This document shows, piece by piece, positions 1 through 64,000 of a stretch of 64,000 nucleotides of DNA. How positions within the stretch are numbered: the stretch's first letter is position 1; the number at the start of each line of letters is the position of its first letter. This stretch comes from Lytechinus pictus (lineage: Eukaryota). The translations under genes were made by a program, and so were the position numbers. Under the pieces are notes generated by a model. That model worked only from the letters and a program-made list of their open reading frames with translations, was not told the origin of the DNA and did not search any database. Location: contig NC_087250.1 in assembly GCF_037042905.1 (NCBI RefSeq), forward strand, positions 27,716,001 to 27,780,000, written 5' to 3'.

Positions 1-655
1 GTTATTGTGCAGGAATGTTGACAGTGGTAATTACGAAAGAAACGACATAGCAAGAATGAACGATCTGAAAACAGATATTGAAAAATGGTATGCACATAGA
101 TGTAGGGGCGCATTTGTAAGATCTCGCGAACGGTGGATGGAATCTGGCGAAAGATCTAACAAGTATTTTCTCAATTTAGAAAAGAAAAATGGAAAACAAA
201 AAGAGATTGACTGTATAAATAAAAATGGAAAAATTGTTACTGGTAATGGAAACGTTCTTAAAGAAATAACAAAATATTACAAAGACTTATACTAAAAAAA
301 GTCTTTAAGTGTACATTCCAAAATAAAAAAGTACCTAAAAAATACAAATTTAACTACTCTTTCTGAGGATGATGCACTGGCTTGTGAATGCTTAATAACA
401 GAAAAGGAATGTTTTGAAGCGTTAAAAACAATGAGAAATAACAAATCTCCCGGCAGTGATGGACTAACTGCTGAATTCTATCGGTGCTTCTGGGATGATT
501 TAAAGTATATGTTGATCGATAGTTTGAAAGTCAAGAGTTGCCTGAAAGCCAGAACAGGCTGTCATTACATTGTTGCATAAAAAAGGTGACAAGAGAGTAA
601 TAGACAACTGGAGACCAATTTCATTGTTGAACATTGACTACAAGATCCTTGCAAA

Positions 656-2620
656 GGGTGATTGCATACGTGTCGTACGGGACATTTAGAGAACATTTGA
701 CAGTTTTTTGACAAGAAAAACAAAAAATATTCCAGTAACTAAAGGTGATCATCAAGTACTACCAGAGTGTTAGAAAAACCAAGACTTAACATGACTTGAA
801 TTCACATCCTGTATAATACAGATTTAAAGTAGTAATGTGTCGTACGGACGCAGAAAAGGTGGCTTTTTTAGAAACCTCAAGTTTGTACTCTAAAGTCTGT
901 GAGTTGGACAGATAATTTTCATAGAAACTGAACTAAAATTGATATTCAATTACCCAAGAACAAACACATCTATGAAAGAAAGCAAAATAATCCTTCATGA
1001 ATAAATAAAGCAAATTGCAATTTTCGAGAACATTGTGGGGTACGGGACACTCAAAATGTTACGGGACATTTCTAAATTGAAGCCAAACTTTCTTACTTTA
1101 TGTCTCTTTGACTTCTTCAATCACTTTTTTTGGCTGATGATAATGATAATCCTATCAAACTAAAGACATTCATTATGTTAGAAACCGCTATTGGCTGAAT
1201 ATTTCTTTCAATTATCATAAACAAAAAAATGTGTCGTACGGGACACTTGTGTGTCGTACAGGACACTTCTGTGTCGTACGGGACACTTCTGTGTCGTACG
1301 GGACACTTGTGTGTTGTACAGGCACTTGCGTGTTGTACTCGGCAGCCTGAATAAAACAATGATCTTTTTATTAATCAGAAGGGGAGCATTGCCCCTAAAT
1401 TCTTCGTTTTTAATGAAAAGTCTTTTAATAAGTAGTCATTCAGGACAATATAATTAAGTAACCTCAATATATACAATCGGGAGCAATATGTTATCATTTT
1501 TTTCATGATGGGAAATGTACAAGGGTTCACAGCATTTTTACGAGCTGAAAAACTTGAGGTTTTGTGTGAAGTTATATTTAGTGAATTAATTGATGATTTC
1601 CAATACACTATTTAAACAATGAATGAATGAAACTCTTTGTGTAAATTATGGGGCTAAAATGTTATAATTTTTCATATAAAATGTATATACACTAGCGTAC
1701 CTACGGGGGGGGGGGGCACTCTGCCCCCCCTGACGAGCCACAACCCATACAAAAGACATATACCTGCCCCCCCCCTGACGAGCTTGAAGACATTTATAGG
1801 GTGAATCAATTTTAAAGGTTTTCTTTTAATGCTCAATGACATATAAATTAACCTGCTCTGACCAGTGAAAATCACCAGTTTAATTGGAGGGATTCACAAA
1901 AGAATACGCCTACATGAAATCAATTAAAATGGTTAGAATCACCTATTTCATGTTCTATGGAGATAAAAAAGTACTTTTCAGTTCACTTTACGTCAAATCA
2001 ATTACTTGAATTAAAATAGGTCTACTATTTATAGTTTCTGAATCCAAATCATGTAATTAAATGTAGTATATATTGTGTGTCGTACGGGACAACTATTAAT
2101 AGGACGATTATTGACAAATGAAGAACAGTAATTAGATCCTTATGGGATAAATCGATCACCCATGGGTCAAAGATAGAGAAACTGATTTGGTGAAATTGCA
2201 TCATCAAAAATAAAATTGTAAGAAAAACTTTTGCACTTTCATGTGTCGTACGGGACATTGCCAAAAATAGGTTCGGAAAAATCAGGGCTGCCGCTATTAT
2301 GGAACATGAAAATGCTGTAGATATTATTTGGAACATTCAATGATACATTATTCCATTGACCTGCAATATTTTCAGTCTTCTCGTGCTTTGCCAATAGTTG
2401 TTTCAGGCAGTGTTTGTACTTGACTATTTAATCAGCAAAATTATTGAAAATTGAAAATTCCATTTTCCCCCTAAAAAAACTATATCTGACTTCACTTTTG
2501 GTTAAAATTCATTATTTTCATAAAATTTTGGTATCATAGTAAAATATTACACTAATTATGACTTTATTGAAAGCATGTTGAAATTTATGATATTTTTGAA
2601 GTTTTAGTGTGGAATCGCCC
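656..2620. mobile_element. Non-autonomous DNA transposon, PIF/Harbinger-like (GGG termini, 3-bp TSD)
   Basis: Imperfect TIR GGGTGATTGCATAC / GTGTGGAATCGCCC with AAA TSD (653-655, 2621-2623). Removing it restores the LINE frame KILA-KALCKRL. GTGTCGTACGGGACAC motif recurs internally. Confidence 0.8.
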
Positions 2621-3899
2621 AAAAGCACTTTGTAAAAGATTGTATACTGTGTTAGAAAACATAGTCTCCGCAGATCAGACTGGTTATTCAAAACAACGTT
2701 CCTCTGTACAAAACATCCGCCTTGTTTTAAATACTATTGAATATTGTCACTACAAGAACTCCCCAGGGATTCTAATTTTTCTAGACTTAAAAAAGGCATT
2801 CGATAACATTAGTCACGAATTCCTTTTTATGTTACTAGATAGACTGAGGTTTAAAGAAACATTTAAAGTTTGGGCTAAAACTCTTTTTAACAATGCGATA
2901 GGGAAGGTAATTAATAATGGTTGGGTCTCCCAAGAATTCAAAATAGAGCAAGGTGTGAGGCAGGGTTGCGCTTTATCAGGTCTCCTCTTTATACTGGTCA
3001 CCGAAGTCATGGCAGTGAGAATAAAGCAAAATGCTTACATTAATGGAATTCGAATTCCCTCAGAAAATCCAGTCATGCCAGTTGGTATTGTTCAAGAAAA
3101 TGTCGTTATGTCACAATCAGACAATTGGCAGACGACGCTGTTATTTTTGTAAACTCTATAGAGTCGGGAAATTTGGCTTTGAAAGAAGTTGAAACGTTTG
3201 GTCTTTTAGCATGCCCAAAACTAAACTTAATGAAAACAAATGCTATGTCTACCTCTTTTCAAGAAAAGGAACTGGACAATTTAGCATGGACAAACCAGCC
3301 CATAAAATACCTCGGTGTATACATTTCCGCCAAACAAAAAGAATGTGAAAGTTTAAATTGGGATTTTAAAATTGAGAAGGTGAGATCTCTTTTGAGGGTA
3401 TGGAAAATGAGAAACCTGATATATTATGGAAAGATAACAATTATAAAAACACTTATTGTTTCTCAATTTGTATACATTGGGACATGTTTACCAATTCCAA
3501 AGAATACTATGACTAAACTTAACAAATTAATTTACAGTTTTCTTTGGGGTTCCAAAAAAGAAAAAGTCAAGAGAGCGGTTGTTACTCGCTCTCCAGCAAA
3601 TTGGGGGTTTAGATATGGTAAACCTAAGAACCAAATTTTAATCATTACAATTATCTTGGTTCACAAAATACCTTAAAGGTGACAAGTCACAATGGAGACT
3701 ATTTTTTTTATTCTGGATAAACCTTATCAGAGATGTATCGGAGGTTTTGAGAATGAACTGTTCGAGTAAAAATATGCCTTTTTTATGTACGAAGTTCAAA
3801 TTACCAGAGTTTTATGTCAACCTACTTATGTACTGGAGTGAACTGAGATACGTTCATTTTAATAACGTTAAAGACGTGTTCGATCAAGTATTATGGTAC

Positions 3900-4452
3900 C
3901 GCATACATTCGTAATTCCGAAGCTTCGTTATTCCGAAGGTTCGGATATTCCGAAGGTTCGTTATTCCGAAGGTTCGTATTTCCGAAGGTTCTTAATTCCG
4001 AAGGTTCGTTAGTCTGAATACGAAATTAGGTTCGTAATTCCGAAGGTTCGTTAGTCCGAAAACGAAGTGAGGTTCGTACTTCCGAAGGTTCGTTAATCCG
4101 AAAAAGAAATGAGGTTCGTAATTCCGAAGGTTCGTTAGTCCGAAAACTAAACCTTATTTCGTTTTCGGACTAACGAAACTTCGGAACAACGAACCTTATT
4201 TCGTTTTCGGATTAATGAACCTTCGGAACAACGAACCTTATTTCGTTTTCGGATTATCGAACCTTCGGAATAACGAACCTTCGGAATAACGCCCCAAATG
4301 TTCGGATTAACGAACCCTTTTACGTTTTCGGATTAACGAACATCGAGGTATAGGTAGTTTGCGTGTTTCGGAATTACGAACCTTCGGAATAAAGAACCTT
4401 TGGAATTACGAACCTTCGGAATTACGAACCTTCGGAATTACGAAGTGTAACC
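3900..4452. mobile_element. Foldback MITE of ~16-bp TTCCGAAGGTTCG subrepeats in inverted halves, 9-bp TSD
   Basis: TTATGGTAC at 3891-3899 and 4453-4461. Left half repeats TTCCGAAGGTTCG, right half CGAACCTTCGGAA. Removing it restores LINE DQVLWYNSNIK. Confidence 0.85.
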
Positions 4453-6288
4453 TTATGGTACAATAGCAATATTAAACACGGAAATGACCTCTTATATTTT
4501 AAAGAGTGGAAAGCTAACGGGATTGAAAAAGTCAGTGACCTTTTTGAAAATGGGCAGTGGATATCGTGTGACTCCTTACAAAGACGATTGGGCACAAATT
4601 CATTGTTAATACATTTCAAATTTTCTAAATTGAAAAAGGCATTTCCAAAAGTATGGGTGAGTGAAACAAGAAATACAGTTTACACCAAAGATGAAACAGA
4701 AAATGAACCAGAAATGTTTGAAATATCATCTGGTGATTTCATTAAAGTTTGTTGCATGAAAGCAAAACATTTTTATTTATTACTAAATGAATCAGAACAA
4801 GAGAATCCCTCTGTTTCAGGGTGGTGGGAGGAAATTTGTCAACTACCAGTAGATTATGAATGGAAGCACGTATTAGATTTTAAGTTGAAACATATCAGAG
4901 ATAATAAAGTGAGACAATTTAATTTCAAATTATTGCACAATATTTTGCCCTTTTAGAAAAAAATCTTTTTAAATGGAAGATCTCGTCAAACATTATTTGC
5001 TCATTTTGTAACGAACCTAAATCATCTATTTACGTTTTGTTAAAATGTCACCAAGTCACTGATTTTTGGAAAAAGGTTCACATTTTAATACTAGATTGGT
5101 TTCAAAAAGACATTTATTTAGAAGAAAAGAATATTGTAATTGGTTTTAAAATCAGTGAGTCTAAATTTAATTTGATTAACCTATTATTAATTTATGCACA
5201 ATATGCAGTGTACAAAGTATATATGTTAAATTACTTCAAGAATAAATTGTTCAATAGTCAATCAATTTTGGATGGTATTTAAAAATGATTTCAGGAATTA
5301 TGCTCAGTGGAAATAGAAAAATAAGAAAGATGTTTCAGAAGAACTTCAAAAGTTTCTGTTTTAGATACTCTTACCATTTCTGCATTTGTATTTACTCTTT
5401 TTTTCTATACATGTTGATTAATTTTGTATACATGTGATTATATTGTTATTTGATTTGATTTTATGAAATAAAGTACCTCAGAAGAGGAAAAGAAAAAAAA
5501 ATATATGTGGATTTATTTCCTTCATGAAAATATGATTAGAATTAGTGGTCTTCAAATGCCGTGTTTTATGTGACTAGGAAATGAAAAAATTCAACACGCT
5601 TTTAAAGCACTTTTCTTGCTCGGCGGGGATGGACGAGGCGCATTTTTTTCTGTCTAAAAAGGCGCCAAAATCAGGTCAGGTTTTGGCCCCTCCCTACGAA
5701 ATCCCTGATCTTATTATCATTATTCTATACATGAGGAATTTCGTATAACATTTTTTTACAATGAAAAGAGCCTTTAGTCTTCTTCTCTTCGAACATTTAA
5801 ATTTCGCTGTAAAGTATGCTCACTGCATATACTAAATTTTGGCCCTAAACATACAAGACATCTTTTTGACATTGTTTGTCGTTTTCTCTACGCACTATCA
5901 TAATTTATTTCCAAAATTCTTTGCAATTTGAGCAATGATCCACGTTTATCATGAGCTAAAAATAAAAACCATACCTCCTAATTTGTGTATACACTGCACC
6001 TTTTCGTGTATCCGTGTTTAATAATACATTATACAAGGATCTTAATTCAACTAAAGAGAAAAAAAAAGTATTAAATTAAGCGTTGTTTTATCGGTTCACA
6101 AAACAACGCAAGAAAAATTAAGATTAAATCTGAGAACACTTTCACTGTAAAGGTTTCTGAGAAAGCGAGAGAATGTTTAATATACCCTCGTAATTTTTTG
6201 TTCAAATGTTTCTTGAGTTAATTTTAACTTTTCTTGCGTTTTTTGTTTTGTTTTTTAGGTAGGCTACTGTCCCCATTTTCTCTTCGTC

Positions 6289-7947
6289 ATGGCGTCTAAG
6301 TTCCCAACAAAGAAGGGTGGAGAGGTAGAGCTTCGTACAAGGAAAGGTCATGACATGACCTGGTCATGTGACAAGCATGGTGAGCCAATCAAATTTTACT
6401 GTAAGAAACACAAAATTCCCATATGTCATCCATGCGCCACCAAAAATCACAGCCAGAAACCATGTGAGCTAGACGACATCGAGGATGTTATCTTCGAAAG
6501 GAGAAGACAGCTAGATGAAAAACGGCCAAAAATACAGGAACTTCAGAAACAAATGGAAGCCCTCAAAGCGAAAATAAAGACTACATCAACGTCTGGAAGT
6601 ACTCATCTTCGGAAAATTGACAACAACATTCAAGCTTCATATTACGACAAGATCGAATCTGTTGGAGAAAAGGAGAACAGGATGATTAGGGTTATTAACG
6701 AGGAGGCAGATGAGGAAATAAGACTAGTAAATGAGAAGAGAGAAAAACGGATCAAAGACTGCAACACTGAGAGAGAAAAGGAGCGACAAATCATCAGAGA
6801 CCAAAAAGCAAAACTTTTATCAGATGCAAAGAAAATCATCGAAGTTGTTTCTAAGAAGATCAAAGATCTTGCTAATAAGAATCAGCATGTAATAAACACT
6901 GTAGAGAACATTGAATCAACCATCAAACGTATAAACCAACATGATGAAACATTGGTGAATGAAGCTCCTCAAGTACTTGCATCTATTGATGAAAATTTAA
7001 GTTTTAATGTTCATCAAGATGTTAGCGATTGTCTTGACCGAATACAGAATGAAGTTGAGAGAGTGAAATTTGTAGAGGGGGAAGTAGGTGGAGAATACTA
7101 TGGTAAAATTGATGGGTATATCGGTAAATGGGAAATTGTCAAGTCAATTCACATTCCATCGGTTGTTAATTACCTGTGGGTGCGTGGTTTAGTCAGTGAT
7201 GATGAGATATGTGTGCGAGACACAGATAACAATGACATGTATATTACAAACATCAACACTCAACACACAGAGAAAGTCATTGATGGAGGTGTGTTGATTA
7301 CATCATATGCGCCCATAGACAGTAACGTAATAGCATGTGGTAAGAGGAGAGGATATTGCACGGGTGACAGGTTGAATGGATGCATCACTCTCTATGACAG
7401 ACAATGGAAGGTGATTAGAGACATCAGCATACCAAGGAATGGATACGGTAGTCGTGTGTATGTTGATGTTGACAAGGATGGGATGATCATCGCTGCTCAG
7501 TACAATCAGTCTAATATCTACGTCATCAATCCTGCTGATGATAAGATAGTAAACACTATTACGATGCAGGGTAAGACGGTGATGGGTGACATACAAGCCT
7601 TGTCATCAGGTGATATCGTTGTGGAGACAGGTTATAATGAATACACTGTCATCTCACGATCAGGAGAAGAGAAGGCTGTCATACACTGTGATGAGTGGCT
7701 ATCGTCACGGTGTCGCGTTGACAAACTGACAGACACACTCTACATCGCGTACAGGGATAGAGCGCGTAAGACATACGCAGTTGATCAGGTGTCACGTGAT
7801 GGTATCATCCAGGCAAGGAGGATCGTGGAATACGTGAAATTAGGTCGCCTTCACTATTTCAGCCCTTGTCTTGTTACTCCTTCTGGTAACCTCGTAGGGT
7901 GTGATGGAGACAAACTTCTTCTCTACAAGAAGACATTAATCTTGTAA
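6289..7947 (+). CDS. B-box zinc finger / coiled-coil / C-terminal beta-propeller (TRIM/NHL-like) protein, no RING, single coding exon
   Basis: 552-aa open ORF with B-box2-like CDKH..FYCKKHKIPICHPCATKNH, a long charged coiled coil, and beta-rich repeats (VDVDKDGMIIAA, IQALSSGDIVV, CRVDKLTDTLYIA). Polypyrimidine/AG acceptor ends at 6258. AATAAA at ~8216. Confidence 0.85.
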   Translation: MASKFPTKKGGEVELRTRKGHDMTWSCDKHGEPIKFYCKKHKIPICHPCATKNHSQKPCELDDIEDVIFERRRQLDEKRPKIQELQKQMEALKAKIKTTSTSGSTHLRKIDNNIQASYYDKIESVGEKENRMIRVINEEADEEIRLVNEKREKRIKDCNTEREKERQIIRDQKAKLLSDAKKIIEVVSKKIKDLANKNQHVINTVENIESTIKRINQHDETLVNEAPQVLASIDENLSFNVHQDVSDCLDRIQNEVERVKFVEGEVGGEYYGKIDGYIGKWEIVKSIHIPSVVNYLWVRGLVSDDEICVRDTDNNDMYITNINTQHTEKVIDGGVLITSYAPIDSNVIACGKRRGYCTGDRLNGCITLYDRQWKVIRDISIPRNGYGSRVYVDVDKDGMIIAAQYNQSNIYVINPADDKIVNTITMQGKTVMGDIQALSSGDIVVETGYNEYTVISRSGEEKAVIHCDEWLSSRCRVDKLTDTLYIAYRDRARKTYAVDQVSRDGIIQARRIVEYVKLGRLHYFSPCLVTPSGNLVGCDGDKLLLYKKTLIL

Positions 7948-10429
7948 ATAATCTAGACTATCAAAGGAATCATATCGGATTTGTAAGAGAAATATAGACC
8001 AGAGATTTGTTTTCACTTTTACTTCCATTTCAATTTACGTCCTTCTATCTCTATATGTACGTGACTACATTCATATACACATGGCCATGGTGTGTATAAT
8101 GTCGTATCAATCCATATCAAATAGAAAACTGTCGCTAATGTCCACTCCGTCTAGATTTAGGTCTGTAATGAATGCACTCAGATCCAAATGAATAGTTTAC
8201 TCGAAACCTGAACAAAATAAATGCAAAATGTGTTAACGAATTGCCTACTTGAACCAGATGGTTATTGTAGAAAGTCTTTTAGAATGGCTGAATTCAGTAT
8301 TGAACGTGTTAATAACTTATTTCTGTGAAGTGAACCCGATCATTTACCAAACGACATTTCGTTCAATTTCATTCGATGTTATTCTCCTAATAGTGATCGG
8401 GTTATTCCTCGATTAAAATTGCTCTCAGCTTTTAAGGTATTTGATTCGAATCAATTCATCAGGACCCCATTTCATAAAAATGTTGACTATGATAGCAACT
8501 CATGCTAAAATGTCAATTACCATGACAACAATAACGATTCTGGTTCCTGATTGGCTGATCCAATGAAATTTGATATTCAAACTGGAGTTGTTATCATAGC
8601 CAGGTTTTATGAAATGGTACCCTGGTTGATTTCATTGTTTTTTTAGTCTGTGGTAAAAAAAATAAAAAAAAGAACGGGAAGGGGTCAAAACTGTATAAAA
8701 TTTAAGTTTCGTAATGTACACAATCCCCCCTCATGAAGTTAGATTAAAATAAGATAAAATCTCGTAAATAATGGTGTTTAATAGGGTTCTTGTTTAGTCT
8801 ACATTCATATGTCAATATAAAGGGAAAGGGATAATGTTTCCCGTATAATTCTTTTTTTCGCCAATTAAATATTCTCTAGTCATGTATAACAAAATAGGTG
8901 AGATTTTTCTCAAAAATATTTAGCACACGGTATATTCATCATATTCCTGAAAGTATTGCATCATATTGCTTATTTCAATCAGTGCATTTTTCTTCGCTTG
9001 TACAACTTTTACTTTATCCTCATATCGCTTAATATTTTCAACATAGATTACTGATTAATTGTTTCCCTACACGAATAATATCATCTTACACATTGGCTAC
9101 CTGACTATCAAATCTTAAGTAACAATAATATGGAAGTGAAACATTTAAAAAAAAAAGTTATTTGTGTCGACGTTCTGTAATGATGTATTCGCACCTACTA
9201 CGTTCAGTTATGTTTATCAACATGAAATTATGTCAAATTAATTTCATTATAAAGATCATATGTCAATAAAAAAACACATGGTAGGCTAGCGTACCATGCT
9301 GTAAATAAATAAAACAGGAATCTATTTTTGTTTAACAGACAGAATTAGATAATTTGTCAAATATCTGCCCATAATGTAGCTTTTGTTCGTGGTTTCATGT
9401 TAATATAATATTTAACTCGATTCAATCCATTTGTTTATTTCGTTTCTATTTTAAATTGTGTTTAGTGTGTAAACTGGAAGTCTATTCCAGAGGCATTAGC
9501 TAAAGTGAATATTCTTAAGATGAAAATGGTTGTATTCTTCTGATCATAATTGATTCACATTGGTGTTATTCTTATACATCCACCCCCCCCCCATCTCTCT
9601 TTTAGCCCCTAAATTACCCCCTTGTACTGTGTAATACGACACGGATATCCATGTTGCTGCAATAAGTTGTATATAAATCATTATTGTCTAGGGTGTGTTG
9701 TTTTAAGGTAGGAGTATATCATTTTTCAAAAGAAAAAAATCCAACCGAATTTATTCTTACAATAATCACCTTTGTACAGGTTAAGTTTAGCTAGGGTTTA
9801 TGCTTTATTTCAACTATAAATTCAATTGCCCGTTATTGTCTATATAAAGTATAGGTTATTGAAAGTTCGTTCCTAAAAATGGAACGGGATATAGTGCTAT
9901 ATGTCTACATTTTCATCCGGTGATATGTCAGATCTAACGATTTTTCTTGTTTTTGATTGGCTGAGAAGCGCTGTTACTATGGGTAATGTCAAATGAAACG
10001 CTTGACAATCCAAACTTTTTTTTTTATTTGCTCAATATTTGTTGTTTGATCTTATACAGCTAATTACAATTTTCTTCATAAAACTAAGAAAACTAATGTA
10101 CATAATGAACATTTATATTATGATATAACATGTATAATGTGATGATTTTAGTATCTATTATTTCAAGTGTATATTGCAAGACGAGTAGAAACTATACTTT
10201 TTGTTTTTAAAATAATATATTATCATTATACTTTGTTGTGAATTACTAACACTATTGAATAGAAAAAAAAAACAACGTTTGTTGATGTATAGACTTAAAT
10301 CGAGACGAAATTATTCTTACCTACTTGAGAGCTGAAAATAGTCAAGTGAAAATAGTTCGGAAATATCTTTCTTTACTGTGAGTTAATGTATTTAGTAAAT
10401 TTCGAAAAAAAAATTGCCAATGCAATATA

Positions 10430-11869
10430 TAGTGCGTCCCACAAAAAACGAAACCGAGATTTATCGATGATTTATCATAACTTAATCACAAATAAAATAG
10501 ACAAATGACCTAACATTGTAAAGCTTGGAATTTCCTCTTTCATCTGCAATTACTTAAATAATTTTTTATCCACGCATGAGTGAGTAAAAACAAATTTGAA
10601 GAGGGGATACCAAAAAGTCATTTGGCGGGCTGTATCTGGGTTAAAAAAAACACGCATTTTGAAAAATTTCAATATCTGCTCTTTAAAGGAGAATGAAACC
10701 CTTGAAACCAGCTGAATCCATATCAAAGATAAAAATCAAAGAAACATATTGTTGAAAGTTTGAGGAAGATTGAATGAATAATAAGAAAGTTTGAGGAAGA
10801 TTGAATGAATAATAAGAAAGTTATGAGCATTCGAATATTGAGATCACTAGTGCCATGTAGATCCTCCCAACGGCAATGTGACCAAGATATGTGATATCAC
10901 ACACGTACAACTCCCTCATTACTTTAGTACTTATTTCACTTATATTCTCACTTTTATAGAGTCTCTATCACAAGTTGAGGTGTTCTCTTTATGAGATGAC
11001 AAGTACAGAGGTTTCACATTATATAATTGATGAATCGTTTGTCATATGATTAGAATGAGCAAAAAGAGATGTTTTGGGGTATATTTTCGGTGTCCAAATG
11101 GGAGAGTTGTACGTGTGTGACATCACAGATCTTGGTCGCATTGCCAATAGGAGGATCTCCATAGCATTAGTGATCTCGACATTCAAATGCTCATAACTCT
11201 TTTATTGCTAGTCCTATTTTACTCAAAGTTTTGTTGATCTTATTCTTTGATTTTTCTGCTTTCACAAAAGCTAACTTGCTCCAAGAGTTTCATTCTCCTT
11301 TAAATTGATACCTCAATTACAGAAAATGGTCAAGAAATAACACAGTTCTGGTTATTTGAAATAAGGTTTGAATTTCAATAATTTCATAAAATAAAGAGGT
11401 TTTACAGGCTAGCCGCAGCGTTCAAACTCACTCGACACTCCGTTTTGTTGACTATCAGCCATGCATTAAGTCTTTTGTTAACTGTGCGATAGCTTCTGTG
11501 GGAAACCGGTGAAAACACGTTTATTTAATGAAATTATGGAAATACAAGCATTGTTTCGAGGGAACAGAACCTTTTTACTTCTTGACAATTTTTTAAGATT
11601 AAGGTATCAAATAAAAGAGCAGATATTGAACTTTTTAGGCATGTGATTTTCTTTTTGAAATTCAGATACCCCCGCCAAATGAGTTTTTGGTATCCTTTCT
11701 TCAAATTGTTTTTGCTCACTCATGCGTGAATGAGGAATGATCTAAGTAATATCAGATGAAAAAGGATATCCTAAGCTTTACATTGATAGGTCATTTGTCT
11801 ATTGTATTTATGATTAAGTTATGATAAATCATCGATAAATGTCGGTTTCGTTTTTTGTGGGACGCACTG
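10430..11869. mobile_element. Tc1/mariner-like MITE with long TIRs and TA TSD
   Basis: (T)AGTGCGTCCCACAAAAAACGAAACCG... / ...CGGTTTCGTTTTTTGTGGGACGCACTG, flanked by TA. Inverted similarity extends about 250 bp. Confidence 0.85.
10687..11299. mobile_element. Kolobok-like MITE (TTAA TSD, AG..CT termini) nested in the Tc1-like MITE
   Basis: TTAA|AGGAGAATGAAAC ... GTTTCATTCTCCT|TTAA. Related copies at 58483-59845 and, partially, ~52130-53064. Confidence 0.85.
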
Positions 11870-12869
11870 TATAGTGATATACAAATTACTGATCTAATTA
11901 TCAACCGATCGGAAGAAATATCTAAGATTTTAAATTGATCAAAAATACATGGTGTATTTTGAAGTTATTATCATAGTTATGAAGATGGTGTTTTTAATAC
12001 ACAAATAATCACGTACTATTATAATCAAGAAATTTTGTCAGCATAAATGAAAATAAATGTCAAACAAAATACCGACTTTACATGCTCAATTTATGATGTT
12101 TAATATATACAGCTGATTATAATTCGCTTCATAAAATTTGGGAAACTATTGTACATAACATGCATAATGAACATTATTATGATATAATGTATATCATGAT
12201 ATCTATTATTTTCAAGTGTATATTGAAGGATGAGTAGAAAGTATACGTTTGCTTTTGATATAATATATTTTCATTATACTTTGTTGTGAATTACTAACAT
12301 TGTTGAATAGGAAAAAAAGCCAATGCTTGTTGTTGTATAGACTTAAATCAAGACGAAATTAATCTTAAATACTTGAGAGCTGAAAATAGTCATGTGAAAA
12401 TAGTTAGGAAATATCTTTCTTTACTGTGGGTTAATGTATTTAGTTCATTTCGAGAAAGTTTTGCCAATACAATATATACATGATATAGTTGTACATAAAT
12501 TACTGATCAAAAGACCAATTATCAACCGATCTAACTATATCTTCACTATGGGTTATCTACTACATTTCGAGAAAAGCTTACCAATGCACAATCAGTTGTA
12601 TACACATTATTCATCTAAAAACCAAGTATCAACCGATTTGAATAAATGCTTAATATTTTTAAACTGATCGAAATCTTTGCAGTTTTTTTTTTGAGGTCAT
12701 TATCATGGTGATGGGGAGGGTGATTTTAATGCACAAACAATCATGTAATGTTATAATCAAATAATTTTGTCAGCATAAACGAAATTAAATGTAAAAAACC
12801 CCGACTCTATATGCAGTTCATATTTGTGATTTACAAATGATTTCATTGGATATGTAGGACTAATGGTAA

Positions 12870-13280
12870 CAGAAGAAGGGGGGGGGGGGGATGAGAAGAT
12901 AAAGGTAAAAGAGAGGGGGTGGCCAAATGGAGGGAAGTGAGAGATTTAAAACATGGAGAGACGAGGAAAGTAAAGATGGAAAAAAAGATGTATAAGTAAA
13001 TAAAAGGATAAAGAGACGCGGAAAGGAAAGGGATAGAAAAGATGAGAGAGAGAGAGAGAGAGGGGGGGGAGATAGAAGAAGGGGAGAGAAAAGAATGGAG
13101 AGACAGTGAGAATAAAGACTGAGAAAGAGCGAGAGAGAGAGAGAAGTGGAGGAGTGAGAATGAGAAATGGAGAGACAAGGTGAATACAGATGGAATAAGA
13201 GGGGGAGAGAGAAAGAGAAAAGAAGAAGAACTACCGAGAGACAAGGAATGATAGAGAGAGATGGGGGGAAGGGGACGGGG
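12870..13280. repeat. Purine-rich (GA) low-complexity tract
   Basis: GA/GGA-rich sequence; the overlapping ORFs are compositional artefacts. Confidence 0.8.
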
Positions 13281-13626
13281 TGAATTTGTAATTAAGTTTG
13301 TATTTGTATTTTCTTTTCTTAGGAAACAAAGAAACCTTACATTAGAAAGTGAAATACATCACAAACCATGTCAATCATAAAAAAAAATCATAACACAATT
13401 GAAGAAAGGATGAATTTGAACTCCGTATAGATAGATCTGGCTTGGTCGAAATTAAGTAAAAGAAAACATAACTGAGGGGCTTGCCAAGAACGAATGAATT
13501 TAAGAGATAACAAAACATCATAGAAAAGAGTGACAGAGAGAAAGAGGGGGGGGGGAACAATCCGAACGCTACTTTTTTGTTTCACTGGGAAATTTTGTAC
13601 GATTAAATAATATTAAATTATATTAA

Positions 13627-14248
13627 AGGGATGGTCCAGGCTGAAAATGTTCATAATAACTAAATAGAATAAAATCCACAAAGCCAAATGCTGAAAATTT
13701 CATTAAAATCGGATAACAAATAAGGAAGTTATTGAATTTTAATTTGTCTAATTTTAAATATTTTGTGAAAACAGTTATTTGCATATGGTCATGATTATTC
13801 ATTAGGTGGGCTGATGATGTCACATCCCCACTTTTCTTGTTCTTATCTTATTACATGAAATCATACACGTTTCATTTCTTCATACATGTGCAAATGATGT
13901 GTCTCTATTACGATAAAATAGGTTGCAGCAATAAATAACTAATGCACTTGATCAGTTGCCATCCAATTGTTTTAGCTCTTGGTAGAAAAAGTTTAATAAA
14001 TCTAATTTCATATAATACAATACAAAAGAACTGGCGGGGATATGACTTCATCAGCCTATCTCATGAATATTCATAAAGACATGCCTAGAACAGTAGAACT
14101 CAGTGTTTCACCGGAATGATAATGCAAATCTTTAAAATTCAAATAACTTCGTTATTTTCTACCCGATTTTGATCACATTTTTAGCATATTGCTTTTTGAT
14201 TTTTTTCTTTTTATTGAGATTTAAATATCTCCAGCCTGGACCATCCCT
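13627..14248. mobile_element. Kolobok-like MITE (TTAA TSD)
   Basis: TTAA|AGGGATGGTCCAGGCTG ... CAGCCTGGACCATCCCT|TTAA. Confidence 0.85.
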
Positions 14249-16637
14249 TTAAATGTGACCATTGTGCTACTTCTAAAAATTCAAAGAACTACGCCACTGT
14301 CATATTAAAATTATGTTCAACGCTTCACCAAAATAATATATCAAAATATAATAACACAACACAAGAAATACATTTAATTATAAAATTAAAAAGAAGATTA
14401 TGGCAATGGCAATTAATGAAAGTGAAATGTATATCTAACACAAAATAATGTATACACTGACAGAGCAACGCACGTTGCTTATTGAATCACCCATTGAAAG
14501 TGAATTTCTTCTTTAGAAACCACCCAGTAATGGCTTCCATAAAGTGACAGTGATCTGAAGTCGGGTATCATCTATCGGGAATCCACCTTCATGTCTATCC
14601 ATTCTACGTCAAAAGATGGCGCTCTTTCATGTCTACATTACACACACATTGAATCACTTGATGAAGATGTGATTTCTGACATTAATAAAATCAGTTGAAA
14701 TCAGAAGTCCTAGCAGTCTACATTGAAGCAGAAATGAAACGATTGATTTCCGTAATGTCAATACGCTAAAGACGCACTCCCTCACTCCTCACTTTTTTCC
14801 TTGCACAGAGCAAATATGCAACTAAATAGCTCATGAAATAAATTCGATGAGATTGAGGAATACCCCCCCCCCCCCATTGCCCAATTGGCAAGCATACACT
14901 GTTACTTTACAAACATGCACGTCAGGTCAAAATTTTTATGCAAAAGGAAGATCAAATGAAATATTTTCAAACTGAGAATGTCGTCTTCCATTATAATCGT
15001 TGGAGGAATCATGTCGGGTTTTTTTTGGTGAGGCACCGATCCCTTAAATATGCCAAATAAGCTGGAGGTTTCGTGTTGAGATAGAAAGGCCAACGCAAAA
15101 AGCAGGGTAAAAACATGGTGTTGTGATCATGTATCAAGATGCTCAAAGCTACCCGTCACAGGCTGAAAATAATATAGAGTAATACTCATTTACCAAAATG
15201 CTGAAAATTTTGATTAAAATATGATTACAAAATACTGCTGTTAGTGTATTTTAATGGGCTGGTGATATCACGTCCAGTGCCATAGAAAGGACTTTTCAAA
15301 TAGCGGGTGCTGGGGGATTCGTTAAAAAAATTGTTAACTAGATGATGCCCGAGGGGATTTCGGTAACTAAAAAAAAAGAAGCAAAACAAAATAATAATAA
15401 TAATAAATAAATAAATAAATAAATAAATATATAAATAAATAAATAAGTTTCTGCGGCCAAATGTTCCTCTATTTCAATCATTTTTTTTTCTTGTCAACTT
15501 GATGGCAATGGAGTGCTTCCTATGTGATAGCATACGCAACACCCTCTGAAAAATCATGAGGGGTGCTTCCGCATCAGTTATTAGATTAAATCATATTCCT
15601 CTACTATCTGAAGACTTGTTTGCATGATAAATATATTACACATTTAATCAGTAGTCAATTCATGTTTTCCGTTCTTGGTGGACGAAATTTGACGAAATAT
15701 AATTTTCCAAAAAAAAAAAAAAAAGAATAAGTGCGGATTAGTCTGCAGGCACAGACCCTGATTAGAACTTCGACCAACCAGTGTGCCTCCACGCAAAGAC
15801 TAGCACATACAAAACTTGCTGTTCCAAGATAACTTTCAGTACACAAGGCATATAAGTAGGCTGCACATTAAGACCCTTAACTCGAGTGAAGGGTTTGCCC
15901 AGCAGACTAAGTGCGGATAGACATCATCAACTTGTTTATTGTATTGTAGCGAACCCGTCCGCTACGGTTTTTAGTTATAATGCAGTAAACGTAGATGGCG
16001 CTATAGCATTTGGTGCGTTAGAATTCAATGATCGACTTACGCAACGCACTGCGTAAGGCAGCTCTCGGAGACTATAAATAGCGGAGTTTCGCGGTGATGT
16101 CGTCACTTCGACGCTGGCGAAGGTCGGAGTCGGACGAAGAACTCCCTGCGCTCCTCTCCAACTGGGCTGAATCAAGAAAAGTTTTGGAAATGAACATTGC
16201 TCGCTTAATTTCTACTACTGCAAATACAATTCTGGATAATTGGTGACGGTGTTAAAGGTGATAACATGTAAGAGATGCTGAATGTATAATTAAATTATGA
16301 CCGTTGTCATAAACCAAATGTAATCATCGTCTCCAACCTGTGTGATCTATGGAATCCGATTGACTTCTACAGTATAAGCCTTCCCATAGAGATTATACAG
16401 CTCCAATAGAAATCCCCTGTAATTCTATATTTCACCTGTTCACACTACCTCTCAACACTCCACCCCCATATATTTTGGGAAAATGGAACACGCCCGGGTC
16501 TCTACATAACGCCATACGGAAACCGCTCGCATTAAGGATGGCTAGCAATTCATCAACAGATGAAGGTGATAGAGGCAAGGGACAGGCCGGCCCCCAGCAT
16601 CTAGGACCCGATCCAAGACGGAGGGCCGCCACACAAA

Positions 16638-16655
16638 TGGTGTCAGGAGTGGGAT
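16638..16655 (+). promoter_or_regulatory. Primer-binding site complementary to tRNA-Leu 3' end
   Basis: TGGTGTCAGGAGTGGGAT is the reverse complement of the tRNA-Leu(CAG) end ...ATCCCACTCCTGACACCA. It lies 4 nt after the 5' LTR. Confidence 0.9.
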
Positions 16656-16791
16656 GGAGAATGTGAGGACATCTGGAACAGATGGCAGCAATACTTCAGG
16701 GGATGAATCAGTTTCTACACATTCTGGAATCAAGTTATCTACCAGTAGGGGAAGAAGGCAGAAGACCGAGGCTCTGATGGAGATCGCATAG

Positions 16792-18216
16792 ATGATGAAA
16801 AATCAAGCCAAGCTAGCTCAGGACGAGATGATGAAACAGCAAGCCAATGCCCAGGTTATGATGATGCAACAGGCTAAATCTATGCAAGCACCGATGGAGA
16901 AGCTGCTTCTATCATTCTCTAATGAGCAGAGTAAGCCTACCAGACGGAGACGAAGAAAACTGAGTACTCGGGGAAGCACAGATAGGTCTACACAAACAGC
17001 ATCATCAACTGAGGAGAAGGAAGTTCCATCCAATACTACGTGGCGGAATAGCAGAGGCAATCCTATTAATTCGCCAGTAACAAAATGCTGCCAGGAAGAC
17101 GACATCACCAGCGGTGCAACCAACTGCTGTGCGAGACCCTCCAATTGATGACAGTAGCCTCCAGGCCATAATCCAGCAAGCATTGGAAGATACACTCCAA
17201 CATGGGCATACGTCAAAACCAAGGTCATCACAGGATGCCCAACAGAAGCCTAGGGGTACCCACTTTATCAAGCCAGACAAAAATGATGGATGTTCATCAT
17301 GGATTGATTACAGCCAACATTTCGACTCATGCCGAGCAGTAAATGGCTGGGATGATGAAGAAGCGGGGAGGATCCTGGCATCATGCTTACGAGGTCAGGC
17401 ACTAAGGCTGCTACGGGAACAAAGGCATATGGTAGGCTTCAATGATCTGAAGAGAATGCTGGCCAATCGGTTCTCAGACAATAAACAGGCTGAGAATCAT
17501 TTACTAGAGCTGAAGCAAAGACAGAGACAGGAGGGCGAGACACTCAAGGAGCTTGCACAAAGCATCAGAGAGCTCACTGCATTGGCCTACCCAGAGCTGG
17601 ATTTGATGTCCGTGACAGATTGGCGAAGGGACACTTCATGGATGCCCTTGTGAAACCTAAGCTCAGAGAGGCAGTGTTCAACAACCAGTGTAAGACATTG
17701 GATGATATGGTACATGCTGCAGTGGTAGCTGAGGCCTTCCATCATTCTGAAGACCAGCGGAGCAGCAGGAAACCTAAGTACAGCAGGGCAATGACAAAGG
17801 AGAATGAGGAAGATGAATCAACCTCCGAACCAATTTCAGAAGTGAAAGCTATGGTAGCTACCTTGAAGGAAGAACTCTCCAAGCGTAATGCTGAGATGAC
17901 CACATTGAAGGAAGAATTGGTAGAGGCCATCGGGACTGCACTACAGCCACAACCTCAGACTGTGGTACCTAGTGACAAGCAACAGCAGAAGCAGAGAAAT
18001 TCAGACAAGTTTGATGGTAGCTGCTACTATTGTGGAAAGAAAGGCCACATGAAGAGGAAGTGCAAAAAGAGGATGAGAGACGAGGCTCAGATTCATCATG
18101 CCGAGCAACAATATCAGAGCTCAACAAACGAAGTAAGGTCGCCCCAGGGGGGCATGGCGCGGCCGTGGAACCTGGAAGCACCAGCCCCTCAATACCAAAT
18201 GCCACACAGCCAATAG
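16792..18216 (+). pseudogene. gag: Frameshifted gag with CCHC zinc knuckle
   Basis: Three overlapping ORFs: FIKPDKNDGCSSWIDY..HFDSC..VNGWDDEE, LKQRQRQEGETLKELAQ, and CYYCGKKGHMKRKC. Confidence 0.85.
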
Positions 18217-18280
18217 TTACAACCAGGTACAATGGAGAAATCAACAAAGGAATTCTGAAGGGCATGTATGTGTCCAGGTA

Positions 18281-20698
18281 TTGAGAGGACTACACTGGGA
18301 GACGCTATTGGTCTATTTGGATGACGTGATCGTGTTCGGGAAATCCATTGATGAGGAGATGGCGAGGCTGCAGCAGGTGTTTGAACGTCTAAGACAGACA
18401 GGGCTGAAGTTGAAGCCAAAGAAGTGCAACTTGTTCAAGACTTCTGTTTCATACCTCGGGCACGTCGTCTCTGCAGAAGGTATATCGACTGAGAAGGACA
18501 AAACAGAAACAATCAGGACATGGCCCAGACCCGAGTCAGTGAGGGAGGTCCGTGGATTCTTAGGCCTTGCATCTTACTATCGTCGCTTTGTTGAAGGCTT
18601 TGCCAGAATTGCTAGGCCTCTGCATCAACTGACAGAGAAAGGACGGAAGTTTGAGTGGAACCAGGACTGCCAAGAAGCTTTCGAGGAACTGAAGCACAGA
18701 CTAGTCACGGCTCCAATACTGGTATACCCTACCGAGGAGGGAAGATTCATTCTGGACACAGACGCCAGCAATGATGGTATCGGCGGTGTACTCTCCAAGA
18801 TACAGAATGGCCAGGAACGGGTCATTGCCTATGGAAGCCGAGTCCTAAGCAAACCAGAAAGAAACTACTGTGTAACCCGTAAGGAACTACTTGCTGTAGT
18901 AGTGTACCTCAAACATTACAAGCAGTATTTGTATGGTCGCCACGTCCAGGTGATGACTGATCATGGAGCTCTGAGATGGCTGATGAATTTCCGGCAACCT
19001 GAAGGTCAGCTGGCAAGATGGCTGGAAGTCATATCAAGCTACGACATTGAGATTATACATAGGGCTGGAAGGATTCACAGCAATGCTGACGCTCTATCAC
19101 GGAGACCATGCAGGCAGTGTAAGCGAGAAGGAGGCTGCATATACGGAGGAGACACTGGGAATATCAACGTCATCACGGTGAGGAATGACAACCTAGCTGA
19201 CATCCAAGAGGCCCAGCAGGAAGATCCTTACATAAATCCAGTCAGGAATGCACTGGTGGAAGGGAGGAAGCCATCCCGGGAAGAGGCGACGGCATATCCT
19301 TTTAAGGTCAAGGTTCTTCTGGATCACTGGGACCAGCTAGAGGTCAAAGATGGTGTTCTGTACAGAAGGTGGGAATCAGAAGATGGAAGAGATGTCAGGT
19401 GGCGTTATGTACTACCTAAAGTTCTGATACCGGAGGTGCTACAGGACCTACACTCCTCTCCAATGGCAGGACATCTTGGTATGACGAAGACTCTACACAA
19501 GGTACAGGAACGTTTCTACTGGGTAGGAATGAAGGAAGAAGTCAGATCCTTCATTAGGCAATGTCCAGATTGCGCTCGCCGACAGAAGGCAGGACCAGGG
19601 AAAAGAGCTCCGCTACAGCAGAGGCAGAGTGTATATCCGATGGAGAGGGTCGCCCTGGACATCATGGGACCATTGCCAGTTACTGATGACGGGAACAAGT
19701 ACATTCTTGTGGTAGCTGACTATTATACAAAGTATGTCGAGGCATATGCAATACCAGATGAAAGAGCTGTAACAGTGGCACGGAAGCTAGTGGACGAATT
19801 CATCTGCCGCTATGGAGTTCCTAATGAGATACATAGTGACCAGGGCAGGAACTTCGAGTCCAACATCTTCCAAGAAGTGTGTCAACTACTGGGTGTCAGA
19901 AAGACAAGGACGACACCGTACAACCCAAAGAGTGATGGGATGGTTGAAAGGTTCAACCGTACGCTGATCAACATTCTTGCTACCCTATTGGATCCAGAGA
20001 AGCACCAGCGGGACTGGGACAGGTATATACCCTACGCCACAGCTGCATACAGAAGCTCCACGCACGACACAATCAAGGAGACTCCAAACATGATGATGTT
20101 TGGCCGAGAGGTTTCACAGCCTATCGATTTGCAGTTCTCCAAACAGGATGGAAGAGAGTGGACTGACTATGCTCAGCAGCTGAGGGAGAGAATGGAAGAG
20201 ACATACCAGAGGGCCCAGCAACGTAAGGGTGTTGAATTGAGACGCCAGAAAAGGAACTATGATCGGAAATCAGATGGGAAACTCTATGAAGCTGGACAGT
20301 TCGTATGGCTCCGCAACAATGCCAGGAAGAAAGGAGTCAGCCCCAAATTGTCACCTAAATGGGAAGGTCCCTACCAGGTGGTGTCTAGACTTTCCGACGT
20401 GACCTATCGTATCCAGAGATCCCCCAGGAGCAAACTAAGAGTGGTACACTTCGACCGCCTGAAGCTCTACAACGGATCTGATGTACCAGAGGCCTGGAGG
20501 ACTCAGCCAGCCGACCTAACAGACGAGGTGACTACCAATCGTGAACCAGATGTTGTGGATGATGGACAACCTACTCAGGCTTCTACTGAGACTACAGTGG
20601 AACCAGGAATTCCATTACCTGATGATTCTAGTGACCCAGACGTCAACCCTTCACGCTATCCTAGGAGGCGGAGAAGGCCTCCAGACTATTTATATTGA
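18281..20698 (+). CDS. pol: Gypsy pol remnant: C-terminal RT, RNase H, integrase (HHCC, DDE core, GPY motif)
   Basis: YLDDVIVF, LDTDAS, ELLAVV, TDHGAL, NADALSR, H..GHLG..C..C, ALDIMGP, SDQGRNF, GMVERFNRT and WEGPY are present. Protease and RT N-terminus are absent. Confidence 0.93.
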   Translation: MRGLHWETLLVYLDDVIVFGKSIDEEMARLQQVFERLRQTGLKLKPKKCNLFKTSVSYLGHVVSAEGISTEKDKTETIRTWPRPESVREVRGFLGLASYYRRFVEGFARIARPLHQLTEKGRKFEWNQDCQEAFEELKHRLVTAPILVYPTEEGRFILDTDASNDGIGGVLSKIQNGQERVIAYGSRVLSKPERNYCVTRKELLAVVVYLKHYKQYLYGRHVQVMTDHGALRWLMNFRQPEGQLARWLEVISSYDIEIIHRAGRIHSNADALSRRPCRQCKREGGCIYGGDTGNINVITVRNDNLADIQEAQQEDPYINPVRNALVEGRKPSREEATAYPFKVKVLLDHWDQLEVKDGVLYRRWESEDGRDVRWRYVLPKVLIPEVLQDLHSSPMAGHLGMTKTLHKVQERFYWVGMKEEVRSFIRQCPDCARRQKAGPGKRAPLQQRQSVYPMERVALDIMGPLPVTDDGNKYILVVADYYTKYVEAYAIPDERAVTVARKLVDEFICRYGVPNEIHSDQGRNFESNIFQEVCQLLGVRKTRTTPYNPKSDGMVERFNRTLINILATLLDPEKHQRDWDRYIPYATAAYRSSTHDTIKETPNMMMFGREVSQPIDLQFSKQDGREWTDYAQQLRERMEETYQRAQQRKGVELRRQKRNYDRKSDGKLYEAGQFVWLRNNARKKGVSPKLSPKWEGPYQVVSRLSDVTYRIQRSPRSKLRVVHFDRLKLYNGSDVPEAWRTQPADLTDEVTTNREPDVVDDGQPTQASTETTVEPGIPLPDDSSDPDVNPSRYPRRRRRPPDYLY

Positions 20699-21364
20699 AC
20701 ACTCATAACATTCAATCTGCAGATAGATGTGGAACTGTATTCTAGCTGTTTCTAAAACTGACAAATTGTTAATATATATCGTTCTATGGATCTACTGCGT
20801 GGTCTAAAAGAAGACGCAAGGATTCTGACGGTTGAAGAATGAACTAATCAGATAGAAGCACTGATCCACACAAACTGTTGAACCAATGTGGAAAACAACC
20901 CAATCTATACTGGACTTGTCTATATATAAATGTTTCGCCCTATTTATGTCGTAGTGTAAGTCATTTATTTGTTTTGTGAAACACCACACCATTATCTTTT
21001 CGGATAATATTGTTCAAGGAGGTGTCCTCGACTCACATATATTTATAAAACTAATTTTGCATAGAAGCACTCGCTGTAATGTTTATATTCAGAGTTAATG
21101 CCCACAGAGTGAACACGTTTCATATTGCTAATGAGAATGATGATAATGTTGCTATCAATGAGAGCTTACAGAAATAAGTTATGGAAGCTGCAGAGAGATT
21201 GATTGTACATAGTATCCATATAAGGAGTGTATATAAGAGGACATAACTCTCAGTATGATTAATACAGCGATGCATATAATTCAATACATTTTGGTTGCTT
21301 TGTCAAATTGTTTGGAATCCCTCTGCTAATGTGAGGATAAAACAAATGTGAGGACACATTCCTT

Positions 21365-21375
21365 GAAGAGGGGGG
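21365..21375 (+). promoter_or_regulatory. Polypurine tract
   Basis: GAAGAGGGGGG just before the 3' LTR. Confidence 0.85.
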
Positions 21376-21540
21376 CTGTGTAGCGAACCCGTCCGCTACG
21401 GTTTTTAGTTATAATGCAGTAAACGTAGATGGCGCTATAGCATTTGGTGCGTTAGAATTCAATGATCGACTTACGCAACGCACTGCGTAAGGCAGCTCTC
21501 GGAGACTATAAATAGCGGAGTTTCGCGGTGATCTCGTCAC

Positions 21541-21722
21541 AACTGGGCGTTGTGGCGTGTGCCTGCAATCCAAGCTGTGTGGGGAAGTTACAAATTGATG
21601 CAGAGGTTCGAGGTTCGAGCCCTGGTCACGTCTTTCGGATGGTGACGTTAAAGGTCGGTCCCAGACGTAAATAATCATATCTGATTGATACACGTCTGAC
21701 AAAAACTAAAATACACACACAC
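21541..21722 (+). mobile_element. SINE inserted in the 3' LTR (7SL-like head, B-box, Deu/Nin-like core, (CA)n tail)
   Basis: Absent from the 5' LTR. 11-bp TSD GATCTCGTCAC at 21530-21540 and 21723-21733. GGTTCGAGCCC B-box and ACACACAC tail. Confidence 0.85.
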
Positions 21723-23894
21723 GATCTCGTCACTTCGACGCTGGCGGAGGTCGGAGTCGGACGAAGAACCCCCTGCGCTCCACTCCAACTGGGCTGAATC
21801 AAGAAAAGGTTTGGAAATGAACATTGCTCGCTTAATTTCTACTACTGCAAATACAATTCTGGATAATTGGTGACGGTGTTAAAGGTGATAACATGTAAGA
21901 GATGCTGAATGTATAATTAAATTATGACCGTTGTCATAAACCAAATGTAATCATCGTCTCCAACCTGTGTGATCTATGGAATCCCTATTGACTTCTACAG
22001 TATAAGCCTTCCCATAGAGATTATACAGCTCCAATAGAAATCCCCTGTAATTCTATATTTCACCTGTTCACACTACCTCTCAACACTCCACCCCCATATA
22101 TTTTGGGAAAACGGAACACGCCCGGGTCTCTACATAACGCCATACGGAAACCGCTCGCATTAAGGATGGATAGCAATTCATCAACAGATGAAGGTGATAG
22201 AGGCAAGGAACAGGCCGGCCCCCCAGCATCTAGGACCCGATCCAAGACGGAGGGCCGCCACAGTATATTCATGAAGACATGCAGAGGCCCGTCTCATCAG
22301 AACAATGAAAGTGCTTAAAATATCAAAAATCTATCATTTCTTATCCGGTTTCAATGACATTGTCAGTATTTTAATTGTCTCATTTTACTTTTTCTATTCA
22401 AATCATATTATATCCAAGCCTAGAGTACCCCCTCTAAGCTTCCTTTCTTAGGCACGTCAACCCACATGAAATAATAATATTTGTTGACAACGAAACTACA
22501 TAATTTTTATCATGTCATCTCTGCCTTCCAGAAGGTGTACGTTGTTCATTGAATCACATGGATCCTTTTAATTTATACAGTCTTTTATATATCTATATAA
22601 TACACTGAAAAATGAAGAGTTAATGGACGAGGTGTAATGTTTAATACTTAATTATTATATTGCCCCCTTTCCTGTCCAAACGACGGTGTAATATTCGCAA
22701 CAATCACCCTCATGAACATTTGGTATTTGCATACTATACCAGCATGCTGACAATCACCATGTAGAAGCATGCTCATTATAACTGTAACGTTAAATATTTT
22801 TTAAATGATATGTTATTTTTCCTGTTTAACCATCCTTGTGATCCCATACAGAGTGTTGTGCATATGAAGAGTTTAGTTACAAAAGGGGTTAGGTCCACTA
22901 TGGACCATTTCGAGAAAAAACCATGTTTTTTATTCTCACTTAGGTATTGTTAAGTTGGTGGAATGACACTGTATATCACTGAGATGGACACGTGACTGAT
23001 TGAACTCTCAAATAACAAGTTTATTAACAACCACTTAGCAACCATGCGCATGCGTAAACATATATCATAACCAGGGCCGTAGCTGGAGGGGGGGGGGGGG
23101 GGTATGGGGGTGTGTACACCCCCCCCCCCCCCAACATTCATGGCAGTCGGCAAAATCATGTACCAGTTGCCAAAATGGAGGATAGGGGAAAAAGAAAGAG
23201 GGAAAGAAAGGAAGAGAAAAAAGAAAGAAGGAGAGAGGATAGAGAAAGAAAAAGAAAGAAAGAAAGAGAGAGAGAGGGGGAGAAGGGGGGGGGGAGAAAG
23301 TGAGATAGAAAGAAAGAAAGAAAGAAATAATAATAATGATAATAATAGGCATTTATATAGCGCCATCTATCTAGAAATATTCTATTCCGAGGCGCGTTGT
23401 TATTATTATTAGGTAGGCACTTATGAACCAAGTTTGAAAGGAGACTCGTAAAATTACGTCGCTCTCGCCGATGAATATTCATTAGATCGTGGTCGTGCGT
23501 GCTCAATACACACTGAGTACAGCTGGCATGCAGAAAGTTATATGCGAGGAACTTTGGCTCCAGAGACAAGTTGTCAAATAATGTGTGTGTGTGTGTACCA
23601 TCGGCTGGTAGTAGTCCATGCTGTACTTCAAACCGCGCGTCGGAGAGAGTGCATGGCAATTCGGTAAAACGAAGTTTCCGATATAAAGAAATAATATAAC
23701 ACTATGTACAGTACGTTGAGAGGCAAATGTCAGATCAGGGGAGGCAGGAGTACAATGGGCTTTTTTTAAGGGAAGAATAGTGTAGAATAAAAGGTATCAT
23801 ATATAGCCAATTGATCTAGGTGAGGGATTAAGCTTAGTGAACAATGATGACTTTGATGATTAAAGAAAAGAATGAATATATACCTTACCTGAAT

Positions 23895-25490
23895 ATTATG
23901 GTGAAGCAAATTTAAAAGGAGGTGAGGCAAGTTTCAATGGAGGTTTTTAAAAAGAATAAACTGTATTATGGTGAAGCCAATTTAAAAGGAGGTGAGGCAA
24001 ATTTCAATTGGAGGTTTTTTAAAAGAATAAACTGTTCTACAAATTTTAAAGGAGGCGAGGGAAGTTTCAATTGAGGTTTTTAAAAAGAATAAACTGTACT
24101 ACAAATTAGGGTGAAGCCAGTTTAAAAGGAGGTGAGGCAAGTTTCAATGGAGGTTTTTCAAAAGAATAAACTGTACTACAAATTTAAAAGGAGGTGAGGC
24201 AAGTTTCAATGGAGGTTTTTAAAAAGAAACTGTATTATGGTGAAGCCAATTTAAAAGGAGGTGAGGCAAGTTTCAATGGAGGTTTTTAAAAATAATAAAC
24301 TGCACTACAAATTTAAAAGGAGGTGAGGCAAGTTTCAATTGAGGTTTTTCAAAAGAATAAACTGCGTTAAGGTGAAGCCAATTTAAAAGGAGGTGAGGCA
24401 AGTTTCAATGGAGGTTTTTTAAAAGAATAAACTGTACTATAAATTTAAAAGGAGGTGAGGCAAGTTTCAATGGAGGTTTTTTTTTAAAGAATAAACTGTA
24501 TTATGGTGAAGCCAATTTAAAAGGAGGTGAGGCAAGTTTCAATGGAGGTTTTTTTTAAAGAATAAACTGTATTATGGTGAAGCCAATTTAAAAGGAGGTG
24601 AGGCAAGTTTCAATGGAGGTTTTTTTTAAAGAATAAACTGTATTATGGTGAAGCCAATTTAAAAGGAGGTGAGGCAAGTTTCAATGGAGGTTTTTAAAAA
24701 GAATAAACTGTACTATAAATTTAAAAGGAGGTGAGGCAAGTGGAGGTTTTTAAAAAGAATAAACTGTATTATGGTGAAGCCAATTTAAAAGGAGGTGAGG
24801 CAAGTTTCAATGGAGGTTTTTAAAAAGAATAAACTATACTACAAATTTAAAAGGAGGTAAGGCAAGTTTCAATGGAGGTTTTTTGAAAAGAATAAACTGT
24901 ATTATGGTGAAGCCAATTTAAAAGGAGGTGAGGCAAGTTTCAATGGAGGTACTACAAATTATGGTGAAGCCAATTTAAAAGGAGGTGAGGCAAGTTTCAA
25001 TGGAGGTTTTTAAAAAGAATAAACTGTACTAAAAATTTAAAAGGAGGTGAGGCAAGTGGAGGTTTTTAAAAAGAATAAACTGTACTACAAATTTAAAAGG
25101 AGGTGAGGCAAGTTTCAATGGAGTTTTTTTTTTAAAGAATAAACTGTATTATGGTGAAGCCAATTTAAAAGGAGGTGAGGCAAGTTTCAATGGAGGTTTT
25201 TAAAAAGAATAAACTGTACTATAAATTTAAAAGGAGGTGATCGAGGCAAGTTTCAATGGAGGTTTTTTAAAAAGAATAAACTGTACTACAAATTATATGG
25301 TAAAGCCGATTTAAAAGGAGAAGAGGCAAGTTTTAATGGAGGTTTTTAAAAAGAATAAACTGTACTACAAATTATGGTGAAGCCAATTTAAAAGGAGGTG
25401 AGGCAAGTTTCAATGGAGGTTTTTAAAAAGAATAAACTGTACTACAAATTATGGTGAAGCCAATTTAATAGGAGGTGAGGCAAGTTTCAA
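23895..25490 (+). repeat. Satellite array (~55-77 bp variable unit) in the left TIR
   Basis: Unit GGTGAAGCCAATTTAAAAGGAGGTGAGGCAAGTTTCAATGGAGGTTTTTAAAAAGAATAAACTGTA. Confidence 0.95.
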
Positions 25491-25814
25491 TATCTTTAAC
25501 AGTTTAATGTATTGATACATTATATTTCAACATAGGATGGATCATTTGCTAAGTTTTCATTAATGAATGCTCTCCTTGCCATTGTCAAATGGCCATGACC
25601 AAAGGATTTTAGCAACATTTCAGCAAGCTTTACATATGCATGCAAGACCAAAAATTGCTCAAAAGCATGACTTCATGAACAGACACAATACAGATTATGT
25701 TACTTGCCAAAAATTAATGTATCATTATTTATACTCGTACTAATTAAAAAAAAATCATATCATGTTTATTAAGAAGGTTTCAGCACCCCCTCCTCCCCCG
25801 CCCCAAATAAACAC

Positions 25815-26275
25815 TCAGTAAACAGAAGATAATTAATAAGACAAATATATAGAAATTTATTGAACAGTAAATGAATATAAAAATCATTTTCAATTTTTTT
25901 TCTCTCTTTCATAGTAAGTTTTCTATGAATGGCCAAAAAAACCCAGTAAACAGAAGATAATTATTGAAAGAAATATATAAGAAATTTATGGAACAGTAAA
26001 TAAACATAGAAAATGGTTTTCAATATTTTTTTTACATTATGAGTTTTCTATGAATCGCAAAAATAATAAACAGAAGATAATTAATTAGAGAAATATATAA
26101 GAAATTTATTGAACAGTAAAGAAACATAGATAATCGTTTCAAATATTGTATTTTCTTTGCAGTAAGATTTCTATGAATGGCAATAAAAAGCAATAAACAA
26201 AAGATAATTAATTCTAGAAATATATAATAAATTTATTGAAAAGTAAAATAAACATGGAAAATTGTTTTCAATCTT
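25815..26275 (+). repeat. ~125-bp AT-rich tandem repeat, about 4 copies
   Basis: TAAACAGAAGATAATTA...GAAATTTATTGAACAGTAAA...TTCTATGAAT at ~25818, 25947, 26067 and 26195. Confidence 0.8.
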
Positions 26276-26862
26276 GAAAATTGTCTTCCTAGCAGTACAA
26301 CTTTTGCTTCCATGATCAGAGCAAGGTCTAACATAGACTTTAGACAAAGCTCCATGTCTGATATAACATGTATTTCATTGCCTGATGTCTCATGACATCA
26401 GGCATCAAAAGTGCGAATCGGCGCACGGCATGCTCATGAATAATTCATAGCAAGCGGTAAAAGCAAAAATTGTTAAGGCCTCGCAACTAAAGTTGCTTGA
26501 TCTCGCATGTGTCCGCGGGTTTTGCCATTTCTCTTCTTCGTCAAACTAACCTTATTTTAGCCACTACTGCCTTGTCAAAAGGCTTGATCTAATAAATAAA
26601 GCATTATCTCCTTTGATGATGCGTCACCATTCACATTATGCAAATCCAGGTGAAGATCAATGCTGTGCTGTTTCTCTTTCATATTATAAACAATTTATTT
26701 TTTATGTGATAGCAAGACTGGTATTTTTACAAGCATTCTTTATTTTCTTCTTATGAAATTAATTTATACCCTGGCACACTGTTTGTGACCTTTTCTAGTA
26801 AATATTCAATGACTATGCAATTTGTGTAAAACAGGTATTTTTAAAGGCAGTTGGCAGCTTAA

Positions 26863-27454
26863 AGGTCAAGTCCACCTCAGGAAAATGCTGACTTGAATAA
26901 ATAGAGAAAATTCAAACTTGCATAATGCTTAAAATTTCATCAAAATCGGATGTAGAATAAGAAAGTTTTGACATTTTAAAGTTTCGCTTATTTTTTATAA
27001 AACAGTGATATACACAACAAGGTGAGTCAGTCGATGATGTAAATCACTCACTATTTCGTTTGTTTTTTATTGTTTGAATTATACAATATTTCATTTTCTA
27101 TAGATTTGACAATAAGGACCAACTTGACTGAACCATATAGTATCAAACAAAGCTAATTCCACATGTTCAGGGAGGAATTAATCGTTGTATCACTTGACAA
27201 TGAGGAGAAAATTAGAATATTTCATATTTCCTATAATAAAATACAAAAGAAATAGTGAGTGGATGACGTCATCAGTCTCCTCATTTGCATACAGACCAGG
27301 ATGTGCATATAACTGTTTTTTTACATTAAGCGAAACTTTAAAATGTCATAACTTTCTTATTTTACATCCGATTTTGATGAAATTTTCAGTGTTATGCTTG
27401 TTGATTATTTATCTTTTTATTCAAATCAACTTTTTGTTGGGGTGGACTTGTCCT
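26863..27454. mobile_element. Kolobok-like MITE (TTAA TSD)
   Basis: TTAA|AGGTCAAGTCCACC ... GGTGGACTTGTCCT|TTAA. The interior resembles 13627-14248. Confidence 0.85.
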
Positions 27455-27808
27455 TTAATGTAATTGTTGTAAAACAGTACTAAATTACTCCATAACAGTA
27501 TCTATTGTAAAAAATATTTGATTTGTATTAGGTCTACTCTGTGATGGTGTAGTTATACCTTGTTTTAATATTTTCATTACAAGTTGAACATTAAACTACA
27601 TCACACCAATGACAAAAGGGGTAGAAGCATAGGTTTGCAACCTTTACTTAAAAGTTAAGCTCTTTCAAGAAAAATTTAATCTTCACTATACAAAATGTGA
27701 ATATGGATTGTTTAACAACTATAAACAAGATTATGTTCTGCCTTCTTGAAATGGTTGCAGGAGGCTTATTCCGGCTTGTGTGGCCAATTTTATCTCCCGA
27801 CAACTTAA

Positions 27809-28562
27809 CCCTAACTAGGCCGGGCTTTTTGGGCTGTTCAGTGGCCGCCGGGGGGGGGGGGGGGTTGATTCCACCCCCCCTCCCCCCGAGACCTCGGTCG
27901 CCGATGGCGCGAGTGCCGCAAAAATTTGCACGCTGGTAGTGTGCGATGTAATCTACAAGGCTGTAATGATAAAATTTTCCAAAATAATGAGATTTTATTT
28001 TACATGAATTAATTATGCTAATTTATGCATAAATCATACTTTTTGTTGTAATTCACTAAATAAAGCTCCTAGAATGCTAATTTTTTTTTAAATTATTCTT
28101 TGTAGCATTCTTAACAATCTCAATTGAAAAAAAAAATTGTTTTGGAATTCAATTTCTTATGTATTTCATTGTTTTTCAACCTTTTGTTTTTCTTTGTTTT
28201 TTTTCACCAGATTTATTGCACAACCTTTTTGAAGCATAATTATGCTAAAATCAATTGATTTCAGCTGTTAAAAGTAAAAATAATCATATCTTTATGACAT
28301 AAGATGAAAAAACTCAATTTACATTGACTTTGTATATAAAATCACGTTTAGGAACAATTTTTGGTCAGACATGCACTTACAAAATGTTGCGTAATTTCAG
28401 AACCGTGTACATGGGGTCGTAAATTTTGTCTCAAAAGATGCGCAAAACTTTTGAAGTATAAACTCTGCAAGTGGTGCGGTCAAAAAAATTTGCGCGGCGG
28501 AATGATCGCAGAAAATGTTGAGGGGGGAGTTCATTCACCCCCCCCCCCCGGCCTGTTTAGGG
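27809..28562. mobile_element. piggyBac-like MITE (TTAA TSD, CCCT..AGGG)
   Basis: TTAA|CCCTAACTAGGCCGG ... CCGGCCTGTTTAGGG|TTAA. A second copy lies at 58803-59575. Confidence 0.88.
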
Positions 28563-30027
28563 TTAAGAATAGTTGGTCTGATCAACTTTAGACTTGGTCT
28601 AAGTGTGTATAATTGAGTAGAGACGATCTGATCAGATTTTGGGGTTAAAAGTCAATGACTCATCAAATACATAATATATCCTGTTCTTGCCGTAACTCAG
28701 TAAAGAATCATGTGTGGGATCAACTTCAAATTCAAAGTTAAGGTAAGGATCTGATTATATTGCAAGATTACAGATATGCAGTCGTTATATAAATTCAAAT
28801 AGTTCATTTTCACATTAACTGTACAGTTGTCAATAGGATGAAATTCAAACTTGGTTCCTGCATGCACATTTAAGGCAGATAATCTCAGTAAATAGTAGTA
28901 GTTCAAGTTCATAGGTCACAGACATCAATATGCATGTATACCCAAAATATCTCATATTCCCATGTCGTTATAGAATCATTTGAGGGTTCTACTTCCAATA
29001 TGGCTTATCTGTGCATAATTATGACTGGTGAAATGTTAGCCCATGAGGTCAAAGTGCATGGTATAACAGTCATGTCCTCAAAAAGCATATTCTTTCATCC
29101 AAGTGATATGTGTGACTACAGAGGTTTTGCATATTTAATGAGCTTGATGAAGACCAAAGCACAAGCCACGAGAGGATTAGGATGAATCTGGCCAATTTGC
29201 TCATTAGCATAGGGACCTGCACTCTGACTGATAACTTTTTAATCTCCTGAATTCTTTGAAAGGATCAATTTGAAAATTACCTCTTGTGTGAGTGAAGATT
29301 TTTAGTCAAATTTCTATTGTCAGCAAGGTCATGTTAAAAATGTAAATATATAATATATTCTTGGTCTAGCAAAGGCAGTGCCATAAATTTTGACTGCATG
29401 TAGTTGAGAATCCATCTAGTTAGTCATAAAACATCAACGGCTAATTGTATCCATTCAACTTAGGGTTTCTTACGATACTTGCTAATGTTAAATCATGGAA
29501 GAATCACCTGTGTAAATAATGATACATTGTTTGTTAGCATTAATCGGCATGAGGCTGATCAATTTCTTTGATAACTATTTGATGCAAGATTATATGACCT
29601 TTGTGTTTTATTCAGTATTTTTAGAATGTCTCATTTCATTTTGAACATAATTTGCGACCATTTTTGCTGCCCACTCAACAGTCTTTGAAGATGTTTGTGC
29701 AAAAACTTGATTAGAATGCATACCGTTATCACACAGTACTTGCCAACTTTTAGTATCTTTTATCATGATCCTAGGCCTGCCAGTACTGAAAATAAACGTA
29801 TTTTAAACTGTATTATAGCGTATATTTTTATTTACTCAAACTGCAGTTGCTTTCCATGATCATGTCCTGGTTTTATAATACTTGCTGTTAACTAATGTAA
29901 TTGTCACTTGTTTTTTCTAACAGCGAGAATATATTGCTATATGTGTCCAGCCACCCCAATACCAACAATAAATACATTGATTTAAAGATTCTCATTGATC
30001 TTGAACAATCACATCCTAAGCTGTAAA

Positions 30028-33000
30028 TTGATTGATTGATTGATTGATTTTATTTGTCAGGCAACTATGAACAAGTACAAGAAAATATGAACAGAATTGT
30101 ATACCTTGACAGGATAACCCATGAAAGCCGAGATGGCTTATTTCCAATGGGGTCCTTACATCAGTAATTGAAGACAATGTACATCTATGAAAAAACACCT
30201 ATAGAAATCTACAAACTACATAAATTAAGTCTAGACCACTAAATTAACACGATAAATTGTAAAACTTAATATATAAAAAGACAAAAGCAAATAAGTTTGC
30301 CATGAAAAACACGCAGTCAACAAAATATGATTAAAATAATTGTAAAACAGGTTGAGTAAACGATCATTACTTCTAAGTTACATATGATAATTATACTAAT
30401 AATCAATTTTTAGGTAGCGGTAAATGCATCGTAACTAATACAAGATTCATGAATCGTAAAACCTAAGATATGAAAAAGTACAAATAAGTTTGACATCAAA
30501 CTTTCACGCAAACAACAAAAGATGATGAAACAATGTAAAACAAGTTGATAAAAAAAAAATCATATCTAAATAGTTATATATAAGACTACAATATTTAACA
30601 TTACAGAGTGGGGACGTTTTTAAAGTGTTGTTTCAATACTCTTTTAAATTGTGAAAAAGTCTTAACCGATTTAACATGATTAGGGAGGGAATTCCAAAAA
30701 TGTATACCTTTATAATAAAATGTGTTACCAATTTGACCTTTTCTCATAGGTACAACAAAGTTAAACAGACTATTTCTTGTTTCATGCCCGTGAATATTAG
30801 ATGACCGTGTAAAATTTTTTGATATGTAATGATATTCGTTTGAATAGAAAATTTTATGAATATGGTGAAGTATAAGTTGTTGCGACCTCAAGTCTATGCG
30901 AAGAAGGCCAGCTTTTTCGATTTCATTCTTCCCAACATGTGTTCTTGGGTGTAAGCAGGTAATAAATCTAACAATCTTATTTTGAATAATTATAAACTTT
31001 TTTTGATCAACCTTTCCAAGACTGCAGTACCATGCTGCATTAGCATAATCAAATAAACACTGTATTAATGAAAAGCTTAAAATGCGTCTGGATTTCGTAT
31101 TCATGCAATTTTGGTACCGGTATAGAAATTTCAAGCGAGCATTAGCTTTTTTGACAATAGAGTCAACCATGGATGTACATGAGAGATCACTATTTAATAT
31201 CAGGCCTAAATACTTCACGGAATTCTGTCTCTTAATTAATTGATTGTTATAGTATATATTGAAATCATCTGTATGCTTAGACTTACCCCGCGAACAAAAC
31301 AAAATACTTTCAGTCTTACCAACATGTAAGCTAAGCTTGTTATCTATCATCCATTTAACACAATTTGATAATTCTAAGCTAAGTTTTTCACCGATCAGCT
31401 TAGGACTTGTATCAGAATAGAGTAAAACACTGTCGTCTGCATATAAAAGTAATTTACTTTCATCAACACAAATACACATATCATTGATATAGCACATAAA
31501 AAGAATGGGACCTAATATGCTCCCCTGTGGAACTCCACACTTTATAGGCATAGAATATGAAAGTACATTTTGCATGGATACCACTTGACGGCGATTGGTC
31601 AAGTAAGACCTAAACCAATTCAAGCATGCTGAATTCAAACCCATCACTTCTAATTTCTTTAAGAGTATTTCATGATTAACCGTATCGAATGCTTTTTGTA
31701 AGTCAAGAAGAACCATGCCAACATAACGGCCTTCGGAAATTTCATTCCTAACAAAATCCAACAAGTGAATTAAACATGTTTCAGTAGAATAACCATTCCT
31801 AAAACCAGACTGAAATTCATAAATGATTTTGTATTCTTTAAAGTATTTCTCAATTTGAGAATACACGCATTTCTCCAAAATTTTCGACACTATGCTTAAC
31901 ACACTAATAGGTCTATAATTGCCAACGTGAGTTTTGTCTTTCTTTTTGTGTAGTGGTGTGACTTTAGCGATTTTCATTTCATCAGGGAAGGTACAAGTTG
32001 AAATAGATAGGTTAATAATGTAAGTTAAAGGTATAAAGACGTTTTTTGCACCATCCTTTAAAAATCTAGCAGGAACCAAGTCAAGTCCGGTACTTTTTGA
32101 TATTTTCAACTTGGATAATTCATCTAATACAAACTTTTCTGTGACAGGAGAAAAATTAAAACAGCCTCTTTGTATACCTTTATTGTCGTATAGTTTTTTC
32201 AAATTAGGACTGTCGGCCCCAAACTCACTTCTGTCCGTAATGGGGAGCTCACAGGCTAATTTATCGGCCACTGTTGTAAAATAATTGTTGAATTCGTTGG
32301 CTATCTTTAGATTATCATGACATAATTCCCCTTCAATATTAATAACACTTTTCTGAATATTTTTTTGTTTGTTTTTTAAACCTAACTCTTTGAGATTCTT
32401 CCATAATTTCCTAGAATCATGTTTATTGTCTTCAATTTGATTTTGGAAAAATTCGTCTTTAGCTTTCCTCACTTTTCTTTGTACCACATTTCGCAATAGT
32501 TTAAATTTCCTTTTGAGTTCTAAATTACCAATATCCTTTTTCATTTTCCTGAAAGCTATATTTCGTTGTCTTATCAAACCAATAATTTCACTGTTCATCC
32601 ATCTTTCTGTTCTTTGCTTAATTCTTACTTGTTTTAGAGGCGCACACTTATCAACTACTGACATGAAAATACTTTTGAAGAGTGACCAAGCAATATTTAC
32701 TTCATTACATTCAAATATAACAGACCAATTGATTTGAGATAAAACGAAATTAAAATCATTTTCACAATAGTTTTTCATACATCGAATGCTTATAGTTCTA
32801 TGTTGCCCGAATACAGGCCTGATAAGTTTCCTTGAACAATACGTTAAAAAGTGATCACTTAAGCCAATTTCAAAAACACCACTTTGACAAATATTTTCTT
32901 CTTTACTACAAATTACATGGTCTATTAATGAAGAAGTGGTAGGTGTAGTTCGGGTGGGTTTCGTTATAAGTTGGCTCAAACCATATAAATTCAAAATATT

Positions 33001-33699
33001 CTTGTATCTTTTGGTCAGTGCTGATTGTTGTAATAGACAAATATTCATGTCCCCTAAAAGTATAACCTCATCATCTTTTGTTAATATGTCCAATATATCA
33101 GGGAGAGAATCAATAAAGTGATTGTCTCTCGGGGGTCTGTAGACTACACCTAAAGTAATAGGCTTTGTATGTGGTAATAGAATGTCGATCCACAATGATT
33201 CAATACCATCAGGTGTAAGATCTTCTCTTAGATTAAATGCAATATCATTTTTAATATAAAGGCAGACCCCACCACCATGGTCGCCTGCACGATCTCGTCT
33301 TAATATAGAATAACCATCGATATAAATTTCTTCATCATTTATGGACGAATTCAACCATGTTTCAGTAATTGCAATTGCTGAAATTCTACTTTCATTGAGA
33401 AGGACGCGTAGTTCAGGAACTTTATATAAGATGGATCTGATATTTAAATGAACGAAATGCAACCCTTTTGCTTTAAATATATTATTAAATGATTTGTATA
33501 AAACAGCATTATCAATTCCAGTAGGTGTGTTAAATTCAGGGATAGGAGGTGCATTAACTGTTGAGGTGGGTTGAACATCAATAAAGGATTGTGTAAAAAT
33601 GGAGTCACAAAATGGCGGCAATGAACAGGTTAAACATATCCAATTCTCATTTGGGTTTTGATTTATCTTGTTAATATTGATCAATAATATCCCTCGCAA
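30028..33699 (-). mobile_element. CR1/L2-group LINE, 5'-truncated, with 3' UTR and (TCAA)n tail
   Basis: Minus-strand ORF2 and 3' UTR 30028-30600, with AATAAA followed by a TCAA-repeat tail. Confidence 0.9.
30601..33699 (-). CDS. LINE ORF2: partial PHD, APE endonuclease, reverse transcriptase
   Basis: Uninterrupted 1032 aa with WICLTC, HLNIRS, ITETWL, GGGVCLY, LGDMN, SDHF, NYRPIS, QSGFR, DLQKAFD, GVPQGSILGP, LYADD and KYLG. The true start is lost. Confidence 0.93.
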   Translation of the reverse strand: MRGILLININKINQNPNENWICLTCSLPPFCDSIFTQSFIDVQPTSTVNAPPIPEFNTPTGIDNAVLYKSFNNIFKAKGLHFVHLNIRSILYKVPELRVLLNESRISAIAITETWLNSSINDEEIYIDGYSILRRDRAGDHGGGVCLYIKNDIAFNLREDLTPDGIESLWIDILLPHTKPITLGVVYRPPRDNHFIDSLPDILDILTKDDEVILLGDMNICLLQQSALTKRYKNILNLYGLSQLITKPTRTTPTTSSLIDHVICSKEENICQSGVFEIGLSDHFLTYCSRKLIRPVFGQHRTISIRCMKNYCENDFNFVLSQINWSVIFECNEVNIAWSLFKSIFMSVVDKCAPLKQVRIKQRTERWMNSEIIGLIRQRNIAFRKMKKDIGNLELKRKFKLLRNVVQRKVRKAKDEFFQNQIEDNKHDSRKLWKNLKELGLKNKQKNIQKSVINIEGELCHDNLKIANEFNNYFTTVADKLACELPITDRSEFGADSPNLKKLYDNKGIQRGCFNFSPVTEKFVLDELSKLKISKSTGLDLVPARFLKDGAKNVFIPLTYIINLSISTCTFPDEMKIAKVTPLHKKKDKTHVGNYRPISVLSIVSKILEKCVYSQIEKYFKEYKIIYEFQSGFRNGYSTETCLIHLLDFVRNEISEGRYVGMVLLDLQKAFDTVNHEILLKKLEVMGLNSACLNWFRSYLTNRRQVVSMQNVLSYSMPIKCGVPQGSILGPILFMCYINDMCICVDESKLLLYADDSVLLYSDTSPKLIGEKLSLELSNCVKWMIDNKLSLHVGKTESILFCSRGKSKHTDDFNIYYNNQLIKRQNSVKYLGLILNSDLSCTSMVDSIVKKANARLKFLYRYQNCMNTKSRRILSFSLIQCLFDYANAAWYCSLGKVDQKKFIIIQNKIVRFITCLHPRTHVGKNEIEKAGLLRIDLRSQQLILHHIHKIFYSNEYHYISKNFTRSSNIHGHETRNSLFNFVVPMRKGQIGNTFYYKGIHFWNSLPNHVKSVKTFSQFKRVLKQHFKNVPTL

Positions 33700-35235
33700 G
33701 TACTTGATTGAATGCAGAAGTTTGGTGAGAGCTTCAACAAATAAGAGAACAAGATTTGGGGTTCACTTAAGCATGCGATGTGTAATATGTAGTTCAACTA
33801 CTTAGCAGTGAGCAAAACACGGATATCAAAGTCTTGTATTTTGTCTTCAACTTTTACAACCTCACATTTTGACAGTATATGAAGAATTTTTTTTTTCGGA
33901 TAAACCAATATTCTAAATATGCGTTTGGAAAACTGAATTACTATTTTGGTTATTTTCTACGAACCTTCCCTGGCAACTTATGATATTTGGGTGGCTGGCC
34001 ACATTTTGTTTTGTTGAGAAAAAATATCAAAGAGTATATGAAAAAAATATTTATGTAAAAAAGCTTGCCTAGCTGTTAGTATTTTTTCTATTGTACTTTG
34101 TCATGTAACTCTGATAGATTTCATTTCGTTACACAAAATGGGGTTCAGTATTCAGAAAAACCATTAACCTTGCCTCAACCACAACAGTACTTGCCAAACT
34201 GGATAAATCAACATTATATCAAGCTGTGTAGAAGAACTTAATGATCATGTAGATACCATTAAGTGCATACATATGTAATGTCTTTCAAGCTGTATGACAT
34301 AGATATTCTTTTCCATCCATCAGCTTCTACTATTTTTTAAAGGTTAGTATTTATTGTCATGTTGGCAAATTGTGAAATAGTTCATGTTGAAATATGTTGT
34401 ATTACCTGTCATGCATTTGTAATATTATTTTTTTAGAATATATTCTGTCATCATTTTCAGTACATAAAAGTTTATTCAATGTATGCCTTTACCAAAGTTG
34501 GCCATAAGCACAGTGGGTACCAACTATCACTGAAGACAACACAACAATTACTCAAAATATATGTATAGCCTTATAAATGTACAAGTGAATAAAATCTACT
34601 ATGACTACATAGCTTTTCTTTGTGCAACACAGTCATATTTCATTTGGATCAATTCAAAATTGAGTGGTGTTTTGGGGGTAATGCTATGGTAACTGCAGTT
34701 CTGTTGTCCTCTGACAGTTGGTGTTGTAATGATGTGATTGGCAGTGTGTGGACGTCATGTTATAAGAGAAAAAAGAACGTTAAAGTGAGAGTGTTGGCTT
34801 TGAAATGGACTCAACCTATGAAAGTTAAAGTTTGTGCTGCAGAAACTGGTGTGGTAGTGGGATGATAATGATGATGAGGAACAGGGCTGGTATTCAATGT
34901 TACTCTTAAAGCCACAATTTTAAGTATATTTTACTCAGTATTTTGCAAAAGTCACACAAAAAACAGAAACTTGCATGTGTTAGTAATCGTACTCAAATGT
35001 CAAAATAATTTTGACACTATAGCGACATACTTTGATGAGTACTTTCACTCAATGAAGGTACTTTGAAAACTCATCTTGTCGAGTATATTTCATTTGACAC
35101 TATAGTGACACATCAAGTGAGTAAATTTGAATAACTCAATCTAATGAGTAACTTAACCCAGTGTAATGAGTATGTTTAAAGTATATTTACTGACTTTTTG
35201 AGTATGTGAGCATATTACACACTTGATTAGTTTTA

Positions 35236-36125
35236 GCGATAATCTGACGATTAACTGCGCTGAGAAAATGAGTAGTATATGACTCTTGTATGTGAGTTTT
35301 GGGGTGTTGAGATCATGCATCCAAGTAATTTTACTCGGATCTCGCGTTAATTGCTTGCGCGCACACGTGATACCGGCCAAAATATGTGCAGAGCATGAAG
35401 ACTTTTCTGGTAAGTTCTACATGTCTTTTTATTTATTTTCCCCCTTTTCTTCTATAATTACTTTTCTTGACAATAATAGCTTAGACCTACATGTATGGGG
35501 CAAACATAAATGCTATTTATGGTGACAACAGGGTGCATTGATCTACATTCTCATCCATCCGAGGCTCACGCCTCTCGGTTTGGGTAACCACACACCAGCC
35601 TGTTGTTGCGCCGCTACCCCGAGGGCAAATAAGTGACATCGTCCATGATTTATGTAATCATGGACGATGTCACTTATTTGCCCTCCTCATAAATGACTCC
35701 AGCAATCGTAGCGGCACACTGGCCTTCACTCCCTTCTGGCCCCGGGGTAGCGGCGCAACAACAGGCTGGTGTGTGGTTACCCAAACCGAGAGGCGTGAGC
35801 CTCGGATGGATGAGAATGAAGATCAATGCACCCTGTTGTCACCATAAATAGCATTTATGTTTGCCCCATACATGTAGGTCTAAGCTATTATTGTCAAGAA
35901 AAGTAATTATAGAAGAAAAGGGGGAAAATAAATAAAAAGACATGTAGAACTTACCAGAAAAGTCTTCATGCTCTGCACATTTGGCCGGTATCACGTGTGC
36001 GCGCAAGCAATTAACGCGAGATCCGAGTAAAATTACTTGGATGCATGATCTCAACACCCCAAAACTCACATACAAGAGTCATATACTACTCATTTTCTCA
36101 GCGCAGTTAATCGTCAGATTATCGC
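35236..36125. mobile_element. Near-perfect palindromic element (~385-bp arms) with probable TTTA TSD
   Basis: 35236-35621 is almost the exact reverse complement of ~35743-36125; the ORF track gives near-identical peptides on opposite strands. TTTA at 35232-35235 and 36126-36129. Confidence 0.85.
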
Positions 36126-37284
36126 TTTACCTGGCTGTGAGTTTTTTCACCCGTTCTGCTATCATACCTTACAAACTTGAAGAAAAACTCATTTGTACGG
36201 ATTGTTTTACATACTTTCACTGACAGGGATACTCAAGAAAAGTAGTTAATAAATAATGTCCTTGAAAAAAAGATCAGGTGTAACAGAAACCCAGATTCTC
36301 GAGTAAAAACACATACGTTACGAATTTTTGCACTTAATTCTTTATGTAAAAAACAATTTTACTCATGGAAAATAGTTCTCGTTTTTTGTGTGTAAAATAC
36401 TTATCCATCTTTGGTATTCAATTGCATTTTTTTTGGGCTAAATATTTAGCTTAAATGTAAGTCAGCCATCTACTAGACTTAAGTCTACATATACAAAAAT
36501 GATACGCACAGAAATACATTCACACATTTGGCACTATTTGGCTCAAAACTTATAACATCACAATGGGTATTAGTATTTACTTCAATTTGGATAAGGTAAA
36601 TTCTGAGATCTGATCTGCATACAAGTTTAAGCATTTTGTTAAGCTAGCCAAATTGCTAAGTAAAATACTTACAAAATCAAAACTTAGAATTTAATAGGCG
36701 GCCGAGGTATTATTTTTTTCCAGAGGACATGTACAGATTTCTTGTTGACAATTAAAGGATGACATGATGATTATTTTGCATAACCTGGCTTATTAAAAAA
36801 AATATTATGTATATTCCATTTCAGTGATAATTGCATTTTTGGGGAGGGGATATTACATATTTGGGGAATGGAAAAGTTCAAAATGAATGCATACTTAACC
36901 TATTTACGCAGGGGGGGGGGGGGGGGCTCTGAGCTCTGCGATTTAAAAAAAAAGTATTTTGCATGTTTTGAGACCAGTTTTGCGAAGCCCGGGTACTGGG
37001 TTCTGAAAATTACCAAACAATTTATAAGTGCATATCAGACAAAAATGGCTCAAAATTGTGATATTTGTGTACCACGTCAATGGAATATGCGTTTTCAACC
37101 AAAATTCATAAATGCCTAATTGTTTTTAGTTTTGTTGAACTAAACTGATTTATTTTATGCTGTTACGAGAGTCCCAGCATCGTTGAAAAAAAAAACAATG
37201 CAATACAAAGGTAAAAAACCCAAGAAATACATTATCAAAGAACACCACAAAGAGTTTCTAAACCAAAAATTAGAACATTTGGAG

Positions 37285-39840
37285 CTTCACCATAATACAG
37301 TTTATTATTTAAAAAATCCTCCATTGAAACTTGCCACGATCACCTCCTTTTAAATTGGCTTCACCGTGATCTGTATGACACTAAATATTCTTTTAAAAAA
37401 CCTCCATTGAAACTTGCCTCACCTCCTTTTAAATTGGCTTCACCATAATTTGTAGTACAGTTTATTCTTTTTAAAAACCGAAACTTGCCTCACCTCCTTT
37501 TAAATTGGCTTCACCATATAATTTGTAGTGCAATTTATTCTTTTTGAAAACCTCCATTGAAACTTGCCTTACCTCCTTTTAAATTGGCTTCACCATAATT
37601 TGTATTACAGTTTATTCTTTTTAAAAACCTCAATTGAAACTTGCCTCAGATCACCTCCTTTTAAATTGGCTTCACCATAATTTGTAGTACAGTTTATTCT
37701 TTTTAAAAACCTTCATTGAAACTTGCCTCACCTCCTTTAAAATTGGCTTCACCATAATTTGTAGTACAGTTTATTCTTAAAAAAAAACCTCCATTGAAAC
37801 TTGCCTCACCTCCTTTTAAATTTGTAGTACAGTTTATTCTTTTTAAAAACCTCCATTGAAACTTGCCTCACCTCCTTTAAAATTGGCTTTACCATAATAC
37901 AGTTTATTCTTTTTTAAAAACCTCCATTGAAACTTGCCACGATCACCTCCTTTTAAATTGGCTTCACCGTGATCTGTATGACACTAAATATTCTTTTAAA
38001 AAACCTCCATTGAAACTTGCCTCACCTCCTTTTAAATTGGCTTCACCATAATTTGTAGTACAGTTTATTCTTTTTAAAAACCGAAACTTGCCTCACCTCC
38101 TTTTAAATTGGCTTCACCATATAATTTGTAGTACAATTTATTCTTTTTGAAAACCTCCATTGAAACTTGCCTTACCTCCTTTTAAATTGGCTTCACCATA
38201 ATTTGTATTACAGTTTATTCTTTTTAAAAACCTCAATTGAAACTTGCCTCAGATCACCTCCTTTTAAATTGGCTTCACCATAATTTGTAGTACAGTTTAT
38301 TCTTTTTAAAAACCTTCATTGAAACTTGCCTCACCTCCTTTAAAATTGGCTTCACCATAATTTGTAGTACAGTTTATTCTTAAAAAAAAACCTCCATTGA
38401 AACTTGCCTCACCTCCTTTTAAATTTGTAGTACAGTTTATTCTTTTTAAAAACCTCCATTGAAACTTGCCTCACCTCCTTTAAAATTGGCTTTACCATAA
38501 TACAGTTTATTCTTTTTTAAAAACCTCCATTGAAACTTGCCTCACCTCCTTTTAAATTTGTAGTACAGTTTATTCTTTTTAAAAACCTCCATTGAAACTT
38601 GCCTCACCTCGTTTTAAATTGGCTTCACCATAATTTGTAATACAGTTTATTCTTTAAAAAAAACCTCAATTGAAACTTGCCTCTCCTCCTTTTAAATTTG
38701 TAGTACAGTTTATTCTTTTTAAAAACCTCCATTGAAACTTGCCTCACCTCCTTTTAAATTGGCTTCACCATAATTTGTAATACAGTTTATTCTTTTTAAA
38801 AACCTCCATTGAATTAACTTGCCACACCTCCTTTTAAATTTGTAGTACAGTTTATTCTTTTTAAAAACCTCCATTGAAACTTGCCTCACCTCCTTTTAAA
38901 TTGGCTTCACCATAATACAGCTTATTCTTTTTTAAAAACCTCCATTGAAACTTGCCTCACCTCCTTTTAAATTGGCTTCACCATAATTTGTAATACAGTT
39001 TATTCTTTTTAAAAACTTCCATTGAAACTTGCCTCACCTCCTTTTAAATTGGCTTCACCATAATTTGTAATACAGCTTATTCTTTTTTAAAAACCTCCAT
39101 TGAAACTTGCCTCACCTCCTTTTAAATTGGCTTCACCATAATTTGTAATACAGTTTATTCTTTTGAAAAACCTCCATTGAAACTTGCCTCACCTCCTTTT
39201 AAATTGGCTTCACCATAATACAGTTTCTTTTTAAAAACCTCCATTGAAACTTGCCTCACCTCCTTTTAAATTTGTAGTACAGTTTATTCTTTTTAAAAAC
39301 CTCCATTGAAACTTGCCTCACCTCCTTTTAAATTGGCTTCACCATAATTTGTAATACAGTTTATTCTTTTTAAAAACCTCCATTGAATTAACTTGCCACA
39401 CCTCCTTTTAAATTTGTAGTACAGTTTATTCTTTTTAAAAACCTCCATTGAAACTTGCCTCACCTCCTTTTAAATTGGCTTCACCATAATACAGCTTATT
39501 CTTTTTTAAAAACCTCCATTGAAACTTGCCTCACCTCCTTTTAAATTGGCTTCACCATAATTTGTAATACAGTTTATTCTTTTGAAAAACCTCCATTGAA
39601 ACTTGCCTCACCTCCTTTTAAATTGGCTTCACCATAATACAGTTTCTTTTTAAAAACCTCCATTGAAACTTGCCTCACCTCCTTTTAAATTTGTAGTACA
39701 GTTTATTCTTTTTAAAAACCTCAATTGAAACTTGCCTCGCCTCCTTTTAAATTGGCTTCACCATAATACAGTTTATTCTTTTTAAAAACCTCCATTGAAA
39801 CTTGCCTCACCTCCTTTTAAATTCGCTTCACCATAATATT
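37285..39840 (-). repeat. Satellite array in the right TIR (inverse of 23895-25490)
   Basis: Unit TACAGTTTATTCTTTTTAAAAACCTCCATTGAAACTTGCCTCACCTCCTTTTAAATTGGCTTCACC. Confidence 0.95.
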
Positions 39841-40459
39841 CAGGTAAGGTATATATTCATTCTTTTTTTTAATCATCAAAGTCATCATTGTTCACTAATT
39901 AGCTTAATCCCTCACCTAGATCAATTGGCTATAATGCCTTTTATTCAACACTATTCTTCCCTTAAAAACACCCCATTGTACTCCTGCCTCCCCTGATCTG
40001 ACATTTGCCTCTCAACGTATTGTACATAGTGTTATATTATCTCTTTATATCTGAAACTTCGTTTTACCGAATTGCCATGCACTCTCTCCGACGCGGTTTG
40101 AAGTACAGCATGGACTACTACCAGCCGATGGTACACACACACACACGTTATTTGACAACGTGTCTCTGAGCTCTGGAGCCAAAGTTCCTCGCATATAACT
40201 TTCTGCATGCCAGCTGTACTCAGTGTGTATTGAACACGCACGACTACGATCTAATGAATATTCATCGGCGAGAGTGACGTAATTTTACGAGTCTCCTTTC
40301 AAACTTGGTTCATAAGTGCCTACCTTATTATTATCACCCCGGCTTTAGCTCGAGCTGCCTTTCAGCGCTCATGCATTCAAGGAATTAATCCTGCCAGGTA
40401 CCCATTCACCTCACCTGGATCGAGTGCAGCACAATGTGGATAAATTCCTTGCTGAAGGA

Positions 40460-40600
<141 letters not shown>

Positions 40601-42322
40601 GAAGAAAAAAAAAGGAAAGAAAAAAAGGGTACTAACTACGAAGAAGGTTACGACTTTTAGAGTAAAGACAACCAGTTGGCAAATCCAAGTCCATGTAGCC
40701 AGGCTTAGAGCCCTACTAGTCAGCAAAATACAAAGGACAAAACAGATGGAGCTATAATAACACACAAAGTAAGCTCCCGGTCCTCCCCCAATGTAATTGA
40801 GTTTGCAAATTATACCACAATTATTGACGATTTAACAAACACATTAGTTTTGTAAAATTAGAAGCAAGACTAGGTAAATAAATATGGGGTGGGATGAATT
40901 TCCAAGGTTTAAGTTGAATAATCAAAGCCAAAGTATAGTTGGCAAATTATAAAGTGGGCCTATTAAAGTGGCAGAACACTATACGCTCTACCAGTCAGCA
41001 AAGTGATATACAAGTACTGCCCCGTTTCAGATCTGAAAATAACAGAACTAAAGACTTAAAAAAACTGGTAACTCTTCAGTTGGCAAATTCATGAAGACAA
41101 GTCTACAACTTGTAGACTTGTCTACAAGTTTGCAGTTGGCAAAAAACACAAAAATGTTCTAAGTTATTTTTACTAAATTCTGTCGCCGAAGATTTTTTTT
41201 TAATTTGTGGTGTCAGAATGTGCTTGGGGTGGGGATGGGTGGGAGTGGGGGCAGGTTGGGGTTGCATCATTCCTGGTGCTCTTATTGTCTGACTAATGAG
41301 ATATATAGTCCTGTTGTATTTTAAGTCCATATTAAGATTATGCACCAAATTATCTCCTCGCACTTCAAGTTATTATTGTTTTATGTAGTGCCATATGCTT
41401 TTTTCATGACTATATACTTAAAGTGATTGCCCCCTTTTAAGGCCTTAATAAAACATTTCCAGTCTGTGCTTACGTCCGCATTGGTGTGGACCGATATAGA
41501 TACAGGGCTGGTGTTAAATCAACACTGGCGTTTTTGCAGTGCACGAATTCCTAAAGACAGTCCTTAAAATGTCCCTTTTTCTGATCTAATTATAATAAAT
41601 GGCTTGTCATTTGGGCACTTTTTGGAGTTTTAAAAGTGAAATACGAAGGCTTTCGTGCACACTTTTGGTGAATTTTGTGATAATTTTCAATAGAAAAATA
41701 AGTTTTTAAAAATTTAGGGGTCATCATGCCCCCGTATTGTCGTTGCGAGCATTTTGGGGCCAGGGTGAAATCGCCCCAAACGCCTCAAACAGACACTCCA
41801 AAATGTATTTGAAGTGCATTATTAGAACTGAAACTTATCTCTACACCAGGAAAAATTAACTTAACAAAATAAGCAACAAGAAATATTTATAAAAAGTAGA
41901 AGGGCCTGTACAAGTACACTGATATTTCACTCTCTCAGCTCATATGCACTTGATCGACTTCCATCGAGGATTCGGGCTAAATTCCGCCCGCCACTTCCGG
42001 GGACCAACCAACGTAGTATTTCGATGAAGAGCACTCCGTCGATTCACCGGTTGTCCCTACGATACACGCGCGCCTATGGGGATTGTGAACTGTAGGAAAA
42101 ATCGTATAAAATTACACTTTTTGATATTTCTACGAAGACGAAGTTATATAGAAAATGAAGAATATTACAATCAGACCATATCCCTAGAAAATTGCTTCAA
42201 GAAATGTCATTATGAAGAGGAAATGGACAAAAATTTGTGAAGAAAAATCACGAAAAAGGAAATCGCATCATGAATATTGATATCATGGGCGGTCCCACAT
42301 TTGCATGTTATAGCGAGTTTTC

Positions 42323-43370
42323 CATTATTTAATAAATAATGGCATTATTTAATAAATAATGGTTATTTGTATATAAATAATGATTATTTGTATATAATGG
42401 CAAACTGTAAAAATTGTTTATAAATAATGATTATTTATAAACAATGGGATATTGAAACTAAATTATTATTTATAAATAACGAAGTAGATATTTCATTATT
42501 TAACAAATAATCTTTATTTATAAATAATGGAAAACTCGAACATTAAATAATGATTATTTATAAATAATGAGAATAATGGTGCACTCGAAAAAATTATTTA
42601 TAAATAATGAAGTAGACGTTTTCATTATTTAACAAATAATCATTATTTATAAATAATGGAAAACTCAACAAATTATTTACAATTAAAGAAATGTGCACTG
42701 GCATTGATAATAAATAATAATTATTTATAAATAATAGAAAACTTATTTATAAATAACGGAAAAACGAATTGCAATTATTTATAAATAATGAAGTATGTAG
42801 TGTCATTATTTATAAATAATGAAGTATGTAGTGTCATTATTTATAAATAATATAAAAACAAATAATCATTATTTATAACTAATGAAAAACAAATAATCAT
42901 TGTTTATAAATAATGAAAAACAAATAATCATTATTTATAAATAATGAAAAACAAATAATCATTATTTATAAATAATGAAAAACAAATAATCATTATTTGT
43001 AAATAATGAAAAACAAATAATCATTATTGATAAATAATGAAAAACAAATAATCATTATTTACAAATAATGAAAAACAAATAATCATTATTTGTAAATAAT
43101 GAAAAACAAATAATCATTATTTATAGATAATGAAAAACAAATAATCATTATTTATAAATAATGAAAAACAAATAATTATTATTTATAAATAATGGAATGT
43201 CGAACTATTATTATTTACAAATAATGAAGTATTACTTGGAATTATATATAAATAATTAGAAATGATATTTTATATAATAGTAGTTATTTACAAATAAAAT
43301 GTAAATTATATATAAATAATAGGTATTATTTAATAAATAATGATTATATAACAAATAATTGTTCTATATA
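42323..43370. repeat. AT-rich satellite built on the palindrome CATTATTTATAAATAATG; regular 31-bp unit at ~42855-43190
   Basis: AAAAACAAATAATCATTATTTATAAATAATG repeated about 10 times, with degenerate flanking copies. Confidence 0.9.
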
Positions 43371-45011
43371 ATATTGGTACATTCGGCGCCTCATATAGTG
43401 GTTATTACATGAATGGAACAAAAAATTGATTCCATTGACTCGAAATCCTCCGGAGCACTGCCACTGGAATTGGTGTCAGACGATGAAACAAAGAGCGTGA
43501 TTGGTTGTAAGCTAGTCAGTCCGCAAATCACGCTATGAGTGCTGTATTGTGATTGGTTATTTTCACCGAGGAAATGAGAAAATCTCGGCAGTTTTTGTAT
43601 GATATTTTTCATTTTTTTAAGAAAACGTGCAAGTTTTGTCTCTGACGAGTTCGACATATGATTTTAGAATTATTTTTTACACATGTCGACAAAGTTGTAG
43701 GTAGATACAAAATTTGAGGCACGAAACGGAAGAAAAAAGCCCGCGGTCTATATTTTGTTCACCTGAAGGTTTTATTCAGCTTGGGTCGGCTGTATTTGGC
43801 AGTTAATGATACGCGTACCGCCTTGACCGAACTGTGCGAAGTCTGTGTGGTCTGTGTGGTAGAGATAGGCCGGGCCGTAAACACTACTTCTTGGGGGTGC
43901 ATAAATTGCCCTAATTAAGTTTATTATTTGTGACAAAATAGAATCACTGTAATTTGTTTATGATATTAACTGTGGTACGACATAAGGATAACGGAGCAGC
44001 TTCTGTTTATGTTAAGATATAGACATATAAAGAAAATAGGAAGTTTTCTTCTGATGACCAAAAAGTATAAATATTATTCTCTGATTCTGTACTCCCGAGT
44101 TCAGGTTCAGTTGTCTTAGCGACGCGTTGTTTACTACTGCGCGCATTGTGTGTGTACGTGATTATTGCATAGAGATGTATTCGGCGTATTCTGTGTGGTG
44201 TAGGGCCTATACACCGTTCATGCGCTGCACGTATACGTATATGCACACATTATTCATCCCTGGATTTGGCTTCTTAAAATGAGACAAGCATGATTTACCG
44301 TGAAAATTGACGGAGCTAAATATTAATCAATCAATATGAATTTTATATGTATGAAAGCTTACATGTTACATATCCCTGTCTGGGAACGAGGATTTCCAAA
44401 TCTAACGCAAAACGCGCTGCTGCCAGGTTGAACATCGTATACCAAAATCCAATCGAGCACAGTGCGACCAATTAATGGATATTGTGCATGATAAGAACAA
44501 AAAAGTTAATAGCATTGTAAAGTTTAACCTAAAAGTGACGAAGGTTTTTTTTCAAGAATGGGCATGATTTTACATGTAATGAAAAGGAAATGTTCTCTTC
44601 TTCTTCTTATATCTAGGACGAGGATATTGTACCCCCTTTCAATTTTTGATAGGAGAGGAAAGAGTATAAAGAGTTGATATATAGGCATACTAAAATAGAC
44701 AATCGTGCGCAGTGCGACTAATCAATTAACGTAGATTATGCGTGATAAGTACAAAAAAGTTCATTGGATTGTAAAGTTTGACCTAAAAAACACGGCGGTT
44801 TTTTTTCAACCAATCAGGTTGAACCTTATATCACAAGAAAGAGTTACAACCTGTCTATCTGATAGTCTTTGAACTGAGACATTTTGATACGAAAGTCAGA
44901 CGCTGTAAGAGTTAGACGCAGTGCAAAAAGTTCTTCTCTCACACAAAAACACGAGAAACTGTGTATTTTCAGTAAAAAAACACGGTTGTTTTTTTAGAGA
45001 GTCAAAAAGGG

Positions 45012-45050
45012 GCCTAAGCTTTCGATCCTAGCAGAATCTTCGTCGGAGGC
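45012..45050 (-). ncRNA. Minimal type I hammerhead ribozyme motif (variant core)
   Basis: Minus strand reads GCCT-CCGACGA-A-GATTCT-GCT-AGGATC-GAAA-GCTT-AGGC: stem I, C(U>C)GANGA core, stem II, GAAA, and palindromic AAGCTT stem III. Confidence 0.65.
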
Positions 45051-45214
45051 AAAATGACAAACATATAAAGTGGAACAACCATAATATAGACCACATACAA
45101 GCTACAGCAACACTAGAAACAAGGAGACAAAAGGGGCATAAGTGAGTAGAGAAGACCAATCAGGTTAGTGAAGGGGATGAAAGAAAATGAGTAGGCAGAC
45201 ACAAAGGGAAGTTA

Positions 45215-48073
45215 TAGTCCAGGATAGGCCCCATAGAAACTTGACCAAACCTTGTTTTTTTATATATACAATATTTTTTAATGGTTTCTTGTCAATTCGA
45301 GGGTGCTGATTACGAATCTGGATGATGCCACTCGTGTAACCTTGAGCATTTTCCGCAAATTGGCAAAATCCAACATGGCCGCCAAAATATGCAAATTACC
45401 CATGAAAATCCTAAAATTGTCCGCACATTGGCTATGAAATGCATGCAATCGTGTGGCAGGAGTGAAATATATTTATGTTTATATATGGTATACAATTCAT
45501 GTATGTACAATTGATGGAAGTGAAATAAATAAATTTGAATTTGAATAAATAAATTTGAATTGAAATACTCTCTGAAAAAATAATTTTTGACAAAATATTT
45601 ATTTTCCTGATATTCAAAATGGCCGCCATAGGCCATTGTATACTCTATTATGTACAATAGGGAAAACTAATTTTCACAAAAATGAGCACTAAACCGCAAA
45701 AAATCGCGATGTATGAACGAAGCAATATATGCAAATCATCATTACTAACGAGATATATCATTTATTATGCCATATATGGGAACATTGCTGTAGTTTGATA
45801 TCTAAATAGCCGCCACTGGCCCAAAGAGTATTATGTACAATGGCAATGGCCGGGGCCAAAACATGACAAGAGTGAGCACTAAAATGCATATTATTAAGAT
45901 AAACGAGTGGAATACTGACTAAAACATCATTGTTGATATGCCATTTATGTGATAAATGCTGAAATTCAAAATGGCCGCCATAGACCCTATATATTTATCA
46001 TGTACAATGCGAATGGAGAAACTAATTTTCACACGAGTAAGAAACACAAAATGCATGTAATTGTAATCTACGAGTAAAATATTGTCTGACAACATGTTTT
46101 ATAGCAAGACATGTTTTTTTTGTCATGCCTGAGATAAATGCTGTATTATGAAATTCAAAATGGCCCCTGCAGGTCCTAACAGTATTATCTACAATGTGAA
46201 TGGGGACACATAATTTTGTAAGAATTTGGATTTGCTTGACTATGACATCCATATAATCATGTTGTATGAGTAAAATGTTATTTGAATTTTTTTTTTTATT
46301 ATAGCATTTCTTCTGCCATATAGGTGATAAATACTGTATTTTTACATTCAAAATAACCTCTACAAGCCCTAACTAAATTTTGTAACATGCGAATAGGGTA
46401 ACTAATTTTCACAAGAGTGAGAATCATAAAATGCAAATAACTGTGATGTACGAGTAAAACTATTGTTTTAAACATGATTTCTAACTAAACACATTACATA
46501 TTGGTCGTGGAGGTAATAAATACTGTAATTTGAAATCCAAAATGGCTGCCATAAGTCCTAAAAGTATTGTGTACATTGTAACATGGGACATATAATTTTG
46601 ACAGAATTTGGCTTTTGCTTGACTCTAAATATTGCATATAATTGTGAATTGTGATTTAAGGGTGAAATATTGTCTAAAACCATGGTTTCTAACGAGATAT
46701 ATCATAATGTTGTGTAATTAAGGTGATAAATTCTGCATTTTTAAATTGAAAATGGCCACCATAGGCCCTTATCGTATAATACAATTTTGAGTGGAGACAA
46801 ATAATCTTCACAAAAAGGGCACATGGCAGCCATTTTGAATGTTGAAATACAGTATTTATCACCTAAATTACATAAGATATGATATATTTTGTTATAAATG
46901 ATGTTTTCAGACAATATTTCACTCATACATCACCATTTGGCCAAGCAAAGACAAATTCTGTTGAAATAATTTGTTCCCATTCACATTGTGCATGATACCG
47001 TAAGGGCCTGTAGTGGCCATTTTGACTTTCCAATAACAGTATTTATCACCTAACTGGCAGAATAAATGTTATATCTTAATAGAAATTATGCTTTCAGACA
47101 ATATTTTACTCATAGATCACTATTACGTGCATTTATGGTGGTCACTCCTGTGAATATTGGTTTACCACTTTGCATTGTACATAATACTGTTAATATCTAT
47201 GGCGGCCATTTTGAAAGTAAAAATACAGTATTCAATACAAACTTGAAACCTGAATGATATATTTCGTTAGCAAATACGTTTATAGACAGTATCCCATTAA
47301 TTTATCACATATATATGCATTTTAGTGCTCACTCTTGTGATTTCTTTGCTCCTCTTTCTCATTGTGCATAATACTTTTATAGCCTTTGGCAGCCATTTTG
47401 AATATCCAAATACAACATTCATCACACACATGGCATATTAATAATATATTTCGTTAACAATTATGTTTTTAGTCAGTATTCCACTCGTTTAATCTTAATA
47501 ATATGCATTTTAGTGATCGCTCTTGTGAATTTTTTGGCCCCCTTTGCCATTGTATGCAATGTTTGTTTGGGCCAGTGGCGGCTATTTTAGATATCAAAAT
47601 ACAGCAATGTTCCCATATATGGCATAATAAATGATATATCTCGTTAGTAATGATGATTTGCATTATTACTTCGTTCATACATCGCGATTTTTGGCATTTT
47701 AGTGCTCATTTTTGTGAAAATTAGTTTTCCCTATTCATATTGTACATAATAGAGTATACAAGGGCCTATGGCGGCCATTTTGAATATCAGGAAAATAAAT
47801 ATTTTGTCAAAAATTATTTTTTCAGAGAGTATTTCACTCCTACCACACGATTTCATGCATTTCATAGCCAATGTGCGGACAATTTTAGGATTTTCATGGG
47901 TAATTTGCATATTTTGGCGGCCATATTGGATTTTACCAATTTGTGGAAAATGCTCAAGGTTACACGAGTGGCATCATCCAGATTCGTAATCAGCACCCTC
48001 GAATTGACAAGAAACCATAAAAAAATATTGTATATATAAAAAAACAAGGTTATGCCTCTCCTATCCTGGACTA
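45215..48073. mobile_element. Non-autonomous DNA transposon with TAG..CTA termini, TTA TSD and ~700-bp inverted arms (Academ-like)
   Basis: TTA|TAGTCCAGGATAGG ... CCTATCCTGGACTA|TTA. 45248-~45950 is the inverse of ~47400-48051. Internal CAAAATGGCCGCCAT subrepeats occur in both orientations. Confidence 0.85.
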
Positions 48074-49493
48074 TTAGTGTAAGTAAGGCCAGTAAAAGAC
48101 CTCAAGCCAAGAGGGATTAAGATAATGAGGCAGGCAACATCAAACAGGATCTGGAACAAAAATGCAGTGATAGAGGGTATGAGGAAGAGATGAATAACAA
48201 GATAATTAGTGAGAGGTGGGTCAAACAGGTTACAAAGAAAGGCATAATAAACTGGTGCATAAGAGTGGGGAAAAAAGGAAAAGAATGGGGAACAACTGGT
48301 AATGTGCAAAAGACATATAAGTATATATGATAAAGCATTAAACAAACTAAGAGAAGAAGGTAAGTGTAAATATGTAACTATAAGTGATATGTATATAACT
48401 ATATCCAAAAAAGAAATGTATATGAAAAAATATGAATACACATATGGTGTAACTGATATTGTAATCCGCTAGGTGTGACAGGAAAAAACATAAGACTATA
48501 TAGTAGGGGAAAAAAAAAAAAAAAAAAAAAACCTGTATTTGTGAAAAAGAGGAAGCAAATTGCCTAAAAAGGTAAAAGCAAATATAGAAGAGAGGGGGTG
48601 TATTATGAAGAAACCATAGTATACATGTAAATAAGCAAATGTGGTAAATCTAAAAGAGGTGATCGAGTGGAGAAAACAAAAAAATATATATAATAATTTT
48701 TATGTCGCCTGAATAAGGAAGGAAAAGTGGGAGGAAAGTAGAGGAAGAAACTATAATGTAACTATTCAAAAGAGCTGAGGGGAAAAAATTATATGTATAT
48801 ATAAATTGAAAGTGGATAGGAGAGAATAATCAGTCGTTCCCCTCTTGGATGTTCAGGCCATGAGGTTGGGTGGTGCGAAGTCATCTCATCCAGAGCTTCT
48901 CTCTGCTAGTACAGTACGGACTGAGTCAGGACGGTACCTATAGATTCGATGCCCTGTAGCATCATGTCAGTGATGGAGTGGTTGGGGAGGTTAAAATGGC
49001 GGCCAACTGGAGTGTCCAGCTTTGCTGTGTTGACGGTGGATCTGTGCCCGTAGAATCGTTTCTTGAGTGTGGTCTTGGTTTCCCCTATGTATTGTACCCT
49101 ACAAACTCTGCAAGTGATGAGATATACAACATTAGTGGTAGTGCATGTGATGTTGCCCTTGATTTGGTGAGACAGGCTGGTGGAGTTGCTGGTGAAAGTG
49201 TCGCCCTCGTGAAGAAGGTGTATTTCACATATATGATGCACCGGCCTGTTGCTGGTGCATTTGAAGGTGCCATGCTGTATATGGGAGAAGAATGGTTAGT
49301 GAGGGAGGGTACTTCAGCACGAACAATGAGGTCCCTGATATTCGGTGGGCGTCGGTATGCTAGAAGGGGAGTATCGGGAACGGCCTGTTGGAGACGATCA
49401 GAAGTGTGTAAAATGTGGTGGTTATCACAAAGGATTTTGCGGAGAGGGGGTAGATTGGGATGGAAGGTGGTCACAAGCGGTATTCTGTCGGTA

Positions 49494-51061
49494 CCCAGGA
49501 CCAAAATCCAATTGAAACCAGTTGGATTTCCAACTGGTTTCAATTGGTTTCAATTGGTTTCAACTGGTTTCAATTGGTTTTAACTGGAATTTAACAATCT
49601 CCAGTTGAAACCAATTGAAACCAGTTGGGCAACTGGAAATCCTAACTGGAACCAGTTGGGTATTAACTGGAAATGACTTCCAATTGGAAATGATTTCTAA
49701 CTGGAACCAGTTGAGTAACTGGAAATCCCAACTGGAACCAGTTGGGCAACTGGAAATCCTAACTGGAACCAGTTGGGCAACTGGAAATCCTAACTGGAAC
49801 CAGTTGGGTAACTGGAAATGACTTCGAACTGGAAATGATTTCTATGTGGAACCAGTTGGGTAACTGGAAATCCTAACTGGAACCAGTTGGGTAACTGGAA
49901 ATCCTAACTGGAACCAGTTGGGTAACTGGAAATCCCAACTGGAACCAGTTGGGCAACTGGAAATCCTAACTGGAACCAGTTGGGTAACTGGAAATGACTT
50001 CCAACTGGAAATAATTTCTAACTGGAACCAGTTGGGTAACTGGAAATCCTAACTTGAACCATGCAGTTGTGTAACTGGAAATCCTAACTGGTACCAATTG
50101 GGTAACTGGAGATGACTTCTAACTGGAAAGATGGGTAACTGGAAATGAATTCTAATCGGTACCAGTTGGGTAACTGGAAATAAAACTGGAACCAGTTGGG
50201 TATTAAACTGGAAATGATTTCCAATTGGTTTCCAATTGGAAATTTTCCAGTTACCCAACTGGATCCAATTGAAACCAGTTAATTTGCATATTATCTGCCA
50301 GTGTGCACAGATTAATGTTTTATGAGATTCATCATCATTAACAATGGATCTATTTAATTCTTTTCAATTTCCTGTGCCACACTTTTTAAAGATAAGTATT
50401 TAGAATACTTAGCAGTGAAAACCATGTTCATAAATGTCATAGATTATAATTAAAACAGATTAAAGGATAATTAGTACACCACTAACTGTTACCAAATTAC
50501 ATCAAATAAAAATACATATATTTGAAGATCTTCCATATAATATATACATATGAAAGTCTGTATTTTATCAATGCCCTTTACATTGGTATTAATTGACATA
50601 TAATACTGCTTCTGTGTTGGCATATGAGCAATAGTTAGTGCAAATGCTAATTAATTTGTAACTAATTAAGTTAATTCATTCCAATTAGTTCCAATTGGAT
50701 CCAGTTGGAAACCAATTGGTTTCAACTGGTTCCAGTTGAAACCAGTTGCCTCCAATTGGTTTCAACTGGAACCAATTGAAACCAGTTGCCTCCAATTGGA
50801 TTCAATTGGTTTTAATAGGGAAATTGGAACAACTGGAACCAATTGACACCAATTGCCAACTGATTCCAGTTGCCCAATTGGTTTTAACTGGAACCAATTG
50901 GAAACTGGTTTTCAATTGGAACCAGTTGGTTTTAACTGGAACCAATTGGCAACTGGTTTTCAATTGGAACCAGTTGTTCCAATTTCCCTATTGAAACCAG
51001 TTGGCCAACTGGTTTCAATTGGTTTTGCCCTAATTGGTTTTAACTGGATTTTGGTCCTGGG
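49494..51061. mobile_element. Non-autonomous DNA element with CCC..GGG termini, TA TSD and dense subterminal repeats (EnSpm/CMC-like)
   Basis: TA|CCCAGGACCAAAATCCA ... TGGATTTTGGTCCTGGG|TA. Arrays of AACTGGAACCAGTT. Removing it restores the Penelope frame KLETTDRIPLVTTF. Confidence 0.85.
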
Positions 51062-52129
51062 TAGTCTCTAGCTTGTCACTTTTAGGTTTGAGAACTTCAG
51101 ATCTGGGGAGAGAACGAACTTTGTTAATTGCCAGTTGGACTGCCCTGGCCCCGTGGCCCCTGGCACAGAGATGTTTCTGCAAATTCCTGGCATGGAAGGA
51201 AAAATCAGGGTCCTCGGAGCAGATACGGTGAAGTCTGAGGGCTTGACTGTAAGCGATGCCGGTTTTGCAGTAACGGGGGTGGCAGCTGGATGAGTGGAGG
51301 TACTGGTGGGTATCTGTGGGTTTAGAGTATAGGGTAGTGGTGATAGCTGTTAGACTTTTTCTGGACTGTTACATCAAGGAAGTGGGTTTCCTGTTGGGAG
51401 AAATCAGAAGTGAATTTGATGGTCCTGTGGAAAGAATTGATGTGGTCAATGAATGTATGGAGGCTGTCTTCATCCTAGACCAAAAGCTTCGGTCTCTGTT
51501 ATGTTGGTTGTTCAGCTGAACTCCGTTGGCTTCACTCACCAAATACAGAGACCGAAGTTCTAGCGCGATCTGTACAGGGGACTCAATGGCCATATGTTTA
51601 TGTACTTAAGATCGGATAAAACGGGGAAGTGAATTTGCGCGACAGCCGAGGTAAGTCACTGTTTTTGTTCCTTTTAACTTGATTTTTCTCCGTTTTTTGG
51701 CAATTAATGCCAAGAGGGAATATTAATTTGCATTTTGGTCGCGTTAATTTTCAAATTTTTTATTCATTAAAGACAAAAGTTGAAGAGCCCCGACGGGGGG
51801 ATTTTGCATTGCAAGTCCCCTAATGGTGGCTGCACGCTAGCGAGCCGTCTGTGTACGAGGAGAAATAAAAAAAAAAAAAAAAAAAGTTAAAAAACTCCTC
51901 GAAACAGACGGCTGCCAGCTGTCTATCTTCATCCCTGTTTTTTTAATCAGAATATAAAATGACAGATATCATGAGATGTAGAACAAGTCTAAGATTAAAA
52001 AACCGTTTGAACCCGTGAAAAATCTCGAGCGGTTTTTGAGATATGAGTTAAAAGAGCCGAAAATGGGTCTATTTTGTCAATTTTTTTACGCCGGAATAGG
52101 GGATTTGCCACGGTGCGCGTTAAGTGAAC

Positions 52130-53064
52130 ACACCAAGATCTGTGATGTCACAGTCCCGGGGGGGCCACTTACATTGACGAGTGGATACCATGCGCGACCA
52201 AAAAAACACGTAAAAAGGATGTCTTTTTCACGATAGGGCACGTTACGTACGTAACTTGATAAGGGTGTCAAAAACACAAAAATAATGAAAAAAGGGTGTC
52301 TATTTCGCTAGGGCAATTACGTGTTTAGGGTCGAATTTGCGGGGATGATAAAACAAAATTAAAATGTTTTATAAAGGATGTCCTTTTTGCCCCAACACTT
52401 TGTGTTTAGAGTCCAATTTGCGCGAGGTAACCCGTAACAATAAAACATTCCTGTTCTTGTTTAGGGGTTCATTTCAGGGAATATTTGCCAAGAGTATCGT
52501 TTTGTTTCCAATACTTGTTAAGGGTAGGGTTTCACACGCCAATACTTGTTAAGAGGTGCATTTTCAGAATATGGAAATTACGTGTTTAGGGTGCTTTTCG
52601 AGACCCCATGGTCGCGCATGGTATCCACTCGTGAATGGAAGTGGCCCCCCCGGGGTCACAGTACACGTACAACTCCCTCATTACTTAGTACTTATTTCAC
52701 TTATATTCTCACTTTTATAGACTCTATCACAAGGTGAGGTGTTCTCTTTATGAGAGGACAAGTACAGAGGTTTCACGACATTATATCATTGATGAATCGT
52801 TTGTCATATGATTAGAATAAGCAAAAAGAGATGTTTTGGGGTATATTTACAGCGTCCAAAAGGGGAAAGTTGTTCATCTATGTGACATATCATAGATCTT
52901 GGTCGCATTGCCAATGGGAGGATCTCCATAGCATTAGTGATCTCGACATTCAAATGCTCATAACTCTTCTATTGCTAGTCCTATTTTACTCAAACTTTTG
53001 TTGATATTCTTTGATTTTTCTGCTTTCACAAAAGCTAACTTGCTCCAAGAGTTTCATTCTCCTT
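52130..53064. mobile_element. Partial copy of the Kolobok-like MITE family seen at 10687-11299
   Basis: Near-identical to 10880-11299 and ends GTTTCATTCTCCT. The left TIR is missing. Confidence 0.8.
52155..52654. mobile_element. MITE with 8-bp TSD nested in a partial Kolobok-like copy
   Basis: GTCACAGT|CCCGGGGGGGCCACTT...GAGTGGATACCATGCGCGACCA ... TGGTCGCGCATGGTATCCACTC...AAGTGGCCCCCCCGGG|GTCACAGT. Confidence 0.88.
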
Positions 53065-54049
53065 TATTTTAATCAATGTACTTATTGGTCGCTAGAGATG
53101 AGCCACAAGTTCTGCTATCCTTAGGCTTAGCCTGGTCACGTCAGTAACATTTTCTCACGTTTTAGCATTTGACTTCGAGAAAATATTGAATGCTTGAATT
53201 TGAAGAAGGGAAAAGGAGGTTACAATTCTCCGATTTAAAATTCAAAGTCCAACATTATTAAGGTACTGAGTGAGTAAATTATAGTAAAATGGAGTGAGGT
53301 AAGGCCTTAGTCGTTGGTAATATTATGGCAAGTCCCACATATTCATATTTGTGTAAGTTAATTTGTAACAAATGACGGATAGTGTACTTAAATGGAGCTG
53401 GAGATATAGAAAGTGAAATGGGAATTAGCCTACGTCATGACTAGAGTGAAAATAGGGAAATAAACAAGAGATGGCAGTAGATCTACAGCGATTCCACTCA
53501 TTATATTTGCATGAAAGGAGGTGTTGAAAGTGTGAGGCCGGGCGGGAGAAGTGCCCATTGCAAAATAAAAATTTCGGACACTTGACTGGTCTTCACTTTA
53601 TTAATTGGACCAAAACAAAAATATATAATCATTCATTGAATCAAATAAAAATCATGTCTATTTCTGAAGTACAAATGTTGAATATTAATGTCATTAAAAA
53701 AAGGAATTGAAAAAATATGACCAGTAGATCATGTAGATCTAAACCGTAAACGGAAATTATTTACTTATCATCTCATCAGCTCAGTGGCAAATTGTCCATA
53801 GTCTGGACTGGAGTGCCCACGGGTACATTACCGGTACCGCCGCCGTGCACAGGATAACTACTGGCACGGCACTTGCAATGCCTTTTAGTGCGGTTTCTTT
53901 TAAACTAGCGATAGCTAAAGATTTTATGTAAGATAAGCTTTGGATATGAAACTTACCAAACGATATAAAGCCAATTTCAATTCCTCTCTGTCTTTCTGGT
54001 ACTTTATATCAAACATTTTTCTTGATGTTGAAGCAGGCATGCAGCCGAT

Positions 54050-54388
54050 TCGCTGGTTTACTCTATACGCACTGAGAGGGCGCGCGATATTATTTAATAA
54101 ACTTGCTTGTTTCCGCTTGTTTCCGTCGTTTAGGTTAGATCAGCTGTACTACTGGTTGCGTTCTAGGCGCTCCGCATTTTTTTCGCTGTTCAGCATTATT
54201 TTATGATGTAGCGCCATCAGCGATTATACGTGAGATGCCTGTTGATTTTTTTTGGTACAATTTCCTATTATGCGCCGGCGACTTGAATCTAGACTGTTCG
54301 ATAGGAAAAATTCGCATTTCGATTGTTGTTTGCCTAATTTCCACCGCAGTATTAAGGATCGGACGGAGTAACTGGCTGAGATTTGGAG
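54050..54388 (+). promoter_or_regulatory. Putative promoter / non-coding first exon of the release factor gene
   Basis: Locally CpG-rich, with tandem TTGTTTCCG (ETS-like) motifs at ~54107-54126 and a strong donor GAG|GTAAGT at 54388/54389. The acceptor at 56603 needs an upstream exon. Confidence 0.45.
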
Positions 54389-54400
54389 GTAAGTGTTTAA

Positions 54401-55353
54401 GGACGTTCCACAGTTATGTTTGTGCGCATTATGATCTGCGCATAGTTTACACTCTGCGCGCTGACGTCACAATGGATGAACGGGTGATTAATTAGATGCG
54501 GGTATGCGCTGATTTTTCTCATCTTCTGCACTTAAACTGCAGATCCGATGCGTTATTTCATGAAGCTAAAAAATGGAATTATTCCATGGACCATTAAAAA
54601 AAAAAAATATCTACAATTTCAAAATACTTTACTCTTATCTGCAGTGCTGCCAAAAATCACGAATATTACCTCGAGTTTGAATAAATGGGAGAGTGGTTTT
54701 GTTTATTTCTTCACATAGATACAAAGCATTGGGTGCATTTTTGGTGTTTCAAAAAGCACATTTGCTCTAATAAAAATGCTGATAGTTTAAAAACAAGCAC
54801 ATGAACCCCTATTTTTTAATGTTTGTACCTCTTAGGTATACCTTCCTCTGCAACTCTGCAAATTTTGGTGAAAATGACATGGATTTTGAATAAAGTGCAG
54901 CATTTATTGTACGTTTGTAGTTTGTTACTGAAATTTCACATTTTTTAGATTGGGATTTTGTTATCTCTTACGTCATTTTTAAGAACTGACAGTGCTGTTA
55001 AACTTAAAATTGCAAACAAATAGCACTATGAATAGATTCTCCATTCTAACGATACAATTATTAACTCTCTTGCGAAATTTGATGACTTTTTTCACGTATT
55101 TTGACTGAGTAATAGAGAATTAAACTCATTGTAGTAATCTTGGACGGTCTAAAAATGCCAAATTCTTTTGAATGCGCAATTCTTAAGAACATCAATTTGG
55201 GTGAACTTTGAAGCTCTATAGCAAAAAATCAAGCACATGGACCTATGTTAATTTTTTCATATTTCGAGTATTAAGGTTCTAAAGTATCTATGTGCAAAGT
55301 TTGGTGAAAATGGGTGAAAATGACATGGATTTCACTTTAACTGTGGAACGTCC
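54401..55353. mobile_element. Kolobok-like MITE (TTAA TSD, GG..CC)
   Basis: TTAA|GGACGTTCCACAGTTA ... TAACTGTGGAACGTCC|TTAA. Confidence 0.85.
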
Positions 55354-56171
55354 TTAAAATCCATTTTTATTAATAAGATAGAGCACCAATTTTAAAACTA
55401 GATTACATTATAAGATTTAGACGAATAAATTTAGTACACTGTAAAGATTTAGGCGTGTTTCATATTCACACATTCTTGGTGATGAATGAAAACGTCAAAG
55501 TTCATTATGAAATGACATGCGTTGTGCGAGGTTAGTACAACTAACCTCGCATGCTTGTGTGAGTGGGAGTGTTGGGACTGTATACAATGCCGGATAGATC
55601 TGGACCATTTCTGCACAGCGATTTGGAGACCGCTGATTGGTCAATCATGTCATGACTACGTGGTCGCCATACGCCAAAACGGAAACGGAAGTATCGATAG
55701 CGGTAACGATATCCTGTCACATTGTATACGGTCTTGGTTCGTGATCGGATCGCTCCAGCTCAGTGTAGCTAGGCCTATTGATCGAATATTATCAAGACGC
55801 TGCAATTTATTTTATGCATATTCAAGCGACGCTCCAAAAGGCAGTGGCTGGATGACGTAATTTAATAAGGGTCTTTGTTAAGTTTGTTCTGAAAACGAGC
55901 GTACACTCTTCAACAGCACGCATTTCCCATTCAGTCGGCAGATATGTTGGATGTTTTGAAGAGTGCCATATTATTAGAAAGGGTGTCAAATTTTCCGCCG
56001 TGGCCATTCCAGTTTTTCTTGCGATAGATTGAACAAGTGCGATCTCGGCAGCGATATTTCTGGTGGAAATCACTTCCCCCTTATCAGATTGTCTGTCTTG
56101 AAAAGAATAAAGATTTACCATCATCTTCATTTTACAGTCACCATGATCTCCAAAAGAGTGGAGGTATCACC

Positions 56172-56212
<41 letters not shown>

Positions 56213-56655
56213 TCTCATTGTCAAAACATTTACAAGCAAAGTGTATCATTATCATGTTCTAGATAGATGACACAATATTATTTTAACCCTTTGCCCACCA
56301 CGGACACCCTCCTGCGCCGCATTAATTTCAAGGTGCAACCTTTAGAGGGGTTTAGCATGGATGGACTCTGCTAATACAGCTCACTTAAGCTTTTGTTTGG
56401 AATTGGTTTAGTGTAAAGAAAAGCTTTGCGATGCACTCATCACTAATTTGTGTATGAACAATAGACTAATTGCACTTGGTTTGTATTGTGAATAGAATGT
56501 GGCTTGAATCTAACTTGGCTGTCTGCTCTCTGTGACTAGTTGAACAATACAGGCAAAGAGTTAATAATTTTTTTTTTTATTCTTTCTTCCCACCTTTCCT
56601 CAGAAGGAGTGTACCGAATATTTACTAGAAGGAGTAGGCCTATTGTTTGCAGAAG

Positions 56656-59600
56656 ATGAATAGCATGATTCAAAGAACAACAAGACTTGTTTCATCTTGT
56701 AGACTTCAACTACAGGTGTTTGCAGCATGTCACAGTCACTCACATACAGCAAGGCATAGTGTGATTCACTTTCCTGACAGTCTAAAAACACATGGAGGAG
56801 AGGCTAATGTTTCGTATACTGGCAGAGTTTTTAAACCGAATCTGTCAGCATTATCACAACATAGATCAGAGTCAGACATTTGTAAGCTCCAAAGAGCTCT
56901 TTGTAGGAATTTGAAACAAAGCTCGTCATTGCTATGTCAGGCGAACCAAGTTAATTGCATAAGTGTCGGTCCAAGGAGACTCAGGGATAGTAGACAGATG
57001 TTGAATAGACCGGTGCACCATCATTTCTCAACAAGAGCTTCATATTCTGCAATGAATGTTTGCCGCAAGAGAAGTTATTACCAGTCTGCAGCTACTAGTG
57101 CCTTCACATGTTGCAGAGTTCAGAGGTATGGATCCAGCGCTATTGGAAATGAGACCGGTGATCCCCTCTCACCTAAGAGCCCACAGTTCAGATGCTACAT
57201 GGATCATCTGAGAAATGAGCACCAGGCCATCTCAGATAGACTGCAGGTTAGTACCATTCTCTTTCCTGCAGTAGTATTGAGAGGAATCTAACATTTTATT
57301 TACCTGTTCAGGGATCTGTTTCATTAAACTTGTTTTAAACAAATCTGCAAAGCTAATGAAGTCCTTCAATGTGATTGGCTGGTAGTAAATTTGTTATTGA
57401 AATGGTTCATTATAATAAGTCTTAATGAAATGGGACCGAGACCCGTTTCCACAAACAGTTGTAAACATTATTGCAACATGCGTACAAACCTTGATTGTGA
57501 TTGGTTGCTGAGCCATGTTTAAATTCAAATTCAAATTATTCAACACTCATCATAAAAACACATTACAAAATAATACAAGTATTACACAAAGGGAGATATA
57601 AGAAATAGAATGACAAACAGAAGGTAGCACTTAATGAGAGTGTCAGAGGTAGCAGAAAGGAGGAGATTCCTTTTATAATTGCTACCCCAACAAAATCCTA
57701 AAGTTGAAAGTTGTAGATGTACATAAAAAAATACTACACATGAGATATAAGATATAGCAGTCATATTTTCCCTTTTATTGTTTTGTTTGTTTTAATAGGG
57801 AGGGGAGCCGTTGTCAGACTCTAAACAGAAGGAGCTCAGGGGATCCATGATGGAGCTTGGTGAGATCCTTGAGAAATGGAACGAACTGATTTCAATGGAA
57901 GAAGAGATCGATAAAATTCAGCATCTTATCCAAGGTAGGTAGTGGTCATGATATAAATGTGATTTTAGAAAAATATGAAAAATAAGAATAAATTTGTGAT
58001 ACATCAGCAGGCATTCTGATTACTAGGAGGAGCCGTAGTGTAGTGGTTCTGACTTTTGCCTTGTAAACAGAGGGTCGTGTGTTCGAATCCCTCCGCAGTC
58101 TGGTGTCATTTGGCAAGGCGTTAATCCACACTTTGCAACTCTCGACCCAGGTGCTAAATGGGTACCCGGTAGGATGTGAAAGTCATTGTAGCTTGTCCAG
58201 TACTGTGTGCGCCTCACAGGCGACTGACTGGAATAGTCCCCAGGGAGTGGAGGATGCGCACACATTGTGCGCGAAATGACTGATTGAATCCGATGACCTG
58301 GGTAATAATATATTTGTAAAGCACGTAGACACGTCGTTCCGATGTATTAAGCACTATATAAAAGCGGATTATTATTGTTATTAACTAAAACTAAAAGTGT
58401 TTTTAGTCAATGCTTCTGTGGAATGCAAGTGTTCATGTCCTCCGGCAGTATCCATGACAGTTTATTTCTAATTTGTCTTTAAAGGAAAATGAAACCTTTG
58501 GAACAAGACAGCTTGTGTGAAAACAGAAAAATCAAGGAGACAGATCAATGAAAGTTTAAGAAAATTGAATGAAAAATAAGAAAGTTATGAGCATTTGCAG
58601 TTTAGATTATTATTGTAATGTAGATCCTCCCATTGGCAATGTGACAAAGATGTGTGATATCACATGTGAACAACTTTCCCATTGTTTCTGTGTATATTTC
58701 ACTTAAAATGTCTCTTTTATCACATCTATCAGTAGATCTATCAATAATATTTTTATAGGAGGGCTTGTAATACAGATTTTCAAAGAATACATTATGGTTT
58801 AACCCTAACTAGGCCGGGCTTTTTTGGCTGTTCTGTGGCCGGGGGGGGGGGGGGGTTGATTCAACCCCCCCCCCTGAGATCTCGGCCGCCGATCGCGCGA
58901 GCACCCCAAATTTTTGCATGCTGGTAGTGTGCGATGTAATCTACAAGGCTGTATGGTAAAATTTCCCAAAATAATGAGATTTTATTTTATATGAATTAAT
59001 TATGCTAATTTATGCATAAATCATACTTTTTGCTCTAATTCACTAAATAAAGCTCCTAGAATGCTAATTTTTGGTAAAAATATTCTTTGCAGCATTCTTA
59101 ACGATGGCAATTGAAAAAAACTTCGGTTTGGAAATCAATTTCTTTTGTATTTTATTGTTTTATGAATTTCATATGTATTTCTTTGTTTTCAACCTTTTGT
59201 TTTTCTTTGTTTTTTTCACCAGATTTATTGCACAACCTTTTTGAAGCATAATTATACTAAAATCAATTGCTTTCAGCTGTTTAAAGTAAAAATAATCATA
59301 TCTTTATGAATAAGATGAGAAAACTCAATTTGCATTGACTTTGTACACAAAATCACGTTTTGGAACAATTTTTGGTCTGACATGCACTTACAAAATGTTG
59401 CGTGATTTCGGAACCGCGTACCTGGGCGTCGTAAATTTGGTCTCAAAAGATGCGCAAGACTTAAAAGTATAAACTCTGTTAGTGGCGCGGTCAAAAAATT
59501 TCACGCGGCGGAATGATCGCAGAAAATGTTGAGGGGGGGGGGGTTGATTCAACCCCCCCCCCGGCCATTTTAGGGTTAAGTGTTTGTATCACCATAAGAA

Positions 59601-62600
59601 GGAGCAAAAAGAGAGATTTAAGGGTATTTTACAGTCCATCAAAGGGAAAGTTGTTCACATGTGACATCACACATATCTGTCGCATTGCCAATTGGAGGAT
59701 CTCCATAGCATTAGTGATAGCGATATTCAACTGCTCATAACTTTCTCATTATTTGTCCGATTTTTCTCAAACTTTCTTTGATCTTATCGTTTGATTTTTC
59801 TCTTTCCACTCAAGCCCACTTAAGTTCCTTGGGTTTCATTTCTCTTTAAAACTAATTGTCAAATTGCAAACTTGTATATTATTATTTGGTCTACCATCAG
59901 TTTGTCCACTCACCACAAGGTCTTCTTTCATTTAGTCTAATGCCATTCTGTCTAATAACCAGTTGGTCCAATAGCCATTTAGTAATTATACCATTTGGTC
60001 TAATTGGACTAAGTGTTAAATTGTGCAAAGTGAATGAAAATAGTATGGATATTAGACCAACTGGTTATGAGACGAAATGGCCATAGATGAAATGGTGATT
60101 AGGCGAAGTGATGATTGGACTATTTTGGGTTAATGGACCAAATGGATGTTAGACAAAATGTTGATGGATGGAATGGCATTAGACTAAATAAAAGTAGACC
60201 ATGTGGTGAGTGGACGAGTTGGCAAATACCATAATAGTATTAACTTTTATGCAACGGGGCACTGATGTTCTTTGAGACCATTTTCTCCTAATTGATTGGA
60301 AGTTTCATGAAGATTGTATAATGTGCAGGTCTCATGCTTGAATGAACCCTGAATTCCTTTTATTCTGTTAATCATTAGATGGTCATGATAAAGAGATGCA
60401 GGATCTAGCTCTATCTGAGAAGGATCAACTCCAGGACAGGATTGAAGATTTATCACAAGTGGTAAGACCAAGAAAATCTCAATAGGCTCATTTTTTTCTC
60501 AGGTATCGTTTTTTTGTGATGAGCTGTGTGAAGGTATGTGACTATATATATTTTTTTTCTGGTTGCTTTTCTTTAAGCCATATATTACATAATATAACAT
60601 AATAATTTCTGTAAAATTCAAATTTTCTTTCTTCATTGAGTTGTAGAGCAGTTTTTTAGCTGAACCAGACTATGCTCCACTGTTTTTACCACGTGTGATC
60701 GATAAAAAATGAAATAAATGAATATATTTCCTTTGGTTTGAAGGAAAATTGTTCACATGAATTTATTTTGGATGAAAATAGTCCATTTGGATGATTTTTT
60801 TAGTAATCTATGCCCATTGTGGATTATGGTAAAATATTACATTTTGCTTTGATGTACAATATATGATTTTTTGCATCATTTTTCATTACATAATTCTGAT
60901 CTGATTTGGCAGATGCTAATTATCATTTAATGTAGTCATTCTTATTGTCATACAATTCAAATGCTGTTTCAAGGGAGAGGGCCAACAGTACACAAGGCAT
61001 TGATAGGCTGCACGTATTCAGACCCTTATTTACTGGAGTGAAGAGTTTGCACCACAGACGTGGGGCCAGTTTCATAAAGAGTTACAACTGTTGTAACTTT
61101 GCCATTATGGCAACTTCCATGGTAACCTTGATTTTGATTGACTGTTGAGCCCTGTTACCATGGTAGTTGCCATTATGGCAAAGTTACTGCAGTTGTAACT
61201 CTTTATGAAACAGGCCCCAGCATTTAATCTTGTCTGATCCATTAAAAGTGTCCTAGACGCGGTAACACAAATCTTTCATTTGATCGTTGAACCGATTTTC
61301 ATGCTTTATTATGTATTATGTTGTGATCATTATAACAGCAATCAAGCCAGCATATATATTGCATACTCTGCGCTATGCCATTTGCTCTGATGAGGATTGC
61401 TCTGCTCTAAATTGCACATACTAATTGAATAACCATCTTCAACCCTGGGTTTAACACTATACCCTATCCAACATACATGTATAACCCTTTATCTTAGATA
61501 AAATTAACCCCTGAGTAATTGTCGCAGGAGCAAATGTCGTGTCACTGCAAATCAAGCCATAAATATGATCATGTACATTTAACCGGTGATCAAGTTAGCA
61601 AATCTGGGCTCCGTTGCATAAAAGTTACCATCATGGTAACTTTACCTTCCAATGGTAACTTGCATGTAATCCTTGATTTTGATTGGTTGTTGGTCATTGT
61701 TACCATGGTAGTTACCACTGGATGACAAAGATACCATAATAATAATTTTTATGCAACGGGGTCCCAGTGTCTGATCAAACCATAAGGTTTGTGTGACAGT
61801 CAATTCCATCTCATTTCTTTTGTCTTTCCTCTATAGTTGGTTGACCTTCTAATGTCCTCCGAAGAGACTAATGATAATGATGTCATAATGGAGTTTTCAG
61901 CAGGTGTGGGAGGTCAAGAAGCTATGCTGTTTGCCTCTGATATGTTTGACATGTATCAACGATATGCAGATTACAGACGTTGGTCCTTTACAATCCTTGA
62001 GTACTTTACCTCAGATATAGGTTAGTAAAAGTCGTATTGTTTGGAACTGGAAAAATGTTGATGAAACGCTCCCCTGTGATAAAGGAGTCTTTGTTATGTA
62101 TGAGTAGCATGATCATCATGGTATGTTATTTTGAGACGATAGCTCTTTTCTGTCCTTGATATTTTCATCTGGTATCATATTGCAAAGCATGTTCAGATCT
62201 TTTCGAACTAATTGACTGATTGCAAACAAAATTGCTAAATGGACTGACTAATCAAGACCAATGTTACATGCGCATTTTGTTCAACATACTAACCAGGAAC
62301 CAATCAGAAGTGTTCTTTTATATTTACAGGTACTTTTTTTTCTTTTGATCCCCTTTCCTTTCTCTCTCCATATATCTCTTGATCCTGGCAATATGTACGA
62401 ATGTAGTCTTGGAAGTTTTAATTATACCTAAGATCAATAGTATACAGTATACAGGATATGTTTAAACATTGTACCGTAAAGTGTAATTAATGAAATGTAT
62501 ACTTGTTTTTGTAGTTGTGTAATTCCCATTCATTTCAGTTTGTTAACTAATGTGGATAATTTAAATTAATACCATTTATCTACATGTATCGATCTATTCA

Positions 62601-62869
62601 TCTATCAATGCCTGATCTTTATCTGGATAAAGCAGTTTCTATTACCGAAGAGACCACCCTGTCTAAAAAAATAGATAAATCAGTTACTTCAATTTTTTTT
62701 CCTAGGTGGATTAAGGCATGCTACCGTTAGTATCACCGGTGATCAAGCTTATCGTCTTCTAAGACAGGAGGCTGGCGTCCATCGTGTTCAGAGGGTACCA
62801 AAGACAGAGAGACAAGGGCGTATACATACAAGCACCATGTCAATAGCGGTACTTCCACAACCTAAAGAG
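56656..62869 (+). CDS. MTRF1L: Mitochondrial peptide chain release factor 1-like, 5' part; exons 56656-57246, 57799-57934, 60379-60461, 61837-62020, 62706-62869
   Basis: GT-AG introns with consistent phases (0,1,0,1,0). Motifs [26 protein letters not shown] and [32 protein letters not shown] (PxT motif of RF1). R/S-rich N-terminal extension. The catalytic GGQ exon lies beyond the window. Confidence 0.92.
58026..58380 (+). mobile_element. tRNA-derived SINE in an intron
   Basis: A-box TAGTGTAGTGG, B-box GTTCGAATCC, central GACCCAGGTG..AATGGGTACC, and a tail ...CTATATAAAAGCGGATTATTATT. Confidence 0.85.
58483..59845. mobile_element. Kolobok-like MITE containing a nested piggyBac-like MITE (58803-59575)
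   Basis: TTAA|AGGAAAATGAAACC ... GGTTTCATTTCTCT|TTAA. Inner element TTAA|CCCTAACTAGGCCGG ... CCGGCCATTTTAGGG|TTAA. Confidence 0.85.
61061..61219. mobile_element. Short (~160 bp) palindromic MITE; relatives at ~8462-8622, 57310-57437 and 61605-61766
   Basis: TGGGGCCAGTTTCATAAAGAGTTACAACTG ... CAGTTGTAACTCTTTATGAAACAGGCCCCA, with a central GATTG(G/A)CTG motif shared by the relatives. Confidence 0.8.
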
Positions 62870-64000
62870 GTATAAACCAAGGGCGTATACATACTATTTC
62901 CATGTCTGTAGTGGCACTACCACAACATAAAGAGGTACAAAAACAAGGGCGTATATAAACAAGTACCATGTCAATAGCGGTACTACCACAACCCAAATAG
63001 GTATAAACCAAAGGCGTATACATACTAGTACCATGTCAGTAGCGGTACTACCACAACCCAAAGAGGTATAAACCAAAGGCGTATACATACAAGCACCATG
63101 TCTATAGCGGTACTACCACAACCCAAAGAGGTATAAACCAAAGGCGTATACATACTAGTACCATGTCAGTAGCGGTAATACCACAACCTAAAGAGATATA
63201 AACCAAGGGCGTATACATACTAGTACCATGTCAATAGCGGTACTACCACAACCCAAAGAGGTATAAACCAAAGGCGTATACATACTAGTACCATGTCAAT
63301 AGCGGTACTACCACAACCTAAAGAGATATAAACCAAGGGCGTATACATACAAGTACCATGTCAATAGCGGTACTACCACAACCCAAAGAGGTATAAACCA
63401 AAGGCGTATAAATACAATACCATGTCAATAGCGGTACTACCACAACCTAAAGAGATATAAACCAAGGGCGTATACATACTAGTACCATGTCAATAGCGGT
63501 ACTACCACAACCCAAAGAGGTATAAACCAAAGGCGTATAAATACCAGTACCATGTCAATAACGGTACTACCACAACCTAAAGAGATATAAACCAAGGGGG
63601 TATACATACTTGTACTATGTCAATAGCGGTACTACCACAACCCAAAGAGATATAAACCAAGGGCGTATACATACTAGTACCATGTCGATAGCGGTACTAC
63701 CACAACCCAAAGAGGTATAAACCAAAGGCGTATAAATACAAGCACCATGTCAATAGCGGTACTACCACAACCCAAAGAGGTATAAACCAAAGGCGTATAT
63801 ATACAAGCACCATGTCTATAGCGGTACTACCACAACCCAAAGAGATATAAACCAAGGGCGTATACATACTAGTACCATGTCAATAGCGGTACTACCACAA
63901 CCCAAAGAGGTATTAACCAAAGGCGTATACATACTAGTACCATGTCTGTAGCGGTACTACCACAACCTAAAGAGATATAAACCAAGGGTGTATACATACA
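62813..64000 (+). repeat. 65-bp minisatellite (at least 18 copies) derived from the exon 3' end plus splice donor
   Basis: Unit CAAGGGCGTATACATACTAGTACCATGTCAATAGCGGTACTACCACAACCCAAAGAGGTATAAAC. The first unit is the coding exon end. Confidence 0.95.

What the first reader, a model, noticed from the sequence alone, without database searches (positions are those of the whole stretch)
21541..21722. Young SINE with a 7SL-RNA (Alu-domain)-like head, B-box and Deu/Nin-like core in an invertebrate-type genome
Seen: a 182-bp insertion in only the 3' LTR, with an exact 11-bp TSD and a (CA)n tail, so it is a retroposed unit younger than the LTR element. Its start, ACTGGGCGTTGTGGCGTGTGCCTGCAATCCAAGCT, aligns without gaps to the human 7SL 5' end as I recall it (GCCGGGCGCGGTGGCGCGTGCCTGTAGTCCCAGCT), 27/35 by manual count. 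It keeps the 7SL-type A-box TGGCGTGTGCC and potential TGGC/GCTG loop-loop pairing. Next come a tRNA-type B-box (GGTTCGAGCCC) and CGTCTTTCGGATGGTGACGTTAAA, which resembles the DeuSINE/Nin core. Established: 7SL-derived SINEs are known mainly from Euarchontoglires (Alu, B1) and hagfish. Inference: this may be an independent origin of a 7SL-headed chimeric SINE.
Basis: partly seen in the sequence, partly recalled or inferred. Interest (0 to 1): 0.85.

Follow-up and report, generated by a model that had tools for sequence, protein, structure and literature searches.

The report
7SL-headed SINE in a sea urchin
This is one recent copy of an abundant short jumping element of sea urchins whose first 47 bases match the start of signal-recognition-particle (7SL) RNA, the piece that drives human Alu, and it would be the first such element in an invertebrate as far as the papers searched here show.

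Summary
Confirmed. A 182-bp insert (21541-21722) with an exact 11-bp target duplication lies only in the 3' LTR of a Gypsy element in a Lytechinus-type sea urchin. Bases 21542-21588 match positions 1-44 of the Rfam metazoan SRP model (E 0.00024); no tRNA or 5S model matches. Public runs show a multi-copy family in two organisms (roughly a thousand copies, a crude figure), and the three majority letters by which other copies differ in the head all equal a real 7SL gene. 7SL likeness stops at the end of the 5' Alu domain; from the next base on, the element matches a SINE on a metagenome contig that has the same B-box region, 47/47-identical Deu/Inv-like core and tail but a tRNA-type head. So a 7SL piece likely replaced the front half of a tRNA-type head. 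RNA reads are 9:1 sense and start inside the head. Not shown: match to the host's own 7SL gene, SRP9/14 binding, partner LINE, absence from Repbase/Dfam. The scan reported this family before on other copies in this genome.

The parts
21541..21722 (+). SINE copy, full length
   Evidence: absent from 5' LTR, flanked by TSD; family-wide coverage of exactly this stretch
21530..21540 (+). target-site duplication, left copy (11 bp)
21723..21733 (+). target-site duplication, right copy
21542..21588 (+). 7SL-derived head = 5' Alu domain (closing helix, two hairpins, possible loop-loop pairs)
   Evidence: Rfam RF00017 positions 1-44, E 0.00024; 12 of 13 listed pairs kept; 32 of 45 aligned bases equal to 7SL gene L002
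   Evidence: 9/11 to recalled consensus; position from PMC7245038; function not tested
21589..21625 (+). 3' half of a tRNA-type head, shared with the tRNA-type SINE on L001
   Evidence: local score reached by 12 of 2000 shuffles; first 10 bases 9/10 identical to L001:226-235
21612..21622 (+). tRNA-type B-box
   Evidence: 11/11 to recalled consensus
21625..21661 (+). 5' piece of the Deu/Nin domain (Inv-like)
   Evidence: 28 of 37 columns to AmnSINE1 by hand; like bivalve Deu starts; 21626-21672 is 47/47 identical to L001
21662..21698 (+). 3' hairpin, likely the LINE recognition signal
   Evidence: z = -5.6, 0 of 200 shuffles; 28 of 32 columns shared with L001; partner not found
21713..21722 (+). 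(AC)5 tail
   Evidence: same tail in loose ends of other copies
21379..22262 (+). 3' LTR of the host Gypsy-type element (insertion target)
15945..16633 (+). 5' LTR, empty site
   Evidence: 680 identities, 9 mismatches, 2 gap columns against the 3' LTR flanks

Best explanation
The insert is one copy of a multi-copy sea urchin SINE whose first 47 bases match the 5' Alu domain of 7SL RNA and whose remainder matches a tRNA-type Deu/Inv SINE, and it likely arose when that 7SL piece replaced the front half of the tRNA-type head. Steps: (1) shown: retroposed insertion with TSD, many copies, head attached; (2) shown: 7SL match ends at 21588 and the match to the tRNA-type SINE begins at 21589; (3) inferred: template switch or recombination joined the host's 7SL 5' end to the older SINE, giving a hybrid polymerase III promoter (7SL A-box, tRNA B-box); (4) supported by read shape, not proven: transcription starts at the element's own 5' end; (5) predicted: the head folds like the SRP Alu 5' domain, binds SRP9/14 and brings the RNA to ribosomes; (6) inferred: an unidentified LINE recognises the 3' hairpin and (AC)n tail and inserts it by target-primed reverse transcription. 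I put the origin (steps 1-3) at about 0.9 and the whole chain, including the SRP9/14 step, at about 0.6.
For: SRP model match confined to positions 1-44. A 23-nt head pattern has one match in the 596-Gb genome collection and it is the start of a 7SL gene (59.7 bits, E 1.3e-14). At the three head positions where most other copies differ from this one (21560, 21566, 21577) and at a minority variant (21578), the other letter equals the 7SL gene in 4 of 4 cases; two of these were left free in the pattern and two lie outside it. 12 of 13 pairs are kept, with two double-sided changes in the closing helix and three one-sided changes. Head-to-tail pieces with unrelated flanks in 3 of 3 contig runs; 410, 4983 and 4196 contigs laid; summed depth over the body about 1.1 million against about 300 on the LTR flank in X10. 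L001 shares core (47/47) and tail (28/32) but not the head (1261 of 2000 shuffles score as well) and has its own A-box (11/11) and B-box (9/11). RNA run X21: 1983 vs 217 depth by mate direction, the major direction falling to 7 at 21541-21553, 228 clipped reads ending a median 16 bases into the head and only 70 listed reads running far upstream. A 46-nt 5' Alu domain binds SRP9/14 and supports a round of Alu retrotransposition but lacks a B-box (PMC11760393, abstract and Discussion): the piece this element kept, plus the box it needed.
Against: The host's 7SL gene was not seen: no genome is held and no 7SL continuation appears among the 24 loose-end rows shown of 741 (human-like reads are filtered), so the kept pairs may only mirror the host gene and show no selection on the SINE. 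The head alone folds no better than shuffles (z +1.47, 191 of 200), one helix pair is broken and the second loop is 2 bases longer than in L002. Neither Rfam nor ARAGORN calls the L001 head a tRNA, its host is unknown, and no tRNA-headed sister is among the rows shown. 1312 of 2569 RNA reads share one 3' flank, so the RNA signal rests mostly on one locus in one sample, and strand is read from the usual library convention. No partner LINE was found.
Confidence: 0.6

Rival explanations
1. Same 7SL origin, but the head serves only as a promoter A-box; SRP9/14 binding plays no part and mobility rests on the 3' hairpin alone.
For: The element has a LINE-type 3' hairpin, which is enough for most tRNA SINEs (established); the 3' strand of the Alu domain is missing; the head fold is not favoured on energy alone; one pair is broken.
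Against: The junction lies at the end of the closing helix, about 33 bases beyond the A-box, matching the minimal SRP9/14-binding piece of PMC11760393; the majority letters keep the conserved turn after the first hairpin.
Confidence: 0.3
2. The head is a decayed tRNA-type or other Pol III head that resembles 7SL by chance.
For: Short match, 22.5 bits against a gathering score of 70; chance 20-nt matches do occur in large collections (L003).
Against: E 0.00024 over all Rfam families, starting at model position 1 at the element's 5' end; 4 of 4 variant letters move to the 7SL gene; no tRNA or 5S match.
Confidence: 0.04
3. A one-off chimeric retrocopy (7SL piece joined to a SINE during this single insertion), or vertebrate Alu/B1 contamination.
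For: No second copy in the 64-kb window; such chimeras are known for small RNAs (PMC7245038 Discussion).
Against: Head-plus-body pieces with different flanks in three contig runs of two organisms and head letters in hundreds of RNA reads; native Deu-like body; TSD in a native LTR.
Confidence: 0.01
4. Not exclusive of the above: the family is already in Repbase or Dfam under a tRNA-SINE or unclassified label, with its head unrecognised.
For: Repbase holds at least eight sea urchin SINE2 entries, and the Inv domain is listed for echinoderms; I saw the sequences of only the heads of SINE2-1_SP and SINE2-2_SP.
Against: Those two heads are plain tRNA type; the table in PMC3747384 lists SURF1/2-4c, 2-3, 2-8 (2-6, 2-4b) as tRNA-headed; papers of 2020, 2024 and 2026 name no invertebrate 7SL SINE.
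Confidence: 0.2

Closest known systems
SINE1-1_EBu of the hagfish (Kojima 2020, PMC7245038; parts 1-3 of 4 of the text read, supplements searched)
   Same: 7SL-derived head put on the body and tail of an older tRNA SINE; microsatellite tail; TSDs; independent of Alu
   Different: Hagfish head holds 7SL 5' 96 nt plus the 3' end (whole Alu domain, 7SL's own B-box) and an RTE tail; here only 47 nt of 7SL, a tRNA-type B-box, a Deu/Inv piece, and an invertebrate host
Alu, B1, Tu of Euarchontoglires and Urop of the shrew mole (PMC13023118, passages; PMC11760393, abstract and Discussion)
   Same: Begin with the 7SL 5' Alu domain; A-to-B distance of about 66-70 bases; a Tu monomer of dual 7SL/tRNA origin is mentioned, so hybrid heads have a precedent
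   Different: They keep both ends of 7SL around a central deletion, end in poly(A) and use L1; this element has no 7SL 3' part, no poly(A), and a hairpin tail
DeuSINE / Nin / Inv superfamily, e.g. AmnSINE1, BivaMD-SINE1, sea urchin SINE2-3_SP (PMC4824008, PMC5804259, passages and supplement lines)
   Same: The start of the Deu domain follows the B-box region
   Different: Only about 37 bases of the domain; the members named in these passages carry tRNA or 5S heads, none 7SL
SINE on metagenome contig L001 (unnamed family, host unknown)
   Same: B-box region, 47/47 core, 3' hairpin
   Different: tRNA-type A-box head with no 7SL likeness; (AACC)n tail; 9 extra bases in the hairpin

Membership tests
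SINE (general) | short, dispersed, at least 100 copies | tested here: met
   thousands of contigs, unrelated flanks; crude depth ratio about 800-1500 in organism B (the tool warns that depth is no copy number)
SINE (general) | retroposition marks: TSD, simple-repeat tail, empty site | tested here: met
SINE (general) | internal polymerase III promoter, transcribed from its own 5' end | tested here: inconclusive
   boxes present; 9:1 strand bias and read starts inside the head, one sample, one main locus; polymerase not identified
SINE (general) | 3' end shared with a partner LINE | tested here: inconclusive
   hairpin present; no LINE with this end in the window; genome not searchable
SINE1 (7SL-derived head) | 5' end derived from 7SL RNA | tested here: met
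   host gene itself not seen
SINE1 as described (Alu, B1, Urop, SINE1-1_EBu) | complete Alu domain: 7SL 5' and 3' ends joined across a central deletion, with 7SL's B-box | tested here: not met
   match stops at model position 44; the rest does not align to 7SL positions 46-91
SINEBase 7SL criterion | at least 60% identity to 7SL over at least 60 nt | tested here: not met
   overlap is 47 nt
SINE1 (7SL-derived head) | SRP9/14 binding by the head | not testable with these tools
   predicted from kept pairs only
DeuSINE / Nin / Inv | Deu-type central domain | tested here: inconclusive
   28 of 37 columns at the 5' start (hand count); far shorter than Nin (about 120 bp); Inv consensus not available to compare
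SINE2 (tRNA head) | whole head derived from tRNA | tested here: not met
   no tRNA call; only the B-box half is tRNA-type
Catalogued sea urchin families (SINE2-1 to 2-8_SP, SURF1) | full-length identity to the consensus | not testable with these tools
   only two heads seen, both unlike; SINEBase supplements and Nisson 1988 not held

The most novel reading that the evidence does not exclude
An undescribed, independent origin of a 7SL-headed SINE, the first in an invertebrate, in which evolution kept exactly the minimal SRP9/14-binding 5' Alu domain and borrowed the missing B-box from a tRNA SINE; ribosome hitch-hiking through SRP9/14 would then be a general route to SINE success, also with a hairpin-recognising, non-L1 partner.
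Probability: 0.5. Interest if true: 0.8.

Novelty: new variant of a known kind. Interest (0 to 1): 0.65.

Why it matters
7SL-derived SINEs are called extremely rare and are reported only from supraprimates, one hagfish and shrew moles (PMC13023118, 2026). A sea urchin case would take them outside vertebrates and, because it keeps only the 47-nt 5' domain, is a natural test of the cell-culture result that a 46-nt piece carries Alu's advantage. A sister element with the same body and a tRNA-type head gives a ready comparison of what the 7SL head adds, in an animal whose embryos are easy to inject.

Tried and rejected
No whole genome is held, so no direct copy count, consensus or host 7SL gene. 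No second copy in the window (3 motif matches against 3.2 expected). Whole-window Rfam scan at gathering level: 0; ARAGORN: 0 on window and L001. Partner LINE: the best tail match elsewhere in the window (28278-28317) is reached by 2 of 40 shuffles and lies inside an inverted-repeat element, so rejected; the LINE at 30601-33762 ends in a different repeat. Viral contigs: 0 for the core and head patterns; the one tail match, L003, is a chance 20-mer in a phage gene. Run search: no listed holder is on record as RNA; X21 was added by species label. 7SL reads were not recognised in the RNA lay; inconclusive. mir-1268 and snoRNA matches over the element are far below their gathering scores. Look-up of earlier findings by sequence and by near place: nothing. 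Supplements I could not see (SINEBase alignments; file 1 of PMC4824008 and of PMC4758252) may hold sea urchin consensus sequences that bear on novelty. A likeness of the B-box half to a valine tRNA is recalled only and was not tested.

Full report
Setting. The window is sea urchin DNA. The B-box ORF at 6259-7947 has its best named relatives in Lytechinus pictus (91%), L. variegatus and Strongylocentrotus purpuratus, and the record of the window's own protein lies on a contig of the same length as the L. pictus paralogues; L. pictus is therefore inferred. No whole genome is held. A Gypsy-type LTR element spans 15945-22262: LTRs begin TG and end CA, a 4-bp host duplication flanks it, and the pol frame holds RT, RNase H and integrase domains.

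The insertion. The two LTRs align on both sides of a 182-bp gap. The insert 21541-21722 is flanked by an exact 11-bp repeat, present once in the 5' LTR. Reads or contigs skipping 193 bases occur in 3 of 4 runs. The LTRs differ at 9 of 689 positions (1.3%), and the insertion is younger than that. None of the listed pieces spans the filled site, so it may be private to the sequenced animal; this is not shown.

The head. cmscan against 4227 families gives Metazoa_SRP as the best match: E 0.0023 on 2.3 kb, and E 0.00024, positions 1-44 of 299, window 21542-21588, on the insert alone. The other five matches there have E 1 to 5.7, and none is tRNA or 5S. A 23-nt head pattern with three free positions found one match in the 596-Gb prokaryote genome collection; it is the first part of an animal-type 7SL gene on a short contig (L002; 59.7 bits over 91 nt, cut by the contig end). 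A chance hit of that pattern is possible in so large a collection, but a chance hit that continues as SRP RNA is not. Against L002 the head has 32 of 45 aligned bases identical, 27 of the first 35 without gaps (biased upward by the way L002 was found). Of 13 pairs in the three helices 12 are kept, two through changes on both sides and three through one side; one is broken. Three loop-loop pairs are possible. Folded alone the head is no more stable than shuffles (z +1.47). The strongest independent point: in other copies the majority letter differs from this copy at 21560, 21566 and 21577, and a minority at 21578; all four equal L002. The family is closer to 7SL than this copy is.

The rest. 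After 21588 nothing aligns to 7SL positions 46-91 (226 of 2000 shuffles score as well). A 28-nt core pattern found one metagenome contig, L001, with an element that is 47/47 identical over 21626-21672, 28/32 over the tail, weakly but detectably alike over 21589-21625 (12 of 2000 shuffles; 9 of the first 10 bases), and unrelated over the head (1261 of 2000). Its own head has an A-box (11/11) and B-box (9/11) by recalled consensus, though Rfam and ARAGORN do not call it tRNA, and its host is unknown. The window's B-box (21612-21622) fits 11/11, and the element has no run of four T. The core matches the start of the Deu domain: 28 of 37 columns to the AmnSINE1 line in the supplement of PMC7245038 (hand count) and visibly to bivalve Deu starts. 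PMC5804259 calls the 5' part of Nin 'Inv' and lists it for echinoderms. The tail forms a hairpin at 21662-21698 (z -5.6) before (AC)5. So the 7SL match ends and the tRNA-type SINE match begins at neighbouring bases, 21588/21589.

A family. I laid 4 of the 23 runs listed. Over 21450-21810, 2569 reads (X21, RNA, organism A), 410 contigs (X4, A), 4983 and 4196 contigs (X10, X9, organism B) were laid, and depth rises just over the insert. Long pieces run from head to tail with unrelated flanks in all three contig runs (records 1-3, 9-10, 17, 19, 20), at 82-86% for the most diverged. Depth is lower at the head than in the body, but equally low at the tail, which every copy must have; clipped ends there carry the 7SL-type letters, so the dip is read as an alignment effect. 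Dividing head or tail depth by the depth of long pieces gives about 1000-1500 in organism B, and body depth corrected for word overlap about 800-950; the tool warns that this is no copy number, so I claim only an order of a thousand. Earlier scan notes give 1300-1600 copies for this genome and say the head matches the host's own 7SL gene; I could not check either directly and do not count them as evidence. My reading was fixed in notes before I saw them.

Expression. In X21 one mate direction dominates 1983 to 217, which by the usual library convention is the element's sense strand. That depth falls from 915 at 21580-21592 to 7 at 21541-21553; 228 clipped reads reach a median 16 bases further into the head, and only 70 listed reads run far upstream. 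This is the shape of an RNA that starts at the element's 5' end. But 1312 reads share one 3' flank, it is one sample, 717 loose-end rows were not shown, and the polymerase is not identified.

Mechanism. Best reading: the host's 7SL 5' end was joined to an older tRNA-type Deu/Inv SINE, replacing its A-box half. The hybrid keeps a working promoter and the LINE-recognised tail, and gains the 5' Alu domain. Moldovan, Yin and Moran (PMC11760393; abstract and Discussion read) report that a 46-nt 5' Alu domain binds SRP9/14 and supports a round of retrotransposition, but cannot go on for lack of a B-box; this element has that piece and a borrowed B-box. Binding, ribosome targeting and the partner LINE are predicted, not shown. 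The main rival is that the head only supplies an A-box.

What is known. Kojima 2020 (PMC7245038; parts 1-3 of 4 read) calls the hagfish element the first clear SINE1 outside Euarchontoglires; Kojima 2024 (PMC10886601, passages) lists primates, rodents and hagfish; Kosushkin et al. 2026 (PMC13023118, passages) add the shrew mole, say none is known elsewhere, and mention a tree shrew monomer of dual 7SL/tRNA origin. All these keep both ends of 7SL. Nine searches showed no invertebrate 7SL SINE in their listings; for broad ones I saw only the top 25-30 of several hundred papers. The table in PMC3747384 (passage) gives the S. purpuratus families it lists tRNA heads. Repbase, Dfam, the SINEBase alignments and Nisson 1988 could not be read, so the family may be catalogued with its head unrecognised (about 0.2). 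Other papers seen as passages: PMC3531059, PMC4824008 (plus supplement part 1 of 4), PMC4758252, PMC5786205, PMC5804259.

Verdict. A real, multi-copy, recently active SINE with a 7SL-derived 5' domain on a tRNA/Deu body. It works, by prediction, like Alu, but fails the described SINE1 anatomy (no 7SL 3' end, 47-nt overlap), so it is filed as a new variant of a known kind. Interest 0.65; 0.8 if it proves undescribed and SRP9/14-dependent.

Noticed in passing
window 21507-21540 and 16073: The SINE landed about 30 bases downstream of a TATAAA motif present in both LTRs, near the presumed LTR transcription start.
   Followed up: no
window 15945-22262: Full-length Gypsy-type element with 1.3% LTR divergence, 4-bp host duplication, primer-binding and polypurine tracts; gag region split over two frames (17081-17653, 17494-18216), pol frame 18137-20698.
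   Followed up: partly
run X21 on window 21698-21722: About half of the RNA reads (1312 of 2569) continue into one 3' flank: one dominant expressed copy, a candidate source gene.
   Followed up: no
runs X10, X9 on window 21541-21722: Head-to-tail neighbouring copies with short spacers; several 3' flanks, like this TSD, begin with or near GAT, a possible target preference. A 7-base unit at 21603 is missing in about 8-12% of depth.
   Followed up: no
L001:165-375: SINE with the same core and tail but a tRNA-type head that Rfam and ARAGORN do not recognise; host unknown.
   Followed up: partly
L002:489-579: An animal-type 7SL gene on a 1.6-kb contig filed in a bacterial MAG, likely host DNA carried along.
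   Followed up: partly
window 27805-28567 and 58799-59580: Two 87%-identical copies of an element with terminal inverted repeats and TTAA at the ends, by eye a piggyBac-like non-autonomous element.
   Followed up: partly
window 10901-11302, 52663-53066, 58478-58683, 59594-59850: Dispersed repeat family of unknown kind, 78-93% alike.
   Followed up: no
window 6259-7947: Single-frame B-box protein of a large sea-urchin gene expansion, 113 relatives, many in tandem on one contig.
   Followed up: partly
window 30601-33762 (-): LINE with an open 1053-codon endonuclease-RT frame and a four-base repeat tail unlike the SINE's.
   Followed up: partly
window 23399-25491 and 38159-40337: Two arrays of a roughly 77-bp satellite in opposite orientation, 89% alike.
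   Followed up: no

Follow-up and report, generated by a model that had tools for sequence, protein, structure and literature searches.

We identified a foldback-type element of about 17 kb with inverted arms at positions 23412 to 40324 of a 64,000-nucleotide stretch of Lytechinus pictus DNA (hereafter the window), based on self-comparison and repeat finding across the full 64 kb. Very probably, this is a non-autonomous, cut-and-paste DNA transposon of the foldback type that arrived in one insertion into the (TTA)n run of an abundant repeat. Its probable 9-bp target-site duplication (TSD) points to the Mutator superfamily, an assignment that we consider likely.

Each arm, or terminal inverted repeat (TIR), consists of a unique outer domain followed by a tandem array. 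The outer domains (left, 23412 to 23894, + strand; right, 39838 to 40324, − strand) agree at 465 of 477 aligned bases (97.5%), with 12 substitutions and 5 indels. The left array (23895 to 25491, + strand) spans 1597 bp with 23 full units and the right array (37284 to 39837, − strand) 2554 bp with 34 full units, giving arms of 2.1 kb and 3.0 kb. Variants of a single unit, 62, 70, or 77 bp long, make up both arrays, which run in opposite orientation and end at different phases. The inverted similarity of the two arms stops where the arrays stop, and self-comparison and arm alignment revealed no inner domain common to both. The element starts with GG and ends with CC, and TTATTATTA stands on either side, at 23403 to 23411 and at 40325 to 40333 (both + strand). 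Two features of the foldback class are present: long inverted terminal arms made of several domains, and arm tandem repeats that vary in number (23 versus 34 units). A preliminary description of this DNA, made from the letters alone, had proposed near-identical inverted ends, outer domains of about 480 bp with arrays in opposite orientation, and G..C termini beside a matching flank word; our self-comparison and alignment reproduce all of these. RNA reads on the outer TIR domain (23418 to 23681) were strand-biased, 15 versus 2 and 13 versus 0 in the terminal bin, and faded inward; at these low counts, and provided that first mates are antisense, the bias would correspond to transcription that reads outward from ends of the family.

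We aligned four public read runs, two of DNA (X7 and X10) and two of RNA (X23 and X24), to positions 23330 to 23965; the left outer domain was matched in all four. The left flank (23330 to 23411) is half of a cut, high-copy, SINE-like repeat with a depth of 800 to 1000 in the two RNA runs, where 348 of 1064 reads (X23) and 380 of 1240 reads (X24) stop at 23411. The consensus of their loose ends is the sequence to the right of 40324 (agreement 0.66 to 0.67), which makes 40325 to 40480 the other half of the target repeat, and a GAAA microsatellite lies beyond both halves. The flanks thus represent a single abundant repeat that was split at one position, which indicates a single insertion. Both the single insertion and the rejoining of the flanks into one sequence, there called SINE-like, had been suggested previously, and the 348 and 380 RNA reads that cross from the left to the right flank bear them out. 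The right half has a 77% match to a relative at 58113 to 58175. That relative lies within a related SINE-like repeat (58000 to 58383, − strand) whose head is the same and whose middle differs. At 23363, 104 and 115 RNA reads are clipped and run on into this second type.

Because the TSD sits in a microsatellite, one could picture two separate insertions 12 kb apart around native DNA, or an assembly artefact, and we regard either as highly improbable. The common cut point of the two repeat halves and the GAAA beyond each speak against both. Moreover, an inverted duplicate made by the assembler is unlikely because the arms differ, by the 12 substitutions and 5 indels as well as in unit order, and because four left-arm bases are private. 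At 23461, 23502, 23582, and 23690, found among the 40 of 95 differences listed, outside reads match the base of the right arm, so these are changes of the left arm.

The insertion site is a (TTA)n run with five triplets to the left of the element and four to the right. In reads of the intact target, six triplets are the commonest state, and a four-triplet state occurs in 54 X23 reads. A 9-bp duplication follows from the nine triplets here as against six in the commonest intact state. Given the (TTA)n site, 9 bp is a best estimate rather than proof; a 3- or 6-bp duplication could also be accommodated, since the target run varies in length and the agreement is only 0.66. TTA borders both ends of the element, and the TSD of PIF/Harbinger elements is a 3-bp TTA/TAA; a 3-bp duplication would need an empty site of eight triplets, compared with the commonest six. 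In the earlier proposal of a 9-bp TSD, the duplication itself therefore stands and 9 bp fits best, while the exact length is an estimate drawn from a (TTA)n run.

Exact internal repeats at periods of 419, 574, and 603 bp in the right array reflect recent internal duplications, and the left array has exact internal repeats at periods of 71 and 506. As these periods differ, each array has changed length independently. Within the arrays, a 21-bp subunit recurs about twice per unit, and we built a weight matrix (PWM) solely from 93 of these subunits. Outside the arrays, the matrix ranks positions 11 to 31 of the two TIRs second and third among 119572 positions: 23422 to 23442 on the left (+ strand, score 13.8) and 40294 to 40314 on the right (− strand). 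One unrelated site beats both termini. The terminal score was reached by 2 of 1000 shuffles of the outer domain (p = 0.002), in a test picked after a first look at the local-alignment result. The plain local-alignment test of termini against array was borderline (p = 0.012, with an equally high score in 268 of 11754 control windows). Judged from these sequence comparisons, the evidence that the terminal and array motifs may be kin is good but not overwhelming. By analogy with better-studied elements, the 21-bp motif is a putative transposase-binding site.

The element has relatives outside the locus. A 453-bp contig in X7 covers 23463 to 23922 with 15 differences and joins outer domain to array. 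In X10, the terminal ~115 bp is covered by many contigs, as is the array; the summed depth, which is not a copy number, is 2.7 to 3.5e5 over 23418 to 23505, 0 to 4e3 over 23528 to 23879, and 0.9 to 3.1e6 over the array unit. This suggests modular ends in the X10 organism, where the central part of the outer domain would be much rarer than either the array or the terminal ~115 bp. Variant outer-domain and array copies in X7, X10, X23, and X24 indicate a dispersed repeated family, seen in these runs as matches to the left arm rather than as paired ends. Patterns of the terminus and of the array unit each had zero exact matches in JGI metagenomes, and no description of the family was found in the literature searched, a scope that leaves aside most subscription journals and Repbase. 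Altogether, the reading as a foldback-type TIR element of a repeated family holds: the inverted arms are modular and carry tandem arrays, the flanks rejoin, and outer domain and array recur in the two DNA runs. The idea that the element disperses satellite DNA fared less well, as self-comparison and repeat finding located no array unattached to the element elsewhere in the 64-kb window, and summed read depths do not give copy numbers.

Between the arrays lies an interior of 11792 bp (25492 to 37283), which we describe as non-coding and which consists of 6858 bp of repeats (58%) and 4934 bp unique in the window; this non-repeat portion matches almost nothing else there. From left to right, the repeats include 3.6 tandem copies of ~120 to 128 bp (25806 to 26276), a nested TTAA-bounded MITE with arms 83% identical and relatives elsewhere in the window (26859 to 27458), and a nested non-autonomous element with TTAA-CCC...GGG-TTAA ends (27805 to 28566, + strand) that is 92% identical to 58799 to 59580. 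We take the last of these, along with its related repeat, to be piggyBac-like. A nested LINE follows (30031 to 33762, − strand, outer limits approximate), with (TTGA)n at its 3' end and an open frame of 1053 amino acids (30601 to 33762) that matches RVT_1 (E = 2e-35) and Exo_endo_phos (E = 5e-13) in Pfam; we found no convincing TSD around it. Next is a nested, near-perfect palindromic element of 892 bp (35235 to 36126) with arms 96.7% identical, in which we also observed a second, 65-bp hairpin near the center and no clear TSD. The interior closes with a truncated copy of the piggyBac-like repeat (36884 to 37283, − strand), 72 to 76% identical to its relatives.

The LINE was the only one of 73 interior open reading frames (ORFs) to score in Pfam: the 72 non-LINE ORFs had no match at curated cut-offs, six of them having matches below those cut-offs at E values of 0.01 to 0.05, and 12 read-through interior frames gave zero Pfam matches. 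Three protein-looking ORFs (97, 86, and 64 aa) were rejected as chance-level; the 97-aa length was reached in 34.5% of 200 resamplings. The best composition score of an interior ORF was 13.2, compared with a control 95th percentile of 16.4. Large protein collections were queried with parts of two of the 12 interior frames: HMMER with one minus-strand frame of 28570 to 29802 returned zero hits among 1.84 billion representatives, and a protein word search with 26236 to 26694 yielded no related sequence among 59 candidates, which is weak evidence. Rfam at gathering score gave nothing over 22500 to 41500. Thus, Pfam, the coding-signal test, and the two frames compared with protein collections yielded no transposase or gene remnant in the interior, and the present copy appears to lack a MULE DDE transposase. 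A search of read runs with 25492 to 30030 had a best share of 0.33, with no RNA run among the matches listed; these shares were not used.

The origin of this interior is best approached through its junctions. On the right, the array meets the truncated piggyBac-like repeat ~260 bp into that repeat, at a 4-nt AAGC; this microhomology was judged from related copies and presumes that the truncated copy resembled its relatives. Such a join, at microhomology, between an array and an internal point of an old repeat suggests DNA that was either captured or brought next to the array by a deletion. On the left, there is a 60-bp match to a decayed piggyBac-like copy (E = 9e-6), and since a longer alignment did not clearly beat shuffles, we do not claim that a piggyBac-like repeat was cut there. 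Interior repeats match their relatives at as little as 72 to 76% identity, a divergence far exceeding that of the 97.5%-identical arms, and the interior looks like old host-type DNA rich in other transposons. Within the reading as a single foldback element, we lean slightly toward the interior having been captured by the arms.

A tentative alternative is that the single element retains an old middle domain native to the family, possibly an autonomous body that has decayed completely, altered by nested insertions and internal deletions, with the likeness of the arms kept by conversion or recent re-transposition. Microhomology junctions are a product of deletions too, and the right junction would look the same after an internal deletion; complete nested elements explain about 6 kb of the interior. 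There are precedents as well: the middle of Tetris is variable and non-coding (PMC4079207), and Galileo copies swap and lengthen TIR sequence (PMC3573991). However, no coding remnant was found in the interior, the two arms have no common inner domain, and the arrays end at different phases. The interior is also CpG-poor, with an observed/expected ratio of 0.36 compared with 0.96 in the left outer domain and 0.57 to 0.81 in flanking regions, although the arrays are CpG-poor too. A composite of the Ising type would mean that two family members, adjacent and in inverted orientation, were stripped of their inner ends and mobilized jointly along with the intervening host DNA. It would account for a host-like interior as well as for the 12 differing sites and the unlike unit order of the arms, and composites formed by pairs of foldback elements have a precedent in Drosophila (PMC6431247). 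Each arm has one outer end only, though, with neither inner termini nor a further outer-domain copy on the inner side, and a composite requires two extra deletions, so we consider it improbable.

Even if capture is preferred, it does not follow that the whole unit jumped. Complete nested elements totalling ~6 kb may have landed only once the foldback was in place, so that its size when it jumped need not have been 17 kb. It is rather unlikely, in our estimation, that template switching in the arrays brought 5 to 12 kb of host DNA into the foldback, which afterwards transposed as a 10- to 17-kb unit. The view that the element moved with a 12-kb cargo is accordingly not borne out, as those nested elements may post-date the insertion and the right array was recently duplicated.

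Our preferred explanation, capture by a single foldback element, would run as follows. A transposase supplied from elsewhere would have recognized both GG ends together with the 21-bp motif 11 to 31 bp inside each. The arrays may represent multiplied transposase-binding sites, by analogy with footprinted Galileo, and would have lengthened independently through block duplication, the duplications themselves being observed. A break in the arrays may then have cost the element its original middle or led to the replacement of that middle, and repair by microhomology-guided template switching would have joined the arms to old host-type DNA. The LINE and several MITEs could have been in that DNA already or inserted afterwards.

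The window contains several further elements and reading frames. A second foldback-like element of 2.8 kb (45248 to 48051), unrelated to the first, has 222-bp terminal arms that are 97% identical and more inverted similarity inside. An LTR retrotransposon (15945 to 22262) with TG..CA ends is flanked on either side by a GTAT duplication; its LTRs are 98.7% identical, and its gag/pol-like frames are in pieces. Palindromic or tandem-repeat-armed elements lie at 3904 to 4449, 42323 to 43371, and 49522 to 50976, with units of 16/42 bp, 31 bp, and 10/31 bp, respectively, and a 65-bp tandem array of at least 18 copies (62813 to 64000) continues past the window end. A single open frame of 562 amino acids (6259 to 7947, + strand) has a Cys/His-rich N-terminal segment that is B-box/TRIM-like by eye, and a 217-aa open frame (56638 to 57291, + strand) resembles the initial coding exon of some host gene.

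The locus offers one clearly bounded case in which a terminal motif appears to have given rise to satellite-like arrays in foldback arms, and in which those arms appear to have closed around foreign DNA. The general picture is unchanged, and the main value lies in repeat annotation of the Lytechinus pictus genome. Should a parent locus and several copies of 17 kb come to light, they would show that DNA transposons move host blocks exceeding in size those so far catalogued for animals; if the reading of a 10- to 17-kb capture were true, this would be an animal Pack-foldback family that moves large host blocks and seeds a 62- to 77-bp satellite.

Sea urchins have elements of comparable build: TU elements carry long modular inverted repeats, with short tandem repeats outermost and a unique domain inside, which is the reverse of the order here. 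No paper describing TU structure was found in the literature searched. More generally, foldback is a structural class at which several superfamilies have arrived (PMC3169594). Among its members, the Tm1 Mutator/Foldback elements of root-knot nematodes resemble ours in composite TIRs of variable length, mostly 9-bp TSDs, and mostly non-autonomous copies; in contrast, one Tm1 copy has a Phantom-type MULE transposase, and the Tm1 motifs are ~14 bp (PMC3169594).

The closest layout is that of Tetris, a foldback of Drosophila virilis with TSDs of 8 to 10 bp, in which a unique outer domain is followed by inner tandem repeats, as here (PMC4079207). In Tetris, the TIRs are up to 1735 bp long, the units measure ~220 bp, and an inner domain is optional, whereas the present element has arms of 2.1 and 3.0 kb, units of 62 to 77 bp, no common inner domain, and an 11.8-kb middle (PMC4079207). 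The comparison is one of layout and not of sequence; still, the Tetris unit shares 37 bp with its outer domain, a likeness paralleled by the motif shared between terminus and array here (PMC4079207). Galileo F likewise has tandem repeats inside a unique outer domain, and the tandem repeats in long Galileo TIRs vary independently, as in our arms (PMC3573991). For Galileo, a member of the P superfamily, footprinting shows extra transposase sites in the tandem repeats (PMC3688188). It has a known transposase and 7-bp TSDs, whereas for our element no transposase was found and binding is predicted from the motif (PMC3688188, PMC3573991). Tandem repeats on the inner side of the TIR, which the preliminary description noted in what it took for an unusually large member, are therefore the same layout as in Tetris (PMC4079207) and Galileo F (PMC3573991).

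The enclosed DNA can be compared with animal Pack-TIRs, which arise by template-switching gap filling with microhomology, most of them in place and without transposition (PMC8277862). In one such case, Ssk-FB4, breakage occurred in the repetitive foldback arms, and FB4 TSDs are 9 to 10 bp (PMC8277862). On the capture reading, Pack-TIRs and Ssk-FB4 would share with our element foreign DNA between TIR arms and a breakpoint with probable microhomology; they differ in that parent loci were identified, compared with an 11.8-kb interior and no gene fragment found here (PMC8277862). The Pack-TIR survey limited interiors to 5 kb, with 10 kb tried for human alone (PMC8277862), and an interior above that 5-kb limit could be the sole departure of the Lytechinus element from catalogued cases.

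Follow-up and report, generated by a model that had tools for sequence, protein, structure and literature searches.

Minisatellites that straddle an exon-intron boundary have been described in several human genes and in amphioxus. For intron 7 of human F7, which carries a 37-bp VNTR, the accessible text of Borensztajn et al. 2006 reports 50 constructs in which only the most upstream donor was chosen (PMC1557585). The same source, in the parts available, describes LMNB2 (100 bp x 10-15) and PDGF intron 4 (81 bp x 16-18), as well as human 6-16 with 25 pseudo-sites and CBS intron 13 with 15-20 repeats, all four of which have the same layout (PMC1557585). In amphioxus, the so-called mirages occur in Adh3, the globins BflGb6 and BflGb9, TnC and PGBD5; according to the available excerpts, they leave splicing unaffected, and in Adh3 and the globins only or mainly the first donor is used (PMC3087553, PMC3902484). 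Our literature search, with most subscription journals outside its coverage, returned lancelet as the only non-human case and no echinoderm paper, and it found no paper on the CBS VNTR or on a UPF3A VNTR; PMC10078293 deals, in its accessible part, with other mechanisms. Here we describe an array in the sea urchin Lytechinus pictus that joins the known exon/intron-boundary minisatellites, such as human F7 intron 7 and the amphioxus mirages.

The array lies at the end of the fifth coding exon of a gene in the window, i.e. the whole 64,000-nucleotide stretch of DNA analysed here. The coding exons in the window are:

56656..57246, plus strand: coding exon 1 of MTRF1L (mtRF1a), 197 codons, with a long N-terminal extension (P0125 identity, tblastn)
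57799..57934, plus strand: coding exon 2 (AG/GT ends, P0125 identity)
60379..60461, plus strand: coding exon 3 (AG/GT ends, P0125 identity)
61837..62020, plus strand: coding exon 4, PCRF domain (Pfam PCRF, E 2.2e-17; exon 4-5 junction reads)
62706..62869, plus strand: coding exon 5, 164 nt long and carrying PxT (PKT), the motif for codon recognition (Pfam PCRF, E 2.7e-19; RNA depth)

Exons 1-5 (56656-62869) join into 386 stop-free codons, which are identical to the first 386 amino acids of P0125, a Lytechinus pictus RefSeq protein of 545 amino acids that continues with IDLKLDPKDL after exon 5. Judged by its sequence, the host gene is that of the mitochondrial release factor mtRF1a (MTRF1L). 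The predicted protein combines PCRF (PF03462) and RF-1 (PF00472) domains with the PxT motif and a GGQ motif at residue 407, the latter taken from P0125 because its exon lies beyond the window, and the best PDB match of exon 5 among 41 matched sequences is mtRF1a (7nqh_BL, E 4.5e-21). Best PDB match, both motifs and both Pfam domains are thus those of mtRF1a/MTRF1L, from which the urchin protein differs by its length of 545 amino acids and its long N-terminal extension.

Without mtRF1a, human cells still grow but retain almost no complex I and IV activity, as the accessible part of PMC9613700 reports, so the function of the gene is important. The initial annotation spoke of an essential gene. 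For the copy in the window this description is weakened: a 12-protein cluster contains five L. pictus accession groups of the current annotation, with differing sequences and on one 28.5-Mb record, so that the window's copy need not be indispensable. Several MTRF1L copies thus appear to exist in L. pictus, whereas L. variegatus has one listed protein in the same cluster. P0001, P0121 and P0123-P0128 suggest about five near-identical loci, some of which may be uncollapsed haplotypes, and the multiplicity could stem either from such haplotypes or from a housekeeping gene that has recently expanded in tandem; we found no paper on duplications in this assembly. S. purpuratus likewise has two differing RefSeq proteins. 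P0131, a RefSeq model of a lower accession series, diverges from the rest of the family shortly ahead of GGQ and stops after 440 amino acids, and we read it as a broken copy or an assembly error.

The features of the array and its donors are:

62813..64000, plus strand: 65-nt minisatellite, 57 nt of exon end and 8 nt of intron start (TRF, unit table)
62867..62875, plus strand: authentic 5' splice site GAG/GTATAA, cut after 62869 (RNA ends, U1 duplex)
62878..62943, plus strand: unit 2, the diverged edge unit with the first decoy donor, cut after 62934
63074..63592, plus strand: two-unit higher-order repeat of about 130 nt with alternating GT and AT donors, units 5-12 (lag test)

Tandem Repeats Finder (TRF) delimits the array at 62813-63999, with a period of 65, 18.3 copies, 90% matches and a score of 1896, far above chance. 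It comprises 18 full units and one partial unit and extends past the window edge. Unit 1 (62813-62877) is the exon 5 end itself, i.e. the last 57 nt of the exon, followed by 8 intron bases, and 17 full copies are therefore intronic. The array is real, and the initial annotation, which had counted at least 18 repeats, described it accurately; at least 17 copies follow unit 1 in the intron. Units vary at 23 of the 65 columns. Compared with the array consensus, unit 2 has 11 differences and each remaining unit 1-5, so that this edge unit escapes the homogenisation of the array, as edge units do in mirages; the comparison refers to the 5' edge, the 3' edge being beyond the window. A higher-order structure is superimposed on this variation: in units 3-18, neighbouring units (lag 1) differ on average by 5.4, and units two apart (lag 2) by 4.14 (permutation with 20000 shuffles, p = 0.019). 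This agrees with the frequent alternation as a 130-bp pair noted initially, with strict GT/AT alternation limited to units 5-12. The rest of the window contains no copies of the unit, and the other nine exon edges carry no arrays.

The donor has retained GT in 10 of the 17 complete units within the intron and reads AT in seven. Exact copies of GAG/GTATAA occur in seven units (4, 5, 7, 9, 11, 14 and 15), in line with the initial statement that many units keep the true donor sequence. The other three GT donors are GAG/GTACAA in unit 2, TAG/GTATAA in unit 3 and GAG/GTATTA in unit 17, while GAG/ATATAA is found in units 6, 8, 10, 12, 13, 16 and 18; the AT donors reported near 63196, 63326, 63455 and 63585 are exact at all four positions. 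The U1 duplex energy of the true donor is -5.8; the four GT decoys for which it was calculated range from -5.6 to -5.8, and an AT unit has -0.6. The true exon 5 donor is the weakest of the gene's five donors in the window (-5.8 vs -8.0 to -11.9).

An in-frame TAA lies just inside the intron, at 62873-62875. Reading past 62869 gives GTA TAA and ends at V387, so use of a downstream donor would, as computed for the first three decoys, yield a product of 387 amino acids without GGQ. This agrees with the expectation that such donors truncate the protein before GGQ at residue 407. Nonsense-mediated decay (NMD) acts on premature stops that lie more than 50-55 nt upstream of a junction. The TAA is 59 nt from the unit 2 donor and 125 nt from the unit 3 donor, a distance at which decoy use would be expected to lead to alternative splicing coupled to NMD.

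Donor use was assessed with three RNA runs (X21, X22 and X23, in this order below), which were aligned together with the DNA run X9, making four of 24 listed runs, to 61806-62945, covering exon 4, exon 5 and units 1-2. About 6 in 100 of each RNA run were sampled, which gave about 95 RNA reads at the exon 5 end. Donors 3 and later were tested indirectly, by read-through of unit 2 and by the letter at 62854; because any transcript from a downstream donor must include unit 2, its read-through is informative for all decoys. The exon 4-5 junction is crossed by 13, 43 and 18 reads. Mean RNA depth is 29, 53.5 and 13.8 at 62832-62869 and only 0, 0.21 and 0.42 at 62870-62907 (0, 8 and 16 bases in total), and it is 0 in all three runs at 62908-62945, the bin with the unit 2 donor. 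Among the loose ends listed, those at 62869 belong to X22, where 39 continue into exon 6. Since P0125 continues with IDLKLDPKDL and these ends enter that exon, 62869 is the real donor.

None of the about 95 reads from the three runs, sampled at steady state with NMD not inhibited, used or reached a decoy donor. The 95% bound on decoy use is 3.1% (0/95), or 8% if up to three intron-entering reads are counted. At steady state, the first donor is used, in reads that pool gene copies and represent other alleles. One point of the initial annotation holds up here: splicing selects the first of many nearly equivalent donors, as the closely similar U1 energies and the stop of RNA depth at 62869 indicate.

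Letters that distinguish exon from array support this assignment. The array-type A at 62854 is present in 17 of 17 intronic units and in none of 26 X21 and 55 X22 reads. In X23 it occurs in 13 of 14 reads, as does a T at 62848. Because none of the 18 units has this T and X23 shows no rise in depth at that place, we read its A at 62854 as an exon allele. The reads combine all gene copies, and the animals sampled for RNA, which carry other alleles or copies, differ from the window haplotype: at 61998, the window's letter appears in 0 of 24, 0 of 60 and 10 of 21 reads, and at 61870 it is expressed in 9 of 23, 4 of 32 and 6 of 26. RNA coverage of unique intron sequence is near zero, so these reads do not establish that the array is present in the RNA animals.

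The array also occurs in a relative. X9 comes from organism B, is DNA by the tool's guess, and has an exon-4 contig that differs from the window at 12 of 180 letters. Its 224-nt contig, at a depth of 102.7, covers 62846-62941 and then returns to 62820; organism B thus has a head-to-tail array at the same exon end, which answers positively the check in related species that had been suggested. The letters of this contig agree with the window's array majority at five of the six positions listed, and array-type letters are present at 62833 and 62854 in both organism B contigs that cover these sites. Between the window's exon and the array consensus there are five differences, four of them at third positions. 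This suggests that the array is older than the species split and may retain ancestral letters, the exon having taken silent changes.

Within the window's array, the donor letters show no sign of selection. The initial annotation had considered that the GT-to-AT variants may be selected, a proposal that we reject. GT-to-AT is one of eight columns with a variant in at least three units (P = 0.23 that one of eight hits GT), is found no more often than the other variants that units share, and is carried along with the two-unit repeat. Moreover, the four nearest decoys (units 2-5) all keep GT (P = 0.088); as inactivation would matter most in these units, the trend runs opposite to selection for AT. 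Donor columns vary like other columns within the array, an array which organism B also has. We likewise rejected coding constraint or use of the units as alternative exons, since, where the units derive from the exon, 7 of their 23 changes are synonymous and the expected share is 23% (P = 0.28). The AG/GT of the units is unlikely to serve recursive splicing or as a new acceptor, as the preceding 20 nt contain 2-4 T, compared with 12-14 at the four true acceptors. As to intronic polyadenylation signals, the array (62870-64000) contains no AATAAA or ATTAAA, and 20 TATAAA are present.

We consider it most likely that the array is a neutral, tolerated minisatellite with a seed straddling the exon 5/intron 5 boundary, that splicing is committed to the first donor and that leaks are degraded by NMD; commitment by order, decay of leaks and neutrality are what we infer beyond the observations. 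A 65-nt segment would have undergone tandem duplication and further amplification; at some point blocks of two units would have been copied, spreading a single GT-to-AT change. The repeat pattern is directly visible, and slippage or unequal exchange presumably produced it. The expansion would have preceded the split from organism B, whose head-to-tail junction is observed and would then be shared by ancestry. By analogy with F7, the spliceosome may settle on the donor farthest upstream, the earliest to be transcribed and the sole one in a normal exon context. Any transcript leaking to a decoy would carry the TAA at 62873 and probably be degraded by NMD, so that the array would cost little and drift. 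As minisatellites are abundant in the window (six arrays, 6355 of 64000 bases), a seed that falls on a junction would require no special cause. Against neutrality, persistence in two species is also compatible with a function.

The decoys could also be silent owing to the in-frame stop rather than to their order, by suppression of latent 5' sites, in which case heat shock would activate them. Every decoy does lie downstream of that stop, the TAA at 62873. The accessible parts of two studies report that latent donors preceded by a stop are kept silent and that heat shock activates them (PMC1524910, PMC3510495). However, the fifth and sixth pseudo-sites of F7 bring no stop and are unused nonetheless, according to the available text on that gene (PMC1557585). 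The present evidence does not discriminate donor order from stop, and we give suppression by the stop a small chance.

Regulated unproductive splicing, which the initial annotation had put forward as tuning of expression by the array, has a slightly smaller chance in our estimate. Decoys would divert transcripts to NMD and thereby tune the level of mtRF1a, with array length or GT/AT content setting the rate. The decoys match the weak true donor in strength, any decoy use would leave at least 59 nt between the stop and the new junction downstream of it, organism B has kept the array, and NMD would conceal the products. Nevertheless, 0 of about 95 reads lie at a decoy donor, with NMD not inhibited, and the donor letters are without sign of selection. 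In a related and similarly improbable reading, the array behind an unusually weak donor in two species would be a latent splicing rheostat. If so, decoys would capture splicing under stress or at stages with weak NMD and lower mtRF1a and hence mitochondrial translation, and array length and GT/AT content would set the gain.

Least likely of all is that the assembly is in error here or that this gene copy is dead and its array immaterial: the five accession groups on the 28.5-Mb record could include uncollapsed haplotypes, none of 24 listed runs contains half of the window's words and none with the same-species label is marked DNA, and none of X21-X23 matches the window haplotype throughout, but the units differ at 23 of 65 columns and show higher-order structure, an independent DNA run of organism B contains the head-to-tail array, the five exons are stop-free, RefSeq models a full 545-amino-acid protein, and the window letters at 61870 and 61998 are expressed.

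Having set these alternatives against the neutral minisatellite with first-donor commitment, we note several other elements of the window. A 2.1-kb inverted pair (23399-25491 and 38159-40337), 89% identical and mostly composed of a 62-77-nt minisatellite, may represent either a foldback-like element or a further junction repeat; donor-like minus-strand sequence near 23890 adjoins the array in it, and the pair encloses a non-LTR ORF. An LTR retrotransposon at 15945-22262 has 540-nt direct repeats that are 98% alike, reverse transcriptase (RT), RNase H and integrase domains of pol, and ORFs in several frames. An open 1053-amino-acid non-LTR retrotransposon ORF with endonuclease and RT domains is located at 30601-33762 on the minus strand. 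An uninterrupted 562-amino-acid ORF at 6259-7947 on the plus strand contains a B-box zinc finger (E 3.5e-5) and is TRIM-like by our reading. Within the gene, intron 4 carries a high-copy repeat fragment at 62230-62325, with RNA depth above 100 on both strands and X9 contig depth up to 34653. Intron 2 holds a MITE-like 0.8-kb element at 58799-59580, with an 87% copy upstream at 27805-28567. A palindromic element of 0.9 kb (92%) at 35235-36126 is also MITE-like.

The likeness of the urchin array to the described class is close. Its first monomer spans the authentic boundary, the donor is reiterated head-to-tail with GT in 10 of 17 units, the edge unit is diverged, and at steady state the mature mRNA is spliced solely or chiefly from the first donor. 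The gene, whose weak donor faces at least 10 decoys of equal strength, is a further natural example that fits first-come donor choice, and the array could be used in embryos to test donor order against stop-codon suppression and NMD.

As far as the accessible part of the F7 study goes, both arrays place the first monomer over the exon-intron boundary, reiterate the donor in the intron and use the most upstream donor (PMC1557585). However, the F7 unit is mostly intronic (4 exonic and 33 intronic nt, 5-9 copies), whereas the urchin unit is mostly exonic (57 and 8 nt) and is present in at least 18 copies. Unlike F7, as far as described, the urchin array has 7 of 17 donors inactivated, a two-unit higher-order repeat and an invertebrate host. 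The competence of decoys was tested by mutation in F7, in the text available; in the urchin, the decoys equal the true donor in U1 pairing. LMNB2 and PDGF resemble the urchin array in layout, unit size, copy number and use of the authentic donor only, whereas 6-16 and CBS also use two pseudo-sites, in contrast to none at about 95 reads in the urchin; both comparisons refer to what the accessible text states (PMC1557585).

The amphioxus mirages, as portrayed in the available excerpts, share with the urchin array the tandem copies of an exon-intron boundary and an invertebrate deuterostome host (PMC3087553, PMC3902484). In the same excerpts, many but not all mirage units retain the splice signal and edge units escape homogenisation, as in the urchin. 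Unlike the mirages as described there, the urchin array resides in an echinoderm and has been found in a second species. Its presence in two species and the retention of exon letters that look ancestral are what it adds to the known class.
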